A DNA stretch of 64,000 bases from Bacteroidota bacterium (GCA_031417395.1 JANOVM010000057.1:18078-82077), one strand, 5' to 3'. Shown: positions 1 to 64,000, counted from the first letter of the stretch. Notes: a model not told the origin generated them from the sequence alone. Translations and numbers: made by a program.

Positions 1-166
1 GATATTGAGAACCTATACCGGAACTTATAGTCATAACAGCCCCGTATGGAGTAATGGTAGTAGTTAGAACCGTATATCGGCGGGTATGATTGGGAGATAC
101 TGAAACGATTTGTGCATCTAATGAATAACTACAGGCTAAAAACAAAAAAAGGTAAAATGCTTTCAT
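1..166 (-). CDS. 5' end of a secreted protein gene that runs off the left edge of the window (N-terminus only)
   Basis: Minus-strand ATG at 166..164 opens an ORF reading MKAFYLFLFLACSYSLDAQIVSVSPNHTRRYTVLTTTITPYGAVMTISSG... with a clear signal peptide. It continues beyond position 1. It is absent from the ORF track because it is edge-truncated. Confidence 0.35.
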   Translation of the reverse strand, partial: MKAFYLFLFLACSYSLDAQIVSVSPNHTRRYTVLTTTITPYGAVMTISSGIGSQY

Positions 167-509
167 GGGAAATTTATTAAACGTATGTAAGGACGACTTA
201 ATTCAACTCCTGTAATTTACTTTTTGGTTAAGCTGCTTTATTGAGTTGCAGACCTTCAAAAAACAAGGGTGTATTTTAATTATTTCCTAATCGCCGGACC
301 TCCTTGTGGAAATTAATTTGCTATTATTAACTTCGCCGGCTTTACACTCCGGCCTTGAAGGGATTCACATTTATTCGCATCTACTTTTCCTCCATTAATT
401 AAATAACTTCACCCTTCCTTAAATTAAGTTTACTACATATAAGAGGTTTAGCTTTGCAGTTTCGCGGAAAATCATTTTCTTCACTGTATAATTTTTAATT
501 TAGAAACCG

Positions 510-2081
510 ATGACAAAAATTTTACAACTTCTAATTTTGCTTACATGCAGTAATGTGGCATTAGCGCAACATGTCGCCTGGTTGCAAAGCGACACACTTG
601 GTTACAATTCCAATCCGCAGTTGCCGGTGCACAAGCTGGCAGCTACAAGTCAGGGAGCAGTCGTGGCGAAACTCAGCTCTTCGAATCAGTTGTTTGGCAA
701 TGAAATATTAGGCGATTATGCTCTGGATAATTTAGATAGCACCGGATCTTTGTTGTGGCGAATGATGATATATGGGAAAGTGAAAGTTGCTGCTTTGGCA
801 GTTGACGGTGCAGAGAATATTTATTTGGGCGGCGACTATATGGATACTTTGTTCATTAATAGCTCTGATACGATGCTAAATACTGGTTCCGGCTTTGATA
901 AAAATTATTTTCTGATGAGCTTTTCTCCTCAAGGGGTTTTACGATGGAAGAAAAATTTGTCGCTGACCAACAATAATATTTATGATATCACAACGTTGGC
1001 AAAAGATGCCAATGGATCGGTGTGGTATGTTATGCAGCGCTTAACCTCCTTTGAGCATCAGATTACGAAACTGGATAGCAATGGCAATGAGTTAACAACG
1101 TATACAACATCCGATACTCGCTTATGCAATAGCATCAGTTTTGATGCTAATAATAATTTATACCTGGCCGGATCCACAGAGAATGGAATCATCAGCATTA
1201 ATGGTCTAACGGAATTGGTTCCGGAATCGTATATGATGTTTGTGTCGCGCATCAACAATGCAGGACAAACATCGTGGATAAGATTGGCATTCGATATCAC
1301 TTTTCAAACTCCTCAGGTAGTTGCACTGCCAGCGGGAGATGCTATTCTCGGTGGAAATAATTTTGATTCGACAACTTGGGGCTCGATTAATTTCCCCAAT
1401 AATTTTTTCGGAACCAGTTTTTTCCTGACAAGAGTCGACAGCAATGCTAATTTTTTATGGGGATATGGTTTGCCGTTGAACGACACAGGATATTTCGATG
1501 TAGGAAGTGGACATTTTTTTGATGTTGATGCAGATGAAAATATTTATGTAACAGGAACCATGCAAGGGACCATTCATTTTACACCGTCGTTGGTAGTGAA
1601 CAGCGGTATACCGGCGACGTATAATTTAGGAATCTTGAAATTGACCGGTGGAGGACAAGTGCTGTCATTAAAATTAGGGGGCGGCATGAATTCAAATTAT
1701 CCGCAAGACCTATGGATGAGCGGAGTCGACAAAGGATATGTAGTGGCAACAATACTTGGCGAGGCTATTTTTGACTCGTTAACATCCGGAGTAGCCGGCT
1801 TACAATCTGCTTTAGTTATTCATTTCGATGATGGCAACACAACAACAGGCATATATCCTATGAATGGCAAAGAATGGTCTGTCTATCCCAATCCATTTAC
1901 CGATCGATTGGTATTGCAAGGCATTGATGAAAAAGTAAAAGTTGAATTCCTGAATGTACTTGGAAACGTAGTGAGTGAACAATACACGATGAATGGAGAA
2001 ATTAAATTGCCGTCGCTGGCTAAAGGAATTTATTTTTTACGAGTAGGTAATCAGGTGAAGCGAATGGTGAAGGAGGAGTGA
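510..2081 (+). CDS. secreted protein with T9SS C-terminal sorting domain (Por_Secre_tail-like)
   Basis: N-terminal signal peptide (MTKILQLLILLTCSNVALAQ). The C-terminus VYPNPFTDRLVLQG...GIYFLRVGN matches the type A T9SS CTD pattern. The internal region has propeller-like repeats. Confidence 0.7.
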   Translation: MTKILQLLILLTCSNVALAQHVAWLQSDTLGYNSNPQLPVHKLAATSQGAVVAKLSSSNQLFGNEILGDYALDNLDSTGSLLWRMMIYGKVKVAALAVDGAENIYLGGDYMDTLFINSSDTMLNTGSGFDKNYFLMSFSPQGVLRWKKNLSLTNNNIYDITTLAKDANGSVWYVMQRLTSFEHQITKLDSNGNELTTYTTSDTRLCNSISFDANNNLYLAGSTENGIISINGLTELVPESYMMFVSRINNAGQTSWIRLAFDITFQTPQVVALPAGDAILGGNNFDSTTWGSINFPNNFFGTSFFLTRVDSNANFLWGYGLPLNDTGYFDVGSGHFFDVDADENIYVTGTMQGTIHFTPSLVVNSGIPATYNLGILKLTGGGQVLSLKLGGGMNSNYPQDLWMSGVDKGYVVATILGEAIFDSLTSGVAGLQSALVIHFDDGNTTTGIYPMNGKEWSVYPNPFTDRLVLQGIDEKVKVEFLNVLGNVVSEQYTMNGEIKLPSLAKGIYFLRVGNQVKRMVKEE

Positions 2082-2139
2082 GAATGAAAGACATTTTTAG
2101 TAAACCGTAATCATTGTCGAAATTCGTATATTCGCACCA

Positions 2140-2430
2140 ATGGTTAGCCAACTCACACCCTCACTTTTTTGGGATATCGATAAACAAACGCTTTCTGAAG
2201 TGGATCATGCAGGTTTTATCATCCGGCGCGTGTGCATGTTAGGCACCTGGAACGATTGGCTATTGCTAAAAGAAAAGTATGGTTTAGATAGGATCAAATC
2301 AGAACTTATACTAGCACGTCATCTGGATCACAAAACGCTGAATTATTTTAGTTTGATTTTGAATGTCCCTAAAGAAAAATTTCGATGTTATTCTTTTCAG
2401 CAGTCAGTCCCGAAGCACTGGAATTATTAA
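2140..2430 (+). CDS. small protein overlapping the start of an AbiEii-like gene; putative cognate antitoxin or partner
   Basis: The 96-aa ORF overlaps the downstream nucleotidyltransferase ORF by 46 bp in a different frame, an arrangement that suggests translational coupling. MenT/AbiEii-type toxins are typically preceded by small antitoxin genes. I did not recognise a domain by eye. Confidence 0.4.
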   Translation: MVSQLTPSLFWDIDKQTLSEVDHAGFIIRRVCMLGTWNDWLLLKEKYGLDRIKSELILARHLDHKTLNYFSLILNVPKEKFRCYSFQQSVPKHWNY

Positions 2431-3002
2431 GAGAAGTTCAGGGCCTTCCGATCCTGAATGATTTTTATCTTGTTGGAGGTACGGCACTCGCTTTGCGGTA
2501 TGGGCATCGAATTTCTGTTGATCTGGATTTTTTTACTGAGAAAGAATTTGATACGAGTTCTCTGATTGATACACTCAAAGAGAAGTTTTCTGTTCGTGTT
2601 TTGTCGCAAGCCAAAAACTCATTGACATTGGATCTTCGCTCTGTCAAAACGGATTTCATCAGACATAATTATCCCATATTAAAACCATTCGTAAAAGCAG
2701 ATGAAATTAAAATGGCTTCCGTTGAAGATATAGCAGCCATGAAACTCAATAGTACCATGAACCGCGGTGCCAAAAAGGATTTTTATGATATTTATGAATT
2801 GCTGAATCATTTCACATTACAGGAGCTGATTACTTTTTATAATTCCAAATATGATTTTTCCTCTCAACTGATCGTACTTAAAAGTCTGGTTTATTTCGAC
2901 GACGCTGAACAGGAACCGGACCCTGTTACAGTTAAGCCGGTATCATGGAGTTTGGTAAAGCAAAGGATTTCGGAGGAAGTAGGTTTATTCGCAAGAAATT
3001 AA
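2385..3002 (+). CDS. AbiEii/MenT-like nucleotidyltransferase (toxin of a type IV/VII TA or abortive-infection module)
   Basis: The N-terminal motif LVGGTALALRYGHRISVDLDFF is the GG-TAL...R.S.DLD nucleotidyltransferase signature of the AbiEii/DUF1814 family. The upstream frame is closed by a stop at 2370-2372, so the ATG at 2385 is the start. Confidence 0.65.
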   Translation: MLFFSAVSPEALELLREVQGLPILNDFYLVGGTALALRYGHRISVDLDFFTEKEFDTSSLIDTLKEKFSVRVLSQAKNSLTLDLRSVKTDFIRHNYPILKPFVKADEIKMASVEDIAAMKLNSTMNRGAKKDFYDIYELLNHFTLQELITFYNSKYDFSSQLIVLKSLVYFDDAEQEPDPVTVKPVSWSLVKQRISEEVGLFARN

Positions 3003-6000
3003 TAAAAGACTGTAACAGAACCAAGATAAACATGTGTTTTCCCAAAAACGTCTGTCACCTTTGCTCTCCAAACATAAACATCCTGTTGTACAGGATTGCC
3101 GTTGATGGTTCCATTCCACTGACAAGAAGAGGACATTCCTTCATTGCCATAGGTATCGTAAGGAACATTAGAACCTTCCTCGTGACATGACCAGATTTTC
3201 AATCCCCAACGATCATAAATCCAGAAGTCGTAATTTTTAATACCCATTCCTTTAGCGTAAAAGAGATTGTTTTCGGAATCTCCATTTGGTGTGAATGCAT
3301 TAGGAACAAAGAAGGTGAAGTTTGGATTGATTTCATTAGGTTTAACAATGGTGTCTTTACATCCATACTCTGTGGTTACGATTAGTGTAGTGTAAAATTT
3401 GTAAAAGTCGTTTCCTGATGCTGATGAATAGAAATGCTTTTCAACAGGACCGCCATGTACAATACTTGAACTATCACCAAAATCCCATGTCCAATGAACA
3501 ACATTAGAAGAAGACTGATCCAGGAATGTAAGCGTCGGCGGATAATTTCCGGCTAAATCAGTGCTTATGCTAAAATCTGCAACAGGGTTTGAATAGACTT
3601 TAATAATATTATCAAAATATTTATAAGCGGAACAACCTAAATCGTTAACAACAGTAATCGATGCATCATAATACCCGGGAGTGTTGTAACAGACCTCGTC
3701 GGGATTTTGAGAAAAAGAAATACTCGGACTTCCACCCGGGAAATTCCATCCCCATTGAACAATGGAGCCATCTGCAGAAGTTGAAAGATCAATAAACGTA
3801 TGACAAAAAGGAATACAGCCGGTATCCGGACTATTAATCTGAATTTCGGGAAGCTTATAGACTGTAGCTGTTCCGTTGGAAGTATCTCTACAGCCTTTTT
3901 GTGTCTCTGCAATTAATGTTATTGGGAATGTACCTGTCGTGTCAAAACGGATAATAGGATTTTCTAATTGCGAAGAATCAGGTTGCCCATAAGGAACAGA
4001 CCAATGATAATCTAATCTGGCCCCATTACTAACGGATGATTGATTAACCAGGGTAACGGTACTGTTTTTACAAAGTGTTGGAGAAACAAATGAAGATAAT
4101 GGTAATGGGAAAACATTAAGTGTAAATGCTGCTGTATCAACACAACCTCCGTTAGCACTGGCAATAAGATTAACGGTATAGGACCCGGGAGTAGAAAATG
4201 TAACAACAGGATTTGCTGCAGTAGAGGAAGTCATAGAACCACCGGGAATAATCCATGAATAGGTAATGTTTGCACCGGCAGGTTGAACGGAAGAATTATT
4301 CGAAAAGATTATTTCCGAACCGGCGCATATATCCGGTAAGGAGAAATCAGCATGAGGATTAGCTGAAACAATAACTTGTTTTGCAATCGTGTCAGAACAA
4401 CCGTGGATGGTTGTTGTGATTAACTCCACAAGAGATGTGTCAACAGTTTGAAATGTAATCACCGGATGTGTTTGCGAAGAGGCAGCAGGAACAGCGTTTT
4501 CAAAATTCCATGCATAGGTTGCAAGAGTATCTCCCGGGAAGGCAGTAGATAAATTAGTAATACTATATGGCGTGCCCGCACAGTTTATCGGCGCATTAAA
4601 ATCAGCTTGAGGTAAAGGATAAATGGAAATAACTTTATCAATGGTGTCTTTACATCCGCCTGTTGATGATGCAATTAATTGTATGGTTGAATTACCGGGA
4701 TTCGCATAGCTTACTGCGGGTGTCACCATAGCGGAACTGGAAGGGTTACCGCCGGTAAACGACCAGGAATAAGATAATGGACCTCCGGAAGGAGAAAGTG
4801 TTGATGTATTCGCTAAAGAAAGTTGTTCGCCGAAACAAAAAGATTGAGCCGAGAAGGAGGCAACAGGTGTTTCAAAAATATTTATTGTTTGCTGAACGGT
4901 ATCAGGGCAGCCATTGGCAGTGTTAACAATAAGTGTAATTTGTGACGAGCCGGAATTTGAAAAGGTTACAACCGGATTTATCGCTGAAGAAGCAGCGGGA
5001 TTTCCACCGGCAATATTCCAGGAGTAAGAACTGATTGTATCACCCACGCCAATCGTTGAAGTATTGGTAATGGTCAACGGATAATCTGTACAAACATTTG
5101 GAGCGGTAAAAGAAGCAGCGGGATTCTGCGGCACATTAAAGGTATATTGTATCGTATCGATGCAGCCGGGCGAATAGGTGCCGGAAATTAACGTGACGGA
5201 ATGAGTTCCCGAAGGAAAGATTATTGAATCAGGGTTTGATACATTCGATGTTGCAGGAGAACCGCCGTTGAAATTCCATTGCCAGTATTTAATCGGATCC
5301 TGTGGCGTAGGCGAAATACATTGAGAAGTGAAATCAACATAACCGCAATGCGTTGTATATATATAATTAGCAGACACTGAAAAATGTTGCGGAACATAAC
5401 GTGCCGACCAATTGCATCCGGAAGGTAAAGAAACTTTCACGGTAAACGTATCTCCCGGTTGTGCATAAGAAGTAACGGTTTGTGTAGTGGCAAACGGAAT
5501 CGTATCCTTATTGAGAAACCATTCATAGGAATAACTATTAATTAAATCAGGTGATGAGGGAGCAACCAATGTATCAGGAGCATTTGTATAACAGTTCGGT
5601 TTTAAAATTACTGATGATGATCCGCATGCAAAATCCCAGTAGGAATGAGCAAAATGTCCGCCTAAACGACAATCAGCATTGGTAATAACAACAGTTAAAG
5701 TTTGTCCGATATAGTTAGACAAATTAACGCCTTCAATTGTCCAGGGCTTATAAATAGCAGTGTCGCGCATAAAGCCGCCGCCGCCTCCACCTCCACCGCC
5801 ACCACCAGTACGGGCACGGTTACATGTATATTGACCGGGGAATGATTCACTGGCTATGTAACGCTGATATGCACAGGGAATGGTATCTCCATTCGGATCG
5901 AGAATCATAAACTCAACATAGGGCATGTTATCAATCGTATGTGTTGAATCGCCCGGATTTTCCATCACAAATGCATAAGAGTAGATAAAATTTGTATCAG

Positions 6001-6628
6001 CTGCCCCAACTGTAAAACAATATGTCAATCGCTCTGCACAACCGGCGGCAAATGGATTAATTGGTAAGGAACAACCACCACCCTGTCCATCGGTCATAGG
6101 TTGTCCAAGTTGGATCGAACTCATACCAAAACCGGGAGGTGCAACAAGTGTAATAGGCGGATCTCCCGGTTTCACGCCCGGAGTCAATGGATCTATTCCC
6201 GGGCCGGTGGTAATATTAAATCTGATTGGAGCCGGAACTGCAGATGTCAAAATTAATCCAAGTGAATCATAATTTTTACCTTCTTCAGCCTGCCAAACAT
6301 CCCAACCATTTTCAGCACCCATATTGTAACAAGTACCACATGCAGAGGAGGATGATTGCCTCGAATAAGAGTGTACGGATAATTTTCTGCCTTGCTGAAT
6401 AATTAATTCATTTTGAGTGCGGATTGCATCCAAAGTTGCAGCGGGAATTTTGTTTGATTTGATTTGGTCCGAAACAGATGGCTTTTCTTTGAAAAAGACT
6501 GCTGCGTCTTTTGATTTATCCCGAATGTTTTGTGCGGCAGAATTAAAAGAATAAATGAATAGAAAAGCCATTATGAAAACAGCAATTCGTTTTGAAAATA
6601 AATAATAGGCAATACGTGTGGAATTCAT
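2999..6628 (-). CDS. large cell-surface protein with multiple PKD-like repeats and a gliding-motility-associated C-terminal domain (CHU_C / T9SS type B CTD)
   Basis: Signal/TM at the N-terminus. Repeated ~85-aa units of the type ...FSNNSS...YSW...GG...NPVVTFS..G.YTV.L (PKD-like). An 11-Gly tract. The C-terminus FFVPNAFTPNGDSENNLFYAKGMGIKNYDFWIYDRWGLKIW...YVWRAKVTD matches the CHU_C domain. Confidence 0.8.
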   Translation of the reverse strand: MNSTRIAYYLFSKRIAVFIMAFLFIYSFNSAAQNIRDKSKDAAVFFKEKPSVSDQIKSNKIPAATLDAIRTQNELIIQQGRKLSVHSYSRQSSSSACGTCYNMGAENGWDVWQAEEGKNYDSLGLILTSAVPAPIRFNITTGPGIDPLTPGVKPGDPPITLVAPPGFGMSSIQLGQPMTDGQGGGCSLPINPFAAGCAERLTYCFTVGAADTNFIYSYAFVMENPGDSTHTIDNMPYVEFMILDPNGDTIPCAYQRYIASESFPGQYTCNRARTGGGGGGGGGGGFMRDTAIYKPWTIEGVNLSNYIGQTLTVVITNADCRLGGHFAHSYWDFACGSSSVILKPNCYTNAPDTLVAPSSPDLINSYSYEWFLNKDTIPFATTQTVTSYAQPGDTFTVKVSLPSGCNWSARYVPQHFSVSANYIYTTHCGYVDFTSQCISPTPQDPIKYWQWNFNGGSPATSNVSNPDSIIFPSGTHSVTLISGTYSPGCIDTIQYTFNVPQNPAASFTAPNVCTDYPLTITNTSTIGVGDTISSYSWNIAGGNPAASSAINPVVTFSNSGSSQITLIVNTANGCPDTVQQTINIFETPVASFSAQSFCFGEQLSLANTSTLSPSGGPLSYSWSFTGGNPSSSAMVTPAVSYANPGNSTIQLIASSTGGCKDTIDKVISIYPLPQADFNAPINCAGTPYSITNLSTAFPGDTLATYAWNFENAVPAASSQTHPVITFQTVDTSLVELITTTIHGCSDTIAKQVIVSANPHADFSLPDICAGSEIIFSNNSSVQPAGANITYSWIIPGGSMTSSTAANPVVTFSTPGSYTVNLIASANGGCVDTAAFTLNVFPLPLSSFVSPTLCKNSTVTLVNQSSVSNGARLDYHWSVPYGQPDSSQLENPIIRFDTTGTFPITLIAETQKGCRDTSNGTATVYKLPEIQINSPDTGCIPFCHTFIDLSTSADGSIVQWGWNFPGGSPSISFSQNPDEVCYNTPGYYDASITVVNDLGCSAYKYFDNIIKVYSNPVADFSISTDLAGNYPPTLTFLDQSSSNVVHWTWDFGDSSSIVHGGPVEKHFYSSASGNDFYKFYTTLIVTTEYGCKDTIVKPNEINPNFTFFVPNAFTPNGDSENNLFYAKGMGIKNYDFWIYDRWGLKIWSCHEEGSNVPYDTYGNEGMSSSCQWNGTINGNPVQQDVYVWRAKVTDVFGKTHVYLGSVTVFY

Positions 6629-6796
6629 AAAGGGGATCCAATTTCGTTAATAAATTGCAGAAAAAAAAATAAATCCCTGGATTAGAGCATAAATTCTCGT
6701 TTTTTTATTAATTAAACTTTATTACAAATAGCTATATTCTTTGTTTTTTGATTGAAAAACAAGAATTATTTTTTCGATTTTGCCAATTATATTTAA

Positions 6797-7339
6797 TTAA
6801 ATGGTCTCAAGATATATTCTGTATCCACCATAAGCACCCATTGAATTGTCGTAGGAATACAAACCATGTTTAATGTTAAGATCATTTCCAATTGCAGAAT
6901 GCGTATCCAATACAATATCATTATCTACTGCCAAATTTAATTCATTTAATGGTATCGATCCCTGAGGTTTTGCAGCAAGTAAAATATCAAAATAATATTT
7001 ACTAGTGTTTGGATCGAGCTCCAGAATAGTAGCACATCCATCTATAGGATTCACGTTAGGGACTGTGTGTTCAGGTTGCGGCCACCAAACGGGTTTACAA
7101 AGGCCAAAACCTCTACAGTCCCTGCTGGTCCTTCCCCATTTATCCCAGCTCACAATGACTATTTCTCCTCTGACGGAGTTTGTTATTTCTTTAATTCTAT
7201 CCTTCACTTCGACGAATTTGAGATGCTTAGCAATATTGTCCTGATCAAAGGCAATGACTTTCTGTTCTTTGTAACAAGAACTAAATATTCCTGCGATAAA
7301 GATTGCTGTTCCGAAAATAAGTAGATTTTGTTTTTTCAT
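6797..7339 (-). CDS. hypothetical lipoprotein
   Basis: Signal peptide with lipobox-like ...GIFSSC. I recognised no domain. Confidence 0.5.
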   Translation of the reverse strand: MKKQNLLIFGTAIFIAGIFSSCYKEQKVIAFDQDNIAKHLKFVEVKDRIKEITNSVRGEIVIVSWDKWGRTSRDCRGFGLCKPVWWPQPEHTVPNVNPIDGCATILELDPNTSKYYFDILLAAKPQGSIPLNELNLAVDNDIVLDTHSAIGNDLNIKHGLYSYDNSMGAYGGYRIYLETI

Positions 7340-7648
7340 AATAATGATTTTTAAAAGGTTTATTCTGCAAAGTTGTTGTCAAAAGTCTCAAAATACAACC
7401 CAATGAAAGAAGGATAATTTATGCTGTGTACCTGTGAGCATGTATTAAGCGGGAACTTAAACAGTGACGAATGTGGTAAAAATTTATTTTCTGAAATTTG
7501 TTTTAAATAGGGGAGTGCAAATACGAAGTTTATATCAAGCAGTAAGTAAAATTTCAATAGGAAATAAAATGAAAACGGTTTCCCTTCCGTAAAAAAGAAA
7601 ACCGTTTATTCATTGCTGTATAAAAATGATAGGAACTTATGGCTTTTT

Positions 7649-8263
7649 TTATTTCAATCGAATTCCTACTCCAAATTCTAAAGATAGATTTGCCAGGTTC
7701 CCATCGACGGAATTAATGTCTGAGCTTTTAAAAGGATAAGGGTATAGAGGCAAATACATTCTATAGCTGAAAAAGTACTTCTTCGTTCCAACTTTAATAT
7801 TATACATTAATCCCAAGTCAGGACTAGAAGAACTTACAACTACTGACACTTTTTCAAATTCGGGATTGTTTAATGTTTCTTTGAAGGTATCGTATTTTAT
7901 TCCTGCAATAAGGGAAAATGTGTGAGAAGTGTGTTTCCCGGAAAAAGAAGTTCCAATCCCGAATTTTTGACTTAATGAATAATCGTAGTTTGTTTTAATG
8001 TAATTAAAATCTCTGAGAAAGGCATTGTTGTATGAAAAGGAAGTATGCGAAACAATGCTAAGACGTTTAAGAATATTCCATTGCGTAAGGTTGCTCAAAA
8101 GCAAAGCCGGCATGGGATATAATTTTATCCCGATTCCCATTTCAATTGTTAATTGACGATCCGTGATATTCTTCCTGGAAATTTTAGAAGAATCCAATTG
8201 ACCATAAGCAAATGAAAAATTTAAAAGCAATAAAGTGATAGATAAGGTTTGTATGAGTTTCAT
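7649..8263 (-). CDS. putative outer-membrane beta-barrel protein
   Basis: Signal peptide MKLIQTLSITLLLLNFSFAYGQ. Alternating hydrophobic beta-strand-like segments. The C-terminus has aromatic/hydrophobic residues (GVGIRLK) as in porin-like OMPs. Confidence 0.45.
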   Translation of the reverse strand: MKLIQTLSITLLLLNFSFAYGQLDSSKISRKNITDRQLTIEMGIGIKLYPMPALLLSNLTQWNILKRLSIVSHTSFSYNNAFLRDFNYIKTNYDYSLSQKFGIGTSFSGKHTSHTFSLIAGIKYDTFKETLNNPEFEKVSVVVSSSSPDLGLMYNIKVGTKKYFFSYRMYLPLYPYPFKSSDINSVDGNLANLSLEFGVGIRLK

Positions 8264-8307
8264 AATTATTTATTTTTTTAGAAATATGGATTTGATGTAT
8301 GTTAGAA

Positions 8308-9099
8308 TTATCTGTTTTCGAAATAAAAAGTTAAACCATCAACTATGTTTGGGTTCCGGGATCCCATATGGTCAAGATGTGGTTGGAGGTGACTGGTAAT
8401 TTTAATGTCAGGATAATTGTTTTGTAAACGTTGATGAAATGCTTCATAAGGAGCCGGCATTCTTCCACTATTCTCCAGTCCGCCCAAACCCATGAATACC
8501 AATTGATGATTATTCATGTTGATATTCCTGTTTTCTTTTTCGAATCGAAGCATTATTTCATTGTCATACCATATCGAAGGACTTAACATAAGGTAATTGC
8601 CGAATACATCATTGAAATTTGTAAAGGCGTAAGCAGCAAGCAAACCACCAAATGAATGTCCTAGAATAGTTCTGTTTTTTCGTAACGTGTCAGCCCCAAA
8701 GTCATTCTCTATTTTAGGTATTAATTCGTATTTCACAAACTGCATAAACTTTTCTGCACCTCCGCCGCCTTCACCGGTATTGGAAGGTGTGTAATCTATA
8801 GCTCTGTCATTTCCGTAACCAATACTAACTACCAGAACATTTGAAGTTGAATAATTACTGCAAATCTCTTTGCAATTATTTGTAACAAAGTTGAAATTCT
8901 CCTCCCCATCTAAAACATATACAGTTGCATATTTCTGAATGGAGGAATCGTAATTGTCAGGCAAAGCAATTTTAATTTTATAGTTTGCATTTGTTGAAGT
9001 TGATTGGATTGAAAACTCCTTTATCAGGCCGGGGTTTACATCTTCTTTTTTACAAGAAGTTATTAATATGATTAAAAATATTGGAAGTAGTTTTTTCAT
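8308..9099 (-). CDS. alpha/beta-hydrolase esterase (putative esterase family)
   Basis: Lipoprotein signal (IILITSCKK). GHSFGG nucleophile elbow (GxSxG), with a downstream His (HLDHMGS) and an acidic residue (SPSIWYD) consistent with a Ser-His-Asp triad. Confidence 0.7.
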   Translation of the reverse strand: MKKLLPIFLIILITSCKKEDVNPGLIKEFSIQSTSTNANYKIKIALPDNYDSSIQKYATVYVLDGEENFNFVTNNCKEICSNYSTSNVLVVSIGYGNDRAIDYTPSNTGEGGGGAEKFMQFVKYELIPKIENDFGADTLRKNRTILGHSFGGLLAAYAFTNFNDVFGNYLMLSPSIWYDNEIMLRFEKENRNINMNNHQLVFMGLGGLENSGRMPAPYEAFHQRLQNNYPDIKITSHLQPHLDHMGSRNPNIVDGLTFYFENR

Positions 9100-9145
9100 T
9101 TTTTGTTGTTTTCTTTAGTGGTTAGTGTTTTTTGATTTTGATATG

Positions 9146-9212
9146 ACAAATGTATATCCTTCATCACATGCCATTATTATATTACTTTGGGAAAGGATTA
9201 TAGAATTTTGGG
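9146..9212 (-). promoter_or_regulatory. promoter plus candidate operator upstream of the esterase gene (copy A of a duplicated bipartite element)
   Basis: In gene sense this reads CCCAAAATTCTATAATCCTTTCCCAAAGTAATATAA - 21 nt - ATACATTTGT. The distal 10-mer contains a TAnnTTTG -7 box. The 36-bp block is 34/36 identical to a second copy at 10898-10933, and both copies share the same 21-nt spacing to the 10-mer. Confidence 0.5.
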
Positions 9213-9230
9213 ATACTTGCATTAAGCGTA

Positions 9231-9265
9231 AAAAAAACTCCGTCGGTTGACGAAGTTTTAAAGAA
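9231..9265 (-). terminator. putative intrinsic terminator downstream of the multicopper oxidase gene
   Basis: Minus-strand reading aacttcgtc-aacc-gacggagtt followed by a T7 run. It lies 18 bp after the MCO stop. Confidence 0.45.
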
Positions 9266-9282
9266 AGCAGATAAAATCAATA

Positions 9283-10608
9283 TTAATGGTGATTCGTATG
9301 CATCATTTCTTTTTCTTCGTAGGACAAAGTGGGATCAATGAGGTCAAAGTTTGCCATCATACCGGCAGCGTGGTGTTCAAGAATATGGCAATGATACATC
9401 CAGGTTCCTGTGCGGTTATCCGGCATCCACGCTATTTTTATCTTGCTCCTTGGCGTTAAATTATAGGTGTCTTTCCACGCTCTGAATTCCGGAGCTTTGC
9501 CATTCTCTTCTAATACCTGGAAAAAGAAGCCATGGAGATGAAATGGGTGATCCATCATACTAACGTTTGAAATTTCCCATATCTGTAATTCTTCGATGTT
9601 TACCGGTTTATCATTGACATGCATGTTGTCATTAACCAGGAAATTCATTCCGTTCTTCAGACTGGGTCCGACAGAAAATTTTATCTTTCTTGTAGCAACA
9701 GCATTCTTCGAAGCAAGGGGTTTGATTTTCCTAAGAGTTTCAGGAATGAAGGCTACGGAAGGTTTGTTTTCTCCTACCTGAACCGTTGCAAATTTTTCCC
9801 GTTTTGCTTTGAGAAAAGTTACACGGTTATAGGGAAGAGATTCTATAGCAAAAGTCTCACCTGCTGTAAAGGGACCAACAGTGATATCTATCCGTTCACC
9901 GGGAGTAATCAATACTTCCGTAACAGTACGCGGATGTTCTAAGAGTCCGCCGTCAGTGCCGATTATTTTAAACTCTTTGCCCTCCAGATGTAGAAGAAAA
10001 TAGCGGGCACTTGATGAATTTATGAAACGCCATCTTTCGGTTTGGGAACCATTCACATTGACTATAGTATTTTCTTTTCCATTTAATAGTAGGGTATTGC
10101 CTTGTCGGCCATCGTGCCTTTCTACGACTCTTGGAATAAACCAACCGGGTTTTGTAAATTCATTGACAATGTTGAGTTTCATGTCATCAATCATAAAAAT
10201 TCTTTCGCCATCTGTAACAACATCCGTTTCGTCTTCGACAATCAAAGCGCCATACATACCTCTTTCCATCTGAACGGTTTCATTGGCATGTGAATGGTAC
10301 CAGAATGTACCTGCATCAGGAACAACAAAACGGTATTCAAAGGTTTCGCCGGGAGCAACAGGTTTCTGAACGCCGTCTGTTCCATCCATTGCTGCAGGAA
10401 GGCATATGCCATGCCAGTGAATGGTTGTTGGCTCATTCAGGTTATTCGTTAACCGGACAATAAGTGTATCGCCCACGTTTGCTCTTAATACAGGGCCGGG
10501 AAGCTGTTTGTTAAATCCCCAGGCTTCAACGGTTTTTCCCGGAGCAATTTCCCAATTAAAAGCACTTGCTTCAAAATTGTATTCTACTATTTTTGATTCG
10601 GATTTCAT
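9283..10608 (-). CDS. multicopper oxidase (laccase/CueO/CopA-like)
   Basis: Four copper-binding motifs are present: HWHG, WYHSH, HPFHLHG and HCHILEHHAAGMMANF. It has the three-cupredoxin-domain size of 441 aa. Confidence 0.9.
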   Translation of the reverse strand: MKSESKIVEYNFEASAFNWEIAPGKTVEAWGFNKQLPGPVLRANVGDTLIVRLTNNLNEPTTIHWHGICLPAAMDGTDGVQKPVAPGETFEYRFVVPDAGTFWYHSHANETVQMERGMYGALIVEDETDVVTDGERIFMIDDMKLNIVNEFTKPGWFIPRVVERHDGRQGNTLLLNGKENTIVNVNGSQTERWRFINSSSARYFLLHLEGKEFKIIGTDGGLLEHPRTVTEVLITPGERIDITVGPFTAGETFAIESLPYNRVTFLKAKREKFATVQVGENKPSVAFIPETLRKIKPLASKNAVATRKIKFSVGPSLKNGMNFLVNDNMHVNDKPVNIEELQIWEISNVSMMDHPFHLHGFFFQVLEENGKAPEFRAWKDTYNLTPRSKIKIAWMPDNRTGTWMYHCHILEHHAAGMMANFDLIDPTLSYEEKEMMHTNHH

Positions 10609-10681
10609 GATGATTAATTTTATTTTAGTTTTTATAGATTATTTTTCGTTAAAAAAGTCGCCCGGAGTGGGCGGCTTTGAA

Positions 10682-10798
10682 TTAGCAATTGCAGGAATTA
10701 CTGCAGTTACATTTTTCACATTTGCAAGATGTACCGCAAGTGCAGTTTTCACAGACACAAGGTTGACATGTGCATTTTGAATTGGCAGAATTTTTCAT
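10682..10798 (-). CDS. small cysteine-rich metallothionein-like peptide (38 aa, 12 Cys)
   Basis: Hand translation of the minus strand gives MKNSANSKCTCQPCVCENCTCGTSCKCEKCNCSNSCNC*, six regularly spaced CxC pairs. It lies between the HMA-AraC regulator and the multicopper oxidase on the same strand. It is below the 60-aa cutoff of the ORF track. Confidence 0.5.
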   Translation of the reverse strand: MKNSANSKCTCQPCVCENCTCGTSCKCEKCNCSNSCNC

Positions 10799-10866
10799 AC
10801 TGCTTTGAGCACCTTGGCTCTTTTTTAAGTTTGTTTTCATGACTTTTTTGAATTAAAATTTACACT

Positions 10867-10933
10867 ACAAATGTATGGCAAGCATGCACCGTGAGCGTTA
10901 TATTACTTTGGGAATGAATTATAGAATTTTGGG
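10867..10933 (-). promoter_or_regulatory. promoter plus candidate operator upstream of the Cys-rich peptide / multicopper oxidase unit (copy B)
   Basis: In gene sense this reads CCCAAAATTCTATAATTCATTCCCAAAGTAATATAA - 21 nt - ATACATTTGT (TAnnTTTG -7 box). It is near-identical to copy A at 9146-9212. Confidence 0.5.
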
Positions 10934-11032
10934 TTTCCTTAAAAGGAAGGTTTATTGCCTTTTATAAGCAAAAGCATTCCACCCGGATAATAGGCGAATA
11001 GTTAATAAAAAGGAAACAGACTAAATGAGCGG

Positions 11033-11608
11033 TTATACTTTATCAAGCGCTTTACGCTTTACCGTCCCAACTTTTTTAAAGTAAGAGGGTGTAAGTCCGG
11101 TGATTTTCTTGAATTGACTGGAAAGATGCGCTGTACTGCTATAATCAAGTTCAAAAGCAATTTCAGAGAGAGTCTTTTCTCCATAAATGAGTAACTCTTT
11201 AGCTTTTTCAATTCTTTGTTCAATATAAAAATTTTCTATAGTTCTTCCTTCGACTGATGAGAATAAACTGCTAAGATGTGTGTACTCATAATGCAGTTTT
11301 TCAGAAAGGTAGTTTGAAAGGTTTATTTTTTTTTCTTTAGAATCAACTTCGAACCGGGCTTTCTTAATTGCAAGCTGTTTGATTTTTTCAATCAGTCCGC
11401 TCATATGACTGTCGATTAATTCAAAGCCAATACCATTAAGATTTCTTGAAAGGGCAGTTTTCTGTTTTTCATTTAATTCATCCATTAAATGAATCTCACT
11501 AAAAAGAACTTTTTGAAAAGGGATCTTTTCTCTGTTTAGGATTTCTTCTACGGCCAGAACACAGCGATGACAAACCATATTTTTTACAAGTACAATATGT
11601 GAGGTCAT
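11033..11608 (-). CDS. AraC-family transcriptional regulator with an N-terminal HMA-like metal-binding domain
   Basis: The N-terminus IVLVKNMVCHRCVLAVEEIL has an MxCxxC motif in a beta-alpha-beta-beta-alpha-beta-like segment, as in the heavy-metal-associated fold. The C-terminus ...LSEIAFELDYSSTAHLSSQFKKITGLTPSYFKK is an AraC-type HTH. Confidence 0.7.
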   Translation of the reverse strand: MTSHIVLVKNMVCHRCVLAVEEILNREKIPFQKVLFSEIHLMDELNEKQKTALSRNLNGIGFELIDSHMSGLIEKIKQLAIKKARFEVDSKEKKINLSNYLSEKLHYEYTHLSSLFSSVEGRTIENFYIEQRIEKAKELLIYGEKTLSEIAFELDYSSTAHLSSQFKKITGLTPSYFKKVGTVKRKALDKV

Positions 11609-11956
11609 ATATAAATAGCGTATTATTATTTCTTGAGTATTTTCAGAATATCAACTTTAATATGGAATAATTGATTGTAATACCCAAAAGTAACTTAAAT
11701 AAAGCACATTCATGCCTCATTGGGCTTTGCGAGATTGCTTTATAGTAGATAAAAAAGGATGGAGATAAAAAAGTTTAGGGTACATTACATTATTCAATGT
11801 TATATTCAGCGAATACCCGACTTATTCTTAATCTTGCAGACAATTATCGCCGTTTTGAATAGTACTTTTTCCAAAAACTCTAAAACTGATAAATAATAAG
11901 GCTTGATAGAATTAATTCGGGAAACTTTGAAAAACATTAAACATTAAAGAATCAAT

Positions 11957-12568
11957 ATGAATCAGAAATGGGATGAACGGTATAAGGAGCATGAATTTGC
12001 TTACGGTAAAGAACCTAATGTTTTTTTCAAAGAGTGGATTTCGAAACTTGAACCCGGGGAAATATTAATGCCTGCCGATGGAGAAGGCCGCAATGGGGTA
12101 TTTGCTGCACGGCTTGGGTGGAAAGTAACGTCTTTTGATCTAAGCAAAGAAGGAAAATCAAAAGCTTTACAATTGGCCAAAGAGAATAATGTAACTATCG
12201 AATATATTGTTGGGGATTTAGAACAACTCGAGTTTGAACAAAAAACATTTGATGTCATAGGACTTGTGTATGCGCATTTTTCAGCAGACAAGAAATCTAC
12301 CTTCCACCTGAAATTAAATAGCTTTCTCAAACCCGGAGGGGTAATTATTTTTGAGGCTTTCAGTAAGAAGCAAATACAGTATAAAAAACTCAATCCTCAA
12401 GTAGGTGGCCCCGATGATATTAATATGCTGTACTCCAAAGAAGAAATAATTGCGGATTTTGGTAATTATGAAGTCTTAATGTTAGAAGAAGAAGAAATTC
12501 TTTTAAATGAAGGAAAATATCATAATGGAAAGGGTTCTGTGATAAGATTTGTTGGGAGAAAAAAATAA
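11957..12568 (+). CDS. class I SAM-dependent methyltransferase
   Basis: Motif I ILMPADGEGRNGVFAARLGW (D/ExGxGxG) followed by acidic VTSFDLS. Size 203 aa. Confidence 0.65.
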   Translation: MNQKWDERYKEHEFAYGKEPNVFFKEWISKLEPGEILMPADGEGRNGVFAARLGWKVTSFDLSKEGKSKALQLAKENNVTIEYIVGDLEQLEFEQKTFDVIGLVYAHFSADKKSTFHLKLNSFLKPGGVIIFEAFSKKQIQYKKLNPQVGGPDDINMLYSKEEIIADFGNYEVLMLEEEEILLNEGKYHNGKGSVIRFVGRKK

Positions 12569-13342
12569 AGCACTGCTAACAAAAATAAATTGCAGAAAAA
12601 AAATGATCACCTAAATTTAAGTATAAATCCTTTTTTTTGATCAATTCACCTTAAATACAAAATTGCCAGATTCCCTGGCTGTACGGGGTTTCCTTATAAT
12701 TATTCTACAATCGGTGTGGTTTTGTTATTTCAATTTCAGGTGGGAAAACAACGTACAATATAAATCCTTTGGGCGCATGAGAATAAATACTCTGCCCTTG
12801 GGCTCTTTAAAGTAAAAAGACCAGCATATTTAATCGCCTGTAAACAAGCTTAAGTATGAAAAAAAAGGCTTGCGCCTGTTGTTCGTACGGTTTTCCCTCT
12901 TACCCTGCCGCACATTTCATCATTACCAGCAATAACAATGATGTTTTTAAATAGTCAAAGATTATTTTTCCCTTTCAGCTTAACAATTGCATATAAGCCG
13001 GTTCTTTTATTAAAATAGTTGTCATTGCGAGATAATCTGTATTCACATAACCTGAACCTTTCAAGTTTAAAAAATTAAAATAATACTAATTGTGAAAGAA
13101 AGTATTTTTAAGCTGTTCCGTCGAGCTGGGTCCCAAAAGAAGATCCGGCGACAGCCAGGTACCTGAAGTCTATTACCACATTAGCCGGTTTGATCCAGCA
13201 AGCAAGTTCTATTTATTGTTAGGTCTTAATTATCCCAATCAATCTTTTTTCCATCGTTGGGCGAAGTCATGCGTTTAAGGATGGCATACCACTCTGATTA
13301 TAGATAGACGTTTGTGCAAAAGACTTAGTCAAACAAGAGAGA

Positions 13343-14227
13343 TTAAGAATGAGGCCTTGATGTCTCTCTATAACGATATAAATTTGCTCCGTTATTATTT
13401 ACTCCAACCAAAATTATTTTAATAGTTGAATTTGTGTCCTTTCGGTCTAGACCATAATAATATCGGATGCCCTTGCAATCTGGATCTGAAAAGATCTGTT
13501 CAACTGTATTGTTTCTGCTAAAGTAAGACTCATAATTGGAACAGTTAATATTAAAAATATTTCTGCATTTGAGGTAATCTTTTGATAATGTAATAAGATT
13601 ATTACCTGGATTATTATATATAATATCCTGATTTCCTCCACCATTTATTTTACGATGAGTCACAAGCTTACTAATATATTGATCTAATGTGGTAATATTT
13701 TGAAAACGGTCAAACATATTGTTATTACTCGATTTCTTACAATTTAAAGCTCGTACACCGGGGGTTCCCACACCAGAATTACAGACATCATTGTCTAAAG
13801 CGAGAAAAAAGTTTACTGTCGAATTATCGGAAGGAGGGCAGACTACGGTCCCTTTATCTGAAGTACCACATAAATGAAATTTTATAGCATTATATGATAC
13901 CAAATCAGCCATTTTTAACGTGAAATAATCTATATCCCCATATATAGTTCCACCAAAATATTTTATTTTACCATTAAATTCTATTTGAAAATCCATTATT
14001 AGTTGAGCAGCGTCTTCAGCAGAATATGTATGATCAGGTTCTTTAACTGGGTCGCAATAAATGCATGGATCAGCCACAGTTCCAACCGGTTTATAATTTT
14101 CATTAGAAGAGTCCCGCAGATTGCCAGATGCAGAACTGTCGGTAATATTCCCACTGCTATCGTTAGGTTTTTGATTGCAGCTATAAAAAACAAGAGTAAA
14201 CAATAGTAATCTAAATAAATTTTTCAT
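13343..14227 (-). CDS. secreted/lipoprotein hypothetical protein, Cys-motif family member A
   Basis: Lipoprotein signal (LVFYSC). It has an N-proximal DPCIYCDP motif and a C-terminal DPDCKGIRYYYGLDR...IKIILVGVNNNGANLYRYRETS block. Both are shared with the divergently transcribed paralog at 14537-15358. Confidence 0.55.
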   Translation of the reverse strand: MKNLFRLLLFTLVFYSCNQKPNDSSGNITDSSASGNLRDSSNENYKPVGTVADPCIYCDPVKEPDHTYSAEDAAQLIMDFQIEFNGKIKYFGGTIYGDIDYFTLKMADLVSYNAIKFHLCGTSDKGTVVCPPSDNSTVNFFLALDNDVCNSGVGTPGVRALNCKKSSNNNMFDRFQNITTLDQYISKLVTHRKINGGGNQDIIYNNPGNNLITLSKDYLKCRNIFNINCSNYESYFSRNNTVEQIFSDPDCKGIRYYYGLDRKDTNSTIKIILVGVNNNGANLYRYRETSRPHS

Positions 14228-14536
14228 AATTTTTAAAGTTTAAATTTTGTGTTACAAATAAAGAGACAATGAAACTCAAACAAAAATAATCATATAGTTT
14301 TAAAGTCCAAATGTTTTTACAAATATTTTGAACCTGAATATACTTTTGGCTTTCGTTGACACGTGTTAAAGTAATTGAAGTAAACTTACCACAGAAGGTA
14401 TTTGTGGTAAAAGCATGTTTTAGTATTTAAATCCGATAACTTACTTAAAAAGTTGCCTAATTTGCTTTCAAGATATAATTTCATAAATTTGACAAAGCGT
14501 ATTTTTGAAATTTTATTTTACTAAAACATTTTTTAA

Positions 14537-15358
14537 ATGAGAACTCACAAAAAGCGCTGGTTATTTTTATTAATCGCTTCTGTAATTACAGCAGCTATAT
14601 TTTTTATTGTTATTCCGGATAATCCCTGCGAAGTTTGCGACCCTAATCAAGATCATCATTTTAGTGCAAGCGAATCGGTACCCCTGATTGCTGTCTTTAA
14701 TACCAGGTTTAATATAACTACATATGGCGGAACTATTTTTGGAGTAAAAGACTACTTCGAAAAGGGATTTGATAGCAAGCACCTTCCGCAAGGCGGCTCT
14801 CGTGCATTTAAGTTTCATTTTTGTTCTCCCAAAAGTGGCGCTAGCGATTTTTTTTTAGTTTTTCAAAATGCATATTGTATTAATAACAGACTGATGGATT
14901 TTGAAAATGTTGTACCTTTTTATTTTACCGGAGGAGATTTGACTTTTCCAAAGACAAGGTGCAACTCTTCAAGTTCGGTTGATTGTGTACAAAGAGATGG
15001 CGAAAGCAGACCTTACCCTGATGCAACAAGACCTTTGTCAGATTGGCAGAAAAGCCAAGAATTTAATGGGATTGACCTTCCTGCAGTTAGGGCAGCTTTT
15101 AAGCTGAAAACAATTTTTACCCGGGAATTACAAAAATGCACTGACAATTACGTAGGATATTTTATTTACAATACATCGCTTTTGGATATATTTGGTAATA
15201 AGGATAAGCCAGGTGATCCACCATGTCAGGGAATTCGTTATTATTATGCATATGACAGAGTAAAGAGCACATATAAAATAAGAATAATCTTGGTTGGAGT
15301 AGATGCTAATGGCAGGAATCTTAACACCTGGCGAGAAACGTCTGTACCATTTAATTAA
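14537..15358 (+). CDS. membrane-anchored/secreted hypothetical protein, Cys-motif family member B (paralog of 13343-14227)
   Basis: N-terminal TM anchor. It has NPCEVCDPN and C-terminal PPCQGIRYYYAYDR...IRIILVGVDANGRNLNTWRETS, plus the shared YGGTIFG..DYF and KFHFC blocks. Confidence 0.55.
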   Translation: MRTHKKRWLFLLIASVITAAIFFIVIPDNPCEVCDPNQDHHFSASESVPLIAVFNTRFNITTYGGTIFGVKDYFEKGFDSKHLPQGGSRAFKFHFCSPKSGASDFFLVFQNAYCINNRLMDFENVVPFYFTGGDLTFPKTRCNSSSSVDCVQRDGESRPYPDATRPLSDWQKSQEFNGIDLPAVRAAFKLKTIFTRELQKCTDNYVGYFIYNTSLLDIFGNKDKPGDPPCQGIRYYYAYDRVKSTYKIRIILVGVDANGRNLNTWRETSVPFN

Positions 15359-15478
15359 AAAGGTCAAATATTATTTTCATTTAGTCATAACATAAAATAT
15401 TCTGCTATTTTTGCTGACCATCGGCAGTTTCATTCTTGCATGAATGTTAAACCCCCTTTTATCTATCAGAAAAATTAA

Positions 15479-18400
15479 ATGCAAAAATATTTTAGTCGAC
15501 ATTTTATTGGAATTTATTTTTTATTATTTATTGTTTGTTGTTCTCCTGATCATCAACAATCTTCTGTATACACATCAAAGACAGATTCTATCGTCCCGCC
15601 TGTACGAATTGTCGCCGGAAAACCTGTTGTTATAAAAACCGATACGTGTCCACCTCCTCGTTGTATTGTTATACCGGAAAAACCATTCAATTATCCCACA
15701 AAGATTGCAGGCGTTACCAAATTTATAAAGTTATTACAGCCCATTAAAAAACCTGTTGATTTTTCCATTGCCCTTCAAAATTTTAACACAGACAAAGGCC
15801 TGGCTCTTAGTTCCGTTCTTAGTTCTTGCAAGGATCGTAACGGCAACCTCTGGTTTGGAACCGATGGCGGCGGTGTAAGCAGGTACGATGGTAAATCATT
15901 TACCAATTTTACTTTGGGACATGGACTTGGTCACAATTCTGTTTACTGTATTCATGAAGATAAAAAGGGCAACATCTGGTTCGGTACCAATGGTGGAGGT
16001 TTAAGTAAATATGATGGAAAATCATTTGTCACTTTTACTGTCGCTCAAGGCCTTTCAAGCAATGCTGTTCACTCCTTAATCGAAACGAAAGATAACAGAC
16101 TATGGATTGGTACGGAAAAAGGTGTGAGTATTTATGATGGTAAATCTTTCATTAGGTTTAATGCTTCAACTGAATTGGATAGTTGTGAAGTGGATTGCAT
16201 GACGGAGGATTCAAATGGGACAATTTGGTTTGGCACAAATGAACATGGTGCTTTTAAGTTTACCGGGGATAGTTGTATTCATTTCACCGCCAACAATGGA
16301 CTAGCCGATAATAATGTGAGAAGTATTATTCAGGATAGTTCTATAATCTGGCTGGGTTGCGAATCGGGTCTTGTGAAGTATAAAGATAAATTGTTTTCGA
16401 CTATTACTACAAAGGAAGGATTGAGAGACAATAATATCAATTGTATTCATAAGGATAATCAGCAAAATATCTGGGTAGGCAATTCAGGAGGTATAAACAA
16501 ATATGATGGTCACTCATTCAAAACAATTGCAACTAATGAAAATCTATTGAACAGCGAAGTATACTGCATCACAGAGGATAATTCGGGAAATTTATGGTTT
16601 GGTACGTATGGTGGCGGTTTATTTTTGTATTCCAATTCCGGTTGTACTACCTCAAATAACCTTGCCGGAAATGTTGTCAATAATATTATCGAAGACAAAG
16701 CAGGAAATATATGGTTTGGAACTGACGGAGGCGTAACCAGGAATGACGGAAAAATTTTTACATCATATTCAATCTCTCAAGGGCTTGCAGACAACCGTGT
16801 TTTAAGTATTGCCGAAGACAGTGCAGGCCTTTTGTGGTTTGGCACTTATGGAAGGGGTGTAAGCAGCTATGATGGAAAATGCTTTACTACATTCACTACT
16901 GACAATGGATTAGTGGATAATACTGTGTGGGTTATTACTAAAGATTTGTCAAATAATATCTGGATGGGTACTAACGGGGGTGTCTCGAAGTATAAAAACG
17001 GAGTTTTCACGAATTACAATACAAATACAGGTCTTTCTAACAATAAAATCCGGTGTATTACTCCCGATAATTTTGGAAATATATGGTTTGGAACAGATGG
17101 CGGCGGTGTATGCTATTTTAATGGCAAAACATTTACAAATTTTACTACAAAACAGGGTCTAGCCAATAATTCAATTTACTGCATTACTAAAGATCAAACC
17201 GGAAACTTATGGTTCGGTACTGCAGGAGGTGGCATTAGTATTTTAAGTGTTGACATACTTAATAAGCTTACTTCTTATGAAAATAGAGGTTTAGACAAGT
17301 TTGAGCAAAGGGATCAGATATTTAAAAATTTTACCACTGAAGACGGCCTGGCAAATGATGTCGTATATGATATCGTTGAAAATAAACAGGGTGATGTAAT
17401 TATTGGTACCAATGAAGGCTTTACAGTTCTTAATGGTGGTTATGATTCTATAAAAAAAACAGCTGCAAAAAAAGGGATTACTTACTTGAATCAAAAAACA
17501 GGTTATCCTATAAAAGACATAAATATTAATGCCCTTTATATGGATTCTATAGGAATTATCTGGGCAGGTACCGGTGATAAATTAATACGTTTTGATTTTA
17601 ACTCTATTCTTAAGCCAAATTCAAAGCCTACTGTTGTAATTCAAAACATTAAATTAAATAACCAAAACATCAGCTGGTATGATTTGGAGCGTTCAAAAGG
17701 AAAGAATGAAAGTTTTGAATTGGACAGTTTAACCTTTCCTCCAAATATTACGGAAGAGGCAATTGTTTTTGGCAGCTCTTTAAGTAATGCTAAACGCGAT
17801 TCCATGCGTAAGACATTTGATGGGGTTTTGTTTGATAGTATTAGCCGTTTTTACTATTTACCGATAAATCTGGTTTTACCCTGCATTGATAATAACATTA
17901 CGTTTGATTATGCAGCTATTGAACCTGCCAGACCGTTTCTTGTGAGATATCAGTTCATGCTTGTAGGATTTGATAAAACCTGGAACCCGGTAACGGATAG
18001 AACCCATGCAAGTTTCGGTAATTTGTTTGAAGGTGCTTATACTTTTAAATTAAGAGCCAAAAGTCCCGAAGGGATATGGAGCGATGATATAAGTTATAGT
18101 TTCATTATTCTGCCCCCATGGTATCGTACCTGGTGGGCCTATACAATGTATGTAGTTATATTTTTAGCACTATTTATCGGTTACATAAGATGGCGATTAT
18201 TTGATTTGAAAAGAGAAAAAGAAATACTGGAAGAGAAGGTTGCTCTCCGTACTTCTGAATTAAAGAAGGAAAATGAAAGAGCAGAAAGTCTACTATTAAA
18301 TATTTTACCCCATGAAATAGCCGAAGAACTGAAAGTAACAGGAACTGCATTGCCGAAGGAATTTGAAGAAGTAACAGTATTATTTACTGATTTTAGGAAT

Positions 18401-18910
18401 TTCACTCAGTTGACAGAACAAAGCAATGCGCAGCAATTGGTCAGCCAGATCAATTATTATTACAGCGCATTCGATAGTATAATTTCCAAATATGCAATTG
18501 AAAAAATAAAAACGATTGGAGACAGTTACATGTGTGCCGGCGGACTTCCTGTTGAAAATAAAACCAACCCTCAGGATACAATTATGGCTGCATTGGAAAT
18601 CAGGAATTTTGTTTTAAAAGAAAAGGAAATCAGGCAAAAAACAGGTCAAATATTTTTTGAAATTAGAATTGGCCTTCATACGGGGCCCGTTGTAGCCGGA
18701 ATTGTTGGTGTCAAGAAATATGCTTATGACATTTGGGGCGATACTGTCAACGTAGCTAAACGCATGGAAAGCAGCAGCGAGCCGGGGAAAGTAAATGTTT
18801 CCGGCAGCACATATGAATTGGTAAAAGATAAATTTAAATTTTCTTACCGCGGAAAGGTTCAGATAAAAAACAAAAACGATCTGGACATGTATTTTGTGGA
18901 TAATATGTAA
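15479..18910 (+). CDS. sensor protein: periplasmic two-component-regulator propeller repeats, single TM helix, coiled coil and a class III adenylate/guanylate cyclase domain
   Basis: About 14 repeats of the type GL..N.V..I.EDK.GNIWFGT.GGGLS.YDG.SF (Reg_prop). TM helix WWAYTMYVVIFLALFIGYI. The cyclase motifs VLFTDFRNFT, IKTIGDSYMCAGGLP and YDIWGDTVNVAKRMES are present, including both metal-binding Asp residues. Confidence 0.8.
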   Translation: MQKYFSRHFIGIYFLLFIVCCSPDHQQSSVYTSKTDSIVPPVRIVAGKPVVIKTDTCPPPRCIVIPEKPFNYPTKIAGVTKFIKLLQPIKKPVDFSIALQNFNTDKGLALSSVLSSCKDRNGNLWFGTDGGGVSRYDGKSFTNFTLGHGLGHNSVYCIHEDKKGNIWFGTNGGGLSKYDGKSFVTFTVAQGLSSNAVHSLIETKDNRLWIGTEKGVSIYDGKSFIRFNASTELDSCEVDCMTEDSNGTIWFGTNEHGAFKFTGDSCIHFTANNGLADNNVRSIIQDSSIIWLGCESGLVKYKDKLFSTITTKEGLRDNNINCIHKDNQQNIWVGNSGGINKYDGHSFKTIATNENLLNSEVYCITEDNSGNLWFGTYGGGLFLYSNSGCTTSNNLAGNVVNNIIEDKAGNIWFGTDGGVTRNDGKIFTSYSISQGLADNRVLSIAEDSAGLLWFGTYGRGVSSYDGKCFTTFTTDNGLVDNTVWVITKDLSNNIWMGTNGGVSKYKNGVFTNYNTNTGLSNNKIRCITPDNFGNIWFGTDGGGVCYFNGKTFTNFTTKQGLANNSIYCITKDQTGNLWFGTAGGGISILSVDILNKLTSYENRGLDKFEQRDQIFKNFTTEDGLANDVVYDIVENKQGDVIIGTNEGFTVLNGGYDSIKKTAAKKGITYLNQKTGYPIKDININALYMDSIGIIWAGTGDKLIRFDFNSILKPNSKPTVVIQNIKLNNQNISWYDLERSKGKNESFELDSLTFPPNITEEAIVFGSSLSNAKRDSMRKTFDGVLFDSISRFYYLPINLVLPCIDNNITFDYAAIEPARPFLVRYQFMLVGFDKTWNPVTDRTHASFGNLFEGAYTFKLRAKSPEGIWSDDISYSFIILPPWYRTWWAYTMYVVIFLALFIGYIRWRLFDLKREKEILEEKVALRTSELKKENERAESLLLNILPHEIAEELKVTGTALPKEFEEVTVLFTDFRNFTQLTEQSNAQQLVSQINYYYSAFDSIISKYAIEKIKTIGDSYMCAGGLPVENKTNPQDTIMAALEIRNFVLKEKEIRQKTGQIFFEIRIGLHTGPVVAGIVGVKKYAYDIWGDTVNVAKRMESSSEPGKVNVSGSTYELVKDKFKFSYRGKVQIKNKNDLDMYFVDNM

Positions 18911-19090
18911 ATTTAAATCAATCCTTGATACTTTTACTAATCTTCCAGAGCGTAAGCATTTCCAAAATATAAATATATATGAAACCGCTTTTAACAATTT
19001 ATAACCTGAGCTCTTAGGAAAAATAAATCTGGAAAATATTATTACTATTGAAATAATTTTACTCAAAGCATTGAATTTTCAAATTTTGAA

Positions 19091-19195
19091 AATTATGAAA
19101 TCTTAATGTTAGAAGAAGAGGAAATTCTTTTGAATGAAGGAAAATATCATAATGGGAAGGGTTCTGTGATAAGATTTGTTGGAAGAAAAAAATAG
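19091..19195 (+). pseudogene. orphan duplicate of the 3' end of the methyltransferase gene (matches 12461-12568)
   Basis: About 94% nucleotide identity over ~105 bp to the last 35 codons of the 11957-12568 gene. It encodes ...[35 protein letters not shown] with no upstream gene body. Confidence 0.6.
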
Positions 19196-19256
19196 ATCAC
19201 TCTTAACAGCAATATTATTATATTTTTGTCTAACTTTCTCAAATCAATTTCCGCTT

Positions 19257-21212
19257 ATGCAAAAAAAAAGTAATAGGAATATTTCGCCGAAGAAACCTGT
19301 TGCTTCAAATCAACCGGCAAATAAGGAAGAGAGAAAGAACAATCTGATTCCAATCATTATTCTGGTTTTAGTAACAATTATATGTTTTTCCAATTCCCTG
19401 AACAATGATTTTACCAATTGGGATGATCCCGGATATGTAATCGATAATCCTCTAGTAAAGAGTTTGTCATCCGGCAATATCAAAGAAATGTTTAAAACAC
19501 CGGTACAGGGAAATTATCATCCGCTAACCATATTATCACTGGCGCTAGACTACAAGGTAAATCAGCTAAATCCTTTCGGATATCATTTTTCGAATTTGTT
19601 GTTTCATCTTCTTAATGTAATTCTCGCTTTTGTATTTGTACGGATGTTAACCGGACGAATGCTTATTGCATTTATTGTGGCATTGTTTTTTGGAATCCAT
19701 CCCATGCATGTCGAATCAGTTTCCTGGATCTCTGAGCGAAAGGATGTTTTATACGTATTGTGGTATCTCGCTTCGCTATGTACATGGCTATTCATGTTGA
19801 GAACACAGAGGAATCAGACTATTTATTATTCATTGACAGTTATCTTTTTCATTTTCTCTTTACTTTCAAAGGCACAGGCTGTCACCTTACCATTGGTTTT
19901 ATTATTGATCGATTATTTTAAAGAGAGAAAATTAAGTAAGAAATTAATTTTGGAGAAACTTCCTTTTTTCCTGATAGCCATAGTTATGGGTGTAATAGCT
20001 TTGAAGGCTCAGAAGATGTCGGGCGCTATTGCAGAAATGCCGGCAATTAATCTTTACGAAAGATTTCTGTTTGCCTCATATGCATTTATTATATATGTAT
20101 ATAAATTATTCTTACCGTTTAATTTATCAACGTACTATCCGTATCCCGAAAAAACAGGAAATTCTTTTCCGACAATTTTTTATATAGCTCCAATTTTGTT
20201 ATTGGGTTTAATATTTATTGTAGTTAAGTATTTCAGTAAAAATAAATCGTTTGTTTTTGGATTTGTTTTTTTTATTCTTAATATCATCCTTCTGTTGCAA
20301 ATACTTCCCGTTGGTTCCTCTATACTATCTGAAAGATATACTTACCTGGCATATATAGGGCTCTTCTTTATTATCGGATATTTATTTGACAAAGTTTGGT
20401 ATTCAAAAGTCAAAAACGAATCGAAGTATAAATATTTATTTGCCGGCGGAATATTCCTGTTTGCAATTTTCCTTTCAGTGAATACAGTTGCCAGAAATAA
20501 AGTGTGGAAGAACAGTGAAACCTTGTGGACAGATGTGCTCAACCAATTTCCAAGAGTTGTTATCGCTTTATGCGATCGCGGCAATTATTACAAAGCAAAG
20601 GATAAGGAGGATTTGGCATTTGCAGATTTTGACAGGGCATTACAAATTAATCCCGATCATGTGGAAACACTTATTAATCGTGCAGAGATCTACCGACTTC
20701 GTGGACAACTGGAACTATCTCTAGCCGATTGTAACAGGGCTATTAATGTGAATCCTAAATACAATGGAGCTTATGTAAATCGCGGCATTGTGTATTGCAT
20801 GACTTCCAGGCTTGATGATGCAATGATGGATTTCAACAAAGCAGCTTTACTCGATCCTAATTTTTCAAGTACCTATTGCGATCGCGGTAACTTGTATGAC
20901 ATGAAAGGTATGCTCGACTCCGCTATCATAGACTATACAAAAGCAATTCAATTGAAGCCTGATTATGCCGAAGCATTTTATAATCGGGGCAAGACCTATT
21001 TTAGAAAGCAAGAATTTGATGCTGCATTGAATGATTTCAATGCTGCATTAAAAATTAGGAAGAATTATTTCGGTGTGTATTTTTATCGCTCTAAGGTTTA
21101 TAAAGCCAGGAAAGATTATCAAAATGCACTCAACGACGCTCTATATATTAAAGAAAGCGGACAGCCAATCGATGAAAATTATATTGTTGAATTACGTAAT
21201 TTGTTGCAATAA
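19257..21212 (+). CDS. TMTC/PMT-like GT-C membrane glycosyltransferase fused to C-terminal TPR repeats
   Basis: About 11 TM helices carrying a NWDDPGYVIDNPLV-type motif (DUF1736/TMTC-like). At least six C-terminal TPR units (AFADFDRALQINPDH..., YVNRGIVY..., FYNRGKTY...). The ORF track starts at a TTG at 19176. ATG 19257 (MQKKSNRN...) is the more plausible start. Confidence 0.6.
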   Translation: MQKKSNRNISPKKPVASNQPANKEERKNNLIPIIILVLVTIICFSNSLNNDFTNWDDPGYVIDNPLVKSLSSGNIKEMFKTPVQGNYHPLTILSLALDYKVNQLNPFGYHFSNLLFHLLNVILAFVFVRMLTGRMLIAFIVALFFGIHPMHVESVSWISERKDVLYVLWYLASLCTWLFMLRTQRNQTIYYSLTVIFFIFSLLSKAQAVTLPLVLLLIDYFKERKLSKKLILEKLPFFLIAIVMGVIALKAQKMSGAIAEMPAINLYERFLFASYAFIIYVYKLFLPFNLSTYYPYPEKTGNSFPTIFYIAPILLLGLIFIVVKYFSKNKSFVFGFVFFILNIILLLQILPVGSSILSERYTYLAYIGLFFIIGYLFDKVWYSKVKNESKYKYLFAGGIFLFAIFLSVNTVARNKVWKNSETLWTDVLNQFPRVVIALCDRGNYYKAKDKEDLAFADFDRALQINPDHVETLINRAEIYRLRGQLELSLADCNRAINVNPKYNGAYVNRGIVYCMTSRLDDAMMDFNKAALLDPNFSSTYCDRGNLYDMKGMLDSAIIDYTKAIQLKPDYAEAFYNRGKTYFRKQEFDAALNDFNAALKIRKNYFGVYFYRSKVYKARKDYQNALNDALYIKESGQPIDENYIVELRNLLQ

Positions 21213-21229
21213 ATCAGCTATTAATAAAA

Positions 21230-22057
21230 ATGACTAATAGAATAGAGCAATTTAAAAAGGATGGGTATTTAATTCTTGATGGATTTAATACCGACCGGGA
21301 GTGTGACGATTTAATGAAACAAGCTGCTAAATTAGTAGCCGGCTTTAATTATGACGGTCACCCATCCGTTTTTCAAACAGATGATCAGACAAAAACGTCC
21401 GATGAGTATTTTCTTAACTCCGGTGATCGCATTTCATTCTTTTTTGAAAAGAACGCTTTTGATTCAAAGGGAAATCTTAAGAATGATTTATTCCACTCCC
21501 TTAATAAAATCGGACATGCTTTGCATGATATAGATCCTGTATTTAACCGGTTCTCAAGATCTGTTCAAATGAAAAAATTAGCCTCTGATCTTAACTTAAG
21601 CGATGCAGTAGTTATACAAAGCATGTACATTTTTAAACATGCCGGAATTGGTGGAAAAGTGGACGTACATCAAGATGCAAGTTTTTTATATACTGAACCA
21701 CAATCCTGCATTGGATTTTGGTTTGCTTTAGAAGATGCAACAAGGGAAAATGGCTGTTTGTGGGCTATGCCGGGAGGACATCGGACAGCATTGCGTTCAT
21801 GGTTCCGGAGAAAAGAAGGCGGCGGAACGGAGAATGTTACATTAAATAATGAATCAATATCAATAGAGAATATGAAAGCACTGGAAGTTAAAAAGGGAGC
21901 TTGCATAGTACTTGATGGATTGCTGCCTCATTATAGTTTACCTAATACCGGCAACAAATCAAGACAGGCATATTCAATCCATACTATAAATAAAAATTAC
22001 AATTATCCTTTGGAAAACTGGCTTCATCGGAAGGCCGGTGAGCTTTCAGGTATTTAG
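21230..22057 (+). CDS. phytanoyl-CoA dioxygenase (PhyH) family Fe(II)/2-oxoglutarate oxygenase
   Basis: HQD facial-triad motif (VDVHQDASFLYTEP) and a distal His (WAMPGGHR). The size and motif order are typical of the PhyH family. Confidence 0.7.
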   Translation: MTNRIEQFKKDGYLILDGFNTDRECDDLMKQAAKLVAGFNYDGHPSVFQTDDQTKTSDEYFLNSGDRISFFFEKNAFDSKGNLKNDLFHSLNKIGHALHDIDPVFNRFSRSVQMKKLASDLNLSDAVVIQSMYIFKHAGIGGKVDVHQDASFLYTEPQSCIGFWFALEDATRENGCLWAMPGGHRTALRSWFRRKEGGGTENVTLNNESISIENMKALEVKKGACIVLDGLLPHYSLPNTGNKSRQAYSIHTINKNYNYPLENWLHRKAGELSGI

Positions 22058-22083
22058 CTTAGGAATTTAGTAAAGGCTTATTA

Positions 22084-23628
22084 TTAATTAATGTTACATT
22101 CTTTATCCAGCACTTGTACAGTCCTTATATAAAATTCATGAGCTTCTTCCACTGTTTTGCCAATGCAAACAACTCCTAGTTTTCCATATTGTGACAATGC
22201 ACCAATCATGTGAAACATTACGCCGGTTTGTTTCGAACTATCGTATAGAATGTGATTGCAGATGGCAATGTCGATTAAATCTTGCGGTGTAAGTCCAATA
22301 TATTTTTCATTCACTAAATTATCTGAAGCAAAATAGCAGCGCTTTTCTCCGTTGGACATTTTATAAATTCCTTCCTTCCAGTTAAAATCGCCATCCGTTA
22401 AAAACTTAAGCATAATAAAAGGATGTGTAGTGCCGCCTTTTCGTAAATTAATTTCAATAGCATAATGTTTCCAGCCTACCGGTTGTTTAACCGATAAAAA
22501 GTCAATACTGAACCTGCCTAATACACCTAAGCGTTGCATTTCAAAGGAAATGGCTTGAGCCATCATTGCAATTTCTGTATTATATCTTATGTTGGCCGGA
22601 AAAGTAGCTCCAAGAAAGACTTGTCCGCTTTCGCCGCCCAGCAGTTGATCGTGTGTCGATATAATTTCAGGTTCGCCAAGCGGATTTATCCTGCATTGCA
22701 CGGAAGGTGATTCTTTGTATTCGCCTTCGATAAACTCTTCTACAATGCCACCCATGCTGGTAAACTTTTCAATAAATATCTCATAGCTTAATTGATTTGC
22801 GATAATTAATAAGTTACCGGGTAATTTTTTTAGAATTTCAGCAGCTAAATTATTTTGTGATCCGTCAACGATAGAATAATTAAATATGGCATTTCCTTCT
22901 CCGGAAAATCCGTCATTCATCTTTACAACTGCTTTGCGCAATATTGGATTGTTTATTTTTAATTGTGCCAGGGCAAGAGCGATATCGTTTTCGTTTTGCA
23001 GCGATTCAAAACCGACCGCTAATGGAATGTTTAATCTTTTAAATATTTCACGACTTCCTTTTTTTGTACCCAGATATAAAAGTTTGGGGTCGCACCCAAA
23101 AATTGGAATATTCAAAGCAAGCGAAAGTTGTTTTTCGTATTCAGTAACATTGAAAGAAGCCATGTGAGCCAGTTGGGGAAATTTAATGGCTTGTCTAATT
23201 CTTTTGATTAAGCGCGGACGTTCAAGAATTTTTTCGGTAAGGGATCTGGAAGATGCATCGTAGCAGCTCAAAATCGTTAACCGCTGGCGTGCATGATAAC
23301 CGGTTATGCCGGGCAATAGATGAAGGTAATAATCGATAATGCTGTTGTCTATCGGCACACTGGTAATGTAAATAACCTGCGTTCGAGGCATACGCAATAA
23401 CATAAGCATGCATAGCATTCTTTCTTCATAATGAAAAACACCTTTTATGGATTTTATAATTTCCTGGTCAAGCGTAAGGCTGGGAATAATAACTACTGTT
23501 TTTTCAGCCATGTCATCCAAAAAGATTTCATAGAAATGTTTTTTAAATCTTTCCTGAAGTAAATCAAAAGCTGAATTAGCCTGACTGAAATGATAATGAG
23601 TCATAGGAGTCGTATTAATTGTATCCAT
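22084..23628 (-). CDS. ATP-grasp superfamily protein, PGM1-like peptide ligase architecture (pre-ATP-grasp plus ATP-grasp)
   Basis: The N-terminal region VVIIPSLTLDQEII...HYEER resembles the pre-ATP-grasp domain of PGM1-type ligases. The central Gly-rich ATP-grasp-like stretch is VVKMNDGFSGEGNAIF...IEEFIEGE. Confidence 0.45.
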   Translation of the reverse strand: MDTINTTPMTHYHFSQANSAFDLLQERFKKHFYEIFLDDMAEKTVVIIPSLTLDQEIIKSIKGVFHYEERMLCMLMLLRMPRTQVIYITSVPIDNSIIDYYLHLLPGITGYHARQRLTILSCYDASSRSLTEKILERPRLIKRIRQAIKFPQLAHMASFNVTEYEKQLSLALNIPIFGCDPKLLYLGTKKGSREIFKRLNIPLAVGFESLQNENDIALALAQLKINNPILRKAVVKMNDGFSGEGNAIFNYSIVDGSQNNLAAEILKKLPGNLLIIANQLSYEIFIEKFTSMGGIVEEFIEGEYKESPSVQCRINPLGEPEIISTHDQLLGGESGQVFLGATFPANIRYNTEIAMMAQAISFEMQRLGVLGRFSIDFLSVKQPVGWKHYAIEINLRKGGTTHPFIMLKFLTDGDFNWKEGIYKMSNGEKRCYFASDNLVNEKYIGLTPQDLIDIAICNHILYDSSKQTGVMFHMIGALSQYGKLGVVCIGKTVEEAHEFYIRTVQVLDKECNIN

Positions 23629-23971
23629 AAGATATAATTTAATAAGGAAAGGTAGTATTTTCTCTTGAAATTTTATATTGAATGCATTTTATTTTTTAAT
23701 TTAATTTACCGGCAAACATGGAAAAGTTAGTCAACGCCCGCCTTCCTATATAACTTCGAATTTAGCCGGCTATAGCCATCGGAATCATCCTTTGTGTTGG
23801 GGCTTTGCATATTCATCTGCTTTAAATGTCTAATGCAATTTCAATAGAAAATTTACTTCAATAGCCTAAATTTATTCAAGGATAACAATCGACAAAAATC
23901 GTTAAGCATATTTGAACAACCCAAGAAGTACCTTGAAAAAAGGCAATGAAACATAGGATTAAATAAAGGAA

Positions 23972-24006
23972 GCAAAAAATCCTGCAGACACACTGCAGGA
24001 TTTTAG
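23972..24006 (-). terminator. intrinsic terminator after the His/Gly-rich lipoprotein gene
   Basis: aaaatcctgcag-tgtgtc-ctgcaggatttttt on the minus strand: a perfect 11-bp stem followed by a T-run. Confidence 0.6.
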
Positions 24007-24025
24007 AAAACAGGATAAAGTGATC

Positions 24026-24805
24026 TTACTGTTCACAAATAACAGTTCCGTCATCCGCTAAAAGAACTCTTTTATGTGTTGTTCCATTGAAAAGGTAAAC
24101 TCCATATTGAATTTGTCCGTTTGCCAGAGTGTATTTTTGACTTTTATGTCTGGGTGTATAACCGGGATAATTTGCTGTAATAGTCGCTTGCACTGCAGCC
24201 GGTGTAGTTGAGTATTCAATTCTTGAAGCACTCATGAGATAATTTCCTGCTGCATCAAATATCAATTTAACAGGTTCAACGCCTGTTGTGCGGATAATTA
24301 CTTCAATTATATTGCCTGCTGAACAGGAAGAATCTTTTTCTGCATGTAAAATCTGGTAACCCGGATAGTTAGTTGAAATGTAGCCGGTAACAGTTGAAGA
24401 AAGGGAATCAAGAGGAATTTCATCAAAGTTGCCGTGCTCAAAACCATGACAATGACCTCCGCCGTTTCCATGTCCTCCATGGTGTCCATTACCTCCACCA
24501 TGTCCATGACCACCCTGGTGACCATGACCTAAATGAAAAATCTCGCCTTGTCCAAGATAATTATCACTAGTGTTGAAAGCGAGTTCTTCAGTGGTATTAA
24601 GCGTTACAATTGTTTTTGCTGTATTATTAGTTATTGAAACAGCACTGGCAATAAAAGCATCAGGATAATTGTTCTCTACATAACTAACGATTCTTTCGGG
24701 TACCTGGTTAACTGCTAGGTCCTGTTCGGTTGCAGTACTGTTTTCTTTGCTGCAAGAGCTAATAAATAAGGATAATGCAATAAATGCAATTTTGTGGATT
24801 TTCAT
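24026..24805 (-). CDS. lipoprotein with a His/Gly-rich metal-binding tract and PepSY-like (BLIP-like) repeats
   Basis: Signal plus SSCSK lipobox. The tract HLGHGHQGGHGHGGGNGHHGGHGNGGGHCHGFEHG. Flanking repeats of the form ...FDAAGNYL... are typical of DUF2874/PepSY-like domains. Confidence 0.45.
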   Translation of the reverse strand: MKIHKIAFIALSLFISSCSKENSTATEQDLAVNQVPERIVSYVENNYPDAFIASAVSITNNTAKTIVTLNTTEELAFNTSDNYLGQGEIFHLGHGHQGGHGHGGGNGHHGGHGNGGGHCHGFEHGNFDEIPLDSLSSTVTGYISTNYPGYQILHAEKDSSCSAGNIIEVIIRTTGVEPVKLIFDAAGNYLMSASRIEYSTTPAAVQATITANYPGYTPRHKSQKYTLANGQIQYGVYLFNGTTHKRVLLADDGTVICEQ

Positions 24806-25070
24806 TTCTTTTTGTTTTTTTTAGTTTATTTGAATAAAGAATGGATAATCAATACACTTCAATCGTTGTTTTTAAATTTCATTTACTACGAAACGTGCTT
24901 TGAACTATAAGATAGTATCATGCATTAAAAGGTTGGGTAGAAATATTTAGGTAAATTGCCTGAAAAACCTTACAATTACATATTAGAAGTAGAAAATGGA
25001 GTGTATTATTTAAGGTTTAACAGTACTAAAAAATTCTAACATTTTAATATTTAATAACAATCGATAAATC

Positions 25071-25682
25071 ATGAAGTACCTAATCTCTTTAATTTCATTT
25101 GCATTAATTTCATATACAGTTGATGCCAACATTCATATTGTTACCTGCCAGAATAACCCCGTACATTTTCTACCCGAAACATTTGCCTGCGAGGTTGGAG
25201 ACACCATTCAATGGACATGGGTAGCAGGAAATCATATTGTTGGCCCGATTGATCCCTCTTATATACCCGGCGGTGCGGCAATGTTTATTGCTCCTATTGA
25301 TGTCAACAATCAATCTTTTGAATATGTTGTAACTGTTATAGGGACTTATAATTATGATTGTCATCCAGCTACACCGCATGGTGAAACCGGTAGTTTTATT
25401 GTTTCCTCTGTAGCCGGAATACAAAACGATTTTTCATTAATTAATCTTACATCTGCTTATCCAAACCCTTCCGATGGGAAATTTCAATTTGTAATTGATA
25501 ATTCACTGCTTAATCAAAATTGTAAATTAAGGATTCTTGATTTTCAGGGGAAATTAATCTATCAATCAACAATTTCAAATGCAAAATCGAATATTGAATT
25601 AAGTAATATAATTAAAGGAACTTATTTTCTGGAATTTGATAATGGGGAGACTATTATCAATAAAAAAATAGCTATTCAATAG
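25071..25682 (+). CDS. secreted cupredoxin-like domain protein with T9SS C-terminal domain
   Basis: Signal peptide. IHIVTC...FLPETFACEVGDTIQWTWVAGNHIV plus ...YDCHPATPHGETGSFIV resembles a type-1 copper site (His...Cys..His). The C-terminus YPNPSDGKFQF...GTYFLEF is a T9SS CTD. Confidence 0.5.
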   Translation: MKYLISLISFALISYTVDANIHIVTCQNNPVHFLPETFACEVGDTIQWTWVAGNHIVGPIDPSYIPGGAAMFIAPIDVNNQSFEYVVTVIGTYNYDCHPATPHGETGSFIVSSVAGIQNDFSLINLTSAYPNPSDGKFQFVIDNSLLNQNCKLRILDFQGKLIYQSTISNAKSNIELSNIIKGTYFLEFDNGETIINKKIAIQ

Positions 25683-25760
25683 TATAAGAATATTAAACTA
25701 TTGAAAATCCTCGAATATTTTATTTACTAAAAATAAAATAATAACTTTAGATATCTTCTT

Positions 25761-26123
25761 ATGAAATCAACAATTAAAAAATCAATCTATTCTGGCGTAA
25801 TGGCATTTTCATTGATAATGCTAATTTCATTTACTTCTAAAAATTCTGAAACAATAGTTGTAAAGACTAACATTTATTGCGACCACTGCAAAGTATGCAG
25901 TAGTTGCGGCGGTAAAATTATTAAAGACCTGGGTTTTTCTAAAGGAATACAATTGGTCGAGCTCGATGAAGTAAAGATGACAATTACAATAACTTATAAT
26001 CCAAAGAAAACTTCACCGGAAGCAATCAGGCAAGCAATTTCAATGTATGGATATGATGCAGATTCTGTAAAGGCTGATTCTGCAGCCTATTCCAGGTTGG
26101 ATGAATGTTGTCATAAGAAATAA
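25761..26123 (+). CDS. membrane-anchored HMA-like (heavy-metal-associated fold) domain protein
   Basis: ETIVVKTNIYCDHCKVCSSCGGKI...IQLVELD...MTITITYNPKKTSPEAIRQAISMYGYDA follows the beta-alpha-beta-beta-alpha-beta HMA pattern, with a CxxC cluster and a C-terminal CCH. Confidence 0.45.
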   Translation: MKSTIKKSIYSGVMAFSLIMLISFTSKNSETIVVKTNIYCDHCKVCSSCGGKIIKDLGFSKGIQLVELDEVKMTITITYNPKKTSPEAIRQAISMYGYDADSVKADSAAYSRLDECCHKK

Positions 26124-26377
26124 CTTTTTTTTATTTCAAAGGATGGTTTAATGATTCCAATAGCAATTGGAGTATTAAAGTAATTATTAATTTATTACAT
26201 TTTTTTTTTGTAAATGTTGAGTGCTATCGTCCAAATAGACAAGAATGAAACACAAGGATCAAATCGTTTCTATATTTTTTCGAATCAGATTATAGTTGGA
26301 TTGATAATAACAAAAAGGATGTAATTCTCATAGAAGGTTTTGTGAAATACAAATATAGAAAAGAGGATCCCCAGTTT

Positions 26378-27979
26378 TTAATAGGCAATTGAAATTTTTG
26401 TAACCAGTCTGCTGTTCGATGTTACAATAACTACCTGATAAAGTCCCGGCTTTAGATTTAAATTATACTCGACCTGTCTCAAAGATCCGGGCAAGACATC
26501 TCTGAATTCTTCCTTACCTAAACTATTTAAAACATAGAAATACTTATTGCTTTCTTGATCGGTCGGCCATTTCATGGTTATGTTTCCTGAAGATGGATTT
26601 GGAAAAATCATAAAGCTATTGGTTTTATAATTTTTTATTTCATTAAAGATGCCGGACAAATCATACTTAGCCACGCCGATATTCGAAGTCTCTAAATTAT
26701 TTTCATAATTAAACCTACCGCAAACATAAACGCTGCCATCGACTCCTTCAGTTATCGATTTTCCGTTTTCTCCTAAGAGGTTCAGGGAATCGAAGATATC
26801 ATATCCAAGAAGGTTAAGTGAAGTATCAAAAGCGGCAAAGAATAAATCAGACTTAGGGAAGGATAGAACAAAAAGGCTTCCTGTTGCGCCTATTATTCCA
26901 TTGTCGAGCATGCGGATATCTCCAAGTTCAGAGGTAAAATATGCAGTAAGTTGAAAACTTGAACTGTCAATCAATGCTCCTGATGAATCTAATTTTTCAA
27001 TACTTAAAACATCCAGGCCATTTTGAGGAACCTTAGATCCATAAATGTTCCCATGATTATCGGAGAGTAATCTTAAATAGGACAGAGGTAGAATAGACTT
27101 TTTCCAAAGTAAATTTCCTGTTGTATCCAATTTCATGAGTATACCAACTTGTCCAATGGTATCCATAAGTATGCCGGAGACATAAATATTTTTGTTGACA
27201 TCAATTATCATGTCATTCAAGTCAGCAAAGGATTGAGTAGAATATTGTTTCAATGTCCAATCACGAACACCGTTTGAAGTATAATGAGATACAAAAATAA
27301 AATTTAAAGATGTAGTTGTATCTCTCCCTGATCCTGCAGCAAATAATCCGCCTGATGAATCCGCCAGCAACTTAACGTCATACGAAAACCCAAAGGAAGA
27401 ATCTACTCGTTCCCAAAGGACAGTCCCGGCCGAGTCCATGCATAGCAGCGACAAGCATACAAGTGGGAAGGCATCCCAATGAGATGCAACAACGAAACTT
27501 GAATTACTTAGAATTTCCATATCTAAAACATCGTAACCTGGAAAAGTTGTACTGCTGTCCGGTACATAAAAGTGCCTGACAGCAAAAGTAGTATCAAAAC
27601 GAGCCACAACTATTTTACTTATAGGCAGTGAATCGTTGTAAAGTGTAGCGGCGGCAAAAATATTTCCATGGTTATCTTGCTTAACTTTAACATAGCCCGG
27701 TCCGGGATTGGAAGTATCAATATCGAGAAAAGCTGCTGATTCATCAATGAAAAGCAGTGCATTCTTGTTTCTGCCTGAAACGCTTTGGTAAATACCGCTT
27801 GTAACGGTTTTCCCCGAAGGCAGAACTGTAATGCTCTTCCCCGATGATTCGTAATTCCCGTTTGGGCTATAGGAATAATCCCATGTACGGCTAATCTGTG
27901 AAAAAACATTATTATGCATTAAAATACCTGCTATCAAAATCAGGAATAATAGATAAGTTTTGAAAGAAATTTGTTTCAT
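26378..27979 (-). CDS. secreted protein with T9SS C-terminal sorting domain
   Basis: Signal peptide. C-terminus MIFPNPSSGNITMKW...GLYQVVIVTSN. Confidence 0.6.
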   Translation of the reverse strand: MKQISFKTYLLFLILIAGILMHNNVFSQISRTWDYSYSPNGNYESSGKSITVLPSGKTVTSGIYQSVSGRNKNALLFIDESAAFLDIDTSNPGPGYVKVKQDNHGNIFAAATLYNDSLPISKIVVARFDTTFAVRHFYVPDSSTTFPGYDVLDMEILSNSSFVVASHWDAFPLVCLSLLCMDSAGTVLWERVDSSFGFSYDVKLLADSSGGLFAAGSGRDTTTSLNFIFVSHYTSNGVRDWTLKQYSTQSFADLNDMIIDVNKNIYVSGILMDTIGQVGILMKLDTTGNLLWKKSILPLSYLRLLSDNHGNIYGSKVPQNGLDVLSIEKLDSSGALIDSSSFQLTAYFTSELGDIRMLDNGIIGATGSLFVLSFPKSDLFFAAFDTSLNLLGYDIFDSLNLLGENGKSITEGVDGSVYVCGRFNYENNLETSNIGVAKYDLSGIFNEIKNYKTNSFMIFPNPSSGNITMKWPTDQESNKYFYVLNSLGKEEFRDVLPGSLRQVEYNLNLKPGLYQVVIVTSNSRLVTKISIAY

Positions 27980-28275
27980 AAATTTAAATTAACTGATGGG
28001 AAATAAATCTTACTGTAAATAAAAGCAATTGCCTTCAATGATACGTAAAGCTATTGTTAATTATTTCCGGCGTTTTAAAAAGGGTATTATTTAAATGAAA
28101 TATGCAAAATACACGAATTTAGGTGCCAACACTTTATTAATCTCTTCTGTTTTATTATTACAAGGGTTTAGCCATTGAAATATGGCTTTTCTGGCATTGA
28201 CAATCCAACCGGACTAAGCATAAATTAGTTACATTTGTTGTCCTGCATCTTTGCAACAATGCCCCCTCCATTAAA

Positions 28276-30540
28276 ATGAGAAACTGCAACCTTTTACTGC
28301 TTTGCTTCGCCTTTCCGATGTCAGGATTTTCTCAGCTTGTTATTACAAATAATGCCTCTGCTACATCATTGGCGCAAACCATTGTAGGGAATGGAATCAC
28401 TGTCAGCAATGCTATGATTGACTGTGGAGTTAATTCAACTGCAACATTTACCTATACCGGGTCAAGTCTCGGATTGCCCAATGGAGTTTTATTAACCAGT
28501 GGACTTGCTTCTGATGTTTCAAATCCGGGAACGTATTTCAGCAGTGTTCAAAATGGAAATAATTTAAGCGATCCCAATGTAATTGCTATCAGTTCCCAAG
28601 CACGCTACGATGCCTGTTTCCTGGAGTTTGATTTTATACCTGTTTGTGATACACTTAACATTACCTACGTTTTCGGTTCAGAGGAATATCCACAATACAT
28701 CAATCAATACAACGATGTTTTTGCAATGTTTCTCACCGGTCCGAATCCTGCCGGAGGAAATTATTCTTCTCATAACATAGCGACATTGCCCAATGGAACA
28801 ACACCTGTTTCAATATTTACCATCAATGGCGGCTGGCCCCTTGGCTCCGGAGCTGCTAACCTCGCGTATTATGTAGATAATTATACAAATCCCAATACAG
28901 ACATTGTTTACGATGGTTATACAATTCCAATTACTTCGACAGTAGCTGTAACCCCATGCGTTTCTTATCACCTTAAAATTGCTATTGTAGATGCCTTAAA
29001 TGGAAGATACGATTCAGGTGTTTTTATTCAGGGAAATACTTTTACGTGCAGTACTGCACCAAATCCAACCATAGCTGCAACCGATGCATGCATAAATAAT
29101 GGTACTGCCACTGTATTGGTCTATAATTATTCCGGTCCATCAAACTATTTATGGTTCCCCGGTGGACAAACTTCATCTACCATAACAAATTTAGCGCCCG
29201 GAGATTATTCTTGTTTGATTACCTATCCCGGATTGTGCACTACAGACAGTTTAACTGTTACAGTTAATGATGGTCAACCATCTGTTGTTACAATGCCGTC
29301 AACAACGATTTGCATTGGACAATCGGTTTCATTAACAGCAAATGCTACCGGTGGTGCTTCCGGTTATAATTATTCATGGACAACGGGATCAACTCCCATG
29401 AATGTAAATGTAAGTCCGACAGTAACTACAACATACACCGTAATAGCTTCCGATGCAAATGGATGCAATTCATTGCCGAAATCTGTTACAATCAATGTTA
29501 ATCCGCCGTTGACGGTTCAAACTACGAATGCAATATCGATATGCGAAAATGCATCAACAACACTTTCAGCATTGGCCGGCGGAGGTAATGGAAACTACAG
29601 TTACATGTGGTCTCCTTCATCCGGACTTAGTGATACAACAATTTCTAATCCCATTGCAACTCCCGCAATTAGTACGTCATACATTTTAACGTTGTCAGAT
29701 GATTGCGGCACACCTCCAATTTCAACTGCCATTTCTGTCTCCGTTGAACCACAGCCAACTCCTTTGATTTCTGCAAATGTTTTATCGGGTTGTGTGCCGC
29801 TATGTGTTGCTTTTACAGATACTTCATCGGCAACATGCTCAACAGCGACATGGACTTTTGGTGATGGTGCCGATACAATTTCTTGCAGCAATTTAATACA
29901 TTGTTTTACTAAACCCGGTACATATACTGTTGCCAATACAAAAACAAGCACGGCAGGTTGTATTGGAACGGGAAGGAGAAGCAATTACATCACTGTATTT
30001 TCTAAACCAATTCCTGCATTTTCATATTTGCCCAATCCGGTTTTAATTATTGATCCGGCGGTTGGTTTTACAGATCAATCAACCGATGCTATTTCATGGC
30101 ATTGGTCCTTTGGCGACAATGTTAATAATACGTCACAAGAGAAAAATCCTGTTCATGTTTATGCAGATACAGGATGTTATGATTTGCAGCTTGCCGTCAT
30201 GAATCTCAACGGTTGTGCCGACACAATAAATTCTCAGATATGTGTAGAAATGGAATTGGAATTCTATGCACCGAATGCTTTTACTCCCAATAATGACGGA
30301 ATAAATGAAGTCTTTCTACCCTTGGGAACAGGAATTAACAAAAGCGAATATGAATTTTCAATATTTGATCGATGGGGAAGAGAAATTTTCAAAACCTCAA
30401 GACTTGGTGAAGGCTGGACAGGGAAAGTCTCAAATGGATCAAAGACAGCACCCGAAGACACCTATGTTTGGCTTGTCAAGTTGTATGACTTCCAAAGAAA
30501 TTTTCATCAATTTGTAGGGAAGGTGAGTTTGATAAAATAA
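28276..30540 (+). CDS. surface protein with a choice-of-anchor L-like N-terminal domain, PKD-like repeats and a CHU_C / T9SS type B CTD
   Basis: The N-terminus ITNNASATSLAQTIVGNGITVSNA...GLPNGVLLTSG is choice-of-anchor L-like. The repeated Ig/PKD units have CxxT motifs. The C-terminus FYAPNAFTPNNDGINEVFLPLG...FSIFDRWGREIF...YVWLVKL is CHU_C. Confidence 0.75.
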   Translation: MRNCNLLLLCFAFPMSGFSQLVITNNASATSLAQTIVGNGITVSNAMIDCGVNSTATFTYTGSSLGLPNGVLLTSGLASDVSNPGTYFSSVQNGNNLSDPNVIAISSQARYDACFLEFDFIPVCDTLNITYVFGSEEYPQYINQYNDVFAMFLTGPNPAGGNYSSHNIATLPNGTTPVSIFTINGGWPLGSGAANLAYYVDNYTNPNTDIVYDGYTIPITSTVAVTPCVSYHLKIAIVDALNGRYDSGVFIQGNTFTCSTAPNPTIAATDACINNGTATVLVYNYSGPSNYLWFPGGQTSSTITNLAPGDYSCLITYPGLCTTDSLTVTVNDGQPSVVTMPSTTICIGQSVSLTANATGGASGYNYSWTTGSTPMNVNVSPTVTTTYTVIASDANGCNSLPKSVTINVNPPLTVQTTNAISICENASTTLSALAGGGNGNYSYMWSPSSGLSDTTISNPIATPAISTSYILTLSDDCGTPPISTAISVSVEPQPTPLISANVLSGCVPLCVAFTDTSSATCSTATWTFGDGADTISCSNLIHCFTKPGTYTVANTKTSTAGCIGTGRRSNYITVFSKPIPAFSYLPNPVLIIDPAVGFTDQSTDAISWHWSFGDNVNNTSQEKNPVHVYADTGCYDLQLAVMNLNGCADTINSQICVEMELEFYAPNAFTPNNDGINEVFLPLGTGINKSEYEFSIFDRWGREIFKTSRLGEGWTGKVSNGSKTAPEDTYVWLVKLYDFQRNFHQFVGKVSLIK

Positions 30541-30599
30541 GTTGGAACGGTTAATATTTATTCTTTTTATACTTCAAGTCAAAGAAATTCATTCGAAGA

Positions 30600-30990
30600 C
30601 TAACAAATAGATCAAAGCTCGGCTGAGCGCAGTCGAAGCCAAAATTAAAATTGATCCCGGTCACTGAGCGCAGCCGAAGTGCGGTTATTGAGCACTGACG
30701 AAGTGTGGTTCCTCCCGCTGGTCGAAGTCTTAAGCGGGAGCAGCATAATTATTTTATTGCTCTGCAATCAAATCGAGCGCGTGACTTCGTCCTCTACGAA
30801 GAACGGTAAGTAAAATTCCTTTAAATGATAATAGAGATTAATATTGTTATCATTAATAAATACGTAAAATCATTGATCATTAAATTCGTAAGCACTTTAA
30901 TTGGCATGTCGTGGACGAAGTCACGCGCTCGATTTGGAGGCTAAACTTTTACTAAAGGTTAGTGGTTCGCGCTTAGACTTCGCCCAGCAA
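30600..30990. repeat. GC-rich cluster of short repeats, including a perfect 24-bp inverted repeat (30769-30792 / 30913-30936) around a 120-bp AT-rich spacer
   Basis: CAAATCGAGCGCGTGACTTCGTCC and its exact reverse complement. There are multiple cGAAGTGyGGT / GAGCGCAG-cGAAG direct repeats and small hairpins (cccgct..agcggg). Confidence 0.6.
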
Positions 30991-31090
30991 AGTGCGGTCA
31001 TTAACCAGATTCTATATATATTTATCCAAATCATAAAATCTCTCCCTTTTAATGAATATAATTATTAAATTTAGATATTATTAATCTACC

Positions 31091-31723
31091 ATGATGCAGT
31101 TTTCAGAAGAGGAGAAAAAAGAAATCCTAAAACATTTTGGTAAACCTTTATCCGATTTGGACTACGATGATTTTATAAAACAAAGAAAGCAGTTGTTTTT
31201 AAAGTATCATCCTGATGTGTATCAGAATCTCGGCAATGAAACGGTCAATCAAATGATGAATGAACAATTTCAAAAAATAAACATTCTTTGCGACAAACTT
31301 GAAAATCATTTCACGTCAAAAAAATCTTTGGTAAGCGAAATAAACATACTTAAAGAAAATGCAGCATTCAGTATTGATGGCTTAGAAATTGAATTGCTTA
31401 CCAGCGATAAAGATTTGGTGTATCACTTGTTTGGAACCCAGTATCGATGGTTGCAGCGCGGTGAAAAATTCAAAATTCCCGAAACCAATGCTTTTATAAT
31501 TATTCGGGAAGATCACTTAAATCGGTCTGTAGGTTTTCGTCAGAGTGTTAAAATGTTCTTGACATTTACGGAAAATGATTCTCTGGAAGTTATTGCTGCG
31601 TGGCTTTTTCTAAATATTGAAAAATCGGTGGAGACACTTATAATTAATAAAGAAGTTCAAAAAATGGATTTCGCAAATATTCTTTTAGCGCTTATGAGAA
31701 CTTCACGACGTCTTTTGAATTGA
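31091..31723 (+). CDS. J-domain (DnaJ-like) protein
   Basis: N-terminal ...DYDDFIKQRKQLFLKYHPDVYQN contains the invariant HPD tripeptide in a helix II / helix III context. Confidence 0.6.
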   Translation: MMQFSEEEKKEILKHFGKPLSDLDYDDFIKQRKQLFLKYHPDVYQNLGNETVNQMMNEQFQKINILCDKLENHFTSKKSLVSEINILKENAAFSIDGLEIELLTSDKDLVYHLFGTQYRWLQRGEKFKIPETNAFIIIREDHLNRSVGFRQSVKMFLTFTENDSLEVIAAWLFLNIEKSVETLIINKEVQKMDFANILLALMRTSRRLLN

Positions 31724-32187
31724 CTTTGTCAACACTTTGGTGTTGTTGCTCAACACCAATTTTTAGAAAAATCTTCCTGGTACTTTTATTTATCTATGAT
31801 TACTTATTTTTGTATTTGCTCCGGGCTATTAATAAGCTATTTTTATATTAGTATGTTTAAAATAAGCATATTACTTCAATAAGCGTCGGAGAAAATCACT
31901 GCCGCGCAACCGCCGCGTACCGCCGCTTCGCTGCGGTTGACTCGTCCTAAAAAAAGGTTATTTTTCTCCGACCATAAAAACTGTACCAATATTCAAGATC
32001 TTTTTTCAAAATCATAAGAAGACAGAAAAGGGGGGAGTCATCAAAACTGTCATTATTCTATTACTATCCTGATTGAACCTAAAATATTTTTCAATCCCTT
32101 AAATCCAGAAGACTGTTTACCCCGTATGTTGATTTTGAAAGGTACCCATTCACATCCATATTTATTTACAATTTAAAATTAACTTTT

Positions 32188-34278
32188 ATGAAAAAAATAA
32201 CTAGTATGAAATTTGTAATTTCTGCAGTATTGTTTGGAGGAATTCTCTTTGGATTAATTGCTACAAACATTATTGATTTAACCGCTTCAAGCCATAGGGA
32301 AGCACCACTAATTGCTAATGATCCTTTGGCTGATAATACCGATTTATATGCATTTCGTAATCCCAACGATACCAATAAAATTGTAATTATTGCGAATTAT
32401 GTGCCGGCTGAATTACCACAGGGCGGACCCAATTATTATTCTTTCGGCGAAAATGTAAGGTATGAAGTCCATGTTAAAAATGGTCATTCCAAGAAAATGA
32501 ATGAAGACGACATCGTTTATCGTTTCACTTTCAAGCAGGTAAACGAAGATCCAACCACTTTTTTTAACATTCGATTGGGCAAACAAAACCTGAAGACGAC
32601 CTATACCTGTGAACGGAGTATGAATGGAGGAAAGTCATTTCAAACAATTGCAACCAATGGAATAGTTCCTCCTAATAACATTGGTCCTCGTTCAATTGAC
32701 GGACCTGTTGGTTTAAACACGCCTTATGCTACTTTACGCACCAATGCACTTAAGCAAGCTTCAACGGGAGAACAAATTTTCTGTGGACCTTCTGATGATC
32801 CTTTCTTTGTGGATTTAGGCGGTATATTTGATTTAGGTCAATCAAGAGACGGTGGTACAGGCGTGGATAGTCCACGCGATGCTCTGGCATGTAAAAACGT
32901 TCACTCCATTTGTTTGAATATTCCAATTTCCACCTTGCAAAAGGATGGTAAAAATGTTACCATGGCTCAGAATATTTTGGATAAAGATTATATTATAGGA
33001 GTTTGGGCAAGTGCAAGCAGACAAAAGATCACCATGCTCGACGACAATGGTGGATCCCCAAAAACTTCAGGAAAATGGATTCAGGTATCAAGAATTGGAA
33101 TGCCTTTAACAAATGAAGTTGTTATTCCAATTGGAGACAAAGATTATTGGAATGCACAAACACCATACAATGAAGTCGCTTTTGAAAAATACTTTATGAA
33201 TCCGGAGCTTGCTTTATACATGGACAACAGTCAGTTTGGTGGAGCAGTACCTGCATTTAGTTCATTGAGAATTCAAACCAACTCATTGCAGGCCTTTGAT
33301 TTTAGGAATACTAAAAACGGATTATTCTCATTGTTAGGTTCACCTGCAGTTACAAATACTGCATTGGATCCTTCAATCTTCGGAAATTATTTACTTAGAG
33401 CTAATAATCCGCGTTCGGTAGATATTCTCCCAATTTTTATGATGGGCGTTCCAAACCTTCCTCCATATCAATTGGCCACAGGAAAAAATGGAAATCCTTT
33501 AGCGGCCGGAAAACCTTTTATTAATAATTTTCTTCCTACCAATGGTGACATGTTGCGGTTGAATATGGCCGTACCGGTAACAGACAGAAATGATCCAAAT
33601 TTTAACTCGCTGGGATTAATATATGCAGCTGTTCTTGGACTAACCGATCCAGCTTACAATCAAAATGCAAGTTTGCAATTTATTCCTAACATGGATGGAT
33701 TTCCGAATGGCAGAAGACTTGAAGATGATGTAACGAGAATTGAGCTGCAGGCTGTGAGCGGCGCAGTACTTGCAGCGATTGGATTATGGTATGATGATTA
33801 TACAGCAGGTGGTCCTAACCCTGTTACACCGGCACTTCTGGGAGTATTGGGTTATAAAACCGGTGTGGAAGAAAACGATACAGCGTTTCAAACACAATTT
33901 CCTTACGTACAAACTCCGTGGAATGGTTACAGTGGGTGCAAGTGTGGTCCGACAGGTTATTACAAGATGGCAAGTACTATTGCACCGATGAATCTTGGAT
34001 TAAATTTAGGAACTCCCGTGAGTGTGATGATGAATTATCCTAATCCCGCTTCTGATAAAACAACCTTTAAAGTGAAACTTATGGAAAATGCAAAGGTCTC
34101 CATTAAGATTTATGATATCAATGGACGAATTATTGCTACACCTTTAAATGAAAATAAAACAGAAGGAACATTTGAAGTACCTGTTGACTTGTCAGATTTT
34201 AATGCAGGAGTATATTTTGCAATATTGTCGAACAATGAACAAACTGTACAGACAGTAAAATTTTTAGTATCTAAATAG
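32188..34278 (+). CDS. secreted DUF4331-like protein with T9SS C-terminal domain
   Basis: The mature N-terminus ASSHREAPLIANDPLADNTDLYAFRNPND...IIANYVP.E.P.GGPNYY is the characteristic start of DUF4331-family proteins, as I recall it. The C-terminus NYPNPASDKTTFKV...GVYFAILSNN is a T9SS CTD. Confidence 0.55.
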   Translation: MKKITSMKFVISAVLFGGILFGLIATNIIDLTASSHREAPLIANDPLADNTDLYAFRNPNDTNKIVIIANYVPAELPQGGPNYYSFGENVRYEVHVKNGHSKKMNEDDIVYRFTFKQVNEDPTTFFNIRLGKQNLKTTYTCERSMNGGKSFQTIATNGIVPPNNIGPRSIDGPVGLNTPYATLRTNALKQASTGEQIFCGPSDDPFFVDLGGIFDLGQSRDGGTGVDSPRDALACKNVHSICLNIPISTLQKDGKNVTMAQNILDKDYIIGVWASASRQKITMLDDNGGSPKTSGKWIQVSRIGMPLTNEVVIPIGDKDYWNAQTPYNEVAFEKYFMNPELALYMDNSQFGGAVPAFSSLRIQTNSLQAFDFRNTKNGLFSLLGSPAVTNTALDPSIFGNYLLRANNPRSVDILPIFMMGVPNLPPYQLATGKNGNPLAAGKPFINNFLPTNGDMLRLNMAVPVTDRNDPNFNSLGLIYAAVLGLTDPAYNQNASLQFIPNMDGFPNGRRLEDDVTRIELQAVSGAVLAAIGLWYDDYTAGGPNPVTPALLGVLGYKTGVEENDTAFQTQFPYVQTPWNGYSGCKCGPTGYYKMASTIAPMNLGLNLGTPVSVMMNYPNPASDKTTFKVKLMENAKVSIKIYDINGRIIATPLNENKTEGTFEVPVDLSDFNAGVYFAILSNNEQTVQTVKFLVSK

Positions 34279-34293
34279 TTTATATTGTTGGTA

Positions 34294-34327
34294 AGAGTGC
34301 ATTCGAAAGGGTGCACTCTTTTTTTAT
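34294..34327 (+). terminator. intrinsic terminator
   Basis: agagtgca-ttcgaaaggg-tgcactct followed by a T7 run. It lies 16 bp after the stop of the 32188-34278 gene. Confidence 0.6.
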
Positions 34328-34452
34328 TCAGGTATTAATTCAAAAGTAAAGACTATAAATTCAACATTCACATAATAATAGTTGTAATTGACCAATAATT
34401 TCATGGTAGAAGTTAATAATTCCTAACTTTAATATTATTAACATCAAAAGCC

Positions 34453-35829
34453 ATGAAAAAATATTTTTTTGTTCTATGTTTATTTGTTTTATTACTGCAA
34501 ATTGAAAAGGTGCAAAGTCAATCTTTTAAATTCGCAAATACTATTGATGGTAAATATGCACCTTATGGAATTCGCCGTACAAGCTGGCAATCGGCTACAA
34601 CGGTTTTTAAACTTGATTCGACAGGAAACACTGTGTGGGTTAGAGATTTTTCGGGATATATTGTACCCTCAACATATTCTAACCAATTAATTGGTTCTGC
34701 TTTCGATGGAAAATACTTGTATGTTCTGGAGATACAAGGAGTCGATAATGGTTCGGGTCCTCCTCATACGTATAATCCTGCCATAATTAAATTAGACACA
34801 TTGGGTAATGTGCTTTTTATCGTTAATGCTTCTGTTCAACCGGGCGGAAGTTATAATGTAATTGATATATTTCCTTCACTTACAAATGGCGTTTGGTTAT
34901 TGGATGATTATGCTCCGGGATTTACGCATTATGGAAATGCATTGTATTTTGATAGTTTAGGACAAGCAGGGGTCAATCTTGGATTTTGGTATGGATCTGT
35001 TGCAACGATGAGGGAATTGAAAATTTTACCGGATTCAAATTATATAATATGTGTAAATCATCGACCTTCAGGAGCCGGTATGGGAGATTCATATCCTGCA
35101 TTGACTAAAATTGATGTCCTTGGTACAATTTTATGGCGAAGAGATTTCATCATTACAGGAGCAACTTTTACCGATGGTTTAAGAGAGCTCGTAATGAACA
35201 CTGATAGTTCAGGAAATATTTATTTGATTTGCGATTATTATCAAAACGGAATATCCGGAGTTGCCGGAATTAAAGTTTCTTCTTCAGGCAATTTGTTAGT
35301 TTCAAATCTGTGGACAAATCTTTCCGGAAGTAACGTTAATTCTCTAAAGTTTGAAAACAATGAATTGGTTTGTTCATACAATGGCACGGAAATACATTTT
35401 GATACATTATTAAATAACCCATGCCTTAATGCACAGAATTTACAACTTGCACAGGGCAATCATTTTTTGGGAGGCAGTTATACGCAACAATATTCAAGCA
35501 CTACTTTTTCACCTGTTAATGGAGCACAGCTTACGTATACACCGCAAATATTAACAGATTATTGCAATGCAGCATCTTCTGAGGAGAAAGAGTCGCGCAC
35601 ATCTATTTTAAAAATATTTCCAAACCCGGCTGAAAGTGAAATAAACATCACAACTAATTTTATTGGAACTTGTTTACTGACGATCACTGACCTTCAAGGA
35701 AGAATATGTATTAAAAAGAACAATTGGCCCGGAACTAAAATTGATCTAAATTCTCTAAAGCGGGGAGTTTATTTTATTTCTTTATTTTATGATGACAGAA
35801 GCGAATACAATAAGTTTGTAATAAGGTAA
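34453..35829 (+). CDS. secreted hypothetical protein with T9SS C-terminal domain
   Basis: Signal peptide. C-terminus KIFPNPAESEINITT...GVYFISLFYDD. Confidence 0.6.
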   Translation: MKKYFFVLCLFVLLLQIEKVQSQSFKFANTIDGKYAPYGIRRTSWQSATTVFKLDSTGNTVWVRDFSGYIVPSTYSNQLIGSAFDGKYLYVLEIQGVDNGSGPPHTYNPAIIKLDTLGNVLFIVNASVQPGGSYNVIDIFPSLTNGVWLLDDYAPGFTHYGNALYFDSLGQAGVNLGFWYGSVATMRELKILPDSNYIICVNHRPSGAGMGDSYPALTKIDVLGTILWRRDFIITGATFTDGLRELVMNTDSSGNIYLICDYYQNGISGVAGIKVSSSGNLLVSNLWTNLSGSNVNSLKFENNELVCSYNGTEIHFDTLLNNPCLNAQNLQLAQGNHFLGGSYTQQYSSTTFSPVNGAQLTYTPQILTDYCNAASSEEKESRTSILKIFPNPAESEINITTNFIGTCLLTITDLQGRICIKKNNWPGTKIDLNSLKRGVYFISLFYDDRSEYNKFVIR

Positions 35830-36059
35830 TTTGTATGCAATATTTATCAAGGGTGATATTATTTATGCGAAACTATTAATGATTTTCACCCCAGGTCTGT
35901 TTATCAATACCGTTTTGCAATTTCTAAACTAATTTCGCTATTTTCAGGAATTGAATGAACAATCATTTATATAGGTAAATAATTAATGTAAAAAAAAGTT
36001 AATGGAATGATCCTTTGTTTTTGTGCATTGTAAATTCCCCCTTATGATTTGAATCGTCT

Positions 36060-38135
36060 TTATGAAACAACAAGCCTCCGAACAAACCGTTTATTATTCA
36101 CCGTCACTTCTACCAGGTAAATACCGGGAGTTAAAACAGGCAAAGTATATTCATGGATTCCGGAAGAAAGGTTTTTGTCCGGTATAGTCACTAGGGTTTG
36201 TCCTAAAATATTTTTTACATCTATAATTACAGTACCGTTTTTATTAAGAGCAAAACTTACCGTAGATGTTCCATAGGAAGGATTGGGAAAAAGGGCAAAA
36301 CCGGTTTGCAGTTCATCTGCTTCATCAATTCCGACGATATTGCCGGTAATATTTATATCATCTATGTAGATGTTGTTGCCTCGATCACTGGTATTCTGAA
36401 ATTTGAAACGCACATTTGCTTTGTTCTGCACCGGATTTGTATTTACATTTTCTAATCTCCATTGACCGGCATTGACAGGAGTAAAATTCGAAGTTAATAT
36501 TCCTGAAGTTGACAAGACTGCTCCTGATTTATTAAAACCTGTAGACGACCATGTTTGTCCGCAATTTATAGAATAGTAAAGTCTCAATTCATCAGTTGAT
36601 GAATTGTTCCGTTGTGCATTTGCAACTTTAAATGATACATTTATCGGGTAACTTACATTGCTAAAATCAATGGAAGGAGTTATCCACGAATCAACTTCTC
36701 CTGCAGTATTGTTATAGTTATTTATTTTAATTGAATGATTGCCGCCTGCAGTTGTATTGGCATTGGATACTCTCGTCCATGTTCCGCTTATTGAGTTATC
36801 CGGATTATCTACCCAGCCATCTATGCCGGGAAAAGAAGCAGAGTCTTCGAAATCTTCGGTAAACGGCATTGTTCTCATAGGTGCAGCGGTTATTCGAACG
36901 GTTGAATTCTTAGTAATAGAATCTGTTCCGCCTGCACTCGTAACAACCAGTGTTGCATTATAAATACCGGCGGCTGAATAATAAACCAAAGGAGCACTGT
37001 CAATACTTGTAGCCGGATTTCCACCCGGAAAGCTCCAGTTCCATGAAGTAACCGGAGCATTCCAGCTTTGGTCAATATACTGAATAGGAGAACCGGCACA
37101 ACTGTAAAAATTGGCCACTGTAAAATCAGCAGTAGGAATGCATATAGCTGCTGTTGATCCATCAGTTCCTGTAGCAATAAGATTTGTTGAAGTCCATAAA
37201 TTATTTCTTCCGCCAATTGGTGAATTTAGTGTTGCAAGCATACGTGTTTTTTGCCCTTGGGTAAACATCTTATCGCAATAAGAATATTCCATATAATTCT
37301 GAACATTTTCAACTATTGGTGGATTGCAATAAGCACCTGTAAGGATGCATTGATTCCATCCAATACTAATAGGGGTATCAGAAACATTATCATCGCCGCA
37401 AGCTACACCCGGGGAATTATTACTTCCCCATACATGGGAAAGGTTTAAATAATGACCAACTTCATGAGTAAGTACTCTGGAATGAAAGAGGCTGCTATAG
37501 CCAATACTTCCCACGTAATTTGCAAGAGACATAACTCCGTCAGTAAGGCTCCATCCACCGGGATATTGAGCATACGCTGCAGCTCCTGACAAGCCCAGGC
37601 TATAGGCAGTCCAGATATTCAGGTATTTGTTATTGGGCCAGGGATTTAGTTTAGAATCGTCATCAGCATTGTACGTTTTGTCAGTATAAATTCGTTCTAT
37701 TCCATTCGTACAATTTCCATTTGGATCGATGGTAGCCAGACGAAATTCAATTTCACAATCGGCAGCAATTGATTTGAAAGCGGGAACAATGTCAACCGTG
37801 TCGTCATTCAATTTGCGAAAATCGCGTGTCATAATATTTACAGCATCAATTACCTGAGCATCAGAAATATTTTCCGGTCCGTATTGATGTAGAATATGAA
37901 ACACTACAGGAATAACATAGATTTGTCGTGTTCCTGTATGCTGCACCCGGGCATTATTTTTATATTGGGTGGTAAAATCTTCCAGGTCTGCTAGATTTTT
38001 TTCATATTCCGGATTTTTCAAAATATCCGCTTTGAATTTTTCCGTAGTAAAACAATGGAGAAGCGTTTCCTGTGCAAATGCATTGGAAAAAGTAACTAAG
38101 GCAAACAGGAGAAATAGATTTTTCATTCGTTTCAA
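36060..38135 (-). CDS. secreted zinc metalloprotease (M43 pappalysin/cytophagalysin-like HExxHxxGxxH) with PKD-like domain and T9SS CTD
   Basis: VLTHEVGHYLNLSHVWG carries the HExxHxxxxxH zinc motif. A signal peptide is present. The C-terminus ALFPNPSYGTSTVSF...GIYLVEVTVNN is a T9SS CTD. Confidence 0.7.
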   Translation of the reverse strand: MKRMKNLFLLFALVTFSNAFAQETLLHCFTTEKFKADILKNPEYEKNLADLEDFTTQYKNNARVQHTGTRQIYVIPVVFHILHQYGPENISDAQVIDAVNIMTRDFRKLNDDTVDIVPAFKSIAADCEIEFRLATIDPNGNCTNGIERIYTDKTYNADDDSKLNPWPNNKYLNIWTAYSLGLSGAAAYAQYPGGWSLTDGVMSLANYVGSIGYSSLFHSRVLTHEVGHYLNLSHVWGSNNSPGVACGDDNVSDTPISIGWNQCILTGAYCNPPIVENVQNYMEYSYCDKMFTQGQKTRMLATLNSPIGGRNNLWTSTNLIATGTDGSTAAICIPTADFTVANFYSCAGSPIQYIDQSWNAPVTSWNWSFPGGNPATSIDSAPLVYYSAAGIYNATLVVTSAGGTDSITKNSTVRITAAPMRTMPFTEDFEDSASFPGIDGWVDNPDNSISGTWTRVSNANTTAGGNHSIKINNYNNTAGEVDSWITPSIDFSNVSYPINVSFKVANAQRNNSSTDELRLYYSINCGQTWSSTGFNKSGAVLSTSGILTSNFTPVNAGQWRLENVNTNPVQNKANVRFKFQNTSDRGNNIYIDDINITGNIVGIDEADELQTGFALFPNPSYGTSTVSFALNKNGTVIIDVKNILGQTLVTIPDKNLSSGIHEYTLPVLTPGIYLVEVTVNNKRFVRRLVVS

Positions 38136-38341
38136 TTAAATAGCAGAGGATTGGGAGTATTGATAATTCAAATATAGTTAAAAAATTTCACATGCAGAAA
38201 CTACCGTAAATAGTACTATTTTATAGTATTCTTTAATTGCTGAATGGAAGTCCGCTTACATTAAATATGCATTAAAACAATAATAAATTTTGTTCAAGGT
38301 ATAATATTTATAATATTTGTTAACTCGAAATCCCCAAAGTA

Positions 38342-39979
38342 ATGTTCAAAAAACACCCCAAGGCCTTACCGTATCTTTTCCTTTCTGAAATGTGGGAACG
38401 ATTCGGCTACTACCTGATGCTCGGCATATTTTTTCTTTATATGACCGATACACAAAAGGGTGGTATGGCCATTGATCGAAAGGAAGCATCGGATATATTC
38501 GGAACATTTATCGCTCTTGTTTTTCTTACACCTTTTATCGGCGGATTACTTGCAGACCGTGTACTCGGTTACAGGGTGTCAATTACCATCGGAGGAATTC
38601 TTATGGGAGCCGGTTATTGTACGCTTGCTTTGCCGGGGATGCCTGCGTTTTATATTGCCATGTTGTTAATCATTATTGGCAATGGATTTTTTAAACCGAA
38701 TATTTCAACGCTTCTCGGCAATGTATACAATAGGGAAGAATATAAGACGCATAAGGATTCGGGTTACAATATTTTTTACCTTGGAATTAATCTCGGAGCT
38801 TTTATCTGTAATTTTTTTGGATCGTATCTGAGAAATAATTTTTCATGGGGGCATGCTTTCTTAGCTGCAGGCGTGGGCATGTTTGTTGGCGTAATTATTT
38901 TCTGGCTGGGGAATAGGCACTATAAGGATGCCGATGTGCGTAAACCCGTTCAGGCCGAAGACATGTCCTTGCCAAAAATATTCAGCATTGTTCTTTTACC
39001 TGCAGTAATAGCAGGATATATTGGATGGATAATTCCCGGCAATATCTTTGGCAGTGATTCAACCGATGCTTTTATTTTTGGTGCATTGCCGGTAATAGGA
39101 TTTTATTTCTCCCTTTTTGTGCGTGCGCGTGCTGAAGACAAGCGTCCCATAGCTGCACTCCTGTCTGTTTTTGCAGTAGCAATAATTTTCTGGGCTATCT
39201 TCAAGCAAAACGGTACAGCATTAACTACCTGGGCGGAAAACTATACTGACAGAGAACTTCCGGCCGCTCTTGTAAAGCCGGCAAATGCGCTGGGAATGGT
39301 GCAGGAAGCTAAGATGACAAAGGATTCTGTTCCATTATCTGATGAACAATTCAGAATAACACGCAGTGCAGAAGGGAAAGTATTGCGCACATTCGATCAT
39401 CCCTTGTATTTTAAAAACCTTCCTGAAGAAGGACGACCGGCAGAAGGGGAGTCGTTAAAACTTCTATCCACAGAACTTTTCCAGTCAGTAAATCCTTTTT
39501 GGGTAGTAACGCTTACTCCGCTTGTAGTTGCTTTCTTTTCATTTCTAAAGAGAAGGGGAAAAGAACCATCAACACCGTGGAAGATATTTTACGGACTATT
39601 CATAACGGCATTGTCAACCCTTGTAATGGTTGGAGCAGCAATTTTTTCTGATAATGGAATGGTAAAAAGTTCCATGATGTGGCTGATATCTTCTTATTTT
39701 GTCATTACGATAGGTGAATTGTGTCTCAGTCCTATGGCCCTGTCGCTGGTGTCAAAATTAAGTCCGCCCCGGTTAACAGCCTTGATGATGGGCGGATGGT
39801 TTTTATCTACCTCCATTGGAAATAAATTAAGCGGCGTACTTGCTTCACTTTGGGATGGCTACGAACACAAAGCGAATTTCTTTCTTGTGAATTTTATACT
39901 TGCTCTGATTACATCTGTAATTATTCTCTTAATGGTTCGCTGGCTGAATAAAATTCTGAAAGAGCACGGCTTATTGTAA
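38342..39979 (+). CDS. POT/PTR2 family proton-dependent di-/tripeptide transporter
   Basis: The PTR2 signature SEMWERFGYYLMLGIFFLYM (ExxERFxYY), and about 14 TM segments. Confidence 0.85.
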   Translation: MFKKHPKALPYLFLSEMWERFGYYLMLGIFFLYMTDTQKGGMAIDRKEASDIFGTFIALVFLTPFIGGLLADRVLGYRVSITIGGILMGAGYCTLALPGMPAFYIAMLLIIIGNGFFKPNISTLLGNVYNREEYKTHKDSGYNIFYLGINLGAFICNFFGSYLRNNFSWGHAFLAAGVGMFVGVIIFWLGNRHYKDADVRKPVQAEDMSLPKIFSIVLLPAVIAGYIGWIIPGNIFGSDSTDAFIFGALPVIGFYFSLFVRARAEDKRPIAALLSVFAVAIIFWAIFKQNGTALTTWAENYTDRELPAALVKPANALGMVQEAKMTKDSVPLSDEQFRITRSAEGKVLRTFDHPLYFKNLPEEGRPAEGESLKLLSTELFQSVNPFWVVTLTPLVVAFFSFLKRRGKEPSTPWKIFYGLFITALSTLVMVGAAIFSDNGMVKSSMMWLISSYFVITIGELCLSPMALSLVSKLSPPRLTALMMGGWFLSTSIGNKLSGVLASLWDGYEHKANFFLVNFILALITSVIILLMVRWLNKILKEHGLL

Positions 39980-40000
39980 ATCAACAGTACTGTAAAAAAA

Positions 40001-40453
40001 TTAATTTTCGGCGGAAGGAATATCTAAGGAAAAATTCGACCGAAGAACAGAATCTAACTTTTCATAACTGGATTCTCCTTTGATTACATAACCGATTACT
40101 CCTTTTTTCCTTGCAAGTTCCATTATCCTTTCATTGTCAATGGAGGTAAACATGATAAAATCAGAATATGGACTTATCTCTTTAAGCTTCGTAAGTACTT
40201 CAAGACCGTCTTTGGAAGATGCTACGGTAGAATCTAAAAAGAAATCAAGTAAAATCAGGTTGGGAGTAGCTTTAGAAACGATTATATCCTTAATACATTC
40301 ATCTCCATTGTTAAAACCTTTTACGACAAGATGCGGGTATTTTCCAAAAAAATCAATAAGCATACTGCGCTCAAAAAGGTTGTCTTCAATAATGTAGACA
40401 GTACTAATTTTTTTAGGTTTGGGAACATTAAAAGATAGTTTAATCGGGTCCAT
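40001..40453 (-). CDS. single-domain response regulator (receiver/CheY-like)
   Basis: STVYIIEDNLFERSMLIDFF...PNLILLDFFLDS...GLEVLTKLKE has the receiver acidic pocket and phospho-acceptor Asp. The ORF track extends to 40516. The internal Met (MDPIKL) at 40453 fits the domain start better. Confidence 0.55.
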   Translation of the reverse strand: MDPIKLSFNVPKPKKISTVYIIEDNLFERSMLIDFFGKYPHLVVKGFNNGDECIKDIIVSKATPNLILLDFFLDSTVASSKDGLEVLTKLKEISPYSDFIMFTSIDNERIMELARKKGVIGYVIKGESSYEKLDSVLRSNFSLDIPSAEN

Positions 40454-40920
40454 TTTATTTTGAGAATTTAATAGTCGGGCAAAGATAAAAATTATATGGT
40501 ATGTTAAGTAAGTCAATTCGTTGAATCAAACAAAAGGCCTGCTCAAATAACACTTACATGTAGTGTTGAAAACCTTTTCAAATTTACATTTTAAAGGTAT
40601 TTATTTTTATCCGTAAATCAGGATTTTTGGATTTGCTTAATGTAGAGGGGATAAAAAAGCAATAAAAAATTATTTTCTATTCACCCAAAAATTTTAAAAC
40701 TCTGACAAAAAAAGCGCTTTTTCTTATTTAAAAAGTGCGTTTTTTTGATCCGATAATATTTAACCAATATTTAATGTACTTTTCTGTTGTTATTGATTAA
40801 ATTTAAAAATAGTTAATCTTAAAATATAACAGAATTCGGCTTTAGAAAATATGTTATAGATAACGAGTCCTCACGGTATAGTATCTAAGTTAAATATACA
40901 TAATAAAACCTTAATCCTTC

Positions 40921-43900
40921 ATGATTCGATTTATACAAAGTTTATTAGTTGTCATGTTTTTGTTTCTGTCTTCTTCAGTTGCACAGAACATTAAGATTAA
41001 TGAAATTTGCCCAAGTAATTACATTTCTTTCGAGGATTCCTATGACGAAAGGGGTGACTGGGTAGAATTTTACAATGCAGGAAATTCCAGTATTAATATG
41101 GCCGGAATGTATCTGACGGATAATTTCGCCAATCTCACAAAATTTCAAATTCCTGCTAACAATTCATCCGCTACCACAATAGCTTCTCACGATCATTTAA
41201 TTTTTTGGCTGGATGAAGAACAGTATAAAGGTCCGACACATACCAATTTCAAACTGAGCAATACCGGTGAACGTATTGCACTCGTGGCTTCCGATGGAGT
41301 TACTATAATCGATTCTATTTCCTTTGGTGCAATTACATATGATGTTACCCTTGGACGCACGACGGATGGCAGTTCCTCTTGGAGCTACTTTCCTGTACCT
41401 ACTCCCGACAATAATAATTCAGGCGGGGGTTATTTAGAGATAACAGGTAAAGCGAATTTTGTTCAGTTCGCCGGATTTTATCCTTCAACCATACAGGTTG
41501 AACTTACTTATCCGGATCCGACAGCTTCAATCTACTATTCAATAAATGGAAATGAACCATCACCCACGCGCGGAATATTGTATACCGGTCCCATTACCGT
41601 AAATACAACTACTGCTATGCGAGCGCGTGTATTTAAAGCAAATTATATTCCCGGAGAAGTAACAACAAGTACCTATTTCATCAACAGACCTCACGATCTG
41701 CCCATACTTTCAGTGGTAACTGATTCATTAAATCTATGGGATGAGAATACGGGAATTTATTGTTTTGGTGTAGACGATTACGATCACTCTTATCCTTACA
41801 GCGGGGCTAATTTTTGGGAGGACTGGAAAAAACCTGCACACATTGAATTATTCGAAACATCGGGAGGAGAAGTAATCAGCCAGAATTTAAAACTTTCCAT
41901 TAGCGGCAATACCAGCCGCGCCTATGCACAAAAGTCGCTCAATTTTGAATCAGAGGATGCACTCGGGAAGAAAAATATTTCTTACCAGATTTTTCCTCAG
42001 TTGCCAATTACAGAGTATAAGTCTTTTAAAGTGCGCAACGGAGGATCTGACTGGAGCAGTACAGGTATAAGGGATGCTTTTAACCACACACTTCTCGAAG
42101 GAGCAATGGATGTTGATCACCAGTCTTTCCGGCCCGTTATTCTGTATATTAACGGAGCGTACTGGGGGTTAATTCAAATGACAGAAAAGATCGATGAAGA
42201 TTATCTGAATGCGCATTTTCCGGCTATAGATAAAGACAGTGTGGATTTATTATTCAGTAATGCACAAGTTGCCAATGGTGATGCCAATAGTTACAATGCT
42301 ATGATTAACTACATAGCAAATAATTCCATGACGCAGCAATCAAACTATAACTTCATAAAGAACCAAATAGACATACCGGAATACATCAATTATTATGAAT
42401 CCCGAATTTACTATGCTTCTACAGACTGGCCATATAAAAATCTTTATTTCTGGCGCCCCAAAGACCAGAGCATGAAATGGAGATGGATTATGTGGGATAC
42501 TGACCGGTCAACCTTACTTACAACAAATGCTAATCATCCCTGCAATGTAAACCACAATACTCTTGCCTGGGCAACTACCAGCAGCTCAAACCCCCCATGG
42601 TCTCAGTTCCTAATTAATAATTTACTGCTAAATTCAGAATTCAAATCGCAATTCATTACGCAATTCGCTCATCATATTAATTTTACCTTTTGTCCGAGCC
42701 GAACGGATTCTGTACTGAATGTTTTTAGAAACAGACTCCAGAATGAAATGCCTGCACACATAGCAAGATGGGAGTATTCTAACGATACGCTCGACTATTA
42801 TACTGCAGGTTATTACCATAGTCTTAACCAATGGAATAAGGAAGTTGACACGATTAAATTATTTTATGACAACAGGGCAAATTACATGCGTAAATTCATC
42901 ATGCAACAATTCTCAATCGGAGATACTTCTCATCTATCGTTAGTGAAAAATCCCCCTCAAGGCGGAATTGTTGTTATTGACACATTCAAAGTTCCTTCCA
43001 ATCCTTGCCGTCTGGTTTATTTTGACGGATATCCGGTTACACTAAAAGCAATAGCAAATCCGGGTTATGTTTTTGCAGGATGGACATCAGGCGGAGGAAA
43101 TATTTTACCCTTTAACTGGGTTCCAAACGGAGACACGACTGTAACGGCTTATTTCACTCCCTCATCTGCTACTCAACCCAATCTTGCTTCATCGAATTAT
43201 TCAGCTACAATCACGGGTTGTACAGACATTGATTTAAGCTGGTTTTCCGGAAATGGTTCCTCAAGATTAGTTATAGCCAGAGCAGCTTCGGCTGTTAATG
43301 CTTTACCTCTGGATCTTCAGGGATACGTTGCTGATGCCATTTTTGGTAATGGTTCAAATCTTGGAGGAGGTAACTTTGTAGTTTATTCCGGAAGTGGTAA
43401 TTCCTGTACTGTTACCGGACTTACCGCCGGAGAAACATATTATTTTGCCATAATAGAATTTAATGGAAGCTCCAATACCAGCGATTATTATACTACAAGT
43501 TACCTAACAGGAAATACGATAGCCGCATCTTTTACCGCTTATACAGCAGCTATTTCAAATACAATTTGCCAGGGATCCTCTACAGTAATAACGGCGGGGG
43601 GAGGAGTAACTTACCAATGGTCACCTTCTACCGGTTTATCATCTTTAACAGGAGCTACAGTAACCGCTAGTCCAAACAATACCCTTACCTATACTGTTAT
43701 TGCTACGGATGGCAATGGATGTCAGGCCATATCCAAAATTAAAATCACAGTGAACCCCCGGCCAACAGTTACGCTTAATAATTTTTCAGATGTATGTTTA
43801 TCATCTAATCAGGTTACTTTAACCGGCGGCTCTCCGGCGGGCGGCGTGTATTCTGGAACGAACGTTTCTTCAGGTTCATTTAACATATCAGCTGCAGGTG

Positions 43901-45378
43901 TCGGGAATCATACAATTAAATATCGTTACACAAACACTTATGGCTGCAGCGATTCTGCTTCTGCACAGCTAAAAGTACTCGCACTTCCAAACGTAGCATT
44001 AAGTGCATTTAACAGCGTGTGTTTAAACTCGTCTGCATTTTTATTAAACGGCGGAACACCATCAGGAGGCACATACAGCGGACCGGGAATTAGCGGAGGA
44101 TCATTTAATCCTGCAACTGCCGGTGCAGGGTTACATACAGTCACTTATTCTGTTACAAATAGTTCCGGATGTTCCGGTCAATCTACGTCAACCATTGTAG
44201 TAAATGCTAATCCTAATGTTTCTTTAAATGCATATAGCAATATTTGTCTGGGTGCTTCACCGATTGTATTAAGCGGCGGAACACCATCAGGAGGCACATA
44301 CAGCGGACCGGGAATTAGCGGAGGATCGTTTAATCCTGCAACTGCCGGTGCAGGGTCACATACAGTCACTTATTCTGTTACTAATAGTTCCGGATGTTCC
44401 GGTCAATCTACGTCAACCATTTTAGTAAATGCTAATCCTAATGTTTCTTTAAATGCATTTAGCAATATTTGTCTGAGTGCTTCACCGATTGTATTAAGCG
44501 GCGGAACACCATCAGGAGGCACATACAGCGGACAGGGAATTAGCGGAGGGTCGTTTAATCCTGCAGCTGCCGGTGCAGGGTCACATACAGTCACCTATTC
44601 TGTAACAAATAGTTCCGGATGTTCCGGTCAATCTACCTCAACCATATTGGTAGATGCTATTCCGAATGTTGCATTAAATGCATTTAGCAGTACTTGCCTG
44701 AATGCTTCACCAATTGTATTAAGCGGCGGAACACCATCAGGAGGAAGCTACACAGGACCGGGAGTAAGTTCCGGTTCTTTCGATCCTGCAACAGCAGGAG
44801 TGGGAACACACACTGTCACGTATTCTGTTACGAATAGTTCCGGATGCTCCGGTCAGTCGGCTTCTACTATTTTAGTAAATGTTAATCCAACTATTTCACT
44901 GGGTATTGATACGACGATTTGTGATTTCAATTCCATTCAACTCGATGCGGGAAGCGGATTAAGTTCTTACCTGTGGTCAACAGGTGAAACTTCGCAAAGC
45001 ATAATTGCTGATAGCGCAGGCCATGGATTGGGGACAGTATCCTATAGTGTAACCGGCACCAATGCTTTTGGATGCACAGCGAATGATGACATCAATGTAA
45101 CGTTTGATTTATGTTCTTATATTAATAGCGCACCCCTTCAATCCTCTTTATTAGTATTTCCTAATCCGTTTAGCGATGAAATTACCATTCTGATATCAGA
45201 AAATAATTTCACAATAAATATGTTTGATGTACTGGGCAATATCGTATTCAGCAAGCGGACGAATTCAACAAGTGCCATCATCCAACCTGTTGTTTCGGCA
45301 GGAGTTTATTTCCTCCAGGTTGTGACGGCAAATGGTAGTAAGACGATTAAAGTCGTTAAGACAAATGGAGTAAATTGA
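40921..45378 (+). CDS. giant secreted CotH kinase-like protein with N-terminal lamin-tail domain, chitobiase-C-like domain, tandem SprB-type Ig-like repeats and T9SS CTD
   Basis: The lamin-tail domain is KINEICPSNY...DWVEFYNAG...GMYLTD. CotH-like block: ...VRNGGSDWSSTGIRDAF...ILYINGAYWGLIQMTEKIDEDYL. There are five 75-77-aa repeats (GGTPSGGTYSGPGISGGSFNPATAGAGSHTVTYSVTNSSGCSG). The C-terminus LVFPNPFSDEITILI...GVYFLQVV is a T9SS CTD. Confidence 0.8.
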   Translation: MIRFIQSLLVVMFLFLSSSVAQNIKINEICPSNYISFEDSYDERGDWVEFYNAGNSSINMAGMYLTDNFANLTKFQIPANNSSATTIASHDHLIFWLDEEQYKGPTHTNFKLSNTGERIALVASDGVTIIDSISFGAITYDVTLGRTTDGSSSWSYFPVPTPDNNNSGGGYLEITGKANFVQFAGFYPSTIQVELTYPDPTASIYYSINGNEPSPTRGILYTGPITVNTTTAMRARVFKANYIPGEVTTSTYFINRPHDLPILSVVTDSLNLWDENTGIYCFGVDDYDHSYPYSGANFWEDWKKPAHIELFETSGGEVISQNLKLSISGNTSRAYAQKSLNFESEDALGKKNISYQIFPQLPITEYKSFKVRNGGSDWSSTGIRDAFNHTLLEGAMDVDHQSFRPVILYINGAYWGLIQMTEKIDEDYLNAHFPAIDKDSVDLLFSNAQVANGDANSYNAMINYIANNSMTQQSNYNFIKNQIDIPEYINYYESRIYYASTDWPYKNLYFWRPKDQSMKWRWIMWDTDRSTLLTTNANHPCNVNHNTLAWATTSSSNPPWSQFLINNLLLNSEFKSQFITQFAHHINFTFCPSRTDSVLNVFRNRLQNEMPAHIARWEYSNDTLDYYTAGYYHSLNQWNKEVDTIKLFYDNRANYMRKFIMQQFSIGDTSHLSLVKNPPQGGIVVIDTFKVPSNPCRLVYFDGYPVTLKAIANPGYVFAGWTSGGGNILPFNWVPNGDTTVTAYFTPSSATQPNLASSNYSATITGCTDIDLSWFSGNGSSRLVIARAASAVNALPLDLQGYVADAIFGNGSNLGGGNFVVYSGSGNSCTVTGLTAGETYYFAIIEFNGSSNTSDYYTTSYLTGNTIAASFTAYTAAISNTICQGSSTVITAGGGVTYQWSPSTGLSSLTGATVTASPNNTLTYTVIATDGNGCQAISKIKITVNPRPTVTLNNFSDVCLSSNQVTLTGGSPAGGVYSGTNVSSGSFNISAAGVGNHTIKYRYTNTYGCSDSASAQLKVLALPNVALSAFNSVCLNSSAFLLNGGTPSGGTYSGPGISGGSFNPATAGAGLHTVTYSVTNSSGCSGQSTSTIVVNANPNVSLNAYSNICLGASPIVLSGGTPSGGTYSGPGISGGSFNPATAGAGSHTVTYSVTNSSGCSGQSTSTILVNANPNVSLNAFSNICLSASPIVLSGGTPSGGTYSGQGISGGSFNPAAAGAGSHTVTYSVTNSSGCSGQSTSTILVDAIPNVALNAFSSTCLNASPIVLSGGTPSGGSYTGPGVSSGSFDPATAGVGTHTVTYSVTNSSGCSGQSASTILVNVNPTISLGIDTTICDFNSIQLDAGSGLSSYLWSTGETSQSIIADSAGHGLGTVSYSVTGTNAFGCTANDDINVTFDLCSYINSAPLQSSLLVFPNPFSDEITILISENNFTINMFDVLGNIVFSKRTNSTSAIIQPVVSAGVYFLQVVTANGSKTIKVVKTNGVN
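43753..44883. repeat. five tandem ~225-231-bp coding repeats inside the CotH-like gene (units 3 and 4 roughly 95% identical at DNA level)
   Basis: Unit starts are at 43753, 43984, 44209, 44434 and 44659. Comparing unit 3 with unit 4 by eye shows about 10-12 mismatches per 225 bp. Confidence 0.8.
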
Positions 45379-45732
45379 CTTTAAAAGATTTATTTTTTAA
45401 TATATATAGTTCTATTTTTGCCTTAAATAATCAGCCCTTGCATATTTTAAAGTCAAATAGTTGAATGGTGTGCTTAAATTCTTATATAAGCCCCGGGTCC
45501 GTCATTAATTGGGGCATTTAACTAAGTTTTAACTTCATTTTTTTGTTTTGTTATAAAATTATTTTTCAAATACTTGACAATGATCAAATCATATAGTAAG
45601 TTTGATTAAGAAATTTTTAGTTTAGTATTAATTTAAGAAACCTTCTGTTATTTAATTATGTCGTAATTTGTTTTTACATTTTTAATTACACCAAAGACCA
45701 AAGGTACAAGAGGTCATAAAAAACTAATCACA

Positions 45733-45969
45733 ATGGAAAAGAATCCAATAAAATCATTTGAAAGTTTGAAAGGTCAGGAAGTAGATGGTCAAAATGTAAA
45801 GGGTGGTTTCAGCTTAATTCGCAACGAAGATAATGCCGGCCACTACCATGTAGTTAATTTTGATCGTGCCATGCACAATGCTCTTGATGATGCAAGACAT
45901 CATGGATTTAAGAAGGCAACTTTAACGGATAAAGTTAGCGGCAAATCCACAACATTTATTATTGATTAA
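45733..45969 (+). CDS. double-glycine leader peptide precursor (bacteriocin-like/secreted peptide), copy 1
   Basis: The 25-aa leader MEKNPIKSFESLKGQEVDGQNVKGG ends in GG. A 53-aa Cys-free core follows. A C39-peptidase ABC exporter gene lies downstream. Confidence 0.5.
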   Translation: MEKNPIKSFESLKGQEVDGQNVKGGFSLIRNEDNAGHYHVVNFDRAMHNALDDARHHGFKKATLTDKVSGKSTTFIID

Positions 45970-46294
45970 GTTCCCCCTTAGTAAAAGCCATTCTTACTTC
46001 ATTTTATTTTAAAATATTGATAATCAAACAATTAAAATCATTATTGAACGATTTTATATTGAAATAGTGCATGTTTAAAGAAATTTTAGAAAAACAATAA
46101 TTTCAAAGATGAAACAACAATTTTTTGAAAACACTTGCTAGTTAATAATTTTAATATTAGATTTGATATAAGATTATGGAACACTAACGTTCTTTAATTG
46201 AAAGATTTTATTTTTAATAGTTAAATAGTTAATCAATTTTTTTTCAAAAACCAAGGACTTAAGGTACAAGAGGTCAACAAAAAACAAAACCACA

Positions 46295-46531
46295 ATGGAA
46301 ACAAACCCAAAAAGATCTATCGACAGCTTGAAAGAACAAGAAGTAGATGGCCAAAATGTTAAAGGCGGATTCGTATTAACCAGCGAAAGCAATGGTACCG
46401 GTTATTACACAGCGGATAGCCCGGATGACAAAAATGCAGCTTTAAATGATGCAAAAATGAAGCATTATAAATATGCGGTAATTACTAACAGAACTACCGG
46501 TGTAGCTAAAACGTTTACTATTGCATATTAA
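46295..46531 (+). CDS. double-glycine leader peptide precursor, copy 2 (paralog of 45733-45969)
   Basis: The leader METNPKRSIDSLKEQEVDGQNVKGG is nearly identical to copy 1 and the core is divergent. The 5' UTR motif AAGGTACAAGAGGTCA is shared at the same distance from the ATG. Confidence 0.5.
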   Translation: METNPKRSIDSLKEQEVDGQNVKGGFVLTSESNGTGYYTADSPDDKNAALNDAKMKHYKYAVITNRTTGVAKTFTIAY

Positions 46532-46608
46532 TTCTTAGACCTCATTTTGTAGTTAGATTATTCTATAATAATTGACGCAAATGGAGGTAAAAAACAAATT
46601 TAGTAATT

Positions 46609-46649
46609 AAAGCGGGGTTGGTTCATATAACCAACCCCGCTTTTTTTTT
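46609..46649 (+). terminator. strong intrinsic terminator after the second leader-peptide gene
   Basis: aaagcggggttggtt-catat-aaccaaccccgcttt followed by a T9 run. Confidence 0.7.
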
Positions 46650-46755
46650 AATACTAACTTAAAAGTTGTATTATTGAATTTTAAATACAATTATTCTGAA
46701 ATTTTTTAAAAATAAAAAGCGCATTTTCTTTCCTGCTATTCAGGGGGCTGATGCT

Positions 46756-48930
46756 ATGGATTGTGGTCCGACCAGCCTGCGAATCATTGCCCGTTTCTAT
46801 GGCCGAAATCACTCGTTGGAATCGTTACGAAAGAAAAGTTACACCAATCGTGAAGGCTCCAGTTTGTCACAGTTAGCAGCTGCAGCGGAGTCTATTGGAT
46901 TTCGTTCACTTAGTGCAAAAATTGATTTTAAACAGCTTACGGAAGATGCTCCTCTTCCCTGTATTGTGCATTGGAATCAAAATCACTTTGTAGTAGTATA
47001 CAATGTAAAAAACAATAAGGTTTATGTATCCGACCCGGCTTTGGGATTGGTTTCTTATTCCAAAGAAGAGTTTATTGAACATTGGATAGGAGTCGGTGCA
47101 GGTGTTGACAAAAAGGAAGGTATCGTTTTGATGCTGGAGACAACTGCTGAGTTTTTTACGATGGAAGAGGATAAAGGTCCAAAGAAAAAAGGGCTTTCAA
47201 TAATGCTTCCGTACTTGTTTCCTCATAAACGCTATTTAGTACAAATATTATTAGGCCTGCTTGCCGGAAGTATATTATCACTTATTTTTCCTTTCCTCAC
47301 CCAGGCTGTTGTTGATATCGGTATTCGAAACAATGATCTTAATTTTATTTATCTGGTACTCATCGCCCAGTTATTTCTATTCTTCGGGCGTACTGCCATT
47401 GATGTAATCAGGGGTTGGCTGCTTATTCATTTGAGTACCCGGATTAGCATTTCTCTGGTATCAGATTTTTTCACTAAACTAATGCGTCTCCCAATTTCTT
47501 ATTTCGATTCGAAAATGAGTGGAGATATTTTACAACGTATCTCAGACAATAGACGTATTGAACACTTACTTACGGGAAGCTCTTTAAGTGTTTTATTCTC
47601 CTTGATTAATCTGATCTTTTTTGGTTTTATTCTGGCATTTTATGATATCCGGATTTTCCTCGTTTTTGTAGCAGGCAGCGCAATGTATGTAGGCTGGATT
47701 ACTTTTTTCCTTAAGAGGCGAGCAGTTATGGATTACCGCTCTTTTGACCTGCAATCAAAAAATCAGGACAAGGTTTTGGAATTGGTAAATGGAATGCAGG
47801 AAATAAAACTTAACAATGCTGAGCGGTATAAACGATGGGGCTGGGAGCATTTACAAGCTCGTTTATTCAAATTAAATTTAAAACAATTGGCGCTCAATCA
47901 AAGTCAGACTTATGGAGCCGGTGCCATAAATGAAGTAAAAAACATTCTGATATCATTTTTGTCGGCAAGCCTCGTAATAAAAGGCGAGATTACGGTGGGT
48001 GTAATGATGTCCATATCCTATATCATAGGCCAGCTCAACGGACCGGTTAGTGAGTTGGTTAGCTTTATGCATGACATACAGGATGCCCGTTTGAGTATGG
48101 AGCGTATGGCAGAAATTCATAACAGGGAAGATGAAGAACCCCAGGGAGCGGAAAAGATTAATGAATTACCAAAGGAGGGCTCGTTGTTTCTGGATAAAGT
48201 ATCCTTTCAATATTCAGGTCCTGAATCCAGCTGGGTAATTCGTAATATGAATTTAACAATACCCTACAATAAAATTACAGCCATTGTTGGAAGCAGTGGC
48301 AGTGGTAAAACCACTTTATTGAAGCTTTTGCTGAAATTTTATGAACCCGTAAGAGGAGAAATAAGATTAAATACCTATAATTTAAATAATATTTCACAAT
48401 CTGCATGGCGTGAAAAATGTGGTGTGGTAATGCAGGAAGGTTTTATTTTTAATGACACTATTGCTCACAATATAGCAGTAGGAACAGATAATATTAACCA
48501 GGAAAGACTGCAGGAGGCTGTGGAGATTGCAAACATCAGGGAATTCATTGAAGATTTACCTTTAGGTTACAATACAAAAATTGGACAGAATGGTGTAGGA
48601 ATTTCCGGCGGACAAAAACAAAGAATACTTATTGCACGAGCGGTTTATAAAAACCCTGATTATCTTTTATTCGATGAAGCAACTTCTGCTTTAGATGCGC
48701 GGAATGAAAAAATAATAATGGAAAATTTTTCAAGGTGGTTTCAGGGAAAAACTGTTATCGTTGTGGCTCACCGCTTAAGTACGGTTCGTAATGCAGATAA
48801 AATAGTTGTGTTGGAAAAAGGAAGGGTGTCAGAAGAGGGAACACATGAAGAATTAATTGCAATGAAAGGACTTTATTTTGGTCTTGTAAGAAATCAACTG
48901 GATCTTGATAAACTGGATGAAAAAGAATAG
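46756..48930 (+). CDS. peptidase C39 domain-containing ABC transporter (PCAT; bacteriocin/peptide cleavage-export ATPase)
   Basis: N-terminal C39 catalytic context MDCGPTSL...HWNQNHFVVVY. Six-TM ABC exporter core. Walker A GSSGSGKTT, ABC signature ISGGQKQR and Walker B LLFDEATSALD. Confidence 0.85.
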   Translation: MDCGPTSLRIIARFYGRNHSLESLRKKSYTNREGSSLSQLAAAAESIGFRSLSAKIDFKQLTEDAPLPCIVHWNQNHFVVVYNVKNNKVYVSDPALGLVSYSKEEFIEHWIGVGAGVDKKEGIVLMLETTAEFFTMEEDKGPKKKGLSIMLPYLFPHKRYLVQILLGLLAGSILSLIFPFLTQAVVDIGIRNNDLNFIYLVLIAQLFLFFGRTAIDVIRGWLLIHLSTRISISLVSDFFTKLMRLPISYFDSKMSGDILQRISDNRRIEHLLTGSSLSVLFSLINLIFFGFILAFYDIRIFLVFVAGSAMYVGWITFFLKRRAVMDYRSFDLQSKNQDKVLELVNGMQEIKLNNAERYKRWGWEHLQARLFKLNLKQLALNQSQTYGAGAINEVKNILISFLSASLVIKGEITVGVMMSISYIIGQLNGPVSELVSFMHDIQDARLSMERMAEIHNREDEEPQGAEKINELPKEGSLFLDKVSFQYSGPESSWVIRNMNLTIPYNKITAIVGSSGSGKTTLLKLLLKFYEPVRGEIRLNTYNLNNISQSAWREKCGVVMQEGFIFNDTIAHNIAVGTDNINQERLQEAVEIANIREFIEDLPLGYNTKIGQNGVGISGGQKQRILIARAVYKNPDYLLFDEATSALDARNEKIIMENFSRWFQGKTVIVVAHRLSTVRNADKIVVLEKGRVSEEGTHEELIAMKGLYFGLVRNQLDLDKLDEKE

Positions 48931-48933
48931 CAA

Positions 48934-50232
48934 ATGGCTAAGTTAAAAGAAGATATTGGCATTCGTAGTGAAGAGGTTCAGGACATCATGAGCAGGGTTC
49001 CTAACAGGCTCATCAGTCATGGACTTTCCGGAATTTTTCTTCTGATATTATTTGGCATGTTTTTATCCTGGTTTATTAAATATCCTGAAATAATAAGAGG
49101 AAAATTTATTCTAACCACTACCGTAGAACCGGTCAAGTTAGTTAGCCAGTCGAGCGGTGTTATCTCAAAGTTATATGTAAAGGATGGCGATTTTGCCGAG
49201 GCAGGAAAAGTCCTTGCCGAAATTGAAAACCCTTTATCGGCCGGTGCAGCTAATTACCTTCAGAACTATTTAGTAAAATTAGAAAAAGCTATTGAACGGA
49301 ATGCTGACGAATTACCCTTGCCTGATACTATGTTGGTTTCCTTGGGAGATTTGCAGAGTGTAGTGAATTCATTAATGAAAGAACTGCTTGTTTACAACAT
49401 TTCATCTACGTTAAAAATGGACGATGCGGAGATAAACAGCATAAAGAATAAAATTACGAACCAAAATGAAATGATTGCAGTAAATGAAAGAATAATTTCA
49501 ATTACTAAGAAGGATGTTCAAGATTCGAAATTGAAACTGGAAGCGGATGAAAAACTTTACAAAGAGTCATTTATTTCTAAGATGGAGTTTCTTCAATCGG
49601 AATCTGCCTTTAGGTCGAAAGAGTTGTCCCTGGAACAATTGTATCAAAGCCGGTTAAGTCAAAAGAATGTTTTGGATGCACTTGTATTGCAATTTAAACA
49701 GGCAGAATATAGTAAGTATAATAAAGGAAGAACCAACCTCGATGCTATAAAGGGCCTGAGCAAAGACATACGAACTTATGTTTACGGTTGGCAGCAAAAA
49801 TACAATCTTATTGCAATAAAGGCAGGAAGAGTGAATTTTTTGCAGCGCATCCAGGCCGGAAATTTTCTTAAGGGCGGGGAAGAACTTATGGCAATTACTG
49901 AACCCGGAGGAACGTATATGGGAGTGGCAACCGTTCCTGCCGGTGGATATGGAAAAGTTAAAGTCGGACAGGATGTAAATATTCTCCTTCAGAATTATCC
50001 CTACTATGAATACGGCATACTGAAGGGAAGGGTCAGTAACATTGCGCTATTCCCTAATACAAATGAGTACAGAGTTGAAATTTCAATGCCTAACGGCATG
50101 ATGTCTTCCCAGAAACAATTATTGAACTATACTCCGGAAATGGGTGGAGATGCAGAAATTATCACCGAAGACAGAAGAATTTTAGAGCGATTGTTTGATT
50201 CGATTATTAAAGCATTAAAAAGAAAACAATAA
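48934..50232 (+). CDS. HlyD-family membrane fusion/secretion protein
   Basis: Single N-terminal TM helix. Long coiled-coil region. The C-terminal beta-domain has ...VATVPAGGYGKVKVGQDVNILLQNYP. It is 3 bp downstream of the PCAT gene. Confidence 0.75.
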   Translation: MAKLKEDIGIRSEEVQDIMSRVPNRLISHGLSGIFLLILFGMFLSWFIKYPEIIRGKFILTTTVEPVKLVSQSSGVISKLYVKDGDFAEAGKVLAEIENPLSAGAANYLQNYLVKLEKAIERNADELPLPDTMLVSLGDLQSVVNSLMKELLVYNISSTLKMDDAEINSIKNKITNQNEMIAVNERIISITKKDVQDSKLKLEADEKLYKESFISKMEFLQSESAFRSKELSLEQLYQSRLSQKNVLDALVLQFKQAEYSKYNKGRTNLDAIKGLSKDIRTYVYGWQQKYNLIAIKAGRVNFLQRIQAGNFLKGGEELMAITEPGGTYMGVATVPAGGYGKVKVGQDVNILLQNYPYYEYGILKGRVSNIALFPNTNEYRVEISMPNGMMSSQKQLLNYTPEMGGDAEIITEDRRILERLFDSIIKALKRKQ

Positions 50233-50243
50233 AATTTTATAAA

Positions 50244-51038
50244 ATGCCTATCAGGAAAATAATTTCACTAATAGATTTTACGGGAGTTTCTCAATTGGCA
50301 TTAGAACATACTGCAATAATTGCCCGTCAAAGCATTTGTCTTGTTACGTTACTTCACATAGCCGACGAAAGTAAAAGAAAAGATGAGAAAGAATTAAAAA
50401 ACCAGATTAGAGAGTTTGCCTCTCATCTGGAAGATGAGGGCGTTTCTTTTGCCATTCAAATTGATTATGGTAATTTTTTCGAAATAATAGCGAATAGTAT
50501 AGAAAAACTTGATTGCGATTTAATTGTAATCGGAACCCACGGTATCAAAGGAATAAAGCAAAACTTTGTAAGTTCAAATATTGTTAAATTAATTAGGTTA
50601 ATTTCTACACCGGCATTAATTATTCAGGGTCATAGTCAAACTCCGCAGGAAGGTTATTTAAATATGTTAGTACCCATGCTTGAAACAGCTGATCCAAAAA
50701 TTCTGGAAAAACCTGTTGAACAATTTTCTTCCCTTTTTAAATCAAACCTTCACCTCCTGGGTTTTTATGTAAAGGAAATGGAACAAACTTTTACCCAAAA
50801 AACAAACGATCAGGCTGCAAGGTTCAGGACTATGGGTTTTAATACACATGTTCAAATGGAAGAAACAAGTGTGTATACAAGCAGTTATTCAAGATCAATT
50901 ATTCAGTATGCCGACATTGAAGATATTGAAGTGCTCGTTTTAGTTTTCCATGAATCGGAAGGAATTAAAAACTTTGACAATGCCGACATGGAAAATATTT
51001 TACTGAATAGGTTAGGAAAGCCTGTGCTTTGTATTTAA
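50244..51038 (+). CDS. universal stress protein (tandem UspA-like domains)
   Basis: LIVIGTHGIKGIKQNFVSSNIVKLI matches the Usp G-x2-G-x9-G(S/T) ATP-binding motif. A weaker second domain is present. Confidence 0.55.
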   Translation: MPIRKIISLIDFTGVSQLALEHTAIIARQSICLVTLLHIADESKRKDEKELKNQIREFASHLEDEGVSFAIQIDYGNFFEIIANSIEKLDCDLIVIGTHGIKGIKQNFVSSNIVKLIRLISTPALIIQGHSQTPQEGYLNMLVPMLETADPKILEKPVEQFSSLFKSNLHLLGFYVKEMEQTFTQKTNDQAARFRTMGFNTHVQMEETSVYTSSYSRSIIQYADIEDIEVLVLVFHESEGIKNFDNADMENILLNRLGKPVLCI

Positions 51039-51053
51039 TTCAATTACCGGGAA

Positions 51054-51653
51054 TTATTTTTCTTTCCATTCTACGGAAACAATAATTTCATTTCTTCTTC
51101 CGAAAAGCTGATAGGGAGGATTGTATCCTAAAAAACGATAATGGCCGTAAGGTTTAATATTTTTTTCTTTTAAAAGAAGCATGAGTTTTTCTGAATAGAT
51201 TTTGATATCTTCCTGAGAAGCAAAGCCGCCGAATTGAATGGCCGCGACATATTCTTCTTTCGTTTTTTTAATAATTACTTCGGGATCATTGGGTTTGGGT
51301 AAATTACCTTCATTGTAAGCAGAAGGCATTACAAAGCTCATGGTCGAGACGGAATCATTAATATCCATGTGTACCGGTGCCGTCATGGAAATTTTTACTT
51401 CCGATTCATTTCCTCCAAAGATATACCCGGCCAGTCGGCGAAATCCCGGACCGGATAATTCCTTATAAGTTTTTGCCTTTGAACGAATGGTTGCCATCGT
51501 CGCAGAAGGATAGAAACGGATTTCAAAATCGTTTTCTCTTTGTACTACAGTATAATTTTGCTCTTCTGTTTTATTGGTTGACATAATCGTATATCCTTGA
51601 ACTAATATTATTATTCCGATAAGTATCAGAGTTATTATTAGAATTATTTTCAT
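51054..51653 (-). CDS. SOUL/HBP family heme-binding protein
   Basis: Signal/TM. YE.R.Y.......T....F.RLAGYIFGGN....I.MTAPV pattern typical of SOUL domains. Confidence 0.6.
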   Translation of the reverse strand: MKIILIITLILIGIIILVQGYTIMSTNKTEEQNYTVVQRENDFEIRFYPSATMATIRSKAKTYKELSGPGFRRLAGYIFGGNESEVKISMTAPVHMDINDSVSTMSFVMPSAYNEGNLPKPNDPEVIIKKTKEEYVAAIQFGGFASQEDIKIYSEKLMLLLKEKNIKPYGHYRFLGYNPPYQLFGRRNEIIVSVEWKEK

Positions 51654-51828
51654 GGTAAAATCAATTAGTTTAGAATTCAGCCGTCGGTCCTATAGGGCTT
51701 TAATTATTTATAAAAATTCCGAAAATTATTATGGGAGAAATATTCAGCTATGAAAGTATTTTTTTCTATACTATTAGCAGAGATATTTATTCAGAAGATT
51801 GCACGTATAAAATAAAGCAATCAGATTG

Positions 51829-52332
51829 TTATTTCCCTTTCTTCAAAATGGAATTAGCTTCTTGCAAAAAAGTAAGTTCTTCCTTACCCTGCACAGCTCC
51901 GCGCGGATAACCAAGTGAGCCCAGTGTTGAAAGATTAAAACTCTTATCGTCTTTATTCTTTTTTAGGTAAAGCAGCCATACAGTAGGATAACCCTGAACC
52001 TGAAGTGCCTGTTGCAGGCCTTTATTCTGCTGTGCTAGCTCAGCAGGGAGTTGTTTATTTCTGGGGAAATCAAGCTCGACTAAAACCACACTTTTTTTAG
52101 CCCAATCTATAAAGCTTTGTTTTGAGAAAACATCATTCTGCAATTTATGACACCATCCACACCAGTCGCTGCCGGTAAAGAAGGCAAAAATAGGTTTACC
52201 GGATTTTTTTGAAATCTCATCGGCTTTCATCATATCGGTGTACCAAACCAGACCGCCTTTGGTTTCTTGGGCTACCGTGTAATTACAAATTAATAAAAGA
52301 ACGCATGCAGTAATGAATAGGCTGGCTTTCAT
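51829..52332 (-). CDS. thioredoxin-like protein (periplasmic, WCGWC active site)
   Basis: Signal peptide. FFTGSDWCGWCHKL is a thioredoxin-fold CxxC motif. Confidence 0.65.
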   Translation of the reverse strand: MKASLFITACVLLLICNYTVAQETKGGLVWYTDMMKADEISKKSGKPIFAFFTGSDWCGWCHKLQNDVFSKQSFIDWAKKSVVLVELDFPRNKQLPAELAQQNKGLQQALQVQGYPTVWLLYLKKNKDDKSFNLSTLGSLGYPRGAVQGKEELTFLQEANSILKKGK

Positions 52333-52450
52333 AGGTTGGCTTAATTTTTACAATTTACAAAAGTAAGGATAAATTTTAATTAGAACAACTTGAAAATTAA
52401 AGTCTTCCGATGGGAAAGCTTTTCAGTTAGGGATTTTTACTTTATTCCAT

Positions 52451-54037
52451 TCAGGGATGTGCAACAGTTATCACAAGCTTTGCATTATTTTCCACAAGAC
52501 TGAAATCAGAAGATTCAATAAAACTATCGCCTGTCAAATCAGCGTTTAAGTAGCCTGTAAAGAATACTATTGCTTTCGATGATAAAACGGAAACATCTAT
52601 TGAATCAATAACTCCATTTTGATTTACATCACCGCTATAAAGAGCGAAAACTCCACCACCCATATCTTTTAATTGGTTTTGATATGCTTTTGAGGCCAGA
52701 TTGGTAAATGAATAATTAGCAAAGGCACTGCTTAGCATAACCGGTAATGAGCTCCAGGTTTCTATGGAATTTCTATGCTTGACGACAATGTAATAGCTCC
52801 CGGCCACAATCTGAGGGAATGTGAAATTGCCGGTGCCGGCTGTACTAATCGTGCTTTTAGAACTATAGGCCAATACATGATTTGCACCGGGTAAATGTAA
52901 CTCTACAACAACTGTATCGCAAAGCAAAGGGTAAAGCACGGCATTAATTGAAGGCTTCATTATTCCGGCACCTAAATAAAAACCCTGTAAATACATTTGA
53001 ACATTTAATGTCAATGACAAATAATTTACACAGGATCCCGGAGCTGTAAACGGTTTAAACCACCGCAAACAATCCTGTTGGTAACTGAGCGCTTCTGAAC
53101 TGGAAACATCTCTGCAAAGCCAGGCGCTCACATGGGTGCTATCCGGGCATCTTCTTGAAATGGCAAATCCTTCAATATTTACATTCGTGCCCGAAGGATT
53201 AGAAATTGCATATTCTGCTTTAGTGACGAACTTTTTTATACTTCCGGAAACCGTTGTAGTTGTAAGGTTGGTAACTTCCAGTGAATTGCCTGAAGTATTA
53301 TGAAGTATATAGAGCAATCCGGTGGTTTGATCAAAAGCAAGATCACAACTTTCTGTTTTATTTGTCTGATATTTTCCAACATAGACAAAATCATTGCTCA
53401 CATTTGGATTAAGGTCAAAGACCCATATATACCCCTGATCCTGGTGTGAAATGAAAATCAATCCTCCCATACCTTTTACAGAAGTATAAAGTGCTCCCGT
53501 TGACTGGCTGATAAAACCTATTGCTGACAAAAAACTATCGGGAATAAAGGTAATACCTTCCGGCCCGGTATTTCCGGTGTTTGTCATAGGAGAAGGTGCT
53601 GCAAGTATGTTCCAGGATTTCGCTAATGTCAGAGTGGAAAAATCAGACGGATGGGTATATTTTCTTATTAGATAATTATTCTCATCAATATCATAAAATT
53701 CATTGGCATTCAGATTTGCTTGTGTAATTCCTTCCGGTCCTCCGGAAACAGAATTGGCGGCAATCAATGAAAAACTATTTGTAACTGAATTATACTGCAA
53801 TACTTTTAACTGTCCAATATTTGAAATAGTATAAAGTCTTTTTGTAACATCATTCCAGAATAATCCGCTTAACTCAATTATACCGGAAGGATTCAAAATA
53901 GAAGTAAGATTTACAGCACTACTCCATGACTGAGAAGGCCATGCGGTTTGAGCCGTAATCTTATTGGAATACAAAAGCGAAATAAAGAAAACAATATATC
54001 CAAAGAGTAAAAGTGTTTTCTTTTTTTGATAGAACAT
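52451..54037 (-). CDS. secreted phytase-like/SdiA-regulated-type propeller protein with a C-terminal dockerin-like double Ca-binding repeat
   Basis: Signal peptide. ...ELSGLFWNDVTKRLYTISN...GGPEGIT. The C-terminus GDVNQNGVIDSIDVSVL / ADLTGDSFIESSDFSLV resembles paired dockerin type I repeats. There is no T9SS CTD. Confidence 0.45.
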   Translation of the reverse strand: MFYQKKKTLLLFGYIVFFISLLYSNKITAQTAWPSQSWSSAVNLTSILNPSGIIELSGLFWNDVTKRLYTISNIGQLKVLQYNSVTNSFSLIAANSVSGGPEGITQANLNANEFYDIDENNYLIRKYTHPSDFSTLTLAKSWNILAAPSPMTNTGNTGPEGITFIPDSFLSAIGFISQSTGALYTSVKGMGGLIFISHQDQGYIWVFDLNPNVSNDFVYVGKYQTNKTESCDLAFDQTTGLLYILHNTSGNSLEVTNLTTTTVSGSIKKFVTKAEYAISNPSGTNVNIEGFAISRRCPDSTHVSAWLCRDVSSSEALSYQQDCLRWFKPFTAPGSCVNYLSLTLNVQMYLQGFYLGAGIMKPSINAVLYPLLCDTVVVELHLPGANHVLAYSSKSTISTAGTGNFTFPQIVAGSYYIVVKHRNSIETWSSLPVMLSSAFANYSFTNLASKAYQNQLKDMGGGVFALYSGDVNQNGVIDSIDVSVLSSKAIVFFTGYLNADLTGDSFIESSDFSLVENNAKLVITVAHP

Positions 54038-54175
54038 TTAACCGAAAGTTAGAAAATAAGCTATAACCCTTTGTTAATTGGGCATCGGACCAATTAGTTT
54101 TAATAAACATACTGAATTTTATCGAAAAACCAATCATTATTCTATTTTTGCAAGATTAATCTAAAATTTAACACT

Positions 54176-56359
54176 ATGCGTACTACTACTGCATTACTTT
54201 GCGTCTTATTTTCTCTGCCCGTTATAGGAAGGCCACCAATTACTTCTAAAATAAAAATTGAACAGGCTATCAAAACAGAATCAAACACAGAATCCTTGGT
54301 TGCTCCGGATATAAATCCTGTACAGCAGCCATGGAGCGGCCCCTATGGCGGCATACCACCTTTCGATAAAGTTGAAATTTCTTATTTCAAGCCTGCTCTT
54401 GAAGCAGCGATGAGTGAGAACTTAAAAGAAATCGAAGCAATAGCAACAAATACTGCTCCGCCAACATTTGAAAATACCATTAAAGCAATGGAGCGTTCCG
54501 GTAAAACCATGGATAGGGTTCAAACGCTTTTTGGAATATGGAGTTCTAATATGAATGTTCCGGAATTTCAGGAAATAGAGACAGAGATGTCTCCCAAGCT
54601 TGCGGAATTCTCTGATAAGATAACTCAGAATGAAAAATTATTCAGAAGAATAGAAACAGTTTATAACTCAACCGAAAAGAAAACCTTAAATGACGAGCAA
54701 CAGCGATTAGTTTGGTTATACTATACAAATTTCGTAAGGGCAGGAGCTAAACTCGATGCAACAACAAAAGAGAAACTTTCCGGGATCAATCAGGAACTTG
54801 CCGGGCTTTTTACAAAATTCAGTCAGAACTTAATGTCAGACGAATCAGAATTATATGTTGAGATAAAAACAGAAGCAGAACTTTCCGGATTGCCCCAATC
54901 TTTAAAAGACGCAGCTTCCAATGCTGCTACACAGAGGAAACTCAACGGTTCATGGGTAATAACAAATACACGTTCTTCCGTTGATCCTTTTTTGACCTAT
55001 TCCGATAATAGAAATCTTCGCGAGAAAGTTTGGAAGATGTTTATCAGTCGTGGTGACAATGGGGGAGAACATGATAATAATTCTATTATTACAACCATAC
55101 TTAGACTTCGTGCCGATAGAGCAAAACTTCTCGGCTTTGCAAGCCATGCTCACTGGCGTGTAGAAAACACAATGGCAAAAACTCCGGAAAAAGCCATAGA
55201 ACTTATGGAAAGTGTCTGGCCTCCTGCTATTGAAAGAGTAAAAGAAGAAGTAAAGAGTATGCAGGAAATGGCAAATAAAGAAAAAGCAAATATTACCATT
55301 GAGCCCTGGGATTATCGGTATTATGCAGAGAAAGTAAGAAAAGATCGCTACGATCTTGATCAAAATGAAGTGAAGCAATATTTGCAGCTTGAGAAATTAC
55401 GCGAAGGAATGTTTTGGGTTGCGGGTGAATTATTCAATTTCAGTTTTACCCCTGTTAAAGATGTTACTGTTTATCATCCTGATGTTCGTGTATGGCAGGT
55501 AAAAGATAAAACATCGGGAAAATTAATCGGCCTTTGGTATTTCGATGCTTATGCCAGAAAAGGAAAGCGTTCCGGTGCATGGATGAATGCTTATAGAAAT
55601 CAGCAGCGTGTGGACAATGAAATTACAACGATCGTTTCTAACAATTCAAATTTTATTAAAGGCAAAGAAGGTGAGCCTGTTTTAATTTCCTGGGATGATG
55701 CTACAACATTGTTTCATGAATTTGGACATGCATTACACGGACTTGCTTCCAATGTTGTATATCCTACCCTTTCAGGAACAAATGTGGTAAGAGATTATGT
55801 TGAATTTCCTTCACAGCTTCTAGAACATTGGCTGTCGACACCGGAAGTACTTTCGCAATTTGCTATCCATTATAAGACAGGTCAGGCTATTCCAAAATCA
55901 CTTGTGGAGAGAATCGAAAAGGCATCTAAATTCAATAAAGGTTTTACTACTACGGAATATCTTTCAAGTGCCCTGGTAGATATGAAAATACACTTGTCAA
56001 AAGCTGAAATCATTGATCCGAAAGCGTTCGAGCGCGAAACTCTTGAAAAATTAGGAATGCCCAAAGAGCTTGTCATGCGTCATCGTTTACCTCAGTTCGC
56101 TCATATTTTTAGTTCGGATGATTATTCGGCGGGCTATTACAGTTATTTATGGTCTGATGTATTGACGGCAGATGCTTATGAAGCATTTACAGAAGGCGGT
56201 GGTCCGTATAGCAAAACTGTTGCAGATCGTTTAATTAAATACATTTTTTCAGTCGGGAATACCATTGACCCACAGGATGGATATAAGAAATTCAAAGGAA
56301 GAGATGCAAGCAGCGATGCTTTAATGCGTAAACGTGGTTTTCCTGTAATTAAAAAATAA
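54176..56359 (+). CDS. dcp: M3 family zinc metallopeptidase (peptidyl-dipeptidase Dcp / oligopeptidase A-like)
   Basis: HEFGHALHG HExxH motif in the M3 context. Size 727 aa. N-terminal signal peptide. Confidence 0.8.
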   Translation: MRTTTALLCVLFSLPVIGRPPITSKIKIEQAIKTESNTESLVAPDINPVQQPWSGPYGGIPPFDKVEISYFKPALEAAMSENLKEIEAIATNTAPPTFENTIKAMERSGKTMDRVQTLFGIWSSNMNVPEFQEIETEMSPKLAEFSDKITQNEKLFRRIETVYNSTEKKTLNDEQQRLVWLYYTNFVRAGAKLDATTKEKLSGINQELAGLFTKFSQNLMSDESELYVEIKTEAELSGLPQSLKDAASNAATQRKLNGSWVITNTRSSVDPFLTYSDNRNLREKVWKMFISRGDNGGEHDNNSIITTILRLRADRAKLLGFASHAHWRVENTMAKTPEKAIELMESVWPPAIERVKEEVKSMQEMANKEKANITIEPWDYRYYAEKVRKDRYDLDQNEVKQYLQLEKLREGMFWVAGELFNFSFTPVKDVTVYHPDVRVWQVKDKTSGKLIGLWYFDAYARKGKRSGAWMNAYRNQQRVDNEITTIVSNNSNFIKGKEGEPVLISWDDATTLFHEFGHALHGLASNVVYPTLSGTNVVRDYVEFPSQLLEHWLSTPEVLSQFAIHYKTGQAIPKSLVERIEKASKFNKGFTTTEYLSSALVDMKIHLSKAEIIDPKAFERETLEKLGMPKELVMRHRLPQFAHIFSSDDYSAGYYSYLWSDVLTADAYEAFTEGGGPYSKTVADRLIKYIFSVGNTIDPQDGYKKFKGRDASSDALMRKRGFPVIKK

Positions 56360-56410
56360 AAATAAATTAAAGGGCTCCGCTGAGACGGATATAGGTATTC
56401 CCAATAATAA

Positions 56411-56467
56411 AACCAACGCTGCTAATATTGATTTTAAAATCTTTATTAGCAGCGTTGGTTTTTTATT
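56411..56467 (+). terminator. intrinsic terminator after the M3 peptidase gene
   Basis: aaaccaacgctgctaat...attagcagcgttggttt followed by a T-run. Confidence 0.65.
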
Positions 56468-56625
56468 TAGCAGTTAATAAGAACCAATATCTTAAGCCTG
56501 ATTCTTTAGCTAAAACTAATTAACATTTATGCTCGTTAGACTGCTTATAAGTGAAATAATAAGTAAGCTTGTTGTAATAAACTATATCCTTATATTGTGT
56601 TATTGTTAAAAATTAAAAACGAGCA

Positions 56626-57930
56626 ATGAAATCAGCTAAAGTTGAATTAGACAACAAGATTTATGAAATCCCGGTGATAACCGGAACAGAAAATGAAATG
56701 GCAATTGATATTTCCAATCTGCGCAGTCAGACCGGATACATAACGTTGGATACAGGTTATAAAAATACAGGAGCAACACAGAGTGCCATTACTTTTCTGG
56801 ATGGAGAAAAGGGGATTTTAAGATACAGGGGATATCCTATTGAGCAATTGGCTGATCAATCAACTTTTCTGGAGGTAGCATATCTTCTTATCTATGGTGA
56901 ATTGCCAACGAAAGATGAATTAGAAAAATTCATTACCGGTATAACACACCACAGCCTGATTCATGAAGACATGAAAAAATTTTACGAAGGGTTTCCCGGC
57001 AAGGCACATCCTATGGGTGTACTGGCATCAATGATGTGTGCTTTGTCAACTTTTTATCCTGAAGCTCAAAAGACGGATATGAGTAAACTGGAGATTGATC
57101 TCACCATTCAGCGGTTAATCGCTAAATGTTCTACTATTGCAGCCTGGTCTTATAAAAAATCTCAGGGTTTTCCGACGATGTATCCGAAGAATAAGTTGAG
57201 CTATTGTGAGAATTTTCTTTACATGATGTTTGCTCAGCCTACTGAAGAATTTCCATTAAACGATACAGTAAAGAAAGCGCTAGACATATTACTAATTCTC
57301 CACGCCGACCATGAGCAGAATTGTTCAACCTCTACGGTAAGGCTTGCAGGATCATCTCAGGCCAGTTTATATGCTGCAATATCTTCGGGAATATGTGCAT
57401 TATGGGGGCCTTCTCACGGAGGAGCAAATCAGGCCGTGATAGAAATGCTTGAAATGATTCATCAGGGAGGAAGCAGCGTTGACTCTTGGGTTGAAAAAGC
57501 AAAGGATAAAAACAGCAAATTTCGTCTGATGGGTTTTGGTCACCGCGTTTATAAAAATTTTGATCCGCGGGCAAAAATAATTAAGAAAGCATGCGATGAT
57601 GTTTTAAAAGAGCTGGGCATTCAGGATCCTTTACTTGATATTGCCAAATCGTTGGAGGAAGTTGCTTTAACGGATAATTATTTCATAGAAAAAAAATTGT
57701 ATCCTAACGTTGACTTCTACTCCGGAATCCTGTATCGTGCTATAGGTATTCCTACAGATATGTTCACCGTTATGTTTGCCATGGGAAGAATGCCGGGCTG
57801 GATTGCTCAATGGAAAGAAATGAGAGAAGGTGGGGAGCCAATTGCCAGACCGAGACAAATTTATACGGGATATACTCAGCGACCTTATGTGAAGATTAAT
57901 AACAGGAAGCCGGTTGGTGTAAGCATCTAG
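56626..57930 (+). CDS. gltA: citrate synthase
   Basis: The citrate synthase signature GFGHRVYKNFDPRA. N-terminal ...FLDGEKGILRYRGYPIEQLA parallels E. coli GltA. Confidence 0.9.
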   Translation: MKSAKVELDNKIYEIPVITGTENEMAIDISNLRSQTGYITLDTGYKNTGATQSAITFLDGEKGILRYRGYPIEQLADQSTFLEVAYLLIYGELPTKDELEKFITGITHHSLIHEDMKKFYEGFPGKAHPMGVLASMMCALSTFYPEAQKTDMSKLEIDLTIQRLIAKCSTIAAWSYKKSQGFPTMYPKNKLSYCENFLYMMFAQPTEEFPLNDTVKKALDILLILHADHEQNCSTSTVRLAGSSQASLYAAISSGICALWGPSHGGANQAVIEMLEMIHQGGSSVDSWVEKAKDKNSKFRLMGFGHRVYKNFDPRAKIIKKACDDVLKELGIQDPLLDIAKSLEEVALTDNYFIEKKLYPNVDFYSGILYRAIGIPTDMFTVMFAMGRMPGWIAQWKEMREGGEPIARPRQIYTGYTQRPYVKINNRKPVGVSI

Positions 57931-58066
57931 TTGAGAAAATTATCCATTTTAGGCACGTGAATCTTTTTTCATGAACGTTGTATTCAATATGGTAAATAAA
58001 TATTCCGGTACGAATATTTTTTGAAAATTAATACTCAGCTTTGCATTTATTAATTTAACATCTAAA

Positions 58067-59809
58067 ATGAAATCACTCATGAACATTAAACTCGTTTTTG
58101 TTGTCGCTTCGTTCACGCTTCTTATTTTAGTTTTCGAAAAATCAATGGCACAATCACCGGATTGGCTTTGGGCTAATAAAATAGGTGGTTCAAGCAGCGA
58201 TAAAGGACAAGCAATAGCTACCGATGCTTTTGGAAATGTGTATACTACAGGATCATTCAAAGGACAAGTTGATTTTGATCCGGGCTTAGCCGTAAATTAT
58301 ATTACATCAGGCGGAGACCTGGATATATTCATTTCTAAGTTGGATGCATCAGGTAATTATTTATGGGCAAAAGCATTTGAAGGAATTAATACGGATGAGG
58401 GCTTATCGATAACTGTTGATGCTTCCGGAAATATTTACACTACGGGATATTTTCAAGGCACAGTTGATTTTGATCCTGGTCCGGGAACCTATAATATGAC
58501 TTCTGCGGGAGTGTTTGATGTTTTCATTTCTAAACTGGATGGTTCCGGTAATTTTATTTGGGCAAAACGAATGGGCGGATCCGGTATTGATGAAGGTAAG
58601 TCAATAGCAATCGATTCTTCCGGATATGTTTATGCAGCAGGCTATTTTTCAGCAACTGCAGATTTTAATCCTGATTCAGCAAATAGTTTTAATTTGACTA
58701 CTGCCGGTGGGAAAGACATATTTATTTCCAAACTTGATAATCAGGGAAACTTTGTATGGGCAAAAGCAATGGGTGGAACAGGAGGGGACGAATGTCTTGA
58801 TTTAATACTTGATGCTTCCGGAAATGTTTTTATCTCAGGTTATTTTGTTCAAACTGCTGACTTTGATCCGGGAGCCGGAACGGTTAATCTTACTTCTGCA
58901 GGAGGCAGCGACATATATATTTCCAAATTGGACAACTCAGGAAATTATGTATGGGCAAAATCAATTGGTAAAACAAATCCCGATTGGGGGTATTCAATCG
59001 CCCTTGATAATTTTGGTAATATTTATACAACAGGTTATTACTCAGGAATAGTCGATTTTGACCCGGGGCCCGGCTATTTTGATTTAACTTCTACAGGAAG
59101 CAATTCAATTTTCATTTCCAAATTGGACAGCTCCGGCAATTTTGTTTGGGCTAAGTCAATGGGAGGAAACGGATTTGCAACTGCATATTCAATAGCAATT
59201 GATATTGCAGGTAGCGGAGATGTATACACTACAGGTTATTTCTCAACTACGGTCGACTTTGACCCGGGATCTGGAATTGTAAATATTACTTCTAACGGTA
59301 ACGATGATATTTTTATTTCCAAATTGGATTCTTCCGGCAATTTTGTTTGGGCAAAAGCAATTGGCGGAACAAATGCAGATTACGGTCAGTCGCTTGCTAT
59401 TAGTTCAACCGGAAAAATATATTTGACAGGATGGTTTTCAAGCGCATCTATATCCTTTGGAACATTCTCTGTGGCAAATACAGTTACAACCGGATTTCCG
59501 GAAATTTTAATTGCCAAACTGGATAATTTAATTAATGGAATTGAACCATCTGTAAATGGCAATAGGGTATCTGTTTATCCAAATCCTGCAAGAGATCAAC
59601 TAATTATTGAATTGAATGGAATGCACAGAAATTTGGAAATTTCTTTATATGATCTAACAGGAAAAATCATTCCGGTAAGAATCGATAACTCGGCTGAAAA
59701 TACGTACAGGGTAGGGAATAATGTTCTTGATCAATCTCCCGGAATTTATTTAATGCAAATTAAAACAGATGATTTTATTGAAACAAAAAGAATAGCCATT
59801 ATTAAATAG
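58067..59809 (+). CDS. SBBP-repeat beta-propeller protein with T9SS C-terminal domain
   Basis: About 8 repeats of the type SGN.IWAK..GG...D.G.SIA.D.SGNIYTTGYF.GT.DFDPG. The C-terminus VYPNPARDQLIIELNG is a T9SS CTD. Confidence 0.7.
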   Translation: MKSLMNIKLVFVVASFTLLILVFEKSMAQSPDWLWANKIGGSSSDKGQAIATDAFGNVYTTGSFKGQVDFDPGLAVNYITSGGDLDIFISKLDASGNYLWAKAFEGINTDEGLSITVDASGNIYTTGYFQGTVDFDPGPGTYNMTSAGVFDVFISKLDGSGNFIWAKRMGGSGIDEGKSIAIDSSGYVYAAGYFSATADFNPDSANSFNLTTAGGKDIFISKLDNQGNFVWAKAMGGTGGDECLDLILDASGNVFISGYFVQTADFDPGAGTVNLTSAGGSDIYISKLDNSGNYVWAKSIGKTNPDWGYSIALDNFGNIYTTGYYSGIVDFDPGPGYFDLTSTGSNSIFISKLDSSGNFVWAKSMGGNGFATAYSIAIDIAGSGDVYTTGYFSTTVDFDPGSGIVNITSNGNDDIFISKLDSSGNFVWAKAIGGTNADYGQSLAISSTGKIYLTGWFSSASISFGTFSVANTVTTGFPEILIAKLDNLINGIEPSVNGNRVSVYPNPARDQLIIELNGMHRNLEISLYDLTGKIIPVRIDNSAENTYRVGNNVLDQSPGIYLMQIKTDDFIETKRIAIIK

Positions 59810-59897
59810 GATTTTCCAAAATAGTAATATGCTTGGGATTGATTGGAATATAAATCTTTATGACAGCATCAAACAGAGCCGGTATTAGAAAACATCC

Positions 59898-62417
59898 ATG
59901 ATCCTGAAATACAAAAATTATTTTTATTTTTTATTATTCGCTTTTATTGGTTATGTAATTTATAAATTTCAAATAGAGAAGAGTTTTAATTTACTTTCGA
60001 TTTATTTGCTAAGTATTACTTTTAGCTTTTTCTGTTTTATTTTAAAAATTGACCCGAGAAAAACACTTCCTGTTTTATTTGTAGTATCATTATTTGTAAT
60101 GTATGGCTTAAGTATTGAGGATGGATTGTATCAATTTAAGTTCTACACTTTTGCCATTTTAATTTCCGTTATACTATTGTTATTGGTTGTGCTGTTGGCC
60201 AATTACACACTATTGATTAAAAAAATTATCACAATAGCTATTTCTATAGTATTGGCCGGAATATACATTATCAACCGGGAAGCGTTTTCAGACTATAAGT
60301 ATATACCATTTGTAATTGGTAGTTTATTTATGTTTAGAAGCATTAGCTTTCTTCATGAAATCAAATTTATGAAGCGCGAGATTCCTTTGTTGGACAAGGT
60401 CAATTATTTTCTTTTGCCGCCAAATTTATCAATGCCCTTATTCCCAATTGTTGATTATAAATCTTTTATTTCTTCATACGAAGGGATAACCCCAAACACG
60501 CTAAGAAGAAGTTCATTATTAATTTGCCGTGGTTTGGTGCAGATGATAATTTACCGTTTTATTTATCATAAAATCATAATTCCTTTTGATGAAATCCATA
60601 CTGCTTTGCAGGTATTGACTTTCCTGATAGCAAATTTCCTGATAGTGCTGCGCGTGATCGCTGCTTTTCATATTGCCATTGGTCTGGTTATTCTTACGGG
60701 GTATAATATTCCGGATATTTTTAACAACATCTTTTTTTCTACGGGATTTAGCAATTTGTGGAGAAGAACGAATATGTACTGGCGGAATTTTATGATTAAA
60801 ATATTTTATTACCCGATTTATTTTAAAATAAAAAAAATCGGTATTTATCCGGCATTGTTTATTTCCACATTTATCTGCTTTATTATAACATGGATATTGC
60901 ATACCTATCAATGGTTTTGGTTAAAAGGGACATTCCCTCTTGAATTGAAAGACGCTATCTTTTGGGGTTCTTTTGGAATATTGGTGTCTGTTAACACACT
61001 TTTGCAACAGAGAGATCTGGACCGGTCTGTTACAAAGAAGGAGAATGTTCTTACAATTATTAAGCAGGCGTTTTCCGGTTTGATAGTCCTTTTTGTTATG
61101 TCTGTTTTATGGAGCATTTGGACCTGTAATTCGTTGCTAAATTGGTGGACAATTATTAAAGCATGTACAAATATAGATTACTATCAAGTTAAGCATATCG
61201 TTTTGTTTTCTGTTATTTATATTGGTATCGCTGCTGTATATCATTTTTCAGAAAAGGAAAAAAACAATCGATCCATTGCATTCAAAAAAATCATTTCCGG
61301 GTTTTCATACATAGGTTTTGTTTTATTTTGCCTCTTCCTTCTTGTCACAAGCCAACCGGAACGGAATTATGGCGGTAAATTGTTTAATAAAGCATCTGTT
61401 GCACCATTGTTAAGGGAACATCTTAATCGAGCCGATTTAATTTCAATTGATAATGGCTATTATACGAACCTGATAAGCACTAATAATTATTGCTCTCAGA
61501 TTTGGGCCAATGATTACGATATTTCCGGGAACTGGTCAAAAAATATTACAAAAATGACTACAAGGTCCAGTAATGATTTAATGTTAACGGAAAATATTCC
61601 ATTGGCTTCTGTAAAATACAATGGCATAGTATACACGTTAAATAAAGATGGTTTGCGTGATAAAGAATATTCAAAAATAAAACCCGATTCCTGCTATAGA
61701 ATTATCATTTTAGGAGGTTCCTTTGAGTGTGGAAATGGAATGAACGATGGTGAAGATTTTATTAGTCTCGTTGAAACGGAATTGAATGATAAATATCGCG
61801 CTACGATTAATAATAAACCGATACACATTGAACTAATAAATTTTTCTTCAAACGGGTACAGACTATTTCAGCGTTTATATCAATATAAGGATAAAGCGCG
61901 TTATTGGAATCCTGATGCAGTTTTCGTTTTTATTCATACTAACTATCATCATCGTATTTCCAGTTATGTTAATCGTTTAGTATATCAGGGTTATTCCATT
62001 AACGATCCTTATTTGAAAAACATTATTGAAATGAGAAAAATCACTAAAGAAGATAATGGTGATGTAATAAGAGAGAAGCTCGGAGAATATGCTGATTCAA
62101 TTAATTATTATGCTTTAAGAAACATAAGTGAGATAGCCCACAGAAATAATACCACGCCTGTCGCTGTCTATTTGCCGGCAATAAAGGATAAGAACCTGAA
62201 AAGCGATAGCCTTTTTGTGGAAGATATTTGTAGTAAATATGACATGAAAAAAATCAGCTTAACGGGAGTTTTTGACGGATATGAAAAAAAGGACTTGGTT
62301 TTATCAAATTTGGATTTTCACCCCAATAAGAAGGCAAATGGTTTGATTGCAAATAAACTGCTTGAAAGTATAATTAACCATCAGGACTATTTTAATATTC
62401 AGTTTACTCGGAAATAA
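59898..62417 (+). CDS. MBOAT-family membrane O-acyltransferase fused to a C-terminal extracytoplasmic SGNH/AlgJ-like domain (polysaccharide O-acylation type)
   Basis: Multi-TM N-terminal half with LWRRTNMYWRNF...YYPIYF and, about 40 aa later, WILHTYQWFWL (MBOAT N...H pair). A further TM helix follows, then a soluble domain with IIILGGSFECGNG. Confidence 0.55.
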   Translation: MILKYKNYFYFLLFAFIGYVIYKFQIEKSFNLLSIYLLSITFSFFCFILKIDPRKTLPVLFVVSLFVMYGLSIEDGLYQFKFYTFAILISVILLLLVVLLANYTLLIKKIITIAISIVLAGIYIINREAFSDYKYIPFVIGSLFMFRSISFLHEIKFMKREIPLLDKVNYFLLPPNLSMPLFPIVDYKSFISSYEGITPNTLRRSSLLICRGLVQMIIYRFIYHKIIIPFDEIHTALQVLTFLIANFLIVLRVIAAFHIAIGLVILTGYNIPDIFNNIFFSTGFSNLWRRTNMYWRNFMIKIFYYPIYFKIKKIGIYPALFISTFICFIITWILHTYQWFWLKGTFPLELKDAIFWGSFGILVSVNTLLQQRDLDRSVTKKENVLTIIKQAFSGLIVLFVMSVLWSIWTCNSLLNWWTIIKACTNIDYYQVKHIVLFSVIYIGIAAVYHFSEKEKNNRSIAFKKIISGFSYIGFVLFCLFLLVTSQPERNYGGKLFNKASVAPLLREHLNRADLISIDNGYYTNLISTNNYCSQIWANDYDISGNWSKNITKMTTRSSNDLMLTENIPLASVKYNGIVYTLNKDGLRDKEYSKIKPDSCYRIIILGGSFECGNGMNDGEDFISLVETELNDKYRATINNKPIHIELINFSSNGYRLFQRLYQYKDKARYWNPDAVFVFIHTNYHHRISSYVNRLVYQGYSINDPYLKNIIEMRKITKEDNGDVIREKLGEYADSINYYALRNISEIAHRNNTTPVAVYLPAIKDKNLKSDSLFVEDICSKYDMKKISLTGVFDGYEKKDLVLSNLDFHPNKKANGLIANKLLESIINHQDYFNIQFTRK

Positions 62418-62560
62418 ATTTATTTGCGAAGTTGTTATTTTGGGATGTCATGTGTACGAATAGAATCCATGAACGGATATTCTGACAATTTGAAAAGAAG
62501 AGAATTTAACAATTGAGTCAATTGTCAAAATGCAAATTGTCAAATTATAACAAAAACAAC

Positions 62561-62591
62561 GGACGGATCCCGAAAGCTATCGAGGACCGTC
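62561..62591. terminator. bidirectional intrinsic terminator between convergent genes
   Basis: ggacggatcc-cgaaagctatcga-ggaccgtc hairpin with a U-rich tract on both strands (tgggttttgtttt on +, gttgtttttgtt on -). Confidence 0.5.
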
Positions 62592-62802
62592 TAAGCGTCG
62601 TGGGTTTTGTTTTATTTGATGGATGGAAAGAAACAAAGTGGGGATAAGTAGTCCTTCACAGCTGGACAAGATCGAAACATGAGTATCAATAACTATACTA
62701 CCAATAACATTCATTTTTCCGGAGGAGCACAAAGGCATGATGATCCAACAAGAGTTTGAAGAACCGATTATTTCCCATGATACTGCAAAAGGGATCAACA
62801 AG

Positions 62803-64000
62803 TCATTGTTTCACAAGCTTCGTAGTTTGTGTTTTTCCGGCTGACAATAACTTACAGAAATAAATTCCTTTATTCAATTGAGACAAATCAATTGTGATTT
62901 TATTTTCCCCTAATTTAATATTTTTGACAGCTATGGATTTTACTTCTCTTCCCGTCAAATCAACGATTGAAAGTGAAGCGTTTTTTATTTCTGATAAATA
63001 AAATTCTAAAACAGCTGTAGAAGAAAAGGGATTAGGATAAACCAACAAATTATTTTCATTTGTATAAGTGCTTTCCTTTATTGAAGTAGGTGTAGTACAA
63101 ACACTCAAACTTTTATCCAAACAACTATAACCAACCACACCATTAGGATTAAATATTGCAGCTCCATTGCCCATCGTATTAATCCATATGTTGCCAAACG
63201 TATCCAATGCCATACGACTTACTTGCTTTTCCGGTAATCCTGAATTAGTTGTAGTATACGTTACCCACGAAGTTCCATCGAAGGAAAGTACTCCTTGAGG
63301 AACAGTGGGGAATACAGCGTCTTCGGCATGAATATATAATATACCGTTTGCATCAAAGACCAGCGTACTTACCCAGTCACCAAACATGGGAGTATTGTTG
63401 TGGTCGAATAATGTCCAGCTTGTATTGTCGAATTTATATAAGCCATGTTCTGTGGCAATCCATTTGTTGCCTAAGCTATCAAAAGCAATATCCAGTACAT
63501 TGCCGGCTTGCATAGGCGTATTAAGTGAAGTAAAAAATGTCCAATTGTTTTGGTCGTATTTTGCAAGTCCTGCCATACCACATACCCAGACATTATTGGA
63601 ATCATCTACACGAATGGAAGTGATTTCACCGACACCGCCAATCTGTGAGATGTTAAAATTGTTTGTCCACGAGTTGGTAGCATGACTATATTTTGATACC
63701 GTTGTGGCATATCTGTAACCCACCCAAACATTTCCGGTTTTATCTGCGCAAATCCTGGTGGTAGATCCCATAGGTATTCCGGCAGTAACATTATCCCAAA
63801 CAACCCAGGCTGCCGAATTATGTACATCGCCATTAGGTATTTGAACAACACCTCCCGGTGAGCCATCATAGAGCATCCAGATATCTCCATAACTATCTTC
63901 AGTAACGCCAACACCGGAACCTGTGTAAGTAATAGGCATAGGATAATGATTGCGATTATAGGGACTATAGCTTTCCCAATTCGGACAATCGAACATACTG
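62803..64000 (-). CDS. two-component-regulator-propeller (Reg_prop) repeat protein with T9SS CTD; N-terminus lies beyond the window end
   Basis: Repeats such as NNVWVCGMAGLAKYDQNNWTFF and GNKWIATEHGLYKFDNTSWTLF. The C-terminus LLVYPNPFSSTAVLEFYL...GIYFCKLL is a T9SS CTD. The ORF is open to position 64000. Confidence 0.6.
   Translation of the reverse strand, partial: SMFDCPNWESYSPYNRNHYPMPITYTGSGVGVTEDSYGDIWMLYDGSPGGVVQIPNGDVHNSAAWVVWDNVTAGIPMGSTTRICADKTGNVWVGYRYATTVSKYSHATNSWTNNFNISQIGGVGEITSIRVDDSNNVWVCGMAGLAKYDQNNWTFFTSLNTPMQAGNVLDIAFDSLGNKWIATEHGLYKFDNTSWTLFDHNNTPMFGDWVSTLVFDANGILYIHAEDAVFPTVPQGVLSFDGTSWVTYTTTNSGLPEKQVSRMALDTFGNIWINTMGNGAAIFNPNGVVGYSCLDKSLSVCTTPTSIKESTYTNENNLLVYPNPFSSTAVLEFYLSEIKNASLSIVDLTGREVKSIAVKNIKLGENKITIDLSQLNKGIYFCKLLSAGKTQTTKLVKQ

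Follow-up and report, generated by a model that had tools for sequence, protein, structure and literature searches.

Here we describe a secretion cassette on an uncultured Bacteroidota genome in which two paralogous 78-aa genes, pepA and pepB, stand with genes for a C39 peptidase-ABC exporter (PCAT), a HlyD-family adaptor and a conserved stress protein (Usp), and which represents a novel cargo family of a well-known kind of peptide secretion system. ORF calls across the window, the whole 64-kb stretch of DNA analyzed here, gave the order pepA-pepB-terminator-PCAT-HlyD-Usp, and every feature that a preliminary description of this DNA had named was found where it had been placed. The identification of pepA and pepB as leader-tagged cargo of the adjacent exporter is well supported by sequence comparison, because genes upstream of orthologous PCATs encode this leader signature joined to unrelated cores. 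We consider it likely that both products are unmodified precursors exported by that transporter.

Peptide genes, leaders and predicted cores

On the plus strand, pepA (45733-45969) comprises a 25-aa leader ending in KGG (45733-45807) and a 53-aa core (45808-45966), and pepB (46295-46531), on the same strand, divides likewise into leader (46295-46369) and core (46370-46528). The preliminary description had reported two 78-aa ORFs with a near-identical 25-aa GG leader; the ORFs were called, their almost identical leaders can be written MExNPxxSxxSLKxQEVDGQNVKGG, and BLASTP confirmed the relationship (45% identity, E 2e-21). The two cores, of 53 aa each, are Cys-free and about one third identical. 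Between pepA and its orthologue in a related MAG there are 16 synonymous and 5 non-synonymous differences (dN/dS 0.06), with 10 synonymous against 1 non-synonymous in the core alone, and dN/dS for the peptide coding genes ranged from 0.06 to 0.27; the pepB orthologue in L005 is 97% identical. pepA and pepB are thus real coding genes under purifying selection.

Each gene is preceded by a shared element of the 5'UTR. The 16-mer AAGGTACAAGAGGTCA has exactly two copies in the 64 kb (45701-45716 and 46261-46276; chance expectation 0.01) and lies within a longer conserved stretch, ACCAAnGACnnAAGGTACAAGAGGTCA, on the plus strand at 45690-45716, the pepA copy (ACCAAAGACCAAAGGTACAAGAGGTCA), and at 46250-46276, the matching second copy belonging to pepB. 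A duplicated block of this kind had been noted before and is indeed exact in both places, although it is longer than then stated and ends 16 nt (pepA) and 18 nt (pepB) before the ATG rather than about 20. Every family member, also at the orphan loci, has the longer motif ahead of it; no stable RNA structure and no Rfam match were found for it. Likewise, the strong terminator proposed to follow the second peptide gene is borne out as an intrinsic terminator on the plus strand at 46609-46652, with a 15-bp stem and 5-nt loop (46609-46643) and T9 (-25.5 kcal/mol, z = -7.4), which is identical in the related MAG.

The leader signature can be summarized as I/L-17, L-14, V/I-9, D/E-8, G-7, V/I-4, K-3 and GG. 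Across 19 clade leaders, GG and L/F-14 were present in all 19, G-7 and V/I-9 in 18 each, and V, I or L at -4 in 17. In pepA and pepB the GG at -2/-1 and the hydrophobic residue at -4 appear as V-K-G-G. The canonical recognition motif of GG leaders (ComC/CvaC/lactococcin type), Leu(-12)-x3-Glu(-8)-Leu(-7) (PMC6363468), is not matched: position -12 is polar and, with Gly at -7, the usual L-x3-E-L motif is therefore displaced two residues further out, as L-x3-E-V at -14/-10/-9. HMM comparison with bacteriocin-type and NHLP/Nif11 leader families, suggested in the preliminary description, produced no match to any curated leader model. Neither NCBIfam (E up to 10) nor Pfam (E up to 0.1) returned a leader match, in searches where the HMMER filters may drop very weak short matches; the NCBIfam models include those for NHLP, Nif11 and Bacteroidetes GG (TIGR04149) leaders and those related to TIGR01847. 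Such a non-canonical leader, which lacks hydrophobic residues at -7 and -12 and matches no curated leader HMM, counts against the export reading.

Structure prediction, also suggested earlier, modelled both cores as the same compact beta-beta-alpha-beta-beta fold. In the AF2 model of pepA the leader is disordered and the core adopts this fold with a pLDDT of about 85, while a core-only AF2 model of pepB has the same topology with a pLDDT of 90.2; the two independent models concur on a confidently folded core. The cores are hydrophilic and near-neutral (GRAVY -0.6 and -0.5; pI 7.2 and 8.2). No sequence or fold relative was found for them, nor any sequence similarity of the peptides to a described microcin or bacteriocin.

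The exporter genes and their surroundings

By Pfam and homologue alignment, the PCAT gene spans 46678-48930 on the plus strand, with a mechanical ORF starting at ATG 46756. Its product matches Peptidase_C39 (E 1e-32, 113 bits against a cut-off of 22), ABC_membrane (96.6 bits) and ABC_tran (105.9 bits), and its matches to the NCBIfam bacteriocin/NHLP-type exporters TIGR03796 and TIGR01193 fall below the curated cut-offs. In an alignment with LahT150, ComA and PCAT1 the catalytic Cys, His and Asp fall in the segments DCGPTSL, NHFVVV and VSDPA, and the ATPase motifs GSSGSGKTT, ISGGQKQR, LLFDEATSALD and VVAHRL can be read in the translation, so that the transmembrane domain, Walker A, signature, Walker B and H-loop of an ABC exporter are all present. 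The earlier assignment to the C39/ABC class with catalytic residues retained therefore stands, but in the ORF as then listed just two residues precede the catalytic Cys. Upstream of it, 26 in-frame codons running from 46678 to ATG 46756 encode the conserved N-terminal strand (KNKKRIFFPAIQGADA), and none of them is ATG, GTG or TTG; in alignments, the ATG of P0022 falls at ATT 46678 and the TTG of P0019 at CTG 46696.

Compared with PCAT/AMS exporters, the protein has the C39 catalytic triad and the ABC domains and lacks the Gln six residues before the catalytic Cys on the translated N-terminal strand; this position, at which the Gln is proposed to form the oxyanion hole, is Gly here, with Gln at -7, and S or A in close relatives. 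The loss is a trait of the clade and not a sign of decay, because the ATG-start relatives P0022 and P0024 are also without this Gln. In the LahT150 co-crystal the Gln is 4.3 A from the oxyanion (PMC6363468), and its role is therefore uncertain. The substitution and the missing canonical start for the N-terminal strand count against the export reading.

The HlyD-family membrane-fusion protein (432 aa, 48934-50232, plus strand) follows after a 3-nt gap, the ORF coordinates and Pfam agreeing with the spacing first described. It scores 53 bits for HlyD_3 (cut-off 22.2) and matches TIGR01843 (type_I_hlyD) at E 2e-34, below the cut-off of that model, and a HlyD gene adjoins the PCAT in every related locus read. 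The module had been delimited as peptides, PCAT and HlyD, which holds except that a tandem gene was missed: a 264-aa Usp protein at 50244-51038 on the plus strand, starting 11 nt past the HlyD stop (Usp Pfam E 2e-16). This protein is long enough for two Usp domains, with the Pfam match at residues 3-127 only. The ABC and HlyD parts of a type I secretion-like tripartite exporter are thus in place; no OEP/TolC gene was found in the 64-kb window among Pfam-matched ORFs at least 120 aa long, which was counted against the export reading, and this outer-membrane factor may be encoded elsewhere in the genome.

In agreement with the preliminary description, the neighbourhood of the cassette contains no immunity or modification gene, and there is no sensor gene close to it either. 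No rSAM, ATP-grasp, LanM or cyclodehydratase gene was detected by Pfam within the cassette, and the closest ATP-grasp gene in the window, at 22084-23628, is 22 kb distant. No conserved small membrane-protein ORF stands next to pepA, pepB or the orphan copies, the neighbours of which vary by locus.

Distribution of the family and comparison with known systems

The peptide family has 7 representatives among 1.84 billion. The pepA-pepB-PCAT arrangement recurs, with 97% identity, in the related MAG, a second genome besides that of the window. The window's species has at least three paralogues per genome, the related MAG at least five. PCAT-HlyD-Usp was found in all 7 loci read with a PCAT at least 67% identical. 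Of these, the six other loci (PCAT 67-83% identical) had readable upstream DNA in five cases; in L038 the contig begins too near the PCAT for upstream genes to be read. All five readable cassettes carry 1-6 small genes just upstream of the PCAT, whose products share the leader signature but have unrelated cores, and an exhaustive profile search found the leader shared and the cores different in P0011, P0013 and P0014. The preliminary description had named the lack of small GG-leader ORFs beside PCATs in other genomes as grounds for rejecting its proposal; such ORFs are present in the related MAG and in the five cassettes. Family members also occur as orphans without an adjoining PCAT, which was counted against the export reading.

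The closest parallels are the export systems of class II microcins and other Gram-negative GG bacteriocins, such as colicin V (CvaC-CvaA-CvaB-TolC), and cyanobacterial C39-ABC plus HlyD clusters (PMC3140520). Shared with these are a small unmodified GG precursor, often in tandem, a PCAT with the Cys/His/Asp C39 domain, a HlyD gene immediately downstream and an outer-membrane channel that can be unlinked. The present cassette differs in having no dedicated immunity gene, a predicted compact alpha/beta core that is hydrophilic and near-neutral in place of a hydrophobic Gly-rich peptide, a leader with Gly at -7 and L-x3-E-V at -14/-10/-9, and Usp as a conserved third operon gene. Hydrophilic, predicted folded and purifying-selected, the cores are unlike both classical class II bacteriocins and short pheromones. 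GG-leader pheromones of the ComC/BlpC type mature to short unstructured peptides and are encoded beside a histidine kinase and a response regulator, whereas here no kinase is found, there is a lone receiver gene 5 kb upstream on the opposite strand and a 53-aa predicted folded domain.

The best PDB matches of the C39 domain are 6mpz (E 4e-20) and 4ry2 (E 7e-18), in the comparison with the structurally characterized PCATs, PCAT1-CtA of Clostridium thermocellum and LahT of Lachnospiraceae. The catalytic residues align, and in both cases protein-sized cargo, exported unfolded, is possible; the cargo of PCAT1 is reportedly about 90 aa. These, however, are Gram-positive systems without an adaptor, whose leaders are canonical (hydrophobic at -4, -7 and -12) and whose oxyanion Gln stands 6 residues before the Cys, where the present protein has Gly and a Gln one residue earlier. 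Within the phylum, Bacteroidota RiPP clusters with PCAT-HlyD-OEP (for example L017, the ATP-grasp cluster of Crocinitomix algicola, and L040, an rSAM/SPASM cluster) have a PCAT 63% identical and the same PCAT-HlyD order. In these two loci there are modification enzymes and an OEP/TolC gene after HlyD, in contrast to the Usp gene, the arrays of unmodified cargo and the lack of a modification enzyme here. Neither the HMM match nor the adjacent modification enzyme of RiPP precursors with NHLP, Nif11 or TIGR04149 leaders was found.

Proposed export and role of the mature proteins

We propose that a promoter before each peptide gene, together with the shared 5'UTR element, would give high peptide expression, and that the strong terminator after pepB would leave the PCAT-HlyD-Usp operon to be expressed separately and probably more weakly. 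The C39 domain would bind the 25-aa leader and cut after KGG, the ABC domains would move the 53-aa core, still unfolded, through the inner membrane, and HlyD would form the link to an outer-membrane channel whose gene lies elsewhere. Once out of the cytoplasm, the core would fold into a small soluble beta-beta-alpha-beta-beta domain, and the orphan family members elsewhere in the genome, with the same leader and 5'UTR, would use the same exporter. PCATs are described as processing and exporting both peptides and proteins (PMC6959990). That the exporter is defective or decaying, and the arrangement a relic with unprocessed peptides, seems very improbable to us. The start-less 26 codons and the Gly at the Gln position would fit such decay, but those codons form an open frame, the translation of which is conserved relative to homologues with proper ATG or TTG starts, ATG-start relatives share the missing Gln, the importance of which is itself in doubt, and the arrangement persists in a second MAG. 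The peptides and every ATPase motif are also intact, and purifying selection acts on them.

As to what the exported proteins do, our tentative guess is interbacterial antagonism by an atypical microcin-like small protein, because related cassettes have wholly different cargo and the cargo genes stand in multi-copy arrays. Against this are the absence of an immunity gene, the hydrophilic and near-neutral cores, and orthologous cores that are conserved and not diversifying. The missing immunity gene and the hydrophilic, near-neutral cores, with the predicted globular fold, would suit small secreted or periplasmic proteins that neither antagonize nor signal (acting in stress protection, metal or ligand binding, or at the matrix or surface) and whose export is linked to stress through Usp and possibly reaches the periplasm only. 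A-type cores are His-rich (4-5 His, with a conserved GHYHV stretch), and in this clade HlyD is followed by Usp, a place taken by the outer-membrane OEP gene in the two more distant PCAT loci read. Even so we hold this rather unlikely: the His residues are not kept in B-type or distant family members, and a housekeeping role fits poorly with the wholesale exchange of cargo among related cassettes. It is less probable still that the mature 53-aa proteins act as signals after secretion, whether in quorum sensing or as developmental cues, with a receptor encoded elsewhere, and that Usp and nearby cyclase or response-regulator genes tie export to physiological state. PCATs are described as exporting pheromones besides bacteriocins (PMC7018657, PMC6363468); a receiver-domain gene lies upstream at 40001-40516 (minus strand) and has a counterpart in the related MAG, the cassettes of L014 and L018 have TPR-adenylate/guanylate cyclase genes at their flanks, and a Reg_prop-Y_Y_Y-cyclase is encoded at 15479-18910 in the window. 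The strong purifying selection on orthologous cores and the lack of an immunity gene would also agree with signalling. The receiver gene, however, lies behind an unrelated T9SS protein, and the cassette adjoins neither a histidine kinase nor a receptor gene; the several paralogues per genome and the wholly different cargo of related cassettes are unusual for a dedicated signal-receptor pair, and a folded domain of the predicted size is much larger than known GG-leader pheromones.

Returning to export of unmodified precursors, it is conceivable, if speculative, that PCAT-HlyD-Usp constitutes a Bacteroidota-specific pathway distinct from classical microcin and RiPP exporters, with its own leader code (G-7, D/E-8, V/I-9, L-14), a C39 domain that functions without the canonical Gln and a Usp regulator after HlyD where related clusters have the gene for the outer-membrane factor, secreting small proteins that fold after export. 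If this is true, pepA and pepB would found an unseen family of 53-aa alpha/beta secreted mini-proteins, the role of which would be neither that of a pore-forming bacteriocin nor that of a short pheromone.

The peptide-exporter cassette and its chromosomal setting

The two precursor genes, pepA (45733-45969) and pepB (46295-46531), are 78-codon ORFs on the + strand whose products are 45% identical over their full length (BLASTP, E 2e-21). Residues 1-25, the leader, are near-identical (MExNPxxSxxSLKxQEVDGQNVKGG), and the 53-residue cores, from which Cys is absent, share an identity of about one third. A terminator lies 3' of pepB at 46609-46643 (15-bp stem, T9, -25.5 kcal/mol, z -7.4), followed by the C39-peptidase ABC exporter (PCAT), a 724-aa ORF at 46756-48930 with Peptidase_C39, ABC_membrane and ABC_tran domains. 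The 432-aa HlyD-family adaptor (48934-50232) starts 3 nt past the PCAT stop. All of the features in the preliminary description (peptide ORFs, 5'UTR block, terminator, PCAT and HlyD) are thus present in the window, and to these we add a third cassette gene, encoding a 264-aa Usp protein long enough for two Usp domains (50244-51038), which starts 11 nt past the HlyD stop. Domain searches of the window bore out the earlier statement that no modification enzyme lies near the cassette, and likewise revealed no OEP/TolC gene or histidine kinase near it. A suspected second PCAT/HlyD pair at 54176-57930 proved to encode an M3 peptidase and a citrate synthase.

The cassette is embedded in a Bacteroidota chromosome region that is T9SS-rich and uniform in GC content (0.32-0.42), and the base composition of the window carries no island signature. 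Directly upstream of the peptide genes, on the + strand, is a gene for a 1485-aa LTD-CotH-Ig-repeat protein with a T9SS C-terminal sorting domain (40921-45378), which contains near-identical ~75-aa sequence repeats around 43900-44600; a CotH/LTD T9SS protein is also found downstream of a distant PCAT cluster in Crocinitomix. A lone receiver-domain gene is located 5 kb upstream of the cassette, and downstream, on the opposite strand, are SOUL and thioredoxin-like genes. Elsewhere in the window are an AbiEii-type nucleotidyltransferase toxin gene (2385-3002, +) and an ATP-grasp (IQCH-like / PGM1_C) gene beside a PhyH dioxygenase (22084-23628, -), with no evidence tying either to the peptides.

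A very small peptide family behind a conserved 5'UTR motif

Exactly two copies of the 16-mer AAGGTACAAGAGGTCA are present in the 64 kb (0.01 expected by chance), at 45701-45716 and 46261-46276, ending 16 nt before the ATG of pepA and 18 nt before that of pepB. Conservation extends further 5', to ACCAAnGACnn, giving a full motif, ACCAAnGACnnAAGGTnnAAGAGGT, at 45690-45716 and 46250-46276. This motif precedes the start codon of every family member by 16-18 nt, including the orphans located away from any PCAT, as at L001 9957-9981 and L012 30-54. A variant is found ahead of unrelated cargo in a related PCAT locus (L014, upstream of 4311 and 4861). Scanning metagenomes with the motif yielded one more family member (P0007, at L033) and an unrelated gene on contig L022, where the motif (3236-3259) stands at equal spacing ahead of the TTG start of a 375-aa secreted-looking protein; the remaining matches look like chance. 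Rfam gave no match near gathering score for the 5'UTR and terminator region, and a stable RNA structure of the UTR was not supported, its folding being no better than that of shuffled sequences and forming no stable hairpin.

The family has very few members. Word-seeded searching of 5.8 billion proteins returned 7 clusters, and a profile HMM built from both peptides and their homologues, run exhaustively against 1.84 billion representatives, gave 7 matches at E <= 0.001. One of these, the 1266-aa repeat protein P0012, was rejected as spurious, its score arising only from the summing of 10 weak repeats. P0011, P0013 and P0014 have mainly the leader in common with pepA and pepB; the core of P0013 is unrelated, and those of P0011 and P0014 are remotely similar and contain Cys. 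Among 185,579 species-representative genomes the family is found in a single, related MAG (GCA_043756425.1, "Bacteroidota bacterium GL115_UP_metabinner_3"), at three loci. GCA_031387945.1, in which the PCAT is 100% identical, is essentially of the same species as the window. No relatives of the peptides were found in the viral contigs searched, and neither Pfam, NCBIfam, PHROGs nor PADLOC yielded a meaningful match. The NCBIfam match of pepA to GrcA2/GrcA3 (E 0.03, 14 bits against a cut-off of 145) was rejected as chance because it rests on a "KVSGK" hairpin that is not conserved in pepB-like or distant members.

The related MAG served as reference for selection, and the peptide genes are real. 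Between pepA and its orthologue there are 16 synonymous and 5 non-synonymous differences (dN/dS 0.06), with 10 synonymous versus 1 non-synonymous in the core alone; more distant paralogue comparisons give dN/dS of 0.1-0.3. Synonymous divergence is 0.48 for the pepA orthologues (45733-45969 versus L005 4633-4869) and 0.06 for the pepB orthologues (46295-46531 versus L005 5216-5452), and the intergenic region 3' of pepB, through the terminator and the PCAT start, is 97% identical at the DNA level. This unevenness suggests that the pepA segment has recombined or been replaced.

The order pepA-pepB-PCAT is repeated in the related MAG. Orphans occur as a pepB-like/pepA-like pair ahead of a Laminin_G/T9SS gene (L009, L010) and as single pepA-like copies ahead of a DUF2851 gene, both in the related MAG (L012) and in the window's own species (L001); at the latter type of locus an OMP decarboxylase gene precedes, where upstream DNA is present. 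No neighbour is common to these loci, which leaves no candidate for an immunity or partner gene, in agreement with the earlier remark that no immunity gene was obvious.

A conserved exporter and leader with exchanged cores

PCAT homologues number in the thousands in Bacteroidota. We read eight further loci, six at 67-83% PCAT identity (L014, L015, L016, L018, L038 and L039) and two at 63% (L017, from Crocinitomix algicola, and L040). PCAT-HlyD-Usp is found in all six of the closer loci, so that Usp lies 3' of HlyD in 7/7 loci with a PCAT at least 67% identical, window included. Between one and six small genes lie upstream of PCAT in five of the six; in L038 the contig starts too near PCAT to show any. 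In contrast, the two 63% loci are RiPP-type clusters with ATP-grasp or SPASM enzymes, in which HlyD is followed by OEP/TolC rather than Usp. Our literature search found no paper on the peptide family or on the PCAT-HlyD-Usp cassette. TPR-adenylate/guanylate cyclase genes flank the cassette in L014 (1-1343) and L018 (4907-6766), and a Reg_prop-Y_Y_Y-cyclase and a TPR protein are encoded ~27 kb upstream in the window (15479-18910 and 19176-21212). Some Usp proteins bind nucleotides; these neighbours may hint at cyclic-nucleotide regulation or may be coincidental.

The cargo cores of this Usp clade are mutually unrelated and fall into four types: 22-24-aa Asn/Gly-rich peptides, 60-77-aa Pro/Gly-rich sequences, a 70-aa "GPGDG..." protein and the 53-aa cores of the window. 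Despite this, one signature is common to 19 clade leaders. Counting back from the cleavage site, it comprises Gly at -1 and -2 (19/19 each), Lys at -3 (15/19), Val/Ile at -4 (16/19), Gly at -7 (18/19), Asp/Glu at -8 (15/19), Val/Ile at -9 (18/19), Leu/Phe at -14 (19/19), Asp/Glu at -16 (17/19) and Ile/Leu at -17 (18/19). A recognition motif of Leu(-12)-x3-Glu(-8)-Leu(-7) has been published (PMC6363468), whereas the L-x3-E-V of the clade stands at -14/-10/-9, two residues farther from the cleavage site, with Gly at -7. The proposed HMM comparison of the leaders matched no curated model (bacteriocin-type, NHLP, Nif11 or Bacteroidetes GG). The other suggested comparison, for varying cores beside a conserved leader, gave a positive result: at the sequence level, a conserved leader and a conserved exporter combined with cores that change freely are, in comparative terms, the hallmark of leader-directed cargo, and are the main support for the original reading of GG-leader cargo beside a PCAT.

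The preliminary description had expected leader cleavage at GG. The catalytic residues of LahT150, ComA and PCAT1 are matched in alignment by the Cys of DCGPTSL, the His of NHFVVV and the Asp of VSDPA, and the ATPase motifs are intact in translation; the expectation stands, at lower certainty than that description implied. As listed, the ORF starts two residues ahead of the catalytic Cys, and the 26 in-frame codons upstream, from 46678 right after a TGA, encode ILNTIILKFFKNKKRIFFPAIQGADA, which is homologous to the genuine N-termini of P0022 (MLKTVISRFFHKKDFFFPTVIAADTMDCGP) and P0019 (LKFFINKKDLFFPSIQSADTMDCGP). This conserved N-terminal-strand stretch (46678-46758) contains no ATG, GTG or TTG. 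In the alignment, ATT at 46678 falls opposite the ATG of P0022 and CTG at 46696 opposite the TTG start of P0019, and we infer that translation probably begins at a near-cognate codon. The conserved internal Met is the annotated start in 28 of the 120 closest homologues. In the two checked, L016 and L039, an in-frame upstream TTG gives back the full N-terminus, and we therefore regard the truncated calls as mostly annotation artefacts (corresponding stretches: L014 5941-6003, L016 4947-5003, L039 3127-3219); judged from these sequences, gene callers truncate the gene systematically. Six residues ahead of the Cys, where a Gln is conserved, the window has Gly, with a Gln at -7. Since the closest relatives, some of which start with ATG, have Ser or Ala at position -6, the loss is a sub-clade trait rather than a lesion. 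In the LahT150 co-crystal the conserved Gln is 4.3 Å from the oxyanion and its role has been questioned (PMC6363468), so that C39 cleavage would still be expected.

Nature and possible role of the cores

The best-supported reading, and a quite probable one, is that pepA and pepB encode unmodified, leader-tagged cargo: PCAT would cut after KGG and export the cores with HlyD and an unlinked outer-membrane channel encoded elsewhere, and the orphan paralogues would use the same exporter. The cores are hydrophilic and near-neutral (GRAVY -0.60 and -0.50, pI 7.2 and 8.2). Core structure prediction, as had been proposed, gave a compact fold: given the family alignment, AlphaFold2 models the leader as disordered and the core as beta-hairpin / helix / beta-hairpin (pLDDT ~85 for pepA; 90.2, with pTM 0.68, for the pepB core modelled alone). 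A PDB sequence profile search with the cores returned only low-complexity or ankyrin noise. Because they are hydrophilic, near-neutral and predicted to be folded, the cores as modelled are unlike hydrophobic or cationic pore-forming class II bacteriocins and short pheromones.

What the mature 53-aa proteins do can be addressed more tentatively. Antagonism, by an atypical microcin-like protein, is a possible role, favoured by the turnover of cargo and the multi-copy arrays; a soluble folded core, purifying selection and the lack of an immunity gene all speak against antagonism of the classical kind. Some Bacteroidales GG-leader toxins depend on target variation, not on immunity proteins. Another extracellular or periplasmic role is rather unlikely, and signalling more doubtful still.

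Systems of this kind are textbook knowledge; the new elements are a cargo family without sequence or fold relatives, a leader register shifted relative to the published motif, a conserved Usp after HlyD where related RiPP clusters have an OEP gene, and a PCAT combining a probable non-canonical start with a lost Gln.

To our knowledge, PCAT/type-I-like systems in Bacteroidota have barely been studied experimentally. The result, incremental but useful, adds an uncharacterised cargo family to this secretion repertoire, and draws attention to the conserved Usp partner and to a systematic error in gene calling, in which PCAT genes with TTG or non-canonical true starts are cut to an internal Met. 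The clade-specific leader signature could help to find cargo genes, among them orphans distant from any transporter. If active, the 53-aa cores would be unusually soluble, folded, Cys-free exported mini-proteins, and the leader and exporter pair might then provide a secretion tag for small proteins in Bacteroidota.
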